From Somniosus microcephalus (taxonomy: Eukaryota): 64,000 bases of DNA. The DNA lies in assembly GCA_052327205.1 (NCBI GenBank), contig CM126204.1:57350001-57414000 (forward strand), read 5' to 3'. Both the position numbers and the translations under genes were made by a program. Shown piece by piece: positions 1 to 64,000 of this stretch. Position 1 is the first letter of the stretch. Every line of letters begins with the position of its first letter. The notes beneath the pieces are model-generated. The model ran no database searches. It was not told the DNA's origin and saw only the letters and a list, made by a program, of their open reading frames with translations.

Positions 1-164
1 ACGCCCAGCTCTGCTCAGCTGTATGCAGACGCTGAGCCTCGGGGGCCATCCAGAAAGAGGGTGATACTGGAGGTGCAGCAAGAAGTGCAGGAGGCTTTGA
101 CAGGTTTTGTGACCGCGATGACTGAAAATGTCCAGAGAATGGAGGAGTCCATCACGAACATAAG
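1..164 (+). pseudogene. Harbinger Myb/SANT-partner gene, last-exon fragment 5' of the Gypsy insertion
   Basis: Reads ...VQEALTGFVTAMTENVQRMEESITNI, similar to LSAMVRSMEESASNI in the Harbinger gene at 54325-54588. The frame continues across the Gypsy TSD. Confidence 0.7.
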
Positions 165-357
165 TGTTGTGTCCGTGTATAATAAGACACAGACAGCAGG
201 AGAACGGTACAACAGGTGTTTACTCAACGTGGCTCACACTGGAACTGAACCTGTACAGATTACTACTCAGTGCTATATACAGGTGTGGTCACTGCCGGTA
301 CTGCAGTATACATGAGCTGTAAAAGATAGTTCCCCCCTTAAAGGTATATACATTACA
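165..357 (-). repeat. 3' LTR of Gypsy A
   Basis: TGTTGTGTCC...CATTACA; about 5 substitutions versus 5014-5206. Adjacent polypurine tract at 358-371 (minus strand AAAAGGGGAGGAAT). Confidence 0.96.
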
Positions 358-466
358 ATTCCTCCCCTTTTAGATTAACAGTACCATAACACTCATTTAA
401 CAATTAAATATCAAACTAATTACAATTAAAACTTTTAACATGCAACATTAGCTGAAAATAGTCTAT

Positions 467-3400
467 TTATATATTCAGTCTTTGGGGAGGCTTCCTGATC
501 CTTTCTGGATAGCGCCATTCCCGAGTGTCTTGCTCTTGGTGCGGAGGCGATTCTGGCCCCCTGTCGTCGGTTGGTTCATCAGCTTCCGATGCTACTGTTT
601 CTGGGGTAGATGCGACCTGTACGTCGGGTTCATCACCAGGTACGTATGGGCGAGGCATGGGGCTGACTTGTTCCTGTGACTCTAGGATCTGGTCAGCATG
701 GCATCTCACGATGCTCTCCCCAACGTCCACTGTGTACATTAGTGGGCCCTGCCGTGTGCATATCGTTCCTGGCTGCCATTTTTCTGTTCGGTAGTCGCGG
801 GTCAAGACTGGTTGTCCTACATTGAAGCTCCTTGTTGGCTTCTCATGGATGTGCTGGAATTGCTTACTCTCAAAATCTCTTCGTACGTTTGGTCTGAGCA
901 AATCCAGGCGAGATCTTAACCTTCGGTTAAAGAACATCATGGCTGGGGCCTGGTTGGTGACTGCATGTGTCGCATTCTGGTAGGCGAACAGGAAATTGTC
1001 CACCTTGTGCTGCAGCGGAATGTTGTCATTGTACATAGCCTTTATTGCCTTCTTAAAGGTTTGTACGAACCTCTCAGCCAATCCATTTGTGGCTGGATGA
1101 TACGGGGCGGATGTGTAATGCCTTACCCCATTCTTTTTCAAGAACCTCCGGAACTCTTCGGACACAAACTGTGGTCCGTTGTCGGAGCAAATCTGTTCTG
1201 GCAAGCCATTCCTGGCAAAAATGGTCCGTAGGACTGCAATAGTTTTCTCAGTGGTGGTGGAGGACATTTTGATGACCTCAGGCCATTTCGAGTGCGCATC
1301 CACGGCTATTAAAAACATTGAGTCCATGAATGGACCAGCAAAATCAATATGCACCCGTTGCCATGGAGAGGAGGGCCACTCCCATGGGTGTAGAGGGGCC
1401 TGTGGTGGTGCATTTTGGACTTTCTGGCATCCTGAGCAGCTCTTGGTCAGGTCCTCAATTTGTTTATCGATTCCCGGCCACCACACATAAGCCCTGGCTA
1501 GGCTTTCCATTTTTACCCCTCCCAGATGACCCTCATGAAGCTCATTGAGCACTCTATCCCTTAACTTGGGTAGAATTACCACTCGGGATCCACACATCAA
1601 GGTCCCCCGGCACACTGACAGCTGTTCTCTCCTTGTCGAGAATGCTGGCAACAGTGAGTCGCCATGTGCTGGCCATCCCTTCACCGTCAAATCATATACC
1701 CGAGACAGTGTCGGGTCATTTCGGGTTTCCTTTTCGATACAAGCGTTAGTTACCGGCAGGTATTCAACTATAGTCGAATGGAATATTTCGACAGGATCCA
1801 CTGCTGATGCTTCCTCCGCAGTAGGCAGTGGCAGGCGTGATAGCCCATCAGCATTTCCATGCTGTTTCGTGCCCTTATATTCAATCTCATAGTGGTGCGC
1901 CCCTAGAAAAAGTGACCATCTTTGTAGTCGTTGCGCAGTCATCACCGGAACGCCCTTCTTTGGATTAAAAATGGAGACAAGAGGCTGGTGATCAGTCAGC
2001 AAGGTGAATTTCTGCCCGTGCAGATAGTGATTGTACTTTTTCACTCCCCACACTAGGCTGAGGGCCTCCCTGTCAATCTCGGCATAGTTACGCTCGGCTG
2101 AGGTTAGTGATCGTGACGCAAAGGCTATTGGCCTCTCTGAGCCGTCCGAGAATTTATGCGACAGCACCGCTCCAATGCCGTAGGGTGACGCATCACATGC
2201 CAACCGAATTGGTAATGCTGGGTTGTAATGGGCCAATACCTCTTTCGATGTGATTAGTGTTTTGCTCTTCTGGAAAGCTCGTCTACATTCGTCACTCCAC
2301 TTCCATGGCACTCCAGTTTGCAGTAGGGTGTTCAGTGGGTGTAGTATTGTAGACAAATTTGGCAAGAACTTATGGTAGTAGTTTACCAGCCCGAGGAACG
2401 ACCTCAGTTGTGACACATTTTCCGGTGCTGGAGCCTTGACTACTGCCTCAATCTTCTCTGGGGACTTATGTAACCCCTCTTTATCGATAATGTGGCCACA
2501 ATACGAGATCTGTTTTCTAAAAAACTCGCATTTGGGGCGGTTAGCTCGGAGCCCATATTCCTGCAATCTAGTGAGCACCTGCTCCAGGTTGGCAAGGTGA
2601 TCACTGTCATTTTCGCCCGTGACCAGGATGTCGTCCAAATAACACTGGGTCCCTGGGATCCCTTGCAGGACTTGTTCCATTGCCCTCTGCCAAATAGCCG
2701 GAGCTGATGCTACCCTGAATACCAGCCGGTTGTATTGGTAGAGACCTTTATGGGTGTTGATTGTGAGGTATTTTTTTGATGCTTCTTCTACCTCCATTTA
2801 CAGATATGCCTGGGCCAGATCAATCTTAGTGAAGCGTTTCCCTCCAGATAGCGAGGCGAAAATATCTTCAATCCGCGGAAGTGGATATTGTACGGTGTGA
2901 AGGACCGGGTTCACTGTTACCTTAAAGTCCCCACAGATGCGAACCTTCTTTGGTTCCCCAGGCGTGCTGCTCAACTACTTTTTCATCACAGGGACGATGG
3001 GTGTAGCCCACTCGCTCCAGTCTACCTTGGACAGTACACCTGAACGTTCCAGACTCTCCAGCTCTGCTTCGACGGCTGGGCGGATCGCATAAGGTACCGG
3101 TCTGGCCTTAAAAAATTTTGGGCTTGCGTTTTCTTCAATTTTAATCGTCGCTGTCATGCCTTTTAGTGTTCTGAGTCCTTGCTGGAACACTTCTTTCGCG
3201 TCAGTTAGGATCTTTGACAGTCGCCCAGGTGTGACGTCGTCATCCTTTTTGTCAGCCAAAGTCAGTGCCTGTATGGAGTGCCAATCCAGTTGTATTTTCC
3301 GGATCCATTCACGTCCCAGTAATGGTGGTCCTCCATCTTGCAATACATACAGGTCTAGTTTTGGTGTTTCCTTACCGTTATATATAACGGTCACCCTTAT

Positions 3401-4420
3401 TTTTCCTTTGGGGTAGACTTTTTGCCCCGTGTATGTCTTCAAAATAATTTTTGTGTCTCTCAAGGGTATGTGTGAGAATAGCCGCTCGTAGTCCCGTCGG
3501 TTTATGACTGTTAGGGCTGATCCTGTGTCCAATTCCATCTTTGCCTGGACTCCTGCTATCTTGAGAGTGACCCAAATGGTTCGGTGATCCTCCGTTGTGA
3601 TCACATTATGTAGTTTCAGACAACTCAGTTCCCTGCTTTCGGAGTCGTTATCACTCTTTTGTTTGTCTGAACTATTCTCCGTCATCTTATGTACCTTCTT
3701 GTACTTTTCTTTGGTAGGTTTCTTATTGCTGGTTTTCTTTCCTGACCTGCAGAGTCGTGCTATGTGTCCTACTTTTCCACACTGTCTGCACACTTTGTCT
3801 TTGAACCAGCAATCATTCTGGTCGTGTGTTGTTCTGCCGCAGCGATAGCACTTCTCTGTTCCATATGACATTTCGTTTGTGCCATATTCTTGCGGTCTCT
3901 GTTGTATCTCTGCAGCGCCCCGTGCTGCTGCTTCATATGATACCGCAATGCTGAAAGCCTTTTCCAGCGTAAGGTCCTTTTCAGATAAAAGCCGTTTCTG
4001 GGTTCCTTCACTTTGAAGCCCACACACAAAATTGTCCCTTAAGGTATCTGCCAGTCCTGCTACAAACTGGCAGTGTTTCGATAGTTTGCGCAGTTCTGTT
4101 GAATAATTAGCATTGCTTTCATCCTTATGCTGGTTCCGTTTGTGAAACTTGAATCTTTCTGCTATCAGCAGTGGTGTGGGGTTTAAATGTTCCTTTAGTA
4201 TCGTTACTATGTCTTCAAAACTCTTTTCCATTGGCTTCGTTGGGGTTACTAGATTTCGTAATAAACCATACGTCTTTGCACCCATTAAATTTAACAATAC
4301 CGACGCTTTCTTGTCATCTGACACCTCATTTGCCTTGCAGTGTACCTCTATTCGTTCGACATATGTAGTCCAATCTTCGACTTCATTGTCAAATGCGGTG
4401 ATACTGCCACTCTTTGGCAT
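467..4420 (-). pseudogene. Gypsy A single-frame gag-pol with two nonsense codons
   Basis: ORFs 2975-4420 and 467-2797 share a frame, split by TAG (2975-2977) and TAA (2798-2800). Two CCHC knuckles (CYRCGRTTHDQNDC, CRQCGKVGHIARLC), protease LDTGS, RT YLDD, RNase H CDAS, integrase zinc finger and DDE core (HIDFAGP, SDNG, NGLAERF). Confidence 0.95.
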
Positions 4421-5000
4421 TTTGGGTGTGGTTTAAAATGGCGTCTCCCAATGGCTTAAAATGGCATCTCCCGCGCTTTCCTTCCTCCCCTGCTGCTGCC
4501 AACGCCGCTCCCGGCGGTTCTCGTGGCAATGGCGGCGCCCTGTAGGTTTCGCGCGCTTCTCCTGCGCTGCTGCCAACGCCGCTCTCGGCGGTCCTCGTGG
4601 CAATGGCGGCGCCTCGCGGGTTTCTGTGCGTCTCTCTCTCCCTCTCTTCGACGCTGCTCGGCCCCTGAACACCGGCTGCGCCCTGTGCGCTCTGCCCTCT
4701 CTCTCTCTCCCCCGTCGACGCTGCTCGGCCCTTTGCTGTGCCGCTCGGTCGGGCTCTAGCCCGCCGCTGTCCGGGAAGGGTCTGCGCACTACCTGTTGCC
4801 AGCCTGTTTCGCTGGACCACCTCGACTGGAAAGCCAAGCCTGGCTCTCGACAGCCTCCCCTGCAATTCTCAAGTCTCTGCTGGATGACTGGGCGGTTGCC
4901 CGTGGTCGATGCCCGAGTCTCTGGCCTTGACCTCCAATCCACTGATCTCCAGGAACAAATCCCCGGGAGGTGATGCAGAGTTGCAGGTAGGTTCGAACTT

Positions 5001-5013
5001 GCCTTGTCGCCAA
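5001..5013 (-). promoter_or_regulatory. primer-binding site of Gypsy A
   Basis: TTGGCGACAAGGC immediately inside the 5' LTR; the TGG complements the tRNA CCA end. Confidence 0.8.
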
Positions 5014-5206
5014 TGTTGTGTCCGTGTATAATAAGACACAGACTGCAGGAGAACGGTACAACAGGTGTTTACTCAACGTGGCTCACACTGGAACTGAATC
5101 TGTAGAGATTACTACTCAGTGCTTTATACAGGTGTGGTCACTGCCGGTACTGCAGTATACATGAGCTGTAAAAGATAGTTCCCCCCTTAAAGGTATATAC
5201 ATCACA
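5014..5206 (-). repeat. 5' LTR of Gypsy A
   Basis: Direct repeat of 165-357. Confidence 0.96.
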
Positions 5207-5760
5207 ATGAGCACCACCATGTTGCAGATGATGGCGACTGTAGGCTCTTTCATGGAAAGGATGGCCACCTGCATGGAGCAGCTAATGCGCCACTCACAGA
5301 AGCACATGGTCTCTATAGAGGACAGAGGCTCATAGACCTCCTCTCTAGAAGGGATGTCATTGTAGACTTGGGTCCTCATGGCCCCACTGATGTGCAGTAA
5401 GGTGCTCTCCAGCTCCTTGCTAGCAGGGAAGTTCAGGTGGCCCATGAGAGGGATGATGGTGAGAGGGGACATTGAAGTGGAGGCTCCTCTCATAGCACTC
5501 ACACTTCTCCCCCATTGCCTCCCCCTTAGTCAGAGTCCCAGATGCCTCCTGGGATCGCGATAGCCCAGTCTGTCCCTGCACAGTCACAGGAGGAGCAGAC
5601 TTTGCTGGGGCCATCAGAGGCTCCAAAACCCAGAGGACATCCACCAAAAGTGTCTATGCAGTTGCAGCAGGGAAGTGAGCAGCCTGCCTCTACCTCCGCT
5701 GAAGCCACAGGGGTTGCACCTCCTAGAAGCACGCGTAAAAGAAACATGACACAGAAGTAG
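5207..5760 (+). pseudogene. Harbinger A Myb/SANT-partner gene, remainder of last exon (degenerate)
   Basis: Continues the frame of 1-164 as STTMLQMMATVGSFMERMATCMEQ... and ends ...GVAPPRSTRKRNMTQK*, like GPTLRRSTGVGK at the end of the Harbinger B gene. Stops and frameshifts present. Confidence 0.65.
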
Positions 5761-6069
5761 ATGCACAAAGGTAAGCACATGGGTGCTGAAAGAAGTGTTT
5801 TTGTTTAGGTTTTGTTACTGTTATGTCACAGATAAAACTTTATTTTCACCACTTTCCAGTCATGCCCATTTTTGTCAGCTACTTTGGAAGTGGCTTAGTG
5901 AGTTGGAGTGAATGGTCAGACATAACATTACCTCCATCAATGGGGGTCAGTATGAAAGGAATGGCTTGGTCATTGTAGGGATGCTTTATGGTGTTGTTGC
6001 GGGGGGCAGGAGTGGGGGGAGGGTGAACCTGGCACAGCATGTGGCAGCCATATGGGTGTAATGCAGGAA

Positions 6070-7261
6070 GTAAAGTAAATCTGGCCATGATGAGGCCATC
6101 CCTGGCCTCCTGGGCAGCAATGTGTTCGGGCGCTGGTGGCATCTGGACCTCAAGTTCCTGCTCCTCCTCCTCCTTGTCTTCCAACTGATGAGGCTGTGCA
6201 TTCTGCGCCTCGCTCCTCATGCAGCGCTAATCCTCGCGCCAATCCTTGTTGCTGCGCTATGCTGTGCAGCGCGCAGCAGACAACGATGATTCTGGATACC
6301 CTGGCTGGTGCATACTGAAGGGCTCCTCCAGATCTGTCAAGGCATCTGAAGTGCATTTTCAGCATGCCTATTATTTGCTCTATGACACATCTGGTCGACA
6401 CGTGGCTTACATTATATCTCTCCTCGGCCTCAGTACTTGGCCTCCTCAAGGGTATCATGAGCCACGTCTTCAGTGGATAACCCTTGTCTCCAAGCAGCCA
6501 GCTGGAAAGTATGTTTGGCGGTGCGAAGAGCTGATGGAAGGTAGACTGGTGCAGTATGAAAGAGTCATGACAGCTGCCGGGGAATCTGGTGCACACATGC
6601 ATGATCATCTTCCTATGGTTGCAGACCAGCTGCACATTGAGGGAGTGGAAGTCCTTGCGGTTGACAAACACTCCTGGGTGATGGTGGGTTGCCCTGATGG
6701 CCACGTGTGCAGTTGATGACACCCTGTACCCGTGGGAAGTCAGCCAGAGCCGCAAAGCCAAGTGGCCACTCAGTCACACTGGCTTCATCAGTGGCAAAGT
6801 TGATATAATTGGCTGACTTGTCAAACAGGGCATTGGTGACCCGTGTGATGCATCTGTGGATGGCTGACTGTGAGATGCCGCAAATGTCTGCTGTAAATCC
6901 CTGGAAGGAGTCTGAGGTGAAGAAGTTGAGGATGCATGTGACTTTGACAATCACTGGTAAGGTGTGTCCACCAGGTCCTCTAGGCAGCAGGTGTGTTCCA
7001 GCAAGCTACAAATGTCTGCAATGACCTGGCGTGATAGCCTAAGCCTCCTTTGGCACTGCTGCTCAGTCATGTTGAGGAAGCTCATCCTTTGCCTGTATAC
7101 CCTGTGTTGTGGGTATTGCCTCCAACACGATCTTGCCCTGCACTGATGCCCTCTGTCCTGTGGAGCATCAGGTCATTGAGGAGAAGGTTTGTGGTGTTGC
7201 TGTTGCTGCCTCTGGCGTTAGGGCTCATCGTGGTCTGATTCTGAGTATAAACGGCACCCAT
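6070..7261 (-). pseudogene. HARBI1-like DDE transposase of Harbinger A (frameshifted)
   Basis: Motifs [69 protein letters not shown] and acidic C-terminus, spread over ORFs 6613-6954, 6150-6761 and 5879-6220. Probable ATG (MGAV) at 7261. Confidence 0.92.
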
Positions 7262-7309
7262 GCTGATGTAATAGATGGCAGGTCAAGTAGAGATCAGAGA
7301 AGAAATCTG

Positions 7310-7683
7310 TCAATGGTGTGATACCATCGCCAAATCCCCCCACCATCAACATCCTGGAGGTCACCATTGACCAAAAACTTAACTGGACCAGCTACATAAA
7401 TACTGTGGCAACAAGAGCAGGTCAGAGGTTGGTATTCTGCAGTGAGTGTCTCACATCCTGACTCCCCAAAGCCTTTCCACCATCTACAAGGCACAAGTAA
7501 GGAGTGTGATGGAATACTCTCCACTTGCCTGGATGAATGCAGCTCCAACAACACTCAAGAAGCTCGACAGCATCCAACCCGTTTCATTGGCACCCCATCC
7601 ACCAGCTTAAACATTCACTCCTCCACCACTGGCGTACTGTGGCTGCAGTGTGTACCATCTACAAGATGCACTGCAGCAACTCG
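7310..7683 (+). mobile_element. CR1/L2-group LINE fragment (family B, Crack/Daphne-like), left part
   Basis: Encodes PTINILEVTIDQKLNWTSYINTVATRAGQRL and STIYKAQVRSVMEYSPLAW; same family as 29800-30812 and 44823-48430. Cut by an LTR insertion at CTCG. Clade name tentative. Confidence 0.85.
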
Positions 7684-8904
7684 TGTAGAAAAGTGGGGGG
7701 AGAAGTTTAGGTGGGGAAGGTGGGGTGTGATTTTGGTTGCCCCTGGGGTTTGTCTCTGGCCAGTCAGAAGTATCTGAGCTGCTTCAGGCCCCGTGCGGTT
7801 TCGAATCGCTCCCCTTTCTGGTTCTGACCGCCGGACTTATTTCAGTGGCGATGTAGACAAAACGAGACTCGTGGTTGGGTGCAAAGAAGATCAGTATTTA
7901 TTGAAATAAAGAATAAATTGAAAATAATGATGAATACAGCACACTTTTACTTAATACAGCACACCTTTGCTTAATACAGCACACTTTTGCTTAATACAGC
8001 ACACTTTTACTTAATACAGCACACTTTTGCTTAATGGGGAGGAGAAACGGACACATCGAGGGAAAATTGACTAAAATTACAATTTAACAAAATTCCCCTT
8101 TAATTCCCACCCCTTATACCTATCTAGGTTGCCTTGTAATGGGTCAGAAAGCTTATGCTCACCAGTGAACACCTGCTCCGTGCCCCTGCGGTCTGTCTTA
8201 GATTCTTCACCGCCCCAAAGTAGAGAGAACCCAGTAATTCAAAAGTAACTGCTGGTATTCCACTTCTTTGGGCGGGCTGTTGAGCTGTTCCTCTTGTAGG
8301 CAGGGCATCGGAAGCAAGGCGGCAGAGAGAGAGAGAATGGCTTCCTGAGGGGCTATCTTTATACCCCATTGGGAGCTGTTATCTTCGCGCCCAAATCTGG
8401 ATGTATCTGGGCTATAAAAAAGGGACCGATCTGTCCCCATTGACTGTAATGGGTTTGAATGTGTTTCCCATTTGTTTAAACTGGTTTGTGCTCAGTTTAA
8501 AATGTCTCAAGTGCTGGACAAACAAATCCTTAAGTGTTCAGTCAACAGCACTCAAGTGCTTTGTAAACAATCCATTGTCCTGTGGTCACCGCCCAACCGC
8601 AACTGATTGACAGCTTCAAGTGCTTAAGCCCTTGAGTCAACATTGTAGAGAGCTCGTGTAAACAAACAATCCTTTTGTTCCTCTGTTGAACTTCCTAAAC
8701 CGCAGTTGATTGACAGTTTAAGTACCTCAAGTACTTCAGTCAGTGATGGAAGATGTTCAGACAGGCTGCCTTTGTCTTCTGCCACGAGGCCTGACAGCCA
8801 TTTTTGATGCCCTGGGTTTTTAAGGTACATTCCAACCAGGTTTTCTTTTAATCAAATAATCTTCGAGGGCTGCAGAAATTTCCAAAATTTGGGGAAACCT
8901 TACA
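7684..8904 (-). repeat. 3' LTR of the retrovirus-like element
   Basis: TGTAGAAA...CTTACA, highly similar to 15719-16956. Confidence 0.95.
7933..8032. repeat. 20-bp minisatellite x5 inside the LTR (AATACAGCACACTTTTRCTT)
   Basis: Directly visible tandem array; six copies in the partner LTR (15965-16084). Confidence 0.95.
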
Positions 8905-9095
8905 GTCCTCCCTAGGATACTAAAACTTGCTTGTAGTATCCTGTTCAAAGGTGAGCAATAATTTCTGACACCCCACAAACAATCTTCCCTTATACTTATC
9001 TATATCTATCTTTGATCCCGCGACACCTCCATCTCCCCTACCCAGAGAGAATTGCAGTACACGGTAGGCATCTATCGACAGAAAAACATGATTAG

Positions 9096-9192
9096 TTACA
9101 ATAATTCAAACATGGAGGGGGTCCAATGCCCCTGCACCACTGAGTATTTACAATAATTCAAGCATGGAGGGGTCCAATGCCCCCGCACCACT
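9096..9192. repeat. about 51-bp tandem duplication in the 3' untranslated region of the LTR element
   Basis: TTACAATAATTCAARCATGGAGGGG(G)TCCAATGCCCCYGCACCACT occurs twice. Confidence 0.85.
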
Positions 9193-9887
9193 TGTGACAT
9201 AGTTTTAACATGATACAACATCTTTAATAGAATTACCACCAAGCCAAAACATATCTGTTAAAAATGCAAATGGAAGAAAACGAGCTTCGTTTTTTTATAA
9301 TGCAATTGTCTGACACTTTAATAAATGGCACCATTCTTCAGCCATAAATGTATTTCAAACTTCCACAATCTACGAACACAACAATTCACAAGCATATGCA
9401 ATTTGTTCAATTGACTCTAAACAAGTAGTACAATCTCACAGTTAGGAACTAAATTCGCACATTATTTCCTTTGGAGTTGGGACCAGTACATAATACAAAA
9501 TATAAAATAATTAACAAGCTTTTTGTAAACTCTTAATCTTAATCTGGATTTCCAATAACAGTTTAATTGCTGTGGGCATCTGCCTCCTGCAGACCCCTCC
9601 CTCGTGGGCTAGGGGTGCTCCCTTCCCCGAGCATCCAAAGACACGATGGTCCTCTGCACCTCCCGAAACTCTGAAAAAGACTTTAAAAAACATCTAGCCA
9701 GGTTCCCTGGCTCGGGGGAATGTGATCGGGTCCCGCGACCTCGGCTCACATAGACAACATTCTGGAACGGTACCATACTTAAACCTTATACTCTAATAAT
9801 TAACACTACCGAATTGCAATATAAGATTAAAATTAACACATTCTAACTTAATCCTCTATACACGTTACTTGTCTCTGGGCAGCCAGC

Positions 9888-11144
9888 CTAATCCCTGTCT
9901 GGACTGTTGCAGGCTTCTCCCTGCGGCGTGGCAGGACTGGTCCCAACTTCGCGTCCCTCGCAGCTTATGGCTGCTGGTTGGGGACTTCTGTCTTTTGGCT
10001 TTTCCCTGACTCGGGAGGCCGCCCTATTCCGCTGGAAAGTGGGTGACCATACTTTCTTGGGCTGGGGTACCCAAAGAGACCTCCTAGGGAGTGTCGCTGG
10101 TGGGGCTACCCTGGCGAATGGACCCTTAGCTCGGGTCACACTCCTTGCTGGCTGGGGACCTTCTCCCTTGGGTCCCTCCCTTCCCAAACCTGGGCTGGGG
10201 ACAGGCAATCCCATGCCACCGGCTGCCGATGGCTGAGAGTCTTCCCCTTCAGGTCTAAAACCTGGTTCAGGCTCCTCCCCGGAGTCCCACAAGAGAGGGG
10301 GAATCGCTCGGGCCAAGTGCTGGGGAACTTCTCCCTTCACGCATGCGACTGCGCCTGCATGTGCAGTCTGTGTGAGTGTACGCACTGCAGGCTGAGGATT
10401 ACTAATCTCAGGTACAATCCCAGCTGCCTGTTTCCCTGCCTCCGGCTTAAACAATTTGCATTGTTTAATATAACTAGCAGCCTGCCAGTAGCTCTGTTCT
10501 GAACCCTCTTCCCTTACCAGGGCGGCCTTAAAGGCGGAATCTTGGGCTTGGACCTGCTTTTGGTCTGGGGCCAAAGCTATCCCCTGTGTGCCTCCCTTGT
10601 CCTGGATTGCTGCTACTGGACCTGCTCTACAGGGGTCCCAGAGCTTTCCTTCCCTGTCCCCCTGCTTAAACAACTTACACTGGTCATGAATGGTTCCTCC
10701 CCTAACACAAGCCACAGCGCCTGCCTGTGCAGCCTGTGAGCTTGTACCCGCTGCAGGCTAAGGATTTCTGACCTCGGGTTCACTCCCAGCTGCTCGTTTC
10801 CCTGCCTCCGGCTTAAACAACTTGCATTGTTTAATATAACTAGCAGCCTGCCAGTAACCCTGTTCTAACTCCTTTCTCCTTACCAGGGCGGCCTTAAAGG
10901 CAGAATCTTGGGCTTGGACCCGCTTTTGGTCCAGGGCCAAAGCTATCCCCTGTGTGCCTCCCTTGTCCTGGATTGCTGCTACCGGACCTGATCTACAGGG
11001 GTCCCAGAACTCTCCTTCCCTGTCCCCCTGCATGGCCACCTCATTGGCCTTGTGGTTACCCTCCCACGTGGTATGGAGGGATCCTAAACCTATGGCCAAA
11101 GGTTTTGACCTTTCCCTAGCCTGCTCGTTCCCTGTGGATCCCAT
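9888..11144 (-). pseudogene. Repeat-expanded Pro/Ala/Gly-rich ORF following the protease, in place of RT
   Basis: ORFs 10758-11144 and 9888-10715 share a frame, separated by one TAG where the other repeat copy has CAG. Contains a duplication with about 366-bp period (10351-10665 vs 10717-11031). No RT motifs. Confidence 0.6.
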
Positions 11145-11329
11145 TAAGCTAAATGGGACCTTGTTGACCGGGGTGAATTGGTCAGGTCCTCCGAATGGAC
11201 CACCGTGCTGGAAGCTCCAGTGTCCACCGAATATCTCCCCTGCACCGTCTTCACCTCCATCTTAACATAGGGCCTGCTTCCCTCAGCATTTTTGCGGGGA
11301 CACAGGTCGACAGGCTGCGCTGGCTCTAG
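11050..11329 (-). pseudogene. retropepsin-type aspartic protease, in frame after the gag stop, then frameshifted
   Basis: Reads LEPAQPVDLCPRKNAEGSRPYVKMEVKTVQGRYSVDTGASSTVVHSED (DTGAS at 11210-11224). A probable second half, PFSLMGSTGNEQARERSKPLAIGLG, lies in a shifted frame. Confidence 0.8.
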
Positions 11330-12890
11330 TCATTGCTGGGAGTGGGGTGGGGCAGACGGGGTCAAAGCACCGGTGGTGGCTGCTACTCTCCCCTGGCCAG
11401 TCAGAAGAGACCGTAGGGACTGTAAAAATGACTCGATCGCAGCGGGAGGGATATCTGGCCCTGCCTTTTGGGCTGGGGCTGTGGGATCCTTTCTCTTGTT
11501 ATCCTTCCAGGGATTCTTACAGTCTTTTCTCCAGTGACCGTCTTTCCCGCACCCATAACAATTTAACCTAGCCTGGGAGGGACGGTTCCCCTCCTGGTGC
11601 CACCCTTTCTTACTCTGGCTCCTAGGTTTAACCTCATGGACTTTCCCCTTGGGTTGGGGCGCCTCGCTACACCTCATGTTTCCAAAGGCTACTGTGAGCC
11701 GGCGGATCACCGCTTCTTCGGTGGTCTGGGGGTTTCGGGGGTCAAACCAAGCTGCGACCTGGGCTTGGATCTGGGGTAGGCTGTTTGTCATAAGACAACG
11801 GAGCCAGTGAGTCAATTGGACTGGGTCCAGTGCTGCCCGCCCTGGCATTCCCGGGCATGCGCTCCGGTAGACTGGCCACAGCCTGTCTGCGAACGCCTGC
11901 GGGGACTCCCCTGGGAGCTGCACCGTTCTTTCTACCCGGGTGAACGGACTACCATCATTGAGTCCCATGGCCTCCAATATCTCATTCCTCAGATCCTCAT
12001 AATCCTTCTGCCCCCTTTTGCACTCGCCAGATAGGGTCTGGAGGAGATCACCTCCCAGGGAAAACAGCAGCATTTTTGCTTGCTCTGCGTCATCGCAGTC
12101 ATTAACACAAGCTGCTTGTTCTATCTCCCTGAAGTGCAGTGAGGGGTCTCACTTTTTAGTGAACTTGGGGATGTGGCTAACCATGTCCCTAAGCTGGTGG
12201 GTGCCATACAGCACCACAAACTGATTCTGGATGGCCCCTGGGTCATCGCCATCAACGGGCGGACCATACCTCCATTGTTGGAGGGGGTACACTGGTCCTG
12301 GTCCCGGCCTATCTAGCAGGGCCTGCTGTGCTTCCTCTACCAGCTCATCCTCCACCCCCCTTTGCTGCCAGAGCTCCTGAAAGCTCGGAGCTGTGGGTGG
12401 CGGTCGTGGGACCTCTGATTCCCTAACCAACCTTGTCCTGGGTGTTGCCTGGGGGACGGTTCTATTTGGGTTGCCAGTAAAGTCCGACTGACCTGCTTTC
12501 GGGCTGATAAGACATATCATCCCCTTTGCCCTCTTTAAAGCCACATTCAAGCTTTCTATCTCTTCCCTACAGGGGCCATGATCTGCTTCCTCAAACCTTT
12601 GGTCGCAGGCCAGCTTATACGCTGCCTTTACCTGCCTAACCTTTTCCTCCTGCTCTTTTACTTCTTGTATGAGGCGGGCGTTCTCCTCCCGCACCCTCAT
12701 CTCATTGCTCTTGGCCTCTGCAACTAGGCACTTCAGGTACTCTAACTCGTACCTCGTGTGGCTTTTGCCCTAACTGAACTGGTCCACCAGGTGCTCTATC
12801 TTGGCCTGGTATTCCTCAATCTCCATTTCCTTATCCCAACTCTCTGCTTTAACTTCCCTAAGCCTGCAGGAACCTAACCACAAACAGATC
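11330..12890 (-). pseudogene. Gag: coiled coil, capsid-like region, CCHC knuckle; 5' end lost, two internal stops
   Basis: ORFs 12149-12700 and 11330-12073 share a frame (TGA at 12149-12151; another TAG near 12771). MHR-like QLPGESPQAFADRL; knuckle CYGCGKDGHWRKDC; PTAP, PTAP and PSAP motifs. Confidence 0.88.
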
Positions 12891-12959
12891 AGTTGGATAA
12901 AAAGAAAACCAATAACTGCTGCTCACTCCAGACCCAGACCACTGTCTGCTACATCGCAT

Positions 12960-13622
12960 TGTAGCGGTTCGTGTAGATCGCCACTAAATAAGAGAGTTTG
13001 ACTTCGACGAACTATAAATAAGTTGTTTATTTACAGGAACAGACTAATTACAGCAGGTAAGATGGCTGACTGTAGGAGCACCGTGGTGTAGGTCTTGTCC
13101 CAGCGGGGACTCCACGAGGACTGAGTTCGCAGTCCTGTGGGGAGCGTGATGACGTCATCGCGTTTGTGTTGTGACGTCATCACGTTGCTCGCGTTTCCCG
13201 TGCTTAGGGCGTCACGTGATGCGCGTCGTTGCGTCACTGGCCGTTGAGGCCGAGGTCGCGAGGCCGGGCTGTGCCGGTGCTTGCCGCGGGAGTGGAAGAT
13301 CGCGTCGCTCCCATCGGCTGGCCGTTGAGGCCGAAGATGCTAGGCCGGGCTGTGCCGGTGCTTGTCGCGGGAGCGGAAGATCGCGTCGCTCCCGTCGGCT
13401 GGCCGTTGAGGCCGAAGACGCTAGGCCGGGCTGTGCCGGCGCACGCACATCACGTTGTACGTGACGTGACGTCAGCATGCTAGGGCGTGTCTTAAAGGAG
13501 CAATGGCCCCAACAGGTAAGTTAAAAGGGCAACGGCCCCAAAAGGTAAGTTAAACATACAGTAAGTTAAGTTAAAGGGAATTATGTGTCTCAATGTAAGG
13601 GACAACCAGTGGTACCGCCACA
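12960..13622 (-). repeat. 3' LTR of the nested element, with internal GC-rich tandem repeats
   Basis: Carries one more internal repeat unit (CTGGCCGTTGAGGCCG... starts at about 13238, 13318, 13399) and one more short duplication than the 5' LTR. Confidence 0.93.
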
Positions 13623-15118
13623 AATGCCCCCCCCCAGAATTCGCTTTAACGAAAGTCCAAGGATGAGATGGTCTGACGAGCTGGTGGTCACGGCGGACGA
13701 GCTGGTGGTCACGGCGGTCGTGCTGTCTCGACTTGGTAGGCGAGGTATGAAGATGCTGCTCGTGAGCGGATCCTTACGCGCGTTGTGGCGAATAAAACGT
13801 ATCCGTCAGGCGAAGGACTGTGGAGACGTGCGAAACAGCAGGCCTTGTCAGAGTGACGGGCAGGTTGGGCGGACGCGGGCGATGTCTCCGTTGATGTTGA
13901 AACAAGTCCTTGTTCCGACGAAATCTGCAGGAACGCCGACGGGCGATCCAGGAGGACTTGACTGGTGAGGTCGGTGAACTCGCCGACAGGTGAGCGAAAC
14001 CTTTGGGAGGCTGGAATGCACGGAACGGTGCGTGCCATAGTGCTACGATGATAACACAACGGAGGGTGAAGAGTTGCTGCGTTGATCAGTGATCGGTGAG
14101 GCCAGCAACTTTCACGTGGCTGATCGCGGCCGCAGGATGCCCGTTGGACCCGTCCTCTGTGTGCAGCTTCAGTAGACGTTTGCGTTTGGTAAAGGGAAAA
14201 CTGGATAAAGGGCAGCAACGGTCCAGGTTGTTGTTGCTTTCGGGCGGGGTAAACTCTGCCTGGAGGGCGTCAACACTTGTAACAGTTGTAGATTTAGGAG
14301 AAAACAGCCGGGAGGGCGGCATGCTTTTGTTCACGCCAAATCGTGTAGTAGGTAACACAACCAGCAGGCTGAAGGGCTGGTGCGTCTTCGGCGGAGAAGG
14401 GGTCATCGTTTCGCATGAGGGATGGGTCGTCGTGGTTCGCGAGGGATGGGTCCTCGTGCACGAGGAGTGCGTCCTCATGTTTCACAGGGGTAAGTCCTCG
14501 TGGTATCCCCGCGGGGCGCGCTCCGATCTTGTGGGCCCGAACATGCTGTACCCCATGCTTGGAGAGATGTATACTTGCTGTTGCTTTGGACATAGAGGCG
14601 GACGATCCGTGTGGCGGTAGAAGAGTCGAATATGGAGACCGTGAGCACGTGAGTGGTCTGTGCCGCATCGATGGTCTCGGCGAACAGGGCTTCTTCCTTC
14701 ATAAAGCACGAGGGAGACCGTGGCTCCCTGGATTGTGGTAGTGACAGCAGAACGGCTGATGCTTCCATAGCGTGCTTCGTTTGTGAAAGACGTTCACAAA
14801 CCCACCAATTGTAGCGCTGGTGGACGACGGTTGCCGTTGGTCGTGCTCTACATCTGTGAAATTGTTCGTGAAAAACGGGCTCACCTCCAAGCTGCGCTTC
14901 CATTGCGAAGACGTTCGCAAAGACGGGGTCGCTTTTGGTGGAATCGGTATTAGACGGTTGCTGTTCCGTGGTTGTTCGTCGGTTGTGCGTTGGTTGTCTT
15001 GTGGGAAGACGAGGGTCAGGCTGCGCGTTGCTACCGTGAAAATCATTCACGGATACGGGTTCACCAATTGTAGCGTTGGAATTGATGAGCTCCCGTACTC
15101 ACGTCGTGGGGTCACCAA

Positions 15119-15680
15119 TGTAGCGGTTCGTGTAGATCACCACTAAATAAGAGAGTTTGACTTCGAACTATAAATAAGTTGTTTATTTACAGGAACGGAC
15201 TAATTACAGCAGGTAAGATGGCAGGTAAGATGGCTGACTGTAGGAGCACCGTGGTGTAGGTCTTGTCCCAGCGGGGACTCCACGAGGACTGAGTTCGCAG
15301 CCCTGTGGGGAGCGTGATGACGTCATCGCGTTTGTGTTGTGACGTCATCACGTTGCTCGCGTTTCCCGCACTTAGGGCGTCACGTGATGCGCGTCGTTGC
15401 GTTGCTGGCCATTGAGGCCGAGGTCACGAGGCCGGGCTGTGCTGGTGCTTGCCGCGGGAGCGGAAGATCGCGTCGCTCCCGTCGGCTGGCCGTTGAGGCC
15501 AAAGACACTAGGCCGGGCTGTGCCGGCGCACGCACATCACGTTGTACGTGACGTGACGTCCGCGCGCTAGGGCGCATCTTAAAGGGGCAATGGCCCCAAC
15601 AGGTAAGTTAAACATACAGTAAGGTAAGTTAAAGGGAATTATGTGTCTCAATGTAAGGGACAACCAGTGGTATCGCCACA
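15119..15680 (-). repeat. 5' LTR of the nested element
   Basis: Direct repeat of 12960-13622, about 100 bp shorter. Confidence 0.93.
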
Positions 15681-15718
15681 GCATACTGTTGCCGACGGTC
15701 CTGCTGCGGTCGTCATTT

Positions 15719-16956
15719 TTTAGAAAGGGGGGGTTAGGTTAGGTGGGGAAGGTGGGGTGTGATTTTGGTTGCCCCTGGGGTTTGTCTCTGGCCAGTCAGA
15801 AGTATGTGAGCTGCTCCAGGCCCCGTGCGGTTTCGAATCGCTCCCCTTTCTGGTTCTGACTGCCGGACTTATTTCAGTAGCGATGTAGACAAAACGAGAC
15901 TCGTGGTTGGGTGCAAAGAAGACCAGTATTTATTGAAATAAAGAATAAATTGAAAATAATGATGAATACAGCACACTTTTACTTAATACAGCACACCTTT
16001 GCTTAATACAGCACACCTTTACTTAATACAGCACACGTTTGCTTAATACAGCACACTTTTACTTAATACAGCACACTTTTGCTTAATGGGGAGGAGAAAC
16101 GGACACATCGAGGGAAAATTGACTAAAATTACAATTTAACAAAATTCCCCTTTAATTCCCACCCCTTATACCTATCTAGGTTGCCTTGTAATGGGCCAAA
16201 AAGCTTATGCTCACCAGTGAATGCCTGCTCCGTGCCCTTGCGGTCTGTCTTAGATTCTTCACCGCCCCGAAGTAGAGATACCCCAGTAATTCAAAAGTAA
16301 CTGCTGGTATTCCACTTCTTTTGGCGGGCTGTTGCGCTGTTCCTCTTGTAGGCAGGGCATCAGAAGCAAGGTGGCAGAGAGAGAGAGAATGGCTTCCTGA
16401 GGGGCTATCTTTATACCCCATTGGGAGCCATTATCTTCGCACCCAAATCTGGATGTATCTGGGCTATACAAAAGGGACCAATCTGTCCCCATTGACTGTA
16501 ATGGGTTTGAATGTGTTTCCCATTCGTTTAAACTGGTTTGTGCTCAGTTTAAAATGTCTCAAGTGCTGGACAAACAAATCCTTAAGTGTTCAGTCAACAG
16601 CACTCAAGTGCTTTGTAAACAATCCATTGCCTTGTGGTCACCGCCCAACCACAACTGATTGACAGCTTCAAGTGCTTAAGCCCTTGAGTCAACATTGTAG
16701 AGAGCTCGTGTAAACAAACAATCCTTTTGTTCCTCTGTTGAACTTCCTAAACCGCACTTGATTGACAGTTTTAAGTACCTCAAGTACTTTAGTCAGTGAT
16801 GGGAGATGTCCAGACAGGCTGCATTTGTCTTCTGCCACGAGGCCTGACAGCCATTTTGATGCCCTGGGTTTTTAAGGTACATTCCAACCAGGTTTTCTTT
16901 TAATCAAATAATCTTCGGGGGCTGCAGAAATTTCCAAAATTTTGCGAAACCTTACA
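15719..16956 (-). repeat. 5' LTR of the retrovirus-like element
   Basis: Repeat of 7684-8904; left terminus mutated from TG to TT; ends CTTACA followed by TSD CTCG. Confidence 0.93.
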
Positions 16957-17285
16957 CTCGTCAAGGCTTCTTCGGCAGCACCTCCCAAACCTGCGACTTC
17001 TTCCAGCTCGAAAAAGGGCAGCAGGTGCATGGGAACACCACTACCTCCAAGTTCCCCTCCAAGTCACACACCATCTTGAATTAGAAGTATATCGCCAATC
17101 CTTCATCATTGCTGGGTCAAAATTCTGGAACTCCCTACCTAACAGCAGTGTGGGAGTACCTTCACCACACGGACTGCAGCGGTTCAAGAAGGTGGCTCAC
17201 CACCACTTTCTCAAGGGCAACTAGGGATGGGCAATAAATGCTGGCCTTGCCAGCGGTGTCCACTTCCCATAGCGAATAAAAAAGT
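16957..17285 (+). mobile_element. LINE family B, 3' part resumed after the LTR insertion
   Basis: Continues SRLLRQHLPN...; ends CAAGGGCAACTAGGGATGGGCAATAAATGCTGG...GAATAAAAAA. Confidence 0.88.
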
Positions 17286-19202
17286 TCGTAGCCATGAGGT
17301 GAGAGTGGCTTCTGAATTTGCAGAAAAGACTTGCAAAATCTAGACACCTAAATCTGTGCTCAAAATGCACTCAGCAAGAGCCTTTCCATTAGGAATGTAA
17401 GCAGGTGTCATGTGGCAGTATTTATTGTGCTTTCCATGCTCTGCAGTAATGACCTCGCTCAATGACCACTGAGCTTCTGCCTCAGCTTGACAGACGTGGT
17501 TCCCGAGCTGCGTGATTCCCGTGGTCATGCAGTGAAATTTAAAATGTCTGGTTAAAAATACGGTTAAGGGTCTGACAACACGGTAATAATGATCTACATT
17601 AGGTCACCCGCCTCTGCCGTGCGGGTCCGTGCCGTGCTGGCAAACGCACCCGAGTTAAAGACGTGAGGTGGCGGGATGACAGCGGGTTCCCGGTGTGCTC
17701 CGATTTATTCTGACTTTTACTCCCAACCTGCCTCCAATCCCGCATGGCAGCATGAATATTCGGGCCATTGTAAACATTAAAAATAATTTTTTATTGAACA
17801 ACATCACTGGGCTAAGTCAGTTTTAGAGTCAGGTTTTTAATTTGCTCTGGTCCTGTCGATGCATTTGTTTGTTTCTCTGTATGTTGCTGCTGATGTCAGT
17901 TGTTTATTTAAACTATATATGTGTATATATTATGTATATATATGAAAACTGTGGAGTGTCATATTTCACCTTTAAATTGGGATTTTAACAAATCTTATAT
18001 CAAATCACACAAGAAAAGTACTTTTTTTTTCGTAAATGCAGAAATACCTTTTTTCAGCGTTACTTGCTCAGCTGGCTTTGGACACTTTCCAGAAATCAGT
18101 AAATGAGCTATTAGGTTCCACTTAAACTGGCCCAGTTAAAAAGGTCAGGGATCTAATCTGATATGCCAATTATTTAGCCTTCGGGCCAGAAAGAATACAC
18201 ATTTAGGTTTCCTAATGCATCTGATTTGTAATGTACCCTTCCTGTATTGTAACATTTATTGCTTACATCACATCAAGGTCTGGAAGAGACCATACGTGCT
18301 CTTAACATATTTGTGACACTAATGTTGCCTGTAGCCAAAATGAAAAAGTATCATATATCGTAAACTGTATTATTAATCGTTAGTTTGACAGCATGACTAG
18401 CCCTCAGTAATTGTGCAATTTCAAACGCACTCATTTTCTTTTCTTGGTATTCACATCTGCTCACATTGTCCTTTTTAAACTGTAGTTACAGCTCAGGCTA
18501 GTCATTTTCATTTTCTTTGTCTTATGCTGTTTGCTGATGTAATCCAACTGCATCACTGTTGTTATGACAACAATTGTAAAGTGGAGCAGCTGGCTAAAAA
18601 TGGCAATGAATAGGGTGACTGGAGTAAACTTTTTGACCCAAGTTGAAAATCAAACAAAAACAGCTTTTATGGAGAGATTGCAGTATTTTTGATGTTATTT
18701 TTCTTAAAGAGAAATTGCCTGATTTTGTTTTAAATGGCCTGGTTTTTACTACTTTGTTTTAGAAAATGGTGCTTAAATCTTTTCTTGAGTGTCCATGCAC
18801 AGCATTTATTTTGATACTCAATTTGATTTATTTCAAAGTCACTGTGTTGTTTATTAATTAATCTCTCAGAACATTTTTCATGGGAAAAATATAGTTCTTC
18901 TCAAATTTTCCACACACAGATTTTATTTTATTAGTCAATCTGATCTGTTTCATAGTTGCTGTACAGTGTAAATATTAAGTTATATATGCACATGCACAGT
19001 AATGATTTTAAAAAATCTATAATTTACTATTAATATAATTTTGTAATGCCCAAGATCACACGTCATGTAAATGATATTCTCTCAGGCCCAATGTAATGCC
19101 ACCTTTCAGCAGTATTTTAAGGTCTCAAAATAAAACTTCCATTACACACCCTTTTTAACAGGAACCAAGCACACACAATACATATTTACTAAAAAGGTAA
19201 GT

Positions 19203-19308
19203 AACCACACGGACTGCAGCGGTTCAAGAAAGCAACTCACCAGCACCTTCTCAAGGGCAATTAGGGATGGGCAATAAATGCACATCCCATATACGAATTT
19301 AAAAAAAT
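19203..19308 (+). mobile_element. short 3' tail fragment of LINE family B
   Basis: CCACACGGACTGCAGCGGTTCAAGAA...AAGGGCAATTAGGGATGGGCAATAAATG matches 17163-17240. Confidence 0.85.
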
Positions 19309-20779
19309 TATATTTGATAAGAAAAAAAAAATCATCTTAAAAAAAGCACCTGATATCGCTCAGTGAATTTAAGTCAGCAGTTCAATATCAGGGTTTATTA
19401 TCGTGTGCACAAATCTCTTAGCTCATTCTTTCAGTTTATATCATCATCAGGAATCCTAGACTGGATAACAGTCAGACAATGTATGCAAAGTTGCCTTCTC
19501 CACTATAAATGTTATTAAATATAACCCAAGATCATTGCAGTTCAAACCACTTGGCACAGTACACATTGATTCAGCTCGATTGCAGACGGCTATACTCATT
19601 GGCATTGAGCATCATATTCACTGCTAGCAAAAAAGAGATAGTACCCAACATGTGATTAAAATCATCCCCACTAATTCCATCTATATTTTAAATATTTTTC
19701 GGCTGACAATTTTTTCCCATCCTCTCCTGAAGGTACTAATCTGCTGGGCTACCATTCCACAGGCATCAGCTCCCTTGTGGTGCTTCACTGAAGTTTTCAT
19801 TTGTCAGCTGAGATGGTGAGCATTGTCAGGCTGTTCAACGGTGACGACATCACATCCAAGCATCATTTTGTAATCACCCGACATCCACACATGCTCAGTT
19901 ATACATTTTATAAAGAATAGGTTTGAATGTGTTTCAAGGATATAATCCATCTTTGGTATAAGTCAAGATGTTAAGTTACTGTTACAGTTTCTATAATCTT
20001 CTATTTACTACTGCCGTATAACACAGTCTGGTCTTTGTATTCTGATAAATGGAATTCATTGAAAGTCATCCATTACACACAGATTTTGGGGCTGAAATTT
20101 TGAGAGCCTTGTTCTGCTGGTAGAGATATCAGTGGAGCAGAACTTCTGGCTGTCCAGATGCTACGAAGCAGATCTTGTCTCCAGTCCGGCATGGGGTTAT
20201 CTGCATGGATGAGGTAAGCTGTAGGCATTTGCAATGGCCTGCTCTGATAGAGGCCTGGAAAACTAGAGCAGCACCATGCCACGCAAAGGCAGAAGAAAGG
20301 TCCAGGAAGGGTCCAATGATGATGGTGGAAAGAATTCTCTTTGGTTTCTGAGCCATTTGTGCTTCTTTGCCTGTTGAAGGCTTGGGGCCTTTCAAAAGGT
20401 CTCAGCAGTCCTCACACCAGCTCTTTGTTGGCAAGAATTCTGTTGAGGCCTTCTAAGAGTCTACTGGGTGAAATTCCCCCAGATTTGTCCCTTTGAAATG
20501 GGAGGGGGAGACAGGCCATGAACCCCCGACTGGAAAATGGCTGCAAATAAGAAATGGCGTGAAATTTGGTGGATCTGGGTTTCTCCTAAATTCTGGCCAT
20601 AGGTGTACGATCTGCCCACTCTCTGGCCTGGCTCTGTAATGGAATTTTAGGGCCTTTATCTTTTTCTTATGTGTCATTCACATTTAAAAAAAAATGAAAT
20701 TAGGTGATTCATGTGTCCAAAATTCTTTTGTTTGATTTATAAATGTATCTCCTTTTTCCATGATTCCACATTGACAATA

Positions 20780-22323
20780 GGGCTGGATTTTCGTTCAGGA
20801 GTCGGGTAGGAGGCGGGACTACAACGTTCGGGGTTGTAGTCCTGCCCCCATCGAGATGTGGCCAATCCACGTGATTTTAACTTGATTGACCTTGTTGAGC
20901 CTGCCCAGTGGGCTCAGCAGGCCAATTAAGGGCCGCCCGGCATCAGGTGACATCACAGACTGAAATTTCATCTGTCAAGAGGTTTTGACAGATGAAATAT
21001 CAGCGTTTCACAGCTGTTTGAAGCTGTGAAACACTGAGGCCTAGAAATTCAGTGGCGCCCCATTTGGGGCGCCAGCCTTGCCAGGGCGCTAAGAGTGGCG
21101 CCCCGGAAGTAGTTGCGGCCGCCCGCCGGAAATTGACTTTGCGCGCCCCAGAGGGAAGCGCTGTGCTACTAGAGGCGCCCTGCATCCCTCTTGGAGCACT
21201 GCAACTCAATATCGCTGCACAACGTGCTACAACACCACACGCTGCAGCACGGTGCGCTGCGGTACTGCAGGCCTTCCTCCCCTTCTTAAAGGGGAGGGGC
21301 CTGCTGCAGCACGATCAAAGATCGCGAGTGCCGGCAAAAGAGCCCGGGCACTTGGAACACAGCCGGCACTCCACGGGGGGGGGGGGGGGGCTCAGGAGGC
21401 CGGGGACAGCGGCGCGGAGAGGTGCTGGCAGGCGGCCAGCAAAAAAAATGGCCGCCCCGCACCTCAGCGCCTCTACCGCCGCAGGTAGGCCCCCCTGAAC
21501 CGGTCGCAAATAGCGACTGGCGTTAAAGCAGGGGGCGCAACAAAATTTTGCGATCGGGGCGGTAGCAGGGCGCTGCGCACACCGATGACATCATCGGTAG
21601 CGACGCAGCGCTAACGGCTAGCGCCGCCATTAGCATCCCGCTAAATTCAGCGGGAGGCGTGGCCAGTGGCTTCCGACCCACTTAACTCCCTCTTAAGGTG
21701 CTAACGAGTGGTGCAGCCCACTGAATTTCTAGGCCTGACAGTCTTACTTCTAACCTGAGTCCTTCTCCACAGACTCAGTTAGAAATCTCTCCTGCACAGA
21801 AAGCAGAAGGCTGTCACTTTTGACAGTTCGCAGCCATTCTGCTTTCTGTGCCGGTGAGGTGAGGGACTCCCGAGACCTAAAGGAAGGAAGACTGAAAAGG
21901 TAAGAAAAGGTAATTTAAACTTCTTTAAACACTTTAGACACACCAAACACACTTACCTTTGCACTCATGCACACATCACTCACCTGAACACCGACATCTC
22001 GACCCCTCCAAGTCCTTCAACCCGATGGCCCAGCTCGCAAACTTGGCGTGGTTTGGAGCTGTCAGGAATCCCACACTTCAGCATTAAAAATAGGGATTAG
22101 GCTAAAAACTGCCTGTTAACTACCTGTTAACAGGCAGTTAATTGGCACTAATCCCTTCCCACCTCGGGTAGGCAGATCCCAGTGCGGGGTGGGTACCCGC
22201 CTCCTTTGAAACTGGCATGGAGGCGGGTTTGGGTGCGGGATGGGGTCAGGACCTCTGATTTCGGGATTTTAACCCCCCACACGCCGCCAATCCCGCCTGC
22301 ACGGCCCAATGAAAATCCTGCCC
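20780..22323. mobile_element. Harbinger-type MITE containing a nested MITE
   Basis: Termini GGGCTGGATTTTC...GAAAATCCTGCCC; related copy at 48598-49311. TSD is not clean. Confidence 0.8.
21038..21735. mobile_element. young GC-rich Harbinger MITE
   Basis: Perfect 18-bp TIR GGCCTAGAAATTCAGTGG / CCACTGAATTTCTAGGCC; 3-bp TSD TGA (21035-21037 / 21736-21738). Confidence 0.93.
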
Positions 22324-23980
22324 TATATACCTTTCCACTAATCTGAGCAAGCCATATATTCGATGACTAAAGAAGACATTAAGCAAAGTGCAGTCTAACA
22401 TACATCTGAATGTCGGCCAAGCCGTGGGAGAAGTGTCTGTACCTTTACCTGACCTCCCTTAGCAAAGGCTTTAACCAGATTACAGCAGCATTAGTCGTTG
22501 TTTTTTTATTCTCAGAGTAATCCCAAATCCTGGCACCAAAACAGAATTTTGGAGTTGAAAGTAAGTTTACAAATGAAGCCTTTCTTTGCTACAGTGTGCA
22601 CTTCAGGTGACCTGTTTTCATCCACTGATAACGTGGCAGGGGTTTAGAGAGGGGAACTCTGCAAATGTGTTACAGCAAGTATTTTAATTAGCCGTATGCT
22701 ATTATAAGTAGAATGTTAAAAATGAGTTTAACTACATAGTACGGTACTGAACCGTACTAACCAACAAGGTCCTAAGGTTGATCTCTGGTCTGTGCGAAGT
22801 TGGCCAGCAAAGTGGAAGTTGGAATGCTACAATTGTGTCAGTCTCCCTGAATTCAAGGGATTGACTTTGGGGAGGACAACTGGCAGAAACAGCTTCCGCT
22901 CTATTTTGCTGGGAAATAAAAGGTGATATTCTGATTCTACTACAAAGGTACACTGAAAACAGCATGGAAATTCAGGGCTGAGCTCGTGAGCACAACTTCA
23001 GAAGAAGGTTTGGAAAGGGATAGGGAGCACACCAGTGGTAAGAGTGGAAAATTGGGTGGAAGTCAAATTTAAAGGGATGGGGAGTGTTACAATGGGAGGA
23101 TAAAAATTCTGAAAGCATTTGGAGAGCCTCCACCTATTAGCAGACTCTACCAAGACTAAAGGAGTAGTGCTCATGGAGGATAAAGGCAAAAATGAAGGGA
23201 AAGGAAATCCAAGGTGCAGGTGTAAATCTGCAAGCAAGTGGTGAAGTAGTCCAATACTCAACCCCCTGTTTGATAACTGCTGAAGTTGAGGTGGTGCTGC
23301 ATAACATAGTTGCTGGGATTGTTCATCTATGTCACTTCACAGTTCCATACCCAATAGGTCAGCAGCACTGCAGCATGCCCTGCAAGGAGGTGGGGGCAAA
23401 GTTTGAAGCCAAAGCTGACCGTTACTGTCACTGCATGTGCCAGTCAGACTTGGGGGGGGGGGAAGTGGAGGGGAGGGTGTGGGGGGTGGAGAGGAAGGGG
23501 GGAAGCGATCCCAGTGAGAGCCTTAACTGGGCCCACACAAAAAAAATTGAAAGCTTTCTGGATTGTTTTTTGAGTGGTCTCCAGTGGTTCTCTTAAGGGC
23601 CACTGGTTCTCAGCATAGTCCAGGGATTGAAAATTGCATCAGGCGGGTCTTGAGCATCAATGGGATGGATGAGGTGACCCCCTCACTCCCCCCCACCCCC
23701 CTGCAGATTTTCAATTGCTGGCCGCCTGTTTTTCAGATGGGAAACTGACAGCTGGGGAACTGACAGCTGGCCTCTGAAAATTACCCCCTTGCCTTTAAAT
23801 TTAACTTACAATTTTCCTCTTCCCACCAGTGGTGTCATCCCTTGATCCACCTGAGTTTGAGGGGGAGAAATTCAACATTGTTTTGCCCATTTTTTTTTGT
23901 GTAAAATGAATGTTGGGGAGACCAAAATCGGGTCAAAATATCCCACATCCCATCTCCACTGGCCACCGTATTGAATAGGT

Positions 23981-24256
23981 TGTTGAGGTACCGCGGCAAA
24001 CGTGGGAGTCAAGACCAGAGTTGATGGAACACAACTGCTTTAATTTACATCATGGCAAAAACAAGTGCTTAAAAAGCCCGCGCAACCACTTAAATACTCC
24101 CCAGACAGGAAGTGCTCCCGGCAGCCTGTCCCTGCGGGAAACAAGTTGCCGGAGGAAAGGGCCCACGGCTGGGGGTGGCTGCTGCCGGCAGTGCGCCTGC
24201 GTAAACTGTCTGTGCCGCCGTGAGCGGATTATGTCCAATGGTGGCGTGTCGCCACA
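23981..24256 (-). repeat. 3' LTR of Gypsy B
   Basis: TGTTGAG...CGCCACA direct repeat. Confidence 0.96.
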
Positions 24257-24276
24257 GAGCTCCCCCCAGAATCCGC

Positions 24277-27200
24277 TTAGGAGGAGTGGACGAGTCGTGA
24301 CGGTGGTCTAATGGTTCTGCCGGAGCGGCTCTGAGTGGCCGCCGGTCTAGTTGGTGGGGCCGGGCGGTTCACCGCCGGCTGTGCTAGCTTGCTGGCGGGA
24401 CGGCCTCTAGTTGGAGGTCGGGCCACGGGGACCTGTTCCCCTGGTTCTATGTGTGCTGGTTTGAGTCGGTCGATGGAGACCGTTTCGACCCTGTCGCCGA
24501 GTTGCAGCTTGAAGACCTTGTCCCCAGTTTGTAGGACCTCGTACGGTCCGTCGTACAGGGGTCGCAGGGGTCCATGGTGTGCGTCGTGTCGCACGAAGAC
24601 GAAGCGTGCCTGCTGTAAGTTTGGCGGAACGTGAGGTGCGAGTTCGCCGTGTCGGTTGACCGGAAGTGGGGCGAACTGTTGAGCGGAAGAGAAAGAGTTG
24701 AGCCGCTGCTGTTCGGCCAACCAAGGCGTGGTAGCCTCCGGGAGGAATTCGCCTGGTACGTGCAGCGGTTGTCCGTAGACTAACTCCGCCGCTGAGGACT
24801 GGAGGTCTTCCTTGACCGCGGTGCGTAGGCCTAGTAGCACCCACGGTAGGCGGTCAGTCCAGGTACAGTCCTGCAGGCTGGCGCGGAGTGAGGCCTTGAG
24901 TGACCTATGGAAACGTTCACACAGCCCGTTGGCCTGCGGGTGGTACGCCGTGGTTCGGTGGAGCGTCACCCCGAGGTTGCGTGCTGTGGCCGTCCAGAGT
25001 TCGGAGGTGAACTGGGCGCCTCTATCGGAGGTTATATCGGCCGGTACGCCGAACCTCGCGACCCAGGTGTTAACGAACGCCCTGGCGATGTCGGCTGTGG
25101 TGGTGGAGGTCAACGGCACTGCCTCAGGCCAGCGTGTGTAGCGGTCGACCATCGTGAGAAGATAAGTTTGGCCTTGCGATGGCGGCAGAGGACCGACGAT
25201 GTCGACGTGTACGTGGTCAAAGCGGCGGCTGGGTACCTCAAAGTCTCCCAGGGGTGCTTTTGTGTGCAGCTGCACCTTAGCCCATTGGCAGGCGAGGCAG
25301 GAGTTGGCCAAAGTCTGAACATCTTTGCTGAGGCCGCGCCAGACGAAGCGCTGGGAGAGGAGTTTAACAGATGCGCGGGAGCCCGGATGGGAGAGCCTGT
25401 GGAGCGCGTCGAAGATGCGGCGGCGCCAGGTTGCAGGGACGACCGGCCTGGGTTGGCCGAGTGAGACATCGCAAGTGACTGCCGTGGCTTCGGGCCCATG
25501 CACGACCTTGGCTAGGCGTAGCCCTGGCAGGCTGGTAGCCGCCGAGAGGAGGTCTGGGTCCGTGAGCTGGGCCGCTGCTAGTTGTGCGTAGTCAACCGCT
25601 AGGTGATTCGCGCAGATGGCGGGATGGGAAAGGCAGTCGGCGACAACGTTGTCTCTACTGGAGACGTGCTGGATGTCCGTGGTAAACTCGGACACGGCCG
25701 CGAGCTGGCGTTGCTGCCAAGCGGACCAAGGGTCGGTGTTCTTGGCCATCGCGTATGTGAGCGGCTTGTGGTCCACGTACGCGGTAAAGGAGCGGCCCTC
25801 CAAGAGGAACCTGAAATGGCGGACCGACAGGTGGAGCGCGAGGAACTCACGGTCGAAAGTAGAGTATTTGACCTCCGGGGGGTGCAGTTGGCGACTGTAG
25901 AAGGCAAGTGGCTGCCACGCGCCATTGACCCACTGCTCGAACACGGCTCCGACCGCATGGTCAGAGGCGTCGGTGGTGAGCGCAACCTGGGCATCGGCCC
26001 TCGGGTGCACGAGCAGGGTGGCGTCGGCGAGCGCGTTTTTGGTGGCGTCGAAGGCGGCTGACGTGTCAGCGGTCCAGACTACGGCCATCTTGCCGGACTT
26101 ACCTCGAAGGGAATCGTATAGGGGCTTCATGAGGGCTGCAGCTCTGGGGATGAACCTGTTGTAAAAGTTCACCATCCCAAGGAACTCCTGGAGGCCCTTG
26201 ATGGTTTTAGGGCGGGGGAATTGCTGGACGTCCTGCACCTTGTTGGGCAGGGGGACGGCCCCAGCAGGGGTGATGTGGTGGCCGAGAAAATCGATCTCGG
26301 CTAGGCCGAATTGGCACTTCGCCGGGCTGAGGATAAGCCCATGTTGGGCTAGGCGCCCAAACAAGATGCGAAGGTGTTCGAGGTGTTCCTGTTTGGAGGA
26401 GCTGGCCACAAGAATGTCATCTAGATAGACGAATAGAAAGTTCAGGTCCCGGAGGACTGAGTCCATAAGGCGCTGGAAAGCCTGGGCTGCATTCTTGAGG
26501 CCAAAGGGCATCCTCAGGAACTCTAACAGGTCGAATGGGGTGATGACGGCCGTTTTGGGGATGTCCGCGGGGTGTACGGGGACTTGGTGGTAACTGCGCA
26601 CCAGGTCGACCTTGGAGAAGACGGTTCGTCCGGCCAGTCGGGCCGAGAAGTCCTGGATGTGCGGCACCGGGTATCGGTCGGGGGTGGTGGCGTCGTTGAG
26701 GTGGCGGTAGTCCCCTCAGGGGCGCCAGCCTCCGCCAGGCTTGGGGGCGATGTGGAGGGGTGAGGCCCAAGGGCTGCTGGAGCGGCGGATGATGCCGAGT
26801 TGCTCCATGGTGGTGAACTCGGCCCGCGCAATTTCCAGCTTGGCCGGGTCGAGCCTGCGGGCGTGGGCAGAGACCGGGGGGCCGGAGGTGGGGATATAGT
26901 GCTCCACACCGTGTTTGGTGACTTTGGCCGAAAAGGTCGGGTTAGTGAGGGCGGGAAACTCGGCTAGTACTGCCGAGTAGTCGCCCGTGGCTCTGGCGAG
27001 GCAGTAGGTCGTCAGGCCGGCCGAACGGGCCGGGGTGACTGCGCCAGGGATGGGGGCCATAGCATTGATGTCGACGAGGCGGTGCCTCGGAATGTCAACA
27101 AGGAGGCCGTGGGCGCGTAGGAAGTCGGCGCCGATGAGTGGGCAGAGGACCTTGGCTGTGAGGAACTCCCAGCGGTAGCGGCGGCCTGCGAGGTCGAGCG

Positions 27201-28053
27201 TGACCATGCGGGTGCCGTATGTGCGGATGTCAGAGCCATTGGCTGCATCCAGCGTGACACACTGTGCACCGCGTTGGATTTCGAGGGCGGAGGCGGGGGT
27301 GATGCTGTGCTGGGCTCCTGTGTCGCACAGGAATCGGCGGTTGGTGCTGTCGTCGGTGACGTACAGTAGGGGCCCCTTTTGCCCCGCGGCCATCGTGGGG
27401 GCCGGTGCGGGGGAGGGTTTGAAAGTGCACGGTGGCGTGCAACGTTGGGCCCTAGTGCCAAAACGGGTGTGGTAGTAGCAGTGATCCAGAGTGGAAGGGC
27501 GGTCGGGCCTAGTGAGCCGGGGGGACCGCGTGGTCGTTGCCGTGAGGTCGGGCATGACGTCACGGGCGGTCTGCGCGGAGAGCAGCCGGTCGGCCTTTTC
27601 GGCTATCTCGTTCAGGTCCATGGAGCCAGACTCCACAATGAGCGGGCGGATGCTGGCGGGGAGCTGCCGAATGAAAAGCGTATGAAAGAGGGCGCCGGGT
27701 TTTTTGTCGTCCGAGAGGGACAACATGTGGGAAAGCAGGTCTGATGGTGAAGCGTCACCAAGGCCTGGGAGGTCGAGGAGTTGGCAGTTGCGCTGGTAGG
27801 AGGACGCCTGAAATTTTTTAAGGAGCGCGGCCTTCAGATGTTCGTACTTGCCTTCCTCTGGTGGATCCTGCAGCGCTGCCCAAACCTTAGGGACTGTGGC
27901 GCAGGTGAGAGAGGCGACGAGGTAGTCATACTTCGTGGCGTCGACTGTAATGCTTCTCAGCCGGAATCTGGACTCGGCTTGAACGAACCAGGCCTCGGCC
28001 AGGTTCTCCCAAAAGTCCGGTAGTTTAACCGTGACTGCATTTGTATCCACCAT
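24277..28053 (-). pseudogene. Gypsy B single-frame gag-pol with one nonsense codon
   Basis: ORFs 26716-28053 and 24277-26667 share a frame, broken by TGA in WRP*GDYR (normally WRPCGDYR). Gag KLPDFW...CYYHTRFG, protease CDTGA, RT YLDD, RNase H TDAS, integrase HVDIVGP, SDRG, NGLCERF, GPY. Confidence 0.96.
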
Positions 28054-28091
28054 GCTAGCTTAGGATTCGTTCTGAGCGTCGGGGTCACCAG

Positions 28092-28367
28092 TGTTGAGAT
28101 ACCACGGCAAACGTGGGAGTCGAGACCAGAGTTGATGGAACACAACTGCTTTAATTTACATCATGGCAAAAACAAGTGCTTAAAAAGCCCGCGCAACCAC
28201 TTAAATACTCCCCAGACAGGAAGTGCTCCCGGCAGCCTGTCCCTGTGGGAAACAAGTTGCCGGAGGAAAGGGCCCACGGCTGGGGGCGGCTGCTGCCAGC
28301 AGTGCGCCTGCGTAAACTGTCCGTGCCGCCGTGAGCGGATTATGTCCAATGGTGGTGTGTCGCCACA
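28092..28367 (-). repeat. 5' LTR of Gypsy B
   Basis: Direct repeat of 23981-24256. Confidence 0.96.
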
Positions 28368-29029
28368 TGGTCAACTTTTAGCTGTCCCAGGCAGTCGCCT
28401 GTAAGCAGTGGGATCATCATTAAAACATTAAAATATGGGACCTTTGCCTCTTCAAGGACCCTTATCCCAAACTGAACTGTGGGAGCGCCAGATTTGCGGA
28501 TTCTTAAGTCTGCCCAGTAATTCTTGAAGCCAACAGTTGCCAAGCAGGCTGCATCAGCAATACAGGAATGTAGGAATTCTATGAGGTTTACCTGGGATAT
28601 TTAAAGGGATCCCCAACTGTATTGCTCTTTTTGCTTGCTAATGGGCTTGTAGGCCTTTTTTCTTTGCTATTTTGGCTGCTGTAGCTGTGTTCAAAACTCG
28701 TGGACAGTGACTTTCAGGTGCTTCAGCACTATATCTGTACAGGGGCTTCGGGTCATTATTGGTGAAATATGGGTGTGTTGCTCAGTCTGCCATTGTGGCT
28801 GGAGGATAAGTAGGAAGAGCATCTATGAAGAGAACCGTAACATGCAGTGGTGGGAGAAGAGGGTAAAGGAGTGGAGAGTGCAGGAAGCCTTAGAGTATGC
28901 AAGTGTTTGGAATAGAACTTCCTACCTCAGCTTCAGTGAGAAGCCCCTCAAATCAGTTCTGGTTGATGGTGATCTGCAAATATTAAGTTTTAGGGCTGTT
29001 TGATAATTGATTGCATTAGTCATGAGCTA

Positions 29030-29270
29030 GGCCATTCAGGATGCACTTCTTCACACAAATGGTGGTGGAAATCTGGAACTCTCTTCCCTCAAAAAGCTGT
29101 AATTGAAAATTTCAAAACTAAGATTGATAGATTTTGTTAGGTAAGGGTATTAAGGGTTTCAGAACCAAGGCGGGTAGACTGAGTTAAGATACAGATCAGC
29201 CATGATCTAATTGAATGGTGGAAAAGGCTCGAGGGGCTGAATGGCCTACTCCTATACTTATGTTTCTTCC
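29030..29270 (+). mobile_element. CR1 LINE 3' end fragment
   Basis: GATCAGCCATGATCTAATTGAATGG...GCTCGAGGGGCTGAATGGCCTACTCCT tail shared with the other CR1 copies. Confidence 0.85.
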
Positions 29271-29799
29271 TAACGCTTCTCCCATCAGGTGGAAAGACCA
29301 GCTACCTCTTCATGGTCACCTCTTCCACGAACACCTCCAGAGTAGCGCCCAAAAATCGTGGGCTCTTCCTGCACCATATCTGCCTGCCATTTCAAATGCT
29401 GAACTGTCAATACTCATGATAGCAGCCAAAGTACACCTCACCTTTAAGAGATGCAGGCTACCTTTAAACGGTGTCACTAATGCCTGATTTCCCAACTCTC
29501 AAAGGTTGAATTTGGAGAATTTTTGCTTTGATTAATGCAATCAATTGCAAAGTGGCCTGAAATCTTAATATTTGCAGATCACCATCTACCCAAAGTCATT
29601 GAGGGGCTGCAAAAGCTTTGTAGATATTTGATGATTGTTTTGCCTTGAACTAGTGACATTACTATTTTCAGCTCCCATCCACCAGTCATACTGGATTTTG
29701 TTTTACTTAATTTTTTCCCCTCATCTCCTGAAGATATGGCTCATACTGCAGCATAAATCTGTGGGTATTGACAGAATTTATTCAACTAGCCAGTTTTCA

Positions 29800-30812
29800 T
29801 GTTTTTTTTATTCATTCCTGAGATGCGGGCATCGCTGGTAATGCCAGCATTTATTGCCCATCCCTAATTGCCCTTGAGAAGGTGGTGGTGAGCTGCCTTC
29901 TTGAACTGCTGCAGTCCGTGTGGTGAAGGTGCTCCTACAGTGCTGTTAGGGAGGGAGTTCCAGGATTTTGGCCCAGCGACGATGAAGGAACGGTGATATA
30001 CTTCCAAGTCAGGATGGTTTGTAACTTGGAAGGGAACTTGCAGGTGATGGTGTTCCTATGCACCTGCTGCCCTTGTCCTTCTAGGTGGTTGAGGTCGCAG
30101 GTTTGGGAGGTGCTGTTGAAGAAGCCTTGGCGAGTTGCTGCAGTGCATCTTGTAGATGGTACACACTGCAGCCACAGTGCGCCGGTGGTGGAGGGAGTGA
30201 ATGTTTAAGGTGGTGGATCTGGTGCCGATCAAGTGGGCTGCTTTGTCCTGAATGGTGTCGAGCTTCTTGAGTGTTGTTGCAGCTGCACTCATCCAGGCAA
30301 GTGGAGAGTATTCCATCACACTCCTGACTTGTGCCTTGTAGATGGTGGAAAGGTTTTGGGGAGTCAGGAGGTGAGACACTTGCTGCAGAATATCAGCCTC
30401 TGACCTGCTCTTGTTGCCACTCTATTTATGTGGCTGGTCCAGTTAAGTTTCTGGCCCAGGATGTTGATGGTGGGAGAATCGGCGATGGTAATGCTGTTGA
30501 ATATCTTGGTGGTTAGACTTACCTGACACTTGTATGGCACGAATGTTACCTGCCACGTAGCAGCCCAAGCCTGAATGTCGTCCAGGTCTTGCTGCATGCG
30601 GGCATGGACTGCTTCATTATCTGGGAAGTTGCGAATGGAACTGAATACTGCAATCATCAGTGAACATCCCCATTTCTGACCTTATGATGGAGGAACGTTC
30701 ATTGATGAAGCAGCTGAAGATGGTTGGGTCTAGGACACTGCCCTGAAGACCTTCAGCAGCGATGTCCTGAGGCTGAGATGATTGACCTACAACAACCACA
30801 ACCATCTTCCTG
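29800..30812 (-). mobile_element. LINE family B, 5'-truncated RT fragment
   Basis: QGSVLDPTIFSCFIN, MFTDDC, STIYKAQVRSVMEYSPLAW; T-rich reverse tail at about 29800. Confidence 0.9.
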
Positions 30813-31814
30813 TATGTATGCACGTAGACAATGATAGTTTGCAGGTTCTTTAATCATTGAGGGCATCACAGCTGACTCCATTTATATCCTCACTTAATAA
30901 CCACATACTTCCAGCAGTAGGCGCTGAATAGTGATGAGTAGTGGGGTCTTCATTTGATTTCCCCCCCCCACCCCCCCCCCCCGCATAGGACTGGGGGACA
31001 TTGAGGCCAATTATTGCCATCCCCACTGCCTCAGCTGAAATCAGCTAACTCAGTATAGACCAGGGATTGAACTTTTTTCCTTCCTGGTCTTACATGGCTT
31101 AGCACCACACAATGTTGTGCGGTCACTAACCAAGCCATTAGGGCAGCCAGTGCTTTTTGTTGTCCTGACAGCACACACTACCCATACTTTGGACTACCTT
31201 AATAGCATAGCAATTGCCATGCCGTATTTCCAATAAGATTATCCACTCTTCCCCTCCTGAAATATAACAAGTGACCTCTTACAGACAGCTAGAATTGGTT
31301 CCTCAAAGATAATAATACCCCTAGTGCCTCACTAATACTTTTGCAGGAAATTGCAGTGCAGTTCTGCAAGACAACATAATCACTTTTGCCTCGAAAAAAA
31401 ATGCAGCACTTGCTAGTTAAGCAAGTCTAGAGCACAAAATTGTAGACTTGCAACAGTAACATAAAAAGTTAGGCTCAGATGAAAATGCTTATGCATCTAA
31501 GGAGAACATATGGCCGTGATCCTCAGCTAGGCAAAAGATCAATTTTGTTTATCTAAATGAGAAAGGGAGGTTAGAGGAAGTACATTGTGTAGAAATGAAT
31601 CCTCCTGGTATTTACTTAGTAAGATAGCAAAGTACAGACTGAAAGAGACCATTGTGGTCCACCTGCCAATCCTGAAGTTTGAGAAATCCCATAAAACTAC
31701 TTTTGTGTATCAGACCCCTCAATTGCTTTCTCTACCAAATATGTTGGGTTAACTTTAACTTAGTCCGCCCAGCGGGAAACTGACAGGACCAGATCGGCCG
31801 CCTGTTTTGCACCG

Positions 31815-32270
31815 TACATAGGAACATAGGAACAGGAGTAAGCCATTCAGCCCCTCGAGCCTGCTCCACCATTCAATGAGATCATGGCTGATCTGCGACC
31901 TAACTCCACATACCCCCCATTCACCCTTAATGCCTTTGGTTAACAAAATTCTATCAATCTCAGATTTAAAATTAACAATTGATCTAGCATCAATTGCCAT
32001 TTGCAGAAGAGAGTTCCAAACTTCTACCACCCTTTGTGTGTAGAAGAGTTTTCTAATTTCACTCCTGAAAGGACTGGCTCTAATTTTTACACTATGCCCC
32101 CTAGTCCTAGACTCCCCGACAACAAACAGAAATAGTTTCTCTCTATCTACCCTATCTGTTCCCCTTAATAGCTTGAAAACTTCAATCAAATCACCCCTTA
32201 ACCTTCTAAATTCCAGGGAATACAGCCCTAGTCTGTGTAATCGCTCCTCATAACTTAACCCCTGGAGTCA
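31815..32270 (-). mobile_element. CR1 LINE 3' fragment
   Basis: GDLIEVFKLLRGTDRVDREKLF...FYTQRVVEVWNSL followed by a CATAGGAA-type tail. Confidence 0.9.
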
Positions 32271-32419
32271 GTGCCCCATTTTACTTTCCCTATCTGTCCC
32301 TTGGAACAGTGAATCCAGATGATACAAAAGAGCTCCGTGGATTGGTTGATATTTTTACCACGAATCCCTTTCACCCCCTGAAAAGATCCTGATACATGAA
32401 AGTTTCATCTGGTTGTCAT

Positions 32420-32670
32420 TTATACAGGCTAGCCCTGCATCATGGCTCCAGGCTTTCTCTTCTTGGTCAGAAGTTTCTCTGACCGCCTCCCTGGAAAACC
32501 TTAGTCTCCAGATACATCATCCCTCTGATCTGATAGGTTCAGCTATGTCCTCCAGAGCCTTTAGATAAGGTTACGGAAATATGGCCAAACACGACAACTC
32601 CTTCTCTGAGGCATCACTTCCTGTTCATCATCTTCCTTCTCCTCCAGGTGGCATACTTAAAGAGGGCTTA
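32420..32670 (-). pseudogene. ancient Harbinger transposase N-terminal relic
   Basis: Minus strand reads SEG*CIWRLRFSREAVRE, matching SEEQCIRRLRFTKEVITE of Harbinger B. Confidence 0.5.
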
Positions 32671-32869
32671 TGAAAAGTACACCCACTAAGACCAGTATAA
32701 TGGCTAGACTTGAATACAGAAAGGTAACTAGGCATAAACAGTCTTTACACTATTTCTCTGGGGCTTCCGTGGCTCTTCTGCCGAAATTACAACGGACAAG
32801 TGAGAGAAGCCCTGTAGAAATGAATCCCACTCAGAGTATCAAATGGTGTTTAATTAATGCTTTAAATTA

Positions 32870-33132
32870 AAGCCAAGCCATTCATGGCTGATGTCAGGAA
32901 GCACTTCTTTGCACAAAGGGTAGTGGAAATCTAGAACTCTCTTCCCCTTCTTCTGTTGAGACTAGGCCAATTGAAAATTTCAAATCTGAGATTGATCGAT
33001 TTTTGTTAGGCAAGGATATTTATGAGATATAGAACCAAGGCGGGTTAAGATACAGATCAGCCATGATCTAACTGAATGGTGGAACAGGCTCGAGGGACTG
33101 ACTGGCCTACTCAACTTCCTATATTCCTATTA
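32870..33132 (+). mobile_element. CR1 LINE 3' fragment
   Basis: Same tail as 29030-29270. Confidence 0.85.
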
Positions 33133-33144
33133 GGGAGTGTTTAC

Positions 33145-33968
33145 TGTAAGCCTTTCTCTTATTACTGTTCGGACCTCAAGAATTACGAATAAACGTAACA
33201 ATGACAAATAAGTATGTGATCAATAAAATTGGTCTTTATTCACACTACAGTTCAAAATTCAAGTGTACATCGCAATCAATATGCTCCCAATTTACCGTAC
33301 ATAAACGTACTCTCCAGCAACTTATATGCTAACTCCTGGTGATTTATATCCCAAGTCAACCGTACATAAAAGTACCCTTTAACAATATCTAAGCTCTATG
33401 TCCCACTTTCATACATACTCCTTTATCTCTGGGTGATCGGTCCAGAAAAGTCGTAGATTGTAAACATAGGCTGGCCAGCTTTCTTTGTTCCTCTGTTCTT
33501 CATCTTCTGTCTTTGTTCTGAACTTCCTGCCTCTGGGTCATTTCTTTTATAGGGTCTTTCTGCCGGCCTCCCTCATATATCACCATCTTCCTCCCTCTGA
33601 TAGGTCAGTTTCACTCCAAACCTTCCCTGATTGGAGTTCCTTCTGCATGACACGTTCATGATCCTGTGATGTGTGTGGGGGCGAGACTTCCTCTTCAGCC
33701 TGTGTTTCTCCTTCCTGTCCATATGATCTCACAAACAAAGGACCATATGCTGACTACCAGGCAAAGGACCCGCTGCTGACTGCCTCCATTTTGTCTCTTC
33801 ACAAACAAAGGAACACATGCTGACTTCCTCCATTTTGTCTCTTCACAAACAAAGGAACACATGCTGACTTCCTCCATTTTGAATATTCCATAACCATTTC
33901 ACAATTCATTCTGAACTTTGATCTCCACACGGTAGCAGCAGTTTTATTACGGTTTTTAGTATCTTACA
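33145..33968 (-). mobile_element. solo LTR (824 bp)
   Basis: TGTAAG...CTTACA termini; exact 4-bp TSD TTAC (33141-33144 / 33969-33972); minus-strand TATAAAA near 33545; about 44-bp internal tandem repeats at 33728-33880. Confidence 0.88.
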
Positions 33969-34175
33969 TTACTGAGAGACCTACCAAGGGCCTATAGTTC
34001 AAATATAACCCTTTACCCAGTGCTATGTATATTAGGTAACCCCACCTCCATAACCTTCTTTTGCTGCAATGAGAGAAAGAGAAACCACAAATCCTGAGGT
34101 AGGAGGGTGCAAGGTTGTGATTTCATGCAATAGACTCCCATCAAATGTGATAATGTTGATCGTATTGACTGTTGT

Positions 34176-34880
34176 GTGAGAGTGACCATCAGGCGGAGCA
34201 ACAAAGGCAGGCAGGTAGTGCAGGGGACCCCTGCGGACATCCCCCTTTCAAACAGGTATACCGCTTTGGATACTGTTGAGGGGGATGACTCACCAGGGGA
34301 AGGCAGCAGCAGCCAACTTCCTGGCACTGGGGGTGCTCCTGCTGCCCAGGAGGGGGGGAAAAAGAGTGGGAGAGCAATAGTGGTAGGGGATTCTATAGTA
34401 AGGGGAACAGATAGGCGTTTCTGTGGCCGCAAACGTGACTCCAGGATGGTTTGTTGCCTCCCTGGTGCCAGGGTCAAGGATGTCACTGAGCGGCTGCAGG
34501 GCATTCTGGAGGGGGAGGGTGAACAGCCAGTGGTCGTGGTCCACATTGGTACCAACGACATAGGTAAAAAGAGGGATGAGGTCCTGCATCAAGAATTTAG
34601 GGAGCTAGGTAACAGATTAAAGGGCAGGACCTCAAAGGGTGTAATCTCTGGATTACTCCCAGTGCCACGTGCTAGTAAGTATAGGAATGGGAGGATAGAG
34701 CAGATGAATGCGTGGCTAAAGAGTTGGTGTAGGGGGGAGGGTTTTACTTTCCTGGATCACTGGGCCTGCTTCTGGGAAAGGTGGGACTTGTACAAGTCGG
34801 ACGGGTTGCACCTGAACCAGAGCGGGACAAATATCCTTGCGGGGAGGTTTGCTAGCACTGTCGGGGGGGGTTTAAACTAA
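34176..34880 (+). CDS. CR1 ORF1 C-terminal part (SGNH/GDSL esterase-like domain)
   Basis: VVGDSIVR, CLPGARV, HIGTND and DGLHLN motifs. Lacks the N-terminal Cys-rich region seen in the copy at 44000-44226. Confidence 0.9.
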   Translation: MRVTIRRSNKGRQVVQGTPADIPLSNRYTALDTVEGDDSPGEGSSSQLPGTGGAPAAQEGGKKSGRAIVVGDSIVRGTDRRFCGRKRDSRMVCCLPGARVKDVTERLQGILEGEGEQPVVVVHIGTNDIGKKRDEVLHQEFRELGNRLKGRTSKGVISGLLPVPRASKYRNGRIEQMNAWLKSWCRGEGFTFLDHWACFWERWDLYKSDGLHLNQSGTNILAGRFASTVGGGLN

Positions 34881-34927
34881 CTTGGCAGGGGGATGGGATA
34901 CAGAGGGAAGCTGAAATAGGGGGGGAT

Positions 34928-37798
34928 GTGCTGCCAATTATGGAGGAAAAAACAAGTCAGCTTGGTAGACAGGGCAAATATATAAGGGCAAGGCTGGATG
35001 GCATCTATTTTAATGCAAGGAGTCTTGCAAATAAGGTGGATGAACTGAAGGTGTTGATAAACACATGGGAGTATGATATTGTTGCTATCACGGAGACATG
35101 GTTGAGGGAGGGGCAAGACTGGCAGCTCAATATTCCGGGGTACAGAATCTTCAGGCGAGACAGAGGGGGAGGTATAAGAGGAGGGGGTGTCGCAATATTA
35201 ATTAAGGAGTCAATTACTGCAGTAAGGAGGGATGATATATTAGCAGGGTCCTCTAATGAGGCCATATGGGTGGAGCTTAAAAACAAAAAGGGGGCAAGCA
35301 CTTTGCTGGGAGTGTACTATAGGCCTCCAAACAGTCAGGGGGAAATAGAGGAACAGATATGTAGGCAAATCTCAGAGAAATGTGCAAATAATAGGGTAAT
35401 AATAATGGGGGATTTCAACTTCCCCAATATTAACTGGGATAGTCAAAGTGTGAAAGGCTCAGAGGGTGTAGAATTCTTAAAGTGCATCCAGGAGAGCTTT
35501 TTGAGCCAGCATGTAGAAAGTCCTACAAGAGAGGGGGCGGTACTGGACCTAATTCTAGGGAATGTGGCCGGCCAAGTGGAAAAAGTGCTAGTAGGTGAGC
35601 ACTTTGGTGATAGTGACCATAATATGGTAAGATTTAAGGTGGTCATGGAAAAGGACAGGGATGGGCCGGAAATAAAGGTTCTAAATTGGGGGAAGGCCGA
35701 TTTTAATAGGATAAGGCAGGATCTGGCCAAAATGGACTGGGATCAGCTACTTGTAGGAAAATCCGCATCGGAGCAATGGGAGGCTTTCAGAAGGGAGATT
35801 GAGATCATACAAGGGCAACATGTTCCCATAAATGTCAAGAGTGGTTCCAAAAACCACAGGGAACCGTGGATGTCAGGGGATATACGGGAATGGATTAGGA
35901 AAAAAAGGAGGGCTTTTGGTAGATACAAAAGGCTAAAGACGGAGGAAGCCCTAGAGGAGTACAAAAAGTGCAGGGGGATACTTAAAAAAGAAATTAGGAG
36001 ATCAAGGAGGGGCCATGAAATAACACTGGCGAGCAAAATAAAGGAAAATCCGAAGATGTTTTATAAGTATATTAAGGGTAAAAGGATAACTAGGGAAAAA
36101 ATAGGGCCCATTAGGGACAAAAGTGGCAATCTGTGTGTGGAGCCGGAAGATGTAGGAGGGGTTCTAAATGAATTTTTTGCATCTGTTTTCACTATGGAGA
36201 AGGACGATGTAGACATAGAAATAGGGCGGGGGGACTGTGATATGCTCGAACATATTAACATCGAGAGGGAGGAGGTATTGGCGGTTTTAGCTGGCCTAAA
36301 AATGGATAAATCCCCAGGCCCGGATGAAATGTACCCCAGGCTGCTGTGTGAGGCAAAGGAGGAGATTGCGGGGGCTCTAACACATATATTCAGGACCTCT
36401 CTGGCCACAGGGGATGTGCCAGAGGACTGGAGAACCGCTAATGTAGTACCATTATTCAAGAAGGGTAGTAGGGAAAAACCGGGGAACTACAGGCCAGTGA
36501 GCCTAACATCAGTGGTAGGAAAATTACTGGAAAAAATCCTGAGGGACAAAATTTGTCTCCACTTGGAGAGGCAAGGATTAATCAGGGATAGTCAACATGG
36601 CTTTGTCAAGGGAAGATCATGTCTGACTAATTTGATTGAATTTTTTGAGGGGGTGACTAGGTGTGTGGATGAGGGTAACGCAGTGGATGTGGTATACATG
36701 GATTTCAGTAAGGCCTTCGATAAAGTCCCGCACAGGAGACTGGTCAAGAAGGTAAGAGCCCATGGAATCCAGGGTGCCTTGGCACATTGGATACAAAACT
36801 GGCTTAGTGGCAGAAGGCAGAGGGTGATGGTCGAAGGTTGTTTTTGTGACTGGAAACCTGTGGCCAGTGGGGTACCACAGGGATCGGTGCTGGGTCCCTT
36901 GCTGTTTGTGGTCTACATTAATGACTTGGATATGAATGTAAAGGGTATGATCAGTAAATTCGCGGATGATACTAAAATTGGTAGGGTGGTAAATAGCGAG
37001 GAGGGTAGCCTCAGTCTGCAGAACGATATAGATGGGTTGGTCAGATGGGCGGAACAGTGGCAAATGGAATTTAACCCGGAAAAGTGCGAGGTGATGCACT
37101 TTGGGGGGTCTAACAAGGCAAGGGAATACACAATGAAGGGAAAGACCCTAGGCAAGACGGAGGGTCAGAGGGATCTGGGTGTGCAGGTACACAGATCCCT
37201 GAAGGCGGCGGAACAGGTGGATAAGGTGGTAAAAAAGGCATATGGGATACTTGCCTTCATTAGCCGAGGCATAGAATATAAGAGCAAGGAGGTTATGATG
37301 GAGCTGTATAAAACACTGGTTAGGCCACAGCTGGAATACTGTGTGCAGTTCTGGTCGCCACACTACAGGAAAGATGTGATCGCGTTAGAGAGGGTGCAGA
37401 GGAGGTTCACCAGGATGTTACCAGGGCTGGAGCGCTTCAGCTATGAAGAGAGACTGGGCAGATTGGGTTTGTTTTCCTTGGAGCAGAGGAGGCTGAGGGG
37501 GGACATGATTGAGGTGTACAAAATTGTGAGGGGCATAGATAGGATGGATGCTGAGGAGCTTTTCCCCTTAGTAGAGGGGTCAATAACTAGGGGGCATAGA
37601 TTCAAGGTAAAGGGCGGGAGGTTTAGAGGGGATTTGAGAAAGAACTTTTTCACCCAGAGGGTGGTTGGAGTCTGGAACTCACTGCCTGAAAGGGTTGTGG
37701 AGGCAGAAACCCTCACAACATTTAAGAAGCATTTGGATGAGCATTTGAAATGCCATAGCATACAAGGCTACGGGCCAAATGCTGGAATATGGGATTAG
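34928..37798 (+). CDS. CR1 ORF2 endonuclease-reverse transcriptase, uninterrupted 956 aa (true start uncertain)
   Basis: APE motifs NARSL, ETW, YRPP, GDFN, SDH; RT motifs KSPGPD, NYRPVSL, QHGF, DFSKAFD, GVPQGSVLGP, FADD. Confidence 0.96.
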   Translation: MLPIMEEKTSQLGRQGKYIRARLDGIYFNARSLANKVDELKVLINTWEYDIVAITETWLREGQDWQLNIPGYRIFRRDRGGGIRGGGVAILIKESITAVRRDDILAGSSNEAIWVELKNKKGASTLLGVYYRPPNSQGEIEEQICRQISEKCANNRVIIMGDFNFPNINWDSQSVKGSEGVEFLKCIQESFLSQHVESPTREGAVLDLILGNVAGQVEKVLVGEHFGDSDHNMVRFKVVMEKDRDGPEIKVLNWGKADFNRIRQDLAKMDWDQLLVGKSASEQWEAFRREIEIIQGQHVPINVKSGSKNHREPWMSGDIREWIRKKRRAFGRYKRLKTEEALEEYKKCRGILKKEIRRSRRGHEITLASKIKENPKMFYKYIKGKRITREKIGPIRDKSGNLCVEPEDVGGVLNEFFASVFTMEKDDVDIEIGRGDCDMLEHINIEREEVLAVLAGLKMDKSPGPDEMYPRLLCEAKEEIAGALTHIFRTSLATGDVPEDWRTANVVPLFKKGSREKPGNYRPVSLTSVVGKLLEKILRDKICLHLERQGLIRDSQHGFVKGRSCLTNLIEFFEGVTRCVDEGNAVDVVYMDFSKAFDKVPHRRLVKKVRAHGIQGALAHWIQNWLSGRRQRVMVEGCFCDWKPVASGVPQGSVLGPLLFVVYINDLDMNVKGMISKFADDTKIGRVVNSEEGSLSLQNDIDGLVRWAEQWQMEFNPEKCEVMHFGGSNKAREYTMKGKTLGKTEGQRDLGVQVHRSLKAAEQVDKVVKKAYGILAFISRGIEYKSKEVMMELYKTLVRPQLEYCVQFWSPHYRKDVIALERVQRRFTRMLPGLERFSYEERLGRLGLFSLEQRRLRGDMIEVYKIVRGIDRMDAEELFPLVEGSITRGHRFKVKGGRFRGDLRKNFFTQRVVGVWNSLPERVVEAETLTTFKKHLDEHLKCHSIQGYGPNAGIWD

Positions 37799-38606
37799 AT
37801 TAGACAGGGCTTGATGGCCGGCATGGACACGATGGGCCGAAGGGCCTCTATCCGTGCTGTATTACTCTATGACTCTATGAGAGGGAACTTGACTCTGCAT
37901 CTGGCCTCCACAATACATTACCTGGGAAGGCTTGTGAAACTGAGTGTCAAAAGTGAAAAGATTTTGTATTCTTCACCACTTAGCTGAAAGGGTTAAAGTA
38001 ATTTAGTAAAATAATTTACTCCCCTCCCCCCGCCAGAAAAAAATATGTGTGTGTATATGAATGCTGTGTTGAGGTTTATTGTAAAAGTCCTTAGAACTGT
38101 TTCTGATGAAATTGGCAGTATTCACCATTTATATTTATAGCTGTCTGTAGCAATGAGAAAAAGATTAGAGCCAAAAGCTGAACATCATAGACTGAATGAG
38201 TTAGCATGATGTAAAAATGGTCACACGTGTATTCGATTTACATTTTAATCAAACCTTCACTATTACATGTACTACTGGTGGCTTTAATTTCCTCTGATAT
38301 TTCATTGGCTAGGGTGTTGTGTGCAATTTTAACATATTTATAACCCATTTATTTTAAACAGGTTAACTACTGAGTTAAGATAACACAGAGGAATTTTAGG
38401 CAAACATGTTAACCAATGTGTTACCAGAGGAAATTAAACTCCACATATTACCTATCCCATCCCATATATGAAACCAGTATTCTGTTGCCAGTTTAAAAAA
38501 AAAGTAAAGCTAACCACTAGGGTTTGTTGAAGAAACAAATGGAATAAAACATTGGAAAGCATAAGAGTCTTTTATTGATTTCCAACAAGTCAGGAAGCAA
38601 CAATAC

Positions 38607-38986
38607 TGTTGAGAGGAGAGTTGATAGAGGTGTTCAAAATCATGAGGGGTCTGAACAGAGTAGATAGAGAGAAACTGTTCCCATTGGCAGAAGGGTTGAG
38701 AACCAGGGGGCACAGATTTAAGGTGATTGGCAAAAGAACCAAAGGCGGCATGAGGAAAAACTTTTTTTACGCAGCGAGTGGTTAAGATCTGGAATGCACT
38801 GCCTGAAAGGGTGGTGGAGGCAGACTCAATTTTATCTTTCAGAAGGGCGTTGGATAAGTATCTGAAGGAAAACAAATTTCAGCATTACGGGGAAAGAGTG
38901 AGGGAGTGGGACTAGCTGAGAGTCGGCATGGGCGCGACAGGCCGAATGGCCGCCTTCTGTGCTGTAACCATTCTATGATTCTATGA
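38607..38986 (+). mobile_element. CR1 LINE 3' fragment
   Basis: LRGELIEVFKIMRGLNRVDREKLFPL...; ATTCTATG repeat tail. Confidence 0.9.
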
Positions 38987-40073
38987 CTGTGAACTGTCTT
39001 TTATTTATTCACAGGCACTCAAGTATAACTGGAAACCTTCTATTACAATTAAGGTGTAGTTTTGAAATAATTTGAACGTATAATACTGGCCTTTAAATTG
39101 TAAGCGATTTTCAGAGTTGACAGTTGTTGGAACTTCATTCCTAGCCTCAAATCTCCAATAAGTTTCATAGAAATGCAATAATTAAAGGAAACCTATTGAT
39201 GTGAAATGTGCCAGTTTTAAACTATCATTTTTCAGTACAAGTCCAAATTAATTCAATATTTGCACAGGTCTACAGAGTGTATCTTACACCATTTTTTGCA
39301 GCAATAGTTTTTTTAAATCCGTGGGTTCAATATGATCCTAAGTTTATTCACTTAAAACTGTTAACTGCCAGTCCTTAATTACTTACCAGTCTTTATTTTG
39401 CCATTTTATTTATTTTACAAACATGTTGCATGTGCCATGGCTGTCTGAGTGTAGGAGGAAATTGGAGTGCCCAGTGTGTGAGACCTGTTTCTCCTAGCTG
39501 CATGCGCAATCAGTCTGAGGGAGGGGTGGGGTGCTTTAACAACTAGGTAAACCAGTTTGTGATGTGGTGATGCACATCATTTTTTAATCTTCCTACTTGG
39601 TGGGTTTTGCTGAAAGTGGATTAGGTGGGTCTTGCCAAAAGTGGTTTAGGTGCAGCAACTTTGAGTTCTGTGTCGTTACACCATTGGGTGATTTTCTGTA
39701 TGGGTTCTTCTGCTTGCCCTGCCCACCCCATGGAAATTCCCCCCACCCCCCGCAGTGGTACCTTGCCCCACCCACCTGTGGAAACCACCCCCTCCTGCCC
39801 CGTCCATTTAGGACATGCTGCAAGCACGGTATCTGGAGAGTTCTGTGTTCGATCATTTTTCTGCATTTTTTTTTGCCTTACTAGCACATTATTTATATTG
39901 CTGTATTTTAATGAAAAGTTTTCTATCCTGATGACACTATTTTTTCTTTAGGGAGATAACGCTGTATTTTGGAAGTTAGGACAGGGAATCCCTGGGAGTG
40001 CGTCAATAGCGGTAAAAGGTCCCTGGGTGTGTGCCAACACTTGCAGGAGGTGCCACATACAGAAAACTGTGGC

Positions 40074-41340
40074 AAGAACATAAGAACATAAGAAATAGGA
40101 GCAGGAGTAGGCCCATCGGCCCCTCGAGCCTGCTCCGCCATTCAATAAGATCATGGCTGATCTGATCCTAACCGCCAATCCACTATCACAGAACCATCTC
40201 CTGAATCTAACAGAATTAGACACACGAAATAGGAGCAGGATCAGGCTACACGGCCCCTGGGCCCGCTCCGCTACCCACAGGGCCATGACCGATCCGAACC
40301 TAGACTCATGTCCAAATTCCTGCCCGCTCCCCGTAACCCTTAATTCCCTTTACTTCTAGGAAACTGTCTATTTGTGTTTTAAATTTATGTAATGATGTAG
40401 CTTCTACAGCTTTTTGGGGCAGCATATTCCATGGACCTACCACCCTCTGAGTGAAGTAGTTCCTCCTCATCTCAGTTTTGAAAGAGCAGCCCCTTATTCT
40501 AAGACTATGCCCCCTAGTTCTAGTTTCACCCATCATCGGGAACATCCTCCCCGCATCCACCCGATCCAACTCCTTCACAATCTTATATGTTTCAATAAGA
40601 TCGCCTCTCATTCTTCTGAACTCCAATGAGTAGAGTCCCAATCTACTCAACCTCTCCTCATATGTCCATCCCCTCATCCCCGGGATTAACCGAGTGAACC
40701 TTCTTTGTACTGACTCGAGAGCAAGGATGTCCTTTCTTAAGTATGGACACCAAAACTGTACGCAGTATTCCAGGTGCGGTCTCACCAATACCTTGTACAA
40801 CTGAAGCAATACCTCCCTATTTTTATATTCTATCCCCCTAGCAATGAAAGCCAACATTCCATTGGCCTTCTTAATCACTTGCTGCACCTGCATACTAACC
40901 TTTTGAGTTTCGTGCACCAGGACCCCCAGATCCCTTTGTACTTCAGTACTTTCCAGTTTCTTGCCATTAAGATAATAACTTGCTCTACGATTTTTCCTGC
41001 CAAAGTGCATAACCTCACACTTTCCAGTATTGTATTCCATCTGCCAAATCTCTGCCCACTTACTTAGCCTGTCTATGTCCCCTTGCAGGTTTTTTATGTC
41101 CTCCTCACTCACTACTTTCCCTCCCATCTTAGTATCATCTGCAAACTTTGATATGTTACACTCGGTCCCCTCCTCCAAATCGTTAATATAGATTGTAAAG
41201 AGTTGGGGACCCAGCACTGACCCCTGCGGAACACCACTAGTTACTGATTGCCAGTCTGAGAATGAACCATTTATCCCAACTCTCTGCCTTCTGTTAGATA
41301 GCCAATCCTCTATCCATGCCAGAATATTACCCCCAACTAC
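40074..41340 (-). mobile_element. CR1 LINE, 5'-truncated RT fragment
   Basis: ORF 40306-41217 (GPQLFTIYINDL, FADD, RPHLEYCVQFW); AAGAACAT repeat tail at 40074-40092. Confidence 0.93.
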
Positions 41341-41799
41341 ATGGGCTCAAATTTATATCCTTACCAGCATGAATTCAGTGTCAACTGTTCAGTGTAGCAA
41401 TAACATGTGTTACACCATTTATACAACAATCCTTTATTCAACAGTCACAGTGAAATGTCTCATTAATTGGCTGATCGAAGCTTCTATGCTAAACAGAGGC
41501 CAGAGAGGTCGAGGCAAATATTAGAAGTTGCAGGCATCATTATATTGACCTTTTCATTACCTGCAGTGGGGGTTGTTAGAAGTTAATTTCCTACTGCAGT
41601 TGCATCCAATGTAGAATACCAACATCTTAACTCATATTTATCATTGAACTAGTGACCATGAGGTGAGTTTTCCAATGGAATCAAAAGTGTCAAAATTTAC
41701 ATGGCAAAACTTAAAGGGGATTTATTTGCGCTGAGCATTAGAGCTAGCACACGTACTGATTGTGTATTAAATGGTAATAATTTTGAGGGAAGAATATCT

Positions 41800-42170
41800 G
41801 TTTCCATGGTGAAAGTTGACTGGAAGTGCAGCGGAGAGGGTGAAAAATTGGCCAGGATGTGTTGGAGGAAGAGCAGCAGGAACAACAAGCGATGACAGCC
41901 TGAAGGTTGAAGGCATAAAAGACAAGCCTTCAAGAATTGCCAATATTCAATGTAGCATGAGTATTGCCGATGTGCCACCTACTTAGAACATAGTGAGGAA
42001 CAGTGTGCATGGATGCTGCGCCTGACAGGGATGTGATGGCTGAACTATGTCTGTTCCTACAACCAGGCATACAGCCAAAGAGCAGCATCCCGATGACACT
42101 CTGTGGAAGTGGAAGTAACCACTGTAGTAAACCTCTGAGCCTCTGGGTCTTTTCAGGCAATGCAGGTTGA
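41800..42170 (+). pseudogene. ancient Harbinger transposase N-terminal relic
   Basis: Reads TYLEHSEEQCAWMLRLT then, after a frameshift, VMAELCLFLQPG; compare SEEQCIRRLRFTKEVITELCHLLQPD of Harbinger B. Confidence 0.6.
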
Positions 42171-42249
42171 ATCGCTAGTATCTAGTTCACTCTTGCTTTG
42201 CAGAAGTATACAGATGCCCTCTTTCACCATAGGCCTGTATACACTAAGT

Positions 42250-42620
42250 TCAATAATAGCTTTGGCTCAAAGTCATAAGGTTGTGAGTTCAAGCCCCACT
42301 CCAGATACTTGAGCACATAATCTAAGGTGACACTTCAGTGCTGTACCGAGGGAGTGCTGCACTGCCAGAGATGCCATCTTTCAGGTGAGATTTTAAACTG
42401 AGGCCTCGTCTGCACTCCCAAGAGTACATAAAAGATCCCTTGGCACTAATCAAAGAAGTGCAGGGGAGTTCATTTGATGTCTTCGCCAACATTTATCCCT
42501 TAACCAACATCACTAATAAACAGATTTATCTCATTGCTGTGTGTGGGACCTTGCTGTACCCAATTTACCTGCCGTTTTTCCCTACATTACACAGTGACTA
42601 CACTGCAAAAGCACTCAGGG
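42250..42620 (+). mobile_element. Deu-domain SINE (SacSINE1-like)
   Basis: tRNA-like B-box GAGTTCAAGCC followed by GAGGGAGTGCTGCACTG...CATCTTTCAGGTGAGA...AAACTGAGGCC, recognised from memory as the Deu core. Confidence 0.75.
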
Positions 42621-43061
42621 ACCTCCCTCCCTCTCTTCCCCCCCTTCCTTCCTCCCTCCCTCCTGTAGAATTTGCAAAATTGAACATTGTCCTATAAGGG
42701 TCTAAAACTAAACTTACCTTATTGTAGATTATTTAAAATAATAAACCTGTGGAAAAAAAAATTCTAAATTACACTAAAACACCACTTACCTGTGAAAATA
42801 AATACTTACGTGTGCTTTTTACAAGCGTAAAGACCGGAGGCCTTTAGACATGCGCAAATCCCCCAAAACAGAGGAAATCCAAGACGCACGCGCTGCCCCC
42901 TACAACGCACGCGCTAGCCGCTTCACCTCTTGGGTTAGAGGAGAGGAAATGCCGGTTTTCAGCGCATGCGCTGTGCATGCTGAAAACCGGCATTTCCTCC
43001 GGCCAGACGCCCTTCCAGCCCTTCCGTACTCACGCGTTTGGGGAGGAATTACTGCCCCACT

Positions 43062-44480
43062 ATGATACTCCCATGTGTTCATCAACACCATCAATTCATC
43101 TGCCTTACTCACAAGACTCCTTGCATTAAAATAAATGCCATCCAGCCTTGCCATACTCCCTTGTGCCGTTACATATTTGGTCTGCCTTCCAGGCTGACTT
43201 GTTTTTTCCTCTATATTTGGCTGTGCATCACCCCCTACTATAGCTCCACTCCGTATCCCACCCCCCTGCCAAGTTAGTTTAAACCCCCCCCCCCAACAGT
43301 ACTAGCAAACCTCCCCGCAAGGATGTTGGTCCTGTTCTGGTTCAGGTGCAACCCGTCCGACTTGTACAGGTCCCACCTTCCCCAGAAGCAGACCCAGTGA
43401 TCCAGGAAACTAAAGCCCTCCCTCCTGCACCAACTCTTTAGCCACGCATTCATCTGCTCTATCCTCCTATTTCTGTACTCACTAGCACATGGCACCGGGA
43501 GTAATCCAGAGATTACAACCTTTGAGGTCCTGCTTTTTAATCCGCTACCTAGCTCCCTAAATTCTTGTTGCAGGACCTCATCCCTCTTTTTACCCATGTC
43601 GTTGGTACCAATGTGAACCACGACCTCTGACTGTTCGCCCTCCCCCTTCAGAATGCCCTGCAGCTATTCAGTGACATCCTTGACCCTGGCACCAGGGAGG
43701 CAACATACCATCCTGGAGTCACATCTGTGGCCACAGAAACATCTATCTGTTCCCCTTATGATAGAATCCCCTATCACTGTTGCTCTCCCACTCTTTTTCC
43801 TCCCCTCCTGTGCAGCTGAGCCACTCGTAGTGCCACGGACTTGGCTCTTGCTGCATTCCCCTGAGAAACCATCTCCCCCAGCAGTATCCAAAAAGGAAAA
43901 TCTGTCGGAGATGGAGATGGACCCAGGGGACTCCTGCACTACCATCCTAGTTCTTTTACTCTGTCTGGCGGTCACCCATTTCCTGTCTGCTGTGCACTCT
44001 TTACCTGCGGTGTGGCCACCTCGTTAAACGTGCTATCCACGAAGGTCTCAGCTTCATGGGTGCTCCACAGTGACTCCAGCCGCAGCTCCAGCTCCGAAAC
44101 GCGGATTTCGAGTAGCTACAGCTGGAGACATTTCCTGCACATGTGTTCATCCTGGACACCAAAAGTGTCCCTGACTTCCCACATAGCACAGGAGGAGCAC
44201 TCCACGGTGCCGAGCTGCTCTGCCATGTCCTACCCTTAATTTACTCCTTTTACTTCCTTTAAATTAAAGAATATTAAATACACTAGGGACCTTACTTCCC
44301 TTTAAACACTACTTACCCTAAACTAGTGACCTTACTTTCACTTTAACGACTGGACTGTAGAAATACTCACCAGGTCCTACTTACCAATCAGCTCCTTCCC
44401 TGGTTGTGACGTCACTTTAGCGGTTTCGCAGTTGTTGTTGTATGACTGCTCCCACTCTCGGACTCTTTCCTTGGTGTAAA
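43062..44480 (-). mobile_element. CR1 LINE 5' portion (5' UTR, degenerate ORF1, start of ORF2), 3' part deleted
   Basis: Cys-rich ORF1 start (CSSCAMWEV...CRKCLQL), esterase motifs GDSIIR, HIGTND, DGLHLN, then MARLDGIYFNARSL. Same family as 34175-37881. Confidence 0.9.
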
Positions 44481-44822
44481 GTAAGAACCAATTCCTACAG
44501 GGTGAAAAGTTAGGAAAAACAAAGGTGAAGCAAGGGAGCTCCTCCTTCCACTTCTCACCTAACTCCCTGACTCACCCAACTAGCAAAGGAGACTTGCTGA
44601 CCCCAGCTACAGGAGAACCAGTTTAATCTAGTTTCCCTAATTAACTGCCTTCAGCTGCTCTGAATTGTAGGTCTTGTATATCCCTTTTATAACCCTGCAT
44701 AAAGCTGGGAAATTTAGATTTTAAACAGTAAACAGTAACAGTAAATGTGAAACAAACAAAAGTTTGATTTTAGCAAACAGTTAAGACTCCCTGACTCACC
44801 CAACTCGTAGCACTCTGTTTAA

Positions 44823-45719
44823 ACTGCACTTTGTCCTGGATGGTGTTGAGCTTCTTGAATGTTATTGGAGCTACACTGATCCAGGCAAGTGGAGAGTATT
44901 CCATCACACTCCTGACTTGTGCCTTGTAGATGGTGGAAAGGCTTTGGGGAGTCAGGAGGTGAGACACTCGTCGCAGAATATCCAGCCTCTGACCTGCTTT
45001 TGTTGCCACAGTATTTATGTGGCTGGTTCAGTTAAGTTTCTGGTCAATGGTGGTGCCCAGGATGTTGATGGTGGGGGATTTGGCGATGGTCATGCCATTG
45101 AATGTCAAGGGTGGTGGTTAGATGCTCACTTTTTGGAGATAGTCATTGCCTGGCATTTGTGTGGCGCGAATGTTACTTGCCACTTATCAGCCTAAGCCTG
45201 AATGTCATCCAGGTCTTGTTGTATGCGGGCATGGACTGCTTCATTATCTGAGGAGTTGTGAATGGCACTGAACACTGTGCAGTCATCAGCGAACATCCCA
45301 CTTCTGACCTTATGATGGAGGGAAGGTCGCTGATGAAGCAGCTGAAGATGGTTGGGCCTAGGACACTGCCCTGAGGAACTCCTGCAGCGATGTTCCGGGG
45401 CTGAGATAATTGACCTCCAACAACTATAACCATCATCCTTTGTGCTAGGTATGACTCCAGCCAGTTGAAAGTTTTCCCTCCGATTCCCATTTACTAGGAT
45501 TCCTTGATGCCACACTCGGTCAAATGCTGCCTTGATGTCAAGGGCAGTCACTCTCACCTCACCTCTGGAATTCAGCTCTTTTGTTCATGTTTGGACCAAG
45601 GCTGTAATGAGGTTTGGAGCTGAATGGTCCTGGCGGAACCCAAACTAAGTATCGGTGAGCAAGTTATTGGTGAGTAAATGCCGCTTGATAGCACTGTCAA
45701 CAACACCTTCCATCACTTT
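44823..45719 (-). mobile_element. LINE family B RT fragment (continues at 47324)
   Basis: DIKAAFDRVWH, GVPQGSVLGP, MFADDC. Confidence 0.9.
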
Positions 45720-47290
45720 GAATCATGGAATCATAGAAAAATTAAAACACAGAAGGAGACCATTCGGCCCATTGTGTCTGTGCCAGTCGGAAAAGAGCTA
45801 CCCAGCCTAATCCCACCTTTCAGCACTAGGTCCGTAGCCCTGTATGTAAGGGGGGCATCTTTTTGCTGGTTTATAGTAATTTAGCTGGCCAGCAGCCTTT
45901 GTCTCTGAGCTCTGACCAATTCCAACCTTTTACCTGGTTTACGGTAATTCACCTGGTCAGCAGCCTTTTGCTGCTGCACTCTAAACCAATTTACAAACAG
46001 CGGTTTTGAATCGCTACCCCTCCTTCAGTTCTGAGTGGAGGAACTTATAATTAATGATATTAAAATGGACAAGTGGTTTGGATGAGAGAAAAATCAAGTT
46101 TTATTACCTAAATAAACTACAATCAAAAGAATAAACTATACCACACGAACACAGTAATTACAGTAAAACTATATAACAGGGGGTTGCAGACGGCAAAAAC
46201 GAGGGATAAAATGGCTCCAATGTTACTTAAACAATCTTAGCAATTACCCTCAAATCACCACCCCCTAACTCCTGCTAGGCTGCCTTGTTGAGGAGTCAGA
46301 ACACCCCGCTCACCTGTGGTCCAGCGAAGTAAAGAAGAGAGTGATAGCTTCTCAGCAGCTATCTTATATACCTGGTGAGCTCCTGCTGTTCTGCCCTGCC
46401 AGGGCTGTGTGCAAAATTCCCACCCAATGGGTCCAATACACAAGAGAAAGCTATGATTGGCTAACTCAGAGTGGTTGGACTGGGTTAATGTGTCTTCCGG
46501 AGCTCCCTGGGCTGAAACAAAAGGGAAATACAACTGCTCTATTGTCCAGAATGCTAGGTGATTTAAGCCCATTCAGTTCTTAAACGGTTCCCATTCAAGA
46601 TCCAAAAGTCTCTTCTGCAGTTTAGATGTATCCACTCGATATACAAACAAATGCTAATAGCATTCAATTGCTTTGTAAACAAAGCATTGTCCTTTGTCTT
46701 TGGCCATGTGGTGACAGCCATTTTTATCCCTGGAAATTTAAAAGCACAATGCCCAGGGATTCTTTAATCAAAAAAATTAATCTTCAGAACTGTAAATTAT
46801 CACGAATTCTTACAGTAGGTTACAGCTCTTCAAGTGCACATCCAAGTACTTTTTAATTGTGATGAGGGTTTCTGCCTCTACCACCCTTTCAGGCAATGAG
46901 TTCCAGACCCCCACCACACTCTGGGTGAAAATTGTTTTCCTCATCTCCCCTCTAATCCTTCTACCAATTACTTTAAATCTATGCCCCCTGGGCCTTGACC
47001 ACTCTGCTAAGGGAAATAGGTCCTTCCTATCCACTCTATCTGGGCCGCTCATAATTTTATACACCTCAATTAAATCTCCCCTCAGCCACCTCTGTTCCAA
47101 GAAAAACAATCCCAGCCTATCCAATCTTTCCTCATAGTTAAAGTTTTCCAGTCCTGGCAACATCCTCGCAAATCTCTTCTGCACCTTCTCCAGTGCAATA
47201 TCATCCTTCCTGTAATGTAGTGACCAGAACTGCGCGCAGTACTCAAGCTGTGGCCTAATCAGTGTTGTATACCGTTCTAGCATAACTTCA
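45720..47290 (-). mobile_element. CR1 3' fragment inserted in LINE family B and itself split by a solo LTR
   Basis: GAATCATAGAA tail at 45720-45738; RT C-terminus (RPQLEYCAQFW...WNSLPERVVEA) at 46815-47290. Confidence 0.9.
45845..46814 (-). mobile_element. solo LTR (970 bp) related to the 7684-8904 LTR
   Basis: TGTAAG...CTTACA termini with GTA repeated at the flanks. Shares blocks CGGTTTYGAATCGCT, GACAGCCATTTT and TTTAATCAAA..TAATCTTC with the long LTR. Confidence 0.85.
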
Positions 47291-47323
47291 GCCAGAAGTG
47301 CCGAGTGGATGATCCACATCAGC

Positions 47324-48430
47324 TGATGATTGAGAGTAGACTGATGGGGCTATAATTGGCTGGATTGGATTTGTATTGCTTTTTATGGACAGGACATACC
47401 TGGGCAGTTTTCCACATTGTCGGGTAGGTGCCAGTGTTGTAGCTGTACTGGAACAGCTTGGCTAGAGGCGCGGCTAGTTCTGGAGCACAAATCTTCAGCA
47501 CAACAGCCGGGATGTTGTCGGTGCCCATAGCATTGCGGTATCCAGTGCACTTAGCTATTTCTTGATATCACGTGGAGTGAATCGAATTGGCTGAAGACTG
47601 GCTTCTGTGATGGTGGGGACCTCTGGAGAAGGCTGATGTGGATCATCCACTCGGCACTTCTGGCTGAAGATGGTTGCAAATGCTTCAGCCTTCTCTTTTG
47701 CACTCATGTGCTGGGCTCCGCCATCATTGAGGATGGGGATATTCATGGAGGCTCCACCTCCTGTTAGTTGTTTAATTGTCCACCACCTTTCATGGCTGGA
47801 TGTGGCAGGACTGCAGACCCACATTTGTTGATTGTGGAATTGCTTAGCTCTGTCTATAGCACGCTGCTTTTGTTGTTTAGCAAGCATGTAGTCCTGTGTT
47901 GCAGCATTCCCAGGTTGGCACCTTAATTTAGGTACGCCTGGTGCTGCTCCTGGCATGCTCTTCAGCACTCCTCATTGAATCAGGGTTGGTCCCCTGGCTT
48001 GATGGTAATGAGTGAGGGATATGCCAGGCCATGAGTTTACAGATTGTGGTGGAATACAATTCTTCTGCTGCTGATGGCCCATAGCGCCTCATGAATGCCC
48101 AGTTTTAAGCTGCTCGATCGTTTCTGAATCTATCCCACTTAGTACGGTGGTGGTGTCACACAACACAATGGAGGGTATCCTCAGTGTGAAGACGAGGCTT
48201 TGTCTCCACAATGACTGTGCGGTGGTCACGGCTACCAATGCTGTCATGGACAGATGCATCTGTGACAGGTAGATTGGTGAGGATGAGGTCAATTAGGTTT
48301 TTCCCTCGTGTTGGTTCTCTCACCGCCTGTTGAAGACCCAGTCTGGTACCTATGTCTTTCAGGACTCGGCCAGCTTGGTCAGTAGTGGTGCTCTTGGTGA
48401 TGGACATTGAAGTTCCCCACCCAGAGTACA
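47324..48430 (-). mobile_element. LINE family B, endonuclease-to-RT portion
   Basis: GDFNVHH, LIDLILTN, GSRDHRTV, MGTDNIPAVVLK, NPANYSPISLL; joins 45719 when the CR1 is removed. Confidence 0.9.
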
Positions 48431-48597
48431 TTAGGAGGATATTCCAGTTGATGGAGCCTGAACACTTGGGGGAGGAGTGGGAACATTCTCCTGTCACTTG
48501 CTCAAAGACACATACTGACAGAACTGGCAGCAACTGAAGCACTACCCACCTTTTCCTATGTATTTATGCGGCTGCTGTAAGTATTGTCCAGGTGCCA

Positions 48598-49311
48598 GCC
48601 ATTGATCTGCTGGGCGGGCTCAACAAGGTCAATCAAGGGAAAACCGCACGGATTGGCCGGACGACGATGTAGGCGGGTCTAAAACCCGAAAGTTGTAGTC
48701 CCACCTTCTTCCCGACAGCTTTGGGAAAATCGACCCCTCTGTCTTCTAAGTTGTGTCTTTACTCAAGACTCAATTAGAAAGCCTTCCTGACCAGAAAGCA
48801 GAAGGCTGCAGCTTTTGATAGTTCAGCGGCCATTCTGCTTTCTGTGCCGGTGAGCTGAGGGACTCCCGAGACCTGAAGGGAGGAAGCCTGCAGGAAGAAA
48901 TAAAGGTAAGTAAAACTTATTAAAACACTTTACACACACCTCACACACTTACCTCTGCACACATGCACCCATGACTCACCTGCACACCGGACATCTCGGC
49001 CCCTCCGACCCCCGCAGACTGACGGCCCGCCTCACTGACCCTGGCGTGGTTCGGAGCTGTCGGGAAGCCCACTCTTCAGGGCTCAAAATAGGGATTAGCT
49101 AAAAAAACTGCCTGTTAACTACCTATTAACAGGCAGTTAATTAGCATTAATCCCCTTCCCGCCTCGAGGAGGCGGAACCTGGTGCAGGTCAGCTACCCGC
49201 CTCCTGGCAAGATGGCATGGAGGCGGGTTGGGCACCCGCCCCCAAATTCTGCCATTTTTCTGGCAGTCCCACCTCCAAACCCGCCTCCCTAGGTCTGGCA
49301 AAATCCAGCCC
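48598..49311. mobile_element. rearranged relative of the 20780-22323 MITE (left arm inverted)
   Basis: 48598-48737 resembles the reverse complement of 20780-20920; 48740-49311 is collinear with 21740-22323 and ends AAAATCCAGCCC. Confidence 0.8.
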
Positions 49312-49907
49312 AATGAATCAGCACACAGAAGGAAGTTACTATGTGAACGAGCTTAGTCCCCTTCCCCTCCCCTTTCATCATACCCTTTTAAAATGTTCTT
49401 TTTAAAATATTTATCTATTTCGCTTTTAAAAGCCTCTAATTTGAATCCCAATTGAACTAATGGTTTTTGCTTATAAATGTCCTATATGAAATAAGTTTGG
49501 GTAGTCTGAGCAGTTTCTAGTGTATGTAGACCCACAGCATGAAACCATCTCTAATTTGGTACTAAATTGCCAATCTCACTCGTAGAGCCTATTGGACGTG
49601 TGGGAAATTTTAAAAAATCTCACTGGTACATTAGAGGGTCCTCTTTTGAGGTTGGGTCTGAAGAATATTGTTGGTGGTGAAAAGATGAAAAATTATGTAA
49701 TTAAAAAGTAGAAATCATGTAAATAGATCAACTTATTCAATGACCACGAGCAAATTGATCTTTACCACTCAGTTTTTATATTGAATGATGACAAAAATAG
49801 CAGAATACTCCCTCAACATGCCAGAGATTTTGGGAAGGCAAAATGTAACCACCTAATGAAGAAGTGTATGACATAGTGAGAATTCATTACTGCAGCCAGA
49901 AGGCATG

Positions 49908-50297
49908 TGGGCAGCACGGTAGCATAGTGGTTAGCACTGTTGCCTCACAGCGCCAGGGACCCGGGTTCAAATCCGGCCTCGGGTGACTGTGTGGAGTTTG
50001 CACATTCTCCCCGTGTTTGTGTGGGTTTCCTCCGGGTGCTCCGGTTTCCTCCCACAGTCCAAAGGTGTGCGGGTTAGGTTGATTGGCCATGACAAAAAAA
50101 AATTGGCCCTTAGTGTTAGGGGGGGATTAAATACGTGGGGTTATGGGGTTACGGGGATAGGGCTTGTGTGGGATGGCTGTCGGTGTAGGGACCGGGTGTT
50201 AGGGTTTGGATGATCAGCCATGATCTCGTTGAATGGCGGAGCAGGCTCGAAGGGCCGAGTGGCCTACTCCTGCTCCTATCTTCTATGTTTCTATGTT
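49908..50297 (+). mobile_element. V-SINE (HE1-like shark SINE) with CR1-derived tail
   Basis: tRNA-like head (A-box-like AGTGGTTAGC, B-box GGGTTCAAATCC); V-domain TGTGTGGAGTTTGCACATTCTCCCCGTG...GGGTTTCCTCCGGGTGCTCCGGTTTCCTCCCACAGTCCAAAG; CR1 3' tail with TTCTATGT repeats. Confidence 0.9.
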
Positions 50298-51253
50298 CCC
50301 ACTCCAACTGTACATTATGATGTTTGAACATAAATCACACTGAGCATTAATAATAATTCTGCCAACAAAATGGATGCTAAAGTCAGCCAAAACTACTTCA
50401 ATTATATTATATAAGGGTCGAAAGGGAGAAGATCACCTACGATCGTGGCTTGATGGCCACTATAATAACCTAAGTGGAAATAGCAGGCATTAAATAATGC
50501 ATTCTCAACCACAAAGCGGAAGGTGTTGACCAGATGTTGACAGAAGAGAAACCTACTTCCAGGTATCCACCTGAATCAGGTATGTACATTTATTTTCAGT
50601 GAACAGACAAACACATTATGAAATTGTCAACAAGACTAGCTGAACATGTAAGGGTGACCATGTAAATATATTCAGTAATACAGCACATATCTATTTGATG
50701 TTATTCCTCATTAAATAGTTGCAAAATAAACCACTGCCTAGTAATGTTTTCTATTCTTTTGTCCCATCATGAAACATTACAATGCATCATTTTACATTGA
50801 AGGATGCAAATAGTAATCTTCACAGGTGATACACAGAGGTCACAATCATTTGCTCATACATCTAGCTTTTATGGACTGGTTGGGCCGAATGGCTTGTTCT
50901 GTGCTGTATATTCTATGTACATCCACACAAATATATTATCTACCACCAAGAACTTTTTGGGTGAACCAACCAAACCATCATCCTCATGTCAGGTAAGGAC
51001 AAGGGACCCAAAGATAAAAGTATAAAGCTACCAGGGTAACTCTTATTCCCATGCTACCCAAAAAAGGAAACAGTCATCTATGGAAGCTTCTGCAAAACAT
51101 AAAGGGACAACATGCGCATTAGTCCGTAAGTCAAAAGTGCCTTAACATCTCCAAAATATTAGTGCTTCAACGCTTAATTATTGGTGTAATTGCTTCTTAT
51201 TCTGTATTATAAAATCTATATTCAACAGTGCCTCCAAGCATTAATACTGACTA

Positions 51254-51385
51254 CATAGGTACAATGGAACAGGAGTAGGCCATTCAGCCCCTCGAGCCTG
51301 TTCCGCCATTCAATGAGATCATGGCTGATCTGTGACCTAACTCCATATACCCACCTTTGGCCCATATCCCTTAATACCTTAATAC
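51254..51385 (-). mobile_element. CR1 3' tail fragment
   Basis: AGGAGTAGGCCATTCAGCCCCTCGAGCCTG...ATCATGGCTGATCTG. Confidence 0.85.
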
Positions 51386-51703
51386 TACGAAATACAAACC
51401 ACTGGTATTTCTGCACAAAGTTGCTTTATCAGCCAAACTTTGCTGCTGGCAGTAAGTCTACTCAAATCTATTCAAACCTGAGTTTGTTGCTGATTATCTA
51501 TCAAAGTGGCACCAGTTTCCTGAAAAAGTTCTTGACAAACTTTTCTTTCATTTTATTTACAAATACATGATGTGGTGATGTGAATCATGCTGAAACACAT
51601 CTTCATGCTGCTTGTGTGTAATATCAATATGAGGAAAATGGCACTTAGCTCTTGTGGCTCTTCTCTCTCTCCAGATAAAAAAAAGTATTTTTAACACATT
51701 AAT

Positions 51704-52583
51704 GGGGGGAAAATTTGATTGGTTTGCGTCTCCCTTAGCGCCTTAAGTGGGCGCTAATGGGGCACAAAGCAATTAATGCCCAGGTGCGGCGATGTTTGCG
51801 CCGCTCGCGAAATTGACCAGACATTTTGCAGTGGCACTAAACACTACCACCACGATCTCCTGCGCCCACAGATCGTGACATCAGTCGAGCGTGCAACGCC
51901 CCAGTAGCGCCCCGGACCGGATATTGAGTGGCGCCCTCTGTCTTATCGCCTGCCGCTAGCAACGACAGGTTGAGGGGAGTGTTTTGCAGTTGGGAACGGA
52001 CTGGGGAGCGTTATTTAAAGGTGACCAGTTCCTGCCTTTTTTTTTGGAGACATTTTTGCACCACGCATTCTGAGTGAGAGAGAGACTTCTGGAGATTGTC
52101 AATGCTTTGTTGAGGAGTTTTGAGCAGTACGTTGCAGGTTCATTTTGATTTGATCTTCCTTGCATCAATTTAGGAGAGACTATGGGGGCTGCACTCTGAT
52201 ATCTTTCCCTGGGCCTCTCCATTGTTCTTTCCAGCAGATTTGATGTACAGGTTTCTCCAGGCTGAGATTCAAGGCTGCAATAAGCAGGGTGTGGATGGAG
52301 AGCAGGATCGACCCTCCCCTTTAAGAACTGGCCGGCGCCAGTGTGTTTGTGTTCCATTGCTGACTGACATCACATGAGCTTCACCAGTGCTCTGAGGTAG
52401 CGCCTTGCTCCTCAGCGTTAGCACCTTAAGAGAGGTGTGTAGCGCCTGATTTAGCGCTCCAATCCCCTCCAGGGGCGATAGAAGCCAAGTTTGCAGTCAG
52501 AGGCGATAATTAGCGCCAGACGCTAAACTTTGCATCCGGCCGATAACTGCGCCCCAAACGGGGCGATACCAAATTTCTCCCCC
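51704..52583. mobile_element. Harbinger-type MITE or deletion derivative
   Basis: Termini GGGGGGAAAATTT...AAATTTCTCCCCC; flanks AAT/ATT; subterminal AGCGCC/GGCGCT motifs. Confidence 0.8.
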
Positions 52584-53237
52584 ATTGTGTGAAGATGCAG
52601 TCCCTTTAACCGTTTACTGCTGCCACGGATAGTTTATTTGGCTGCAGGAATCTTCTACTGCCATCTGGTGCTCAATTAAAGATTTATTCTCGATATGAGG
52701 AATATGAGGGAAGAAGAAACTTTAAGCTGAATATTATTGTAGGAGGAAGTCCCGTCAAAAAAAACCTTCTCCATTATTGTCTTTGCAATTTTGATTTTTA
52801 ATTGTCTCAGAATTAGGAAGGAGTATTCAAGTTTATTTAACTTTTAGTTTCTGAAGGTTAATAATCAGAAACTCTGTCAGGGCTAGAAATTCATTATAGC
52901 CAAAGAATGGACGGTGCCAGTAGAAAACTTGGAGAATCAGCATCAGGCGCTAATGCTTTAGACTGCACACAAAATTTGTCCTTATTGCTCAAAAAAATGA
53001 TTGGAGTCCTAATTCAAGTCTTAAAGTCCAAGCTCATTAACATTACACTCAAAGGGTGAACCATAATCAGGTGCAGTCTACTCGCAAGTCATGATCGCCA
53101 CAGGCTTTTTGCAGTACTTAAAGGGGTGGTTCATTGATGCTGCAGCACCTCATTCTCAGCATTGCTGGCTGTGCAGCTGCCTCAGCAAACAGAAGCGGGA
53201 CAAGGAGAAGGAGCTGGAGGACTAACCAGGTGTACTC

Positions 53238-55097
53238 ATGGCAGATCCGCGCCCCAGGGAGAGAGCCTGCAGATTCTGCGATGAAGCATTGGAGGAATTG
53301 GTTTTCGCTGTGGAGAGACGGACAGTGCTCTACCCGGCAAGTGGCAGGAGGCCCTTGCCACAAGTCTTCCGCACCATGTGGAAGGAGGTAGCACAGCATG
53401 TCTTGGGCAGCACTGTGGTCCCCAGGACCCACACGCAGTGCAGGAAGAAATTTAACGACCTCACTTGGGTGATCAGGGTGAGTGAATGCTTCAACAAATG
53501 CTACATACCACCATCTGAGCCACAATCTTCATGCACTGCCCAAAGCACCACACACCCAGCACTTACCCACCAACAATCTCTACCTACCAACACTCACACC
53601 CACATCCCACACCTTGCACACAATGACAGCTATTCAACTGTGGCAGGCACATCACCCAAACACATTGCTCCACACTCACTCACACACTTTCCTTTCTCTT
53701 GCAGGCCAAGTGGCTCACAACAGGACTGAGCAGGAGTGCACAGGCGGGGGACAAGCCTACACCCAACCACTTCTGATAATTGAGTGCTGCAAATTATTGG
53801 GCACCAGGTGGTGGGTGCAGTGGTCACCAGCGATGTTGACCCTCTTGGGGACAACAACGGTATGTTCATCCCTACTCCTTCTTCTCACATCCCATTTCCC
53901 CTCACATCACAAGCGTTTTGCACTTTCCAGCTAATCACGCTGTCTCCATACATTTCTTCCTGCCCCCCTCCCCTCACCTTAACCCGATTCTGGTGCCTTT
54001 ATACTTTCAGATAGTCAGCAAGCACCTGAGCAGCCTGTCCCTGAGGGCACCATAGAGAGCGAGGCGGGAAAAGAGGAGGAGGAAGAACACATCACGTCAC
54101 TGCATGTCTCACCCGCAGACACCAGCTCAGATACTGGCACTACGCGTTCTTTAGAGGCTAGTAGTGGGATCAGCACAGGGTGAGGCACTAGGGCCGAGTG
54201 GGCTTCAGCAAGGCCAGGGGAAAGGGTAGCTCGGGAGCCAGCTCCCCGGAGGGCGAGTTCACGCGCGAGTTCTGCTGCACGGGACTCAGATGAGGACCTC
54301 GATGGGGAGGCATTTAGAAGAAGGGTGATGGGCATGCACACAGAGATGATAGGTGCAATGGCAAGGGTGCCCAAGAGCCTCTCAGCAATGGTAAGGAGCA
54401 TGGAGGAGTCCGCCTCCAACATTGCACAGAGCTCTCTGCACACCATGGAGCCCATCATTTCCAGTCTGCAAAGGATGGTGGACTCCCAGAGAGACCGTGG
54501 CGACCCAGACCTGATGCCACATGTAATGGGTGATCTGCAGCTTCCATTGCAGCACAGGTGGAAGCGACGCAAAGTCTTAGTGCTGTAATGCAGTCTCTGC
54601 TTGATGCTACGAATGCTCTGACTGCTGCCATCATGGCTGGGTCTACCACCATCAACCGGGGCTTTCATGGATTCGCAGCAGGCCAGCAATCTGTGCTCCA
54701 ACAGATTGCTAGGGATGCTGAGGTGCTACCCCGGGGGAGTGGCAGTGTGTCAGTGGAGCAGGAACCTGCTGTCCTCTCTCAGGGTGACAGCATTCCTGCT
54801 CCCACCACTGGCACTCCGCCATTGCCCTTGTCGCTGCCTGTCATCCAGCCAGCCCAGACTGCTGCCGCCCATGCTGAGATGGTGCCGTCTACAGCCGGGC
54901 CTTCCAGGTCCGGAGCTGGTCGAGGGCATCCTGCAAGGCCATCTGAAGTCTCCCGCACGGACACTCAGCAGCCTTTCACCAGCCCTGCTGCAGCCACTGG
55001 GCCAACACTTCGTAGGAGCACCGGAGTAGGCAAAGGCACAGTAATGAGGGGCACTAAGGGATTGCACAAGGGTGAATCAGTAATATTTTTGGTGTAA
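53238..55097 (+). pseudogene. Harbinger B Myb/SANT-like DNA-binding gene, three exons (53238-53477, 53705-53859, 54011-55097)
   Basis: RFCDEALEELV...WKEVAQHV...RTHTQCRKKFNDL; GT-AG introns with pyrimidine tracts; exon 2 reads AHNRTEQECTGGG; stops and frameshifts in exons 2-3. Confidence 0.88.
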
Positions 55098-55245
55098 ATA
55101 TGTGTTCACTGATCTTTAATAAATTTATTAATTCAGTTTGGATTCTTTTTGTCGTCTGCCTCATTTTAGCTGTGCGCTGTGATATGGCCTGCGACAGGAA
55201 TGGAATGATGGGGATGTGGTGAGCAACGGGGATCTGGGGTTTAAT

Positions 55246-56423
55246 TCATTGGAATGGCAGTCTGATGAGGTGGTCATGGACCGCCCTTCCGGAAGGCCAA
55301 TTGAATGGCTGCTTCCCCCCTCGCTCCTGTTCCTCCTCCTCCTCCTCGTCTTCCTCTTCCTCCTCCTCCTCCTCCTCCTCTCCCTCCTCCTCCTCCTCCT
55401 CTCCCTCTTCCTCCTCCTGAGGTGGTCCCGCAATCCCTGGTGGCAAGGGCTGGGCCCTCATGATGGCCAAGTTGTGGAACATGCAGCAGACCACCACGAA
55501 ATGGGACACCCGCTCAGCTGAATACTGGAGGGTTCCTCCCGAGCAGTCAAGGCAGCGGAACTGTTGATGATGTTCCTGGTGGCAGCATTGCTCTCGTTAT
55601 GAGTGCAGGGCAGGAGTGTTGGGGTTGTGGACGGGAGTCATGAGCCAGGTGGAGAGCGGATAGTCCTTTTCTCTGGCCAGCCAGCCACGAGCTTGATGTG
55701 GTGGCTGGTAGAGTGCTGGCACACTGGTCTGGCACAGGATGAAGGCATCATGGCTGCTGCCAGGATAGCGGGCATTGACATTGAGGATTCGCTGTCTGTG
55801 GTCGCACACCAACTGCACAGTAATTGAATGGTAGCCTTTGCGGTTACAGAAGATCTCAAAATTGTTATGCCGTGCCCACAAAGCCACGTGGGTGCAGTCA
55901 ATGGCGCCCTGCACCACAGGGAATCCTGTTATCCTGGTAAAGCCACATGCATGCTCGTCCTGCTTCTCTCTGGTGATGGGGAAGGAAATGTAGTCCCTTC
56001 GCCCACTGTAGCAAGCCTCTGTGACCTCCTGGATGCAGCGATGGATGGCGAACTGCGAGATCTTAGCTATGTCTCCTGTTGCAGACTGGAAGGATCCACT
56101 GGTGAAGAAATTGAGGGCAACAGTGACTTTGGCTGACACTGAGAGAGCCATGGTCACCCTGATCTGAGGCTGGAGGTCTGGTTGCAGGAGATGGCAGAGT
56201 TCTGTGATCACCTCTTTGGTGAAGCGGAGCCTTCTAATACACTGCTCCTCACTTGGAGGTAGGAGAAGAGCTCTTGGAATACCCTTGGAGGGTAAGGCCT
56301 CCTGTTGAGAGCCCTGATGGCCCTCCTCCTCACTCTGGGCACATGTTTCAGTCTTTTTCGCTGCCTCTGCTCCCTTCGCCGTAGATCCTGGAGAGCGAGA
56401 TTGACTTCCAGTACAGTCCCCAT
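55246..56423 (-). pseudogene. HARBI1-like transposase of Harbinger B
   Basis: GFPVVQGAIDCTHV, NRKGYHSITVQLVCD, YPGSSHDAFIL, CCMFHNL and a poly-Glu tail. Probable ATG at 56423; frameshifted. Confidence 0.93.
55328..55398. repeat. (TCC)n low-complexity tract encoding the transposase poly-Glu
   Basis: Directly visible. Confidence 0.9.
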
Positions 56424-56934
56424 TAATGTTAGCAAGTGTAGCAGTTTGATTCTTTGAAGAATAAATGTAGCTACTTTTTAGTTGCCACAACACTCTGATA
56501 CAGAAGAACCTTGAAATTACTGAATGAAACTGTTGGAGTATGTGAAACTGACAAGAAACCACTGAAATTGCACTAACCTGACAGCTGCAAGTTATTACTG
56601 TTGATCCATTTAAATAACATCCCTGGAGCTGGCTTCCTGGTGCTTCACGCCAGCTCTCCCTGTTGATGTTTACTCCAGGTGCTAAGATGGTGGCGACAAT
56701 CAATTTAGCAGATCGGGTGGTCAGTGAGCATTGCACACTCACTGATGTCACGATCTACCTGGCGTTGATGTTCCTGGCGATAACTCTTACCGGTGGTGCT
56801 ACGGGTGGGGGGGGTGGGGTGGGGTTTGGCTTACAGTGCTGGATTCGCCTTGCCCCAGTGATACTGCTCTAGCGCCCCATTAGCGCCATCTGCTTACACT
56901 AACGGGATGTGCTAAGGGGACAAATATTTCCCCC

Positions 56935-57075
56935 ACAGAGCTTTGGATGAGCATAAATTCATGGAGAGTGCATGGTGGGAGACTGTCCAGGAGAGCATTG
57001 GAATAGTCAAGTATGGATGAGGGTTTCAGCAGCAGGTGAGCTGAAGCAGGGTCATAGACAGGCGATGTTACTCGC
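56935..57075 (-). mobile_element. old L2-type LINE fragment
   Basis: SILDYSNALLDSLP...LIQSS resembles the L2 RT C-terminal motif SRLDYCNSLL.GLP...IQN. Confidence 0.55.
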
Positions 57076-57209
57076 CTCAAAATCTCCAGTAGTATGAGGA
57101 ATTACAGATGCATACCACAAAGAGATCAGATTCATATTTTCTCCATGAAACAACAGGGACCCTGGCACATTCCTTTTGCCCCCCTCACTCTCCAGATACC
57201 TCCTACTAA

Positions 57210-57272
57210 TCAGCCGTGGCTCAGTTCCATTGGTAGCACTCTCGCCTCTGAGTCAAAAGGTTTTGGGTTCAC
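57210..57272 (+). mobile_element. truncated tRNA-derived SINE head
   Basis: GCCGTGGCTCAGT...GGTAGCACTCTCGCCTCTGAGTCA...GGGTTC. Confidence 0.6.
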
Positions 57273-58004
57273 TAAGGAATTACATAAGTGAGAAGGAAGC
57301 CAATAGAGGCGATATTTACCCAAAACAAGCATGAAGTGGGTGGGGCGTCCGCAACACCTACCCAAAGCCACGGTTCAGACGCTCGAAAATGTTTAGGTTC
57401 TGGCCTCATTTGAATTGACTGCATTAGCTGCAGGCGCCAAACAGGTACTCCGCTGCAGTTTGCCGGTTTCAGAAGGCCAAAAATCGGCCAGAGTTTGATC
57501 TGAGTTTTTGATCTCAACTATGCTGTTGAACAGAGACCAGGCACTTCCTCACAGGGAAGCAAGAAGCAAGAACTGTGCATATCATACTGGGCTACTCTCA
57601 TCACATCAGTTGTTGTTTATAGTGGAGTGTGGATAGAGCTCTGGAAGTAAATGTCAAGCTCAATTCATTAATACATGTTTGAAACATGGACTTTGCAAAT
57701 CCCACTTGATGGTGTTATTTCAAGTGAGAGATTTTCTTGAAAAGTCTGAATGCTTTTTGCATGAAATGCTTCTTTATTCCACATTCATTATTTGTAGCTT
57801 CCCCAATGGCTCAGCAAGATTATTCTGAGTAGTTGAGTTTATGGAACAAGGTCCCAGATCAGATACCCAGCTTCTGTAGAGTTGGCAGATCTTAGAGCTG
57901 CCAAAATTGGTCTCAATGCCCAAAGACTGGGCAGTAGAAAACCAGCCAGCATTTGGATGTCAATAAAGACAGGATCAGGCTTGCCTGAGATCGCCTCGCC
58001 CATG

Positions 58005-58465
58005 GTTACATAGGAACAAAGGAGCAGGAGTGGGCCATTCAGCCCCTTGAGCCTATTCAGCTATTCAGTGAGATCATGGCCTATCTGTACCTCAGCTTCA
58101 TTTACCTGCCTTTGCTCCATATTCCTTGATACCCTTACCGAACAAAAATCTATCGGTCTCAGTCTTGAAAACGTCAATTGAACCAGCATCCTAGACTTAG
58201 GGGAGAGTTTTCCAGAATTCAAGTACCCACTTTTGTGGGAAAAGTGCTTCCTGATTTCACTCCTGAAGGGCCTAGCTCTAATTTTAAGATTTTGTCCCCC
58301 TTGTTCTGGATTCCCCCACAAGAGGAAGCAGTTTCTCTTTATCTATCCAATTGAATCCCATTATCATTTTGAACAACTCGACCAGATTACTGTACCCCTA
58401 AACCTTCTAAATTCAAGGGAATACAGCCAAGTTTATGCAACCTGTTCTCATAATTTAACCCTTTC
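58005..58465 (-). mobile_element. CR1 3' fragment
   Basis: LKIRARPFRSEIRKHF plus the standard tail. Confidence 0.85.
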
Positions 58466-58647
58466 CTTCCCGGTACCTAAATGCCATTTGCATTGCCTGC
58501 TGACACTCACCATCAAGGTTCACGTATGAAGAATGAGCATTTGGGTGAGGTACTCGGGTGTCCATGTTACTATGGAAACAATGCCTTCAGGAGAGGAAAG
58601 TACAGGATAAAACAATCAGAGAAAAACCAATATGCATATTATTTCTT

Positions 58648-58785
58648 TGGGGTAATGTTAACCTAATCCGGCTGGTGGGAAACTGACAGGATCGGATCGA
58701 CTTCACGGGAAAGTAAAATCGGGCTGGCGTAAAAGATCCAATCCCGTCAGTTTCCTGTGGGACAGGTTAGGTTAAAATTATTCTA
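58648..58785. mobile_element. small palindromic MITE
   Basis: TAACCTAA...GGAAACTGACAGGATCGGATC pairs imperfectly with GATCCAATCCCGTCAGTTTCC...TTAGGTTA; a similar end occurs at 31746-31800. Confidence 0.6.
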
Positions 58786-59659
58786 CCTTTCATTACCTTA
58801 AAAACCTTAAGTGAGTGAGTTTAAAAAAGTGACTGTAATACTATTAAATATAATTTCATGGCATGGCTCAGGTCGTTAGCCTTGTTGAATAACTGTTGGA
58901 TATTATTTTCTTCCCAGCATTATCATAATCTTTTATATGTAGACCTTTGGCGTGAAATCTAATTTAAATGATTTGACAGACAAATTAACAGTGCCAGTCA
59001 CACTCTCCAGGGCAGCATGCCATTGAGGTCATTGCTTTTCCTGCTACCATGCCAACAGTATCTCTCAAGCACAGAGCAGTAAACATCTGAGTCACCGGAA
59101 CCTCCAAAAATTCGATTTAATGATTTGCCACATATAATCCTCAAAACACAAATATCATCACTCCATCCTTAATTAAAAACTTGTCTAATACGTAGTAACA
59201 AATTATGAGTCTTAATGTAAACAGAAACCACATCAGATGCTCATTAAAAATGATGCTTATCAGTTGAGTGGACCCTAGCACGCTAGACACATTAGCATTA
59301 GACTGGTATCTGTATGATTTTACTGTTTGGATCAATGTCAAAAGGAACTTCAAGATTTCAACTTACAATTTGTATTCTTATAGCACCATTCACATGCAGG
59401 GGTATGTCTTAAAGTGCTTTACCCAGTGATGCATAATGATTCGATATTGAACAGGAGGGGAAAAGGACAAAAAGGAGTTTAGGAGGGGGGTGAAAGTAGA
59501 GTTGAAGAGATCTTAAAGAAGATTCTGAATGCAGGAAGGGAACTGAAAAGCAGGGGGTGCCAGAGGGAAGAGCTGTAAAGGGTCGGGATCATAGTGGCTG
59601 AAGGAGTGGAGAGGAGGAACAATGAGCAGGCTGACCTCACAGTAACTGTACATCTCTTT

Positions 59660-61560
59660 AAAATTTTATTTTCTAGCCGTTGGGATTAGTCCATTGGCAT
59701 GAATGTGTGAGCAGGGGCGCAGAATGCGGCAAAGGATCCCTTTCGCTGGATCACCATTCAATTAACGCAGCATGCACTCTTCTGGGGGTACATTAAGACT
59801 GGCCTGAAGAGCTTTAGCACAAAATGTCTTCTGAGCCTTATCATGTTCCATGAACTAATATCAAGTCACAACCTGTTCCATGCATTCCTGATGAGAATGA
59901 ATTACACAGCGGGTCTCCGTATGGGATACATGCTGTGCTAACCCAAACAAACCCCCTTAGAGCCACTGGTATTACCAAGGTTCCTTTGTAGTTTTCAGCC
60001 CTATTAGGATTTTGCTTCTTGTGGATAAAAGTCACAATTGCAGTCTGAGTACCGATGTTCTCGAACATTACCATTCCCCCACCCTGAGCAACTTTCAGGA
60101 ATTTGGCCTGACTAAAGTCCATGCCTGCCACCTACTGTTAGCTCGGCAATGCAGTACAGCATGCACTTCGTCTCAGAGAACTGGTTCAATTAGAGTTTCC
60201 ATTTGCACAACACTCTATGCCCTCTTTTCTAACCTCCATGCAGATGGGTCCCTACTACTACTGATTGGGTTGGATGCCAACACAATGAAGTGCTTTCTTC
60301 AGACCTTGAAGATACTCTCACATGTTTGTTGAAGAGAATAGCCCTTGTCAATCATTGGCACTAGGTCAGAGGAATATTTTTGATCAGAACTGATAACGGA
60401 TTTCAGACGACCAGATGTAAGGATAATTTTTGTGTAATTGTGAGCCTGTTTAGATCGATACAACCCACTCTATCCTCCCTCATCTCCTCAATGTCTATCT
60501 TAGCCTCATGAAGCCTTACCTCATAATGTGCCTGTTATAAATCTCATCATCATGAAGAAACGACACATGAAATAACACTGGACGGCCAGCTGGTGGCGCC
60601 ATCCAAGGAGTATAAATACTCGGGCGTGGGCCCAGCTTGCCCTGGGACATTTTGTAAGACAGGAACTAGTGAAGTACAACTAGACCTCCATGTTTTGAAA
60701 CAAGTTGATTAAAGCCTTGCTTTATACTCGAACCAAGTGCGTAGTGAGTTTTATTACGTCAGTACTTTTGCAGCAGCTCTCAGTTACTTTGAAGAAGTTT
60801 CCCTTCACAGTTGTTAACAGAACTAAGTCTACCTTCAGGTTTTTTTAAGACTTTGTCCACAGGCACAGGAAAATCAATGGTCTCATTATCTGCTGTCAAG
60901 TCTTCCCTATTGGCAGTCACCGAGGCTTCATGATCAGCAATATCGTTCTTGTAACTCAACAGTTTGGCACAATTACTTAGAACACAGAAACCATCAAGTC
61001 TCAACTATCATGTAAATAGAGCCACCATAAAAGAGGCCGACAAAGATCAATCTGCTCATTTCCCCTCGTATATGGAATGCACCTACCCTCCATTCTTTAC
61101 CTCCCCAGTAATCTAGGTGATACCAGATAGGAAATTGCAAGGTCAATTCGTAGCCCATCGCTGCAGCCGACTGCCCTGTTCTCTTTTTCTCTCTCCCAAC
61201 ATGAGTTGTTGCTACAACCCTTCTTTCTTTCATGGTGAGAGTGCGTACATGGGTTGTCGACTCACCCAAAACTTTCCAAACGTCTGTAGGCAGCAGGATG
61301 AGAGAATGATATTGCTGTTTTCTTCCAGAGAGTGGTGCCCTGGTTCTGTGAAGCGCCTTGCCCAGCAATTTGTCTGAAAAGAATGAAAATTCACTGCACA
61401 AATGCTTTCATGTATCAGGCAACACTGGGCCTCAAACCACAATAATGGGAAGAGACAGTGTCATCGGAGACATTGTGCACAGTGAGTTAAGGCAGTTTGC
61501 TCAGAAGCATGAGACACTCATAATTTATCAGCAACATAGACATGAGAAGTTATGATAGCC
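59660..61560 (-). pseudogene. highly decayed R2/NeSL-like non-LTR retrotransposon, split by a solo LTR
   Basis: Minus-strand fragments: C2H2-like LCSEFSFFSDKLLGKALHRTRA, and RT-start-like LIEPVL*DEVHAVL...TAIVTFIHKKQNPNRAENYKGTLVIPVALRGF. Many stops and frameshifts. Confidence 0.45.
60391..60761 (+). mobile_element. probable solo LTR (371 bp)
   Basis: TGATAAC...TTACGTCA termini; flanks GAAC/GTAC; internal TATAAATA at 60611 and ATTAAA at 60708. Confidence 0.6.
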
Positions 61561-62293
61561 TTTCATGAGTGACAGACCACGCAAAACTCACTGTCATCAG
61601 CAAAGCTGTCTGTTCAGAGTTTGCTTCTTCTTGTGGAATCCTAAAAACCTCTTTATAAATTAATTTTAGAGTGCTGTCTACTGTGAATTAAAATGTTATG
61701 TCAAAACTATAAATCACCATTTTTGATTAATGACGTATGAAAATCCCTTGAATTAGCTGATTTATGTTTTTATTACATTTCTAAATCTGCCTATCACCCT
61801 GCTACGATTGGAAATCCAAATTTCAGACCTGAGCACCTGTTTGTGTAAGGATGATTGCAAAATTCCAACATCATAATGTCACAACGGGTGTAGGGAATAT
61901 ACTGGAATTTACCTTTGCATAGATAAGGTTAAATATATAGGGCTAGATTTTCAGTATAGACAGTTTTGGGGCGCTAACCTTAGCGCCCGCCCGAAGTTAG
62001 CGCCCGCCCCAAAGTAGCGCCCCGTTGCCGGAAATTCAGTGGCTTCGCCCTAAGAGATTGGTGGAGCGCTAAAAGAGGCGTTCCACTCCTATCTTTAGGC
62101 GCTAAGCCGGCGGTCCAGAGGGATAGCGCCCAGGCGGGGCGCAGCGCGGGTGCGGTCATTTTTGGACTGACAGCAGACCCCGTGGCGCCGACCAGCTCTT
62201 AAAGGGGGAAGGGACGAATTGGTCTGCTGCCACGCCCTGCACACTGCAGCCTTGCAAAGAGGCCTCAACACTGCTGCTCAGCCCCAGGGAGTC

Positions 62294-64000
62294 ATGGCAA
62301 CGCCAGAGAAGGCCCGTCAGCGTGCCCTGCGCTTCTCAGAGGGTGATCTGGACATAATGGTCACAGCTCTGGAGGTGAGGCACAAGATCTTGTTCCCAGA
62401 GAGTGGGAGGAATCCAACCCACCACGACTACACCAAAGCCTGGAAGCAGATCGCCCAGAGGGTGACGTTCACCGGCGATGCCCCCAGGACCCACAAACAA
62501 TGTCGTAAAAAATACAACGATCTGACCAGGATTGTGAAGGTGAGTAGCCTTTCCAGTCTCCTCCTCATTCTTGCATGTACACCTGACATGATGGGCAAAG
62601 GGAGCTGAAAGTCCTATTGGCCAGCCCTCAGCCAGCAGCATTAGGACAGTCATGAGCATCACATGGCCATTCGGCACTCTACACTTTGTCCAAGATATTC
62701 CACCATGGGAGGCAGTGCACACTACATCAGGGCTTCACGCTGTCCAAGCTATTCCACCATGGGAGGCAGTGCACACTACATCAGGGCTTCACTCTGTCCA
62801 AGCTATTCCACCATGGGAGGCAGTGCACACTACATCAGGGCTTCACTCTGTCCACGCTATTCCACCATGGGAGGCAGTGCACACTACATCAGGGCTTCAC
62901 TCTGTCCACGCTATTCCACCATGGGAGGCAGTGCACACTACATCAGGGCTTCACTGCGCACTTACAGCCCGTCCTTTCTCTTGCAGGCTAAAGTAGCGGT
63001 TAATCGCCAGGCGCATGCCAGGGGTGGCCGTGCCAAGCTGCAGAAGCTCACTTGGCTGGAGGAGCGCGTGTGTGTGCTCATGGGAGCCCGTGTGATTGTC
63101 CCCACAGCGTGCGGAGTATCTGACCCTCCACTGCCCGGCAATGGTAAGGACCTCGCCTTTTGGCCCTCTCGCGTCGCACTGGCCCATCCGAGCTACCTCC
63201 TTTGCCACTGTCCCACCAATGCGCTGAATGCCACCAGTCCTAACTCCCTCGCTGACGCCGTCTCCTCACTCTGAAGCTACTCTTGTGCATTCCTGCTTTC
63301 AGCTGGTGACGACCAGGACCCTGAAGCTGCCAGTGACAGCACCTCCGACCAGGAGGAGGGGGAGGAGCAAGCCGGACCTTCGGGGGAACAGTCACGTCCC
63401 GCAGGAGAGGAGGAAATGCTTGACACCTCCTCACTGGACGAGTGCCTGGAGGAACTGTCGCAGGGCAATGCAGCTTCTGGGACCAGTGGCGTCCAGCCAC
63501 CCAGGAGCCGTGCGCGTGGCCCGCGGCCTTCCCCCCAAAGGGGGGAAGGATCAGAGGGGAGTGCTGCTGTTCGGCACACTCGCCACCACCAACGCGGCAA
63601 GAGTCCCCTAGTTCGGCCCCCTCCTCCCCAGCGGGAGAGTCGCGACTCCAGTCCGGACACCTTCACCTCGGAGGAGGTGCGGAAGCTGGATAAGATGGCC
63701 GAGGATTCGGACCGGCGCCACACGGAGCTCATGAGCGTGGTGGGGCGCATGCCTGAGGCCATCGAGTCGCTGGCGACCAGTGTGCGCGAGTTCGGGGCAG
63801 CAACTGCCGCGAGTGGCCGCATGCTGACTGATGCCGTCAAGACCCTGGCGGCTGTGATGCGCGCGCACACCAGGACCACAGGGGCACTCACTGCTGCCAC
63901 ATGCGCTGTCTCAGGCAGGCATCGCCAGGGCAGCCGCCGCGCTGGACCATCCCAGCAAGCCGCCCCTCGGCTGATTGTTGCGGATCCTGCAGTGCGGGCC
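62294..64000 (+). CDS. Harbinger C Myb/SANT-like gene, spliced and open to the window end (exons 62294-62539, 62987-63143, 63303->64000)
   Basis: MATPEKARQRALRFSEGDLDIMV...WKQIAQRV...RTHKQCRKKYNDL; donors GTGAGT and GTAAGG, acceptors TTGCAG and TTTCAG; phases 0 and 1 give a stop-free frame; same intron positions as Harbinger B. Confidence 0.88.
62682..62954. repeat. 54-bp minisatellite x5 in intron 1 of the Harbinger C gene
   Basis: Unit TATTCCACCATGGGAGGCAGTGCACACTACATCAGGGCTTCACTCTGTCCAMGC starting at 62696, 62750, 62804, 62858 and 62912. Confidence 0.95.

What the first reader, a model, noticed from the sequence alone, without database searches (positions are those of the whole stretch)
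11200..11340. CAA-UGA-CUAG readthrough-type stop exactly at the gag/protease junction
Seen: gag ends ...CAG CAA TGA CTA GAG (TGA at 11330-11332), and the same frame continues 35 codons to a retropepsin DTGAS motif. Established: UGA followed by CUAG is among the leakiest stop contexts in vertebrate cells and is used by alphaviruses; gamma- and epsilonretroviruses make Gag-Pol by readthrough, but of UAG. Inference: this element expresses protease by UGA readthrough. That points to a retrovirus-like or retrovirus-sister lineage (lokiretroviruses are worth comparing) and not a standard single-ORF Gypsy. Caveat: this copy also carries other stops that are probably mutational.
Basis: partly seen in the sequence, partly recalled or inferred. 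Interest (0 to 1): 0.7.

Follow-up and report, generated by a model that had tools for sequence, protein, structure and literature searches.

The report
Leaky stop in shark endogenous retrovirus
A broken copy of an abundant retrovirus-like element, in what is likely a shark genome, keeps the same stop codon between its coat gene and enzyme gene as its enzyme-carrying relatives, which likely make their enzymes by occasionally reading through that stop, though this copy's own family has lost most of the enzyme gene.

Summary
In detail: CAA-TGA-CTAG (minus strand, 11332-11330) ends gag, 35 codons before an in-frame DTG. The stop is inherited, not decay: TGA-CTR at 347 of 467 flank-matched sites of this family and 201 of 207 in a sister family, where sampled copies run gag-TGA-pol-env. 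Readthrough is the likely route to Pol there (inferred, untested). The window copy is a broken, non-autonomous derivative: half a protease, no RT. So 'this element expresses protease' fails. The relative's RT falls among retroviruses (44% identical to snakehead retrovirus) and is rejected from the lokiretrovirus clade (AU p=0.0008). 84 of 467 sites carry TGG, mostly one capsid-less subfamily (27 of 30 sampled). UGA gag-pol junctions are already reported for SSSV, ZFERV, RMEV and XtERV-S; the alphavirus-type UGA-CUA context is not listed for retroviruses in a 2026 review, yet sits in five published lokiretrovirus consensus sequences, unremarked in that paper's main text. This scan noted gag-UGA-CUAG-pol before in other retroelement classes. 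Verdict: new variant of a known kind.

The parts
15719..16956 (-). 5' LTR (1238 bp, TGTA... end), 4-bp target-site duplication CGAG at 16960-16957
   Evidence: 1177 of 1217 aligned bases identical to the 3' LTR (96.7%)
15698..15715 (-). Primer-binding site for tRNA-Arg(TCG), 3 nt after the LTR; two mismatches in this copy; the gag ATG overlaps its first bases
12960..15680 (-). Nested, unrelated 2.7-kb LTR element (LTRs 96% identical, 4-bp duplication ATGC) interrupting the first codons of gag
11333..12959 (-). gag (hydrophobic N-terminal stretch, coiled coil, capsid, one CCHC knuckle at about 11560-11519); several premature stops in this copy
11326..11332 (-). Junction stop TGA (11332-11330) and CTAG context: type II (UGA-CUA) readthrough motif
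   Evidence: motif class from PMC13517186
11063..11329 (-). N-terminal part of a retropepsin, in frame with gag (DTG at 11224-11216); C-terminal part absent in the whole family; frameshift in this copy near 11165
9888..11062 (-). Rest of the pol remnant: end of RNase H and start of integrase (partly duplicated, 366-nt repeat) and the Pol C-terminal tail, ending at the natural pol stop TAG 9890-9888; no RT
8905..9887 (-). 3' untranslated region without env, ending in a short polypurine tract
7684..8904 (-). 3' LTR (1221 bp, ...TACA end), followed by the duplication CGAG at 7683-7680

Best explanation
The TGA-CTAG is the inherited gag-pol junction of a family of endogenous retroviruses, in which the enzyme-carrying relatives likely make Gag-Pol when a small share of ribosomes reads through this UGA, while the window copy belongs to a non-autonomous branch that has lost RT and half the protease and likely keeps the signal as a leftover. 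Shown: gag and pol lie in one frame split by one TGA; the stop and +4 C, +5 U are kept across five sequence families; relatives carry PR-RT-tether-RNase H-IN and env; the window family does not. Inferred: near-cognate tRNA decoding of the UGA at a few per cent, set by the UGA-CUR context and perhaps a downstream stem, fixes the Gag to Gag-Pol ratio; the window family was copied with enzymes supplied in trans.
For: In-frame layout with a 667-codon gag frame, TGA-CTAA, a 1434-codon pol frame and an env frame in locus L063; both other frames are closed across the junction. Of 24 distinct sister-family places found with a skate Gag, 21 have TGA-CTR (14 CTAG, 5 CTAA, 2 CTGA), 2 TGG, 1 lacks the junction; their Gags are 46-48% identical to the window family's (3 aligned). 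Genome-wide TGA-CTR: 201 of 207 and 347 of 467. TGG is rare where pol is whole (3 sites with a looser pattern) and common only in a capsid-less subfamily. The first in-frame Met lies 23 codons after the stop, inside the protease domain, whose Pfam match starts at residue 17. No splice-type joint near the junction in RNA reads of a related species (depth about 5-18 per strand there). UGA-CUA is a tested readthrough context; UGACUAG supports at least about 1.3% (PMC13517186). In-frame gag-stop-pol is the layout of SnRV, Ovex1 and XtERV-S. Within the window family shared changes are skewed to silent in gag (N/S 1.35 vs 3.04 private, p=0.023) but not after the stop (3.35 vs 2.55, p=0.39), which fits a leftover.
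Against: No readthrough was measured; no ribosome or peptide data. High identity among young copies inflates the genome-wide shares, and the flanks had to match exactly. The +6 base varies (A or G) and the -1 codon is free. No 3' structure was established: z -0.6 for the window, -0.9, -0.1, -2.3 and -4.2 for four relatives; the consensus stem uses the DTG codons as its 3' arm, covariation term only -2.2. In Tca2 a similar junction alone did not direct readthrough in a reporter (PMC2194720, abstract). Against 'leftover': all post-stop deletions seen in three non-autonomous families keep the frame to the pol stop, and 0 of 87 shared non-CpG changes make a stop in that frame. 84 of 467 sites have a sense codon.
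Confidence: 0.78

Rival explanations
1. The stop is tight, and Pol is made from a separate message (spliced or from an internal promoter) or by re-initiation at the conserved Met 23 codons downstream, as in foamy viruses or as the minor promoter of Tca2.
For: An in-frame ATG in a fair Kozak context is present at the same place in 28 of 30 sampled pol-type copies and in the window. Tca2 has a junction promoter (PMC2194720 abstract).
Against: That Met lies inside the protease fold and would cut its first strand (role of that strand from established knowledge of retropepsins). No pyrimidine-tract acceptor was found from -400 to +150 in L063, and no GT-AG joint there in RNA reads (low depth, related species). 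It does not explain why +4 C and +5 U are kept.
Confidence: 0.1
2. Readthrough is still used in the non-autonomous families: the minor Gag extension (or translation through to the old pol stop, which would shorten the apparent 3' UTR and protect the RNA from decay) is selected even without enzymes.
For: Three families with different pol deletions all keep the frame from the TGA to the pol stop: 358-479, 330 and 418 codons. 15 of 27 window-family copies have a post-stop length divisible by three, and most others are one base off such a class. 0 of 87 shared non-CpG changes create a stop in frame, against 6 and 9 in the other frames. One family has a strong hairpin right after the stop (z -4.2).
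Against: No amino-acid constraint after the stop (p=0.39). Some junctions lie between repeats and would be in frame anyway. Few copies per family were examined (28, about 10 and 4). The window copy itself is broken.
Confidence: 0.3
3. The UGA is recoded by A-to-I editing to a Trp codon or by selenocysteine insertion, not by near-cognate readthrough.
For: TGG is by far the commonest alternative codon (84 of 467); 3 of 30 sampled TGG copies arose outside the main clade, and 3 sites in the pol-bearing family.
Against: 27 of 30 TGG copies are one DNA clade (support 1.0), so descent explains them. G 5' of the A is a disfavoured editing context (recalled). No SECIS search was done.
Confidence: 0.05
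4. The stop is a chance nonsense mutation in a single gag-pol frame.
For: This copy has several other stops; ten Loki consensus entries have one continuous gag-pol frame.
Against: Same stop at the same place in five families and hundreds of copies; skate and second shark-like Gag proteins end at the matching position.
Confidence: 0.01

Closest known systems
Snakehead retrovirus (SnRV) and SnRV-related ERVs: clade Huo of Xu et al. 2018 (PMC6001957, passages), lineage I CmiERV of elephant shark (PMC4422223, first of two parts read)
   Same: RT of the pol-bearing relative is 44% identical to SnRV RT over 261 residues (P0016, matched by eye to the SnRV row of the PMC7947760 supplement), with LDISNGFWSI, LPQGFH and YVDD. 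Gag with coiled coil and one zinc finger, gag and pol in one frame split by a stop (PMC2717909, passages). A tRNA-Arg primer for SnRV is recalled, not checked (paper not held).
   Different: SnRV's junction is UAG-GGC (PMC13517186); here UGA-CUR. The nearest RTs are amphibian and coelacanth proteins labelled 'NYNRIN-like' (50-54%), and the trees do not resolve a clade with SnRV. No accessory genes were looked for.
XtERV-S and frog ERV-S, class III (PMC8278194, passages and supplement passages)
   Same: gag and pol in frame, separated by TGA, suppression proposed. One related frog sequence in its supplement reads TGA-CTAG at the junction (frame read by eye).
   Different: XtERV-S itself is TGA-CAG, uses a tRNA-Ser primer, lacks a zinc finger motif in the description read, and has a class I env.
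Lokiretroviruses (PMC7947760: section 5, passages, supplement parts 67-68 and searches)
   Same: Tether plus second RNase H, coiled-coil N-terminus, non-autonomous gag-only derivatives (Bhikhari; bioRxiv 2024.03.25.586437, passages). Five consensus sequences (Ofa, Cne, Pyo, Sau: TGA-CTAG; Bsp: TGA-CTAA) have the same junction in frame with protease (read by eye). Env here looks F-like by eye.
   Different: RT motif LPQG, not xPFG (24 of 24 Loki RTs); grouping with two Loki-like eel RTs rejected (AU p=0.0008 and 0.008); CCHC knuckle present; Loki were not reported from cartilaginous fishes (one table row 3 genomes, 0 hits).
Alphavirus nsP3/nsP4 opal readthrough, Beier-Grimm type II (PMC13517186, passages)
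   Same: UGA-CUA, with UGACUG as a known variant, and sense-codon variants including UGG in some strains.
   Different: Unrelated virus group; there readthrough and a 3' structure are tested, here neither.
Gamma- and epsilonretrovirus Gag-Pol readthrough (MoMLV, WDSV) and UGA cases SSSV, ZFERV, RMEV
   Same: Stop between the NC zinc knuckle and the protease DTG; same purpose.
   Different: MoMLV uses UAG-GGA plus a pseudoknot; SSSV UGAAGA, ZFERV UGACGA, RMEV UGAAGU; none UGA-CUA.

Membership tests
Retroviridae (endogenous) | Two LTRs with TG...CA ends, short target-site duplication, tRNA primer site, polypurine tract | tested here: met
   4-bp duplications in the window and sister copies; PBS complementary to tRNA-Arg(TCG) genes of this genome
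Retroviridae (endogenous) | pol order PR-RT-tether-RNase H-IN | tested here: met
   on relative L063: RVP, RVT_1, RT_RNaseH(_2), RNase_H, Integrase_H2C2, rve. The window family keeps only remnants
Retroviridae (endogenous) | RT groups with retroviruses, apart from Gypsy and Loki | tested here: met
   quick trees, SH-aLRT 95 (66 rows) and 91 (24 rows); midpoint-drawn, two Gypsy rows from the window as outsiders; reference rows unlabelled except SnRV
Retroviridae (endogenous) | env gene | tested here: met
   relatives carry an ORF of up to 804 codons with signal-like start, RQRR site and C-terminal hydrophobic stretch; absent from the window family
SnRV-related clade (Huo / class III) | RT forms a clade with SnRV | tested here: inconclusive
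   44% identity and shared motifs, but SnRV sits in a polytomy or on a neighbouring weakly supported branch
Lokiretrovirus | RT in the Loki clade, sister to all retroviruses | tested here: not met
   AU test rejects joining with P0040 and P0059 (Loki-like by motif match to the published rows, by eye): p=0.0008; with the amphibian relatives included p=0.008
Lokiretrovirus | Tether domain between RT and RNase H | tested here: met
   shared with retroviruses, so not diagnostic
Lokiretrovirus | Env related to paramyxovirus F (PF00523) | tested here: inconclusive
   PF00523 at E 0.17 and 0.2 in 2 of 9 env proteins scanned, same profile stretch, below cut-off; single-sequence fold failed (pLDDT 33); by-eye likeness to Loki-Xtr Env
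Lokiretrovirus | smc-like coiled-coil region before capsid (some members) | tested here: inconclusive
   long N-terminal helix predicted; no SMC profile match; SnRV Gag also has a coiled coil
Ty3/Gypsy (Metaviridae), single gag-pol ORF | One RNase H without tether; RT among Gypsy | tested here: not met
   two RNase H-like domains; RT 24-27% identical to the window's two Gypsy RTs
Type II (UGA-CUA) programmed readthrough | In-frame UGA followed by CUA (or CUG), conserved among relatives | tested here: met
Type II (UGA-CUA) programmed readthrough | 3' stimulatory stem-loop (conditional for UGACUA) | tested here: inconclusive
   candidate long-range stem, weak covariation, 2 of 5 sequences fold better than shuffles
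Type II (UGA-CUA) programmed readthrough | Measured readthrough product | not testable with these tools
   needs reporter, ribosome profiling or mass spectrometry

The most novel reading that the evidence does not exclude
UGA-CUR readthrough is an overlooked, widespread and possibly ancestral way of making Gag-Pol at the base of the retrovirus tree: it occurs in this shark group, a frog class III ERV and a branch of lokiretroviruses. This shark group joins a retroviral RT to a Loki-like, F-type envelope, making it a bridge between the two lineages. Its many non-autonomous offshoots form a natural experiment: they keep the leaky stop and the frame behind it while capsid is encoded, and drop the stop once capsid is lost.
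Probability: 0.25. Interest if true: 0.75.

Novelty: new variant of a known kind. Interest (0 to 1): 0.45.

Why it matters
Retroviral readthrough is taught as UAG plus a pseudoknot. A large vertebrate ERV group using the alphavirus and cellular UGA-CUA signal would widen that picture, give an easily tested reporter element, and correct annotation: gene callers start these Pol proteins at downstream codons, as in the published Loki consensus set. With tens of thousands of candidate hits in one genome (32,783 in a first look), the families allow the loss and retention of a recoding signal to be followed copy by copy. For the window copy itself the stop has no likely function.

Tried and rejected
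Lokiretrovirus membership: rejected on RT. Gypsy: rejected. CAA before the stop as part of the signal: rejected, varies between families. A frameshift route: gag and pol share a frame, the other frames are closed, and no slippery heptamer is common to all 30 copies near the stop. A 3' RNA structure: not established. Amino-acid selection on the post-stop frame: not detected; the gag part of that test for the TGG clade covered only the 5' third of gag because the local alignments stopped at the deletion. First copy tree was distorted by gag deletions; redone on the shared stretch. The careful RT tree did not finish; quick trees are cited. Profile search with the post-stop protein gave 2 weak hits, not followed. 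Env: PDB sequence search, Atlas and single-sequence fold gave nothing usable. Sequencing runs: no RNA holder listed; RNA of a related species was laid once on a relative; no read data were obtained for the window junction, so expression and editing of this family stay open. The skate junction DNA could not be fetched (protein only). PMC9447858 (NYNRIN), PMC10435555, PMC12193657 and PMC12440569 (passages) said nothing on the junction. Literature searches for this motif in vertebrate retroelements; none showed a paper on UGA-CUA readthrough in shark ERVs, but subscription papers and Repbase are not covered. The Loki supplement is cut as held; 15 of 17 'tgactag' places were seen, so five junctions is a floor.

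Full report
1. Observation. On the minus strand the window reads CAG CAA TGA CTA GAG, with TGA at 11332-11330. The frame upstream is gag (CCHC knuckle, Pfam E 3e-4; capsid fold of a sister copy nearest MLV CA, Foldseek E 8.5e-3; Atlas features of Gag/CCHC type). The same frame runs 35 codons to DTGAS and stops after 61.

2. The element. It spans 16956-7684: LTRs of 1238 and 1221 bp, 96.7% identical, TGTA...TACA ends, 4-bp duplication CGAG. The primer site is complementary to tRNA-Arg(TCG) genes of the same genome. A 2.7-kb unrelated LTR element is nested in the first codons of gag. After the TGA comes a pol remnant: residues 1-89 of the protease, then pieces matching Pol 779-870 (end of RNase H, start of integrase) and 1211-1434 (C-terminal tail) of a pol-bearing relative. 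There is no RT and no env. This is the family's normal state: none of 20 ten-kb loci has RT on the same strand between gag and the 3' LTR; the RT hits in 5 of them belong to other insertions. The window copy also has stops in gag and a frameshift about 55 codons past the junction. The genome is 6.4 Gb; nearest named Gag and Env homologues are from a skate and a sawshark, so a shark is inferred.

3. Is the stop inherited? Of the 30 closest copies 29 have TGA. To avoid choosing by likeness at the codon, the six junction bases were left free in a pattern: 467 sites, of which 347 TGA-CTR and 84 TGG. A search with the skate Gag reached other families. Of 24 distinct places, 21 have TGA-CTR, 2 TGG, 1 lacks the junction. 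One, L063, shows a 667-codon gag frame, TGA-CTAA, a 1434-codon pol frame and env. For that family 201 of 207 flank-matched sites are TGA-CTA or TGA-CTG, and a looser pattern finds 3 TGG; 30 of the 207 were opened and 25 show the second protease motif at the expected place, RT was checked only in the ten-kb loci. Across 11 aligned junctions TGACT is invariant, +6 and +7 are purines and the codon before the stop varies. The skate Gag and a second database Gag end at the matching position; their DNA was not seen. Caveat: copies are young, so the shares mostly reflect descent; the argument for selection is conservation between families whose Gags are 46-48% identical to the window family's.

4. 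The TGG copies. 27 of 30 sampled TGG copies form one clade (support 1.0, junction codon masked). They are short elements that have lost capsid and knuckle. About 22 of the 84 sites lie in tandem arrays. Three sampled TGG copies arose separately. So the stop is lost mainly where neither particle nor enzymes are encoded, which fits a signal that sets a Gag to Gag-Pol ratio. It does not refute readthrough in the pol-bearing family.

5. How Pol is likely made. gag and pol share a frame and the other two frames are closed, so a single frameshift cannot join them. The first Met after the stop is 23 codons on, inside the protease domain. RNA reads of a related species cover the whole relative at low depth on both strands and show no GT-AG joint near the junction; this is weak evidence. 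UGA-CUA is the type II motif, tested in alphaviruses, with basal readthrough of at least about 1.3% for UGACUAG, and UGACUG is a known variant (PMC13517186, passages). Readthrough by a near-cognate tRNA is therefore the best reading, inferred and not measured. A 3' stem is possible but not shown. Tca2 warns that such a junction can fail in a reporter (PMC2194720, abstract; lead from an earlier scan note).

6. What the stop does in the window family. Readthrough could only add half a protease and scraps. Among 28 TGA copies, shared non-CpG changes are skewed to silent in gag (N/S 1.35 against 3.04 for private changes, p=0.023) but not after the stop (3.35 against 2.55, p=0.39). That points to a leftover. 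Against it, the frame to the old pol stop is kept in three families with different deletions, and no shared non-CpG change makes a stop in it (0 of 87). Selection for an open frame, not for its sequence, remains possible (30%).

7. Lineage. The relative's Pol has PR, RT, a tether, a second RNase H and integrase. Its RT reads LPQGFHNSP and YVDD. Nearest database RTs are amphibian and coelacanth proteins at 50-54%; SnRV is at 44%; Loki-like eel proteins at 34-39%; the window's Gypsy RTs at 24-27%. Two quick trees place it inside the retroviruses (SH-aLRT 95 and 91). AU tests reject a clade with the Loki-like rows (p=0.0008; 0.008). All 24 published Loki RTs have xPFG. A clade with SnRV is not resolved. 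It is best filed as an endogenous retrovirus near the SnRV-related clade Huo (PMC6001957, passages), already known from elephant shark (PMC4422223). The env is ambiguous: F-like by eye and by a sub-threshold Pfam match in 2 of 9 proteins.

8. Comparison with what is known. The 2026 review lists retroviral junctions as UAG (gamma, WDSV, SnRV UAGGGC) and UGA in SSSV (UGAAGA), ZFERV (UGACGA) and RMEV (UGAAGU). XtERV-S has gag-TGA-pol with suppression proposed; its context is TGA-CAG, and a related frog sequence has TGA-CTAG. Five Loki consensus sequences have TGA-CTA in frame with protease (frames read by eye), without comment in the main text; ten other Loki entries have one continuous frame. 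Searches found no paper on UGA-CUA readthrough in these groups; the library lacks most subscription journals. Earlier notes of this scan report gag-UGA-CUAG-pol in copia and DIRS elements of other genomes; they were not checked and are not evidence.

9. Verdict. Real feature; known mechanism; a context not listed for retroviruses in the papers seen; no function likely in this copy. New variant of a known kind, interest 0.45.

Noticed in passing
L111-L140, L150-L155 (same family as the window element): A subfamily of short LTR elements (about 4-5.5 kb, LTR pairs 93-97% alike) has TGG at the junction and has lost capsid and zinc knuckle by deletions that mostly keep the frame (876, 102 and 54 nt). 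It forms one clade (27 of 30 sampled). One member sits in a 3.6-kb head-to-tail array.
   Followed up: partly
window 12959-12860 (minus) and L031: The env-less window family has a transmembrane-like stretch at the Gag N-terminus (Kyte-Doolittle 2.1-2.2 over 19 residues) that the env-bearing relative and the two database Gags lack (0.7-1.2). It recalls the ER-targeting Gag of IAP elements (recalled, untested).
   Followed up: partly
window 15716-15698 (minus), L063:1784: The gag reading frame opens with an ATG that overlaps the first bases of the tRNA-Arg(TCG) primer site, in frame with gag in both families; the annotated skate Gag starts at the same place.
   Followed up: partly
L063:8127-9998, L061:4791-7205: Env of the relatives has an RQRR site, a weak Ig-like match and a weak paramyxovirus F match (E 0.17-0.2), and looks by eye like the published Loki-Xtr Env, although the RT is retroviral.
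   Followed up: partly
PMC7947760 supplement (not a locus): Loki-Ofa, -Cne, -Pyo, -Sau (TGA-CTAG) and -Bsp (TGA-CTAA) have gag and protease in frame across one stop; the authors start pol at downstream TTG/CTG codons, and the main text has no hit for 'stop codon', 'readthrough' or 'read-through'.
   Followed up: partly
L061, L062, L073, L076, L079: Two more non-autonomous sister families, one keeping gag and env without any enzyme (LTRs 98.7-99.2% alike), one keeping a whole protease without RT; both keep the frame from the TGA to the pol stop.
   Followed up: partly
window 12960-15680: Nested small LTR element with 81-nt repeats in its LTRs and no Pfam match in the three internal frames scanned.
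   Followed up: no
window 165-5208 and 23981-28367: Two ordinary Gypsy LTR retrotransposons with long gag-pro and RT-RH-IN frames; used only as outsiders in the RT trees.
   Followed up: no
window 34856-37798, 40306-41346, 55597-56754: LINE endonuclease-RT frames and a DDE_Tnp_4 (Harbinger-type) transposase frame.
   Followed up: no
L147-L149 (G000 C35): Hundreds of tRNA-Arg(TCG) genes in 1.6-kb tandem units, 349 pattern matches genome-wide.
   Followed up: no
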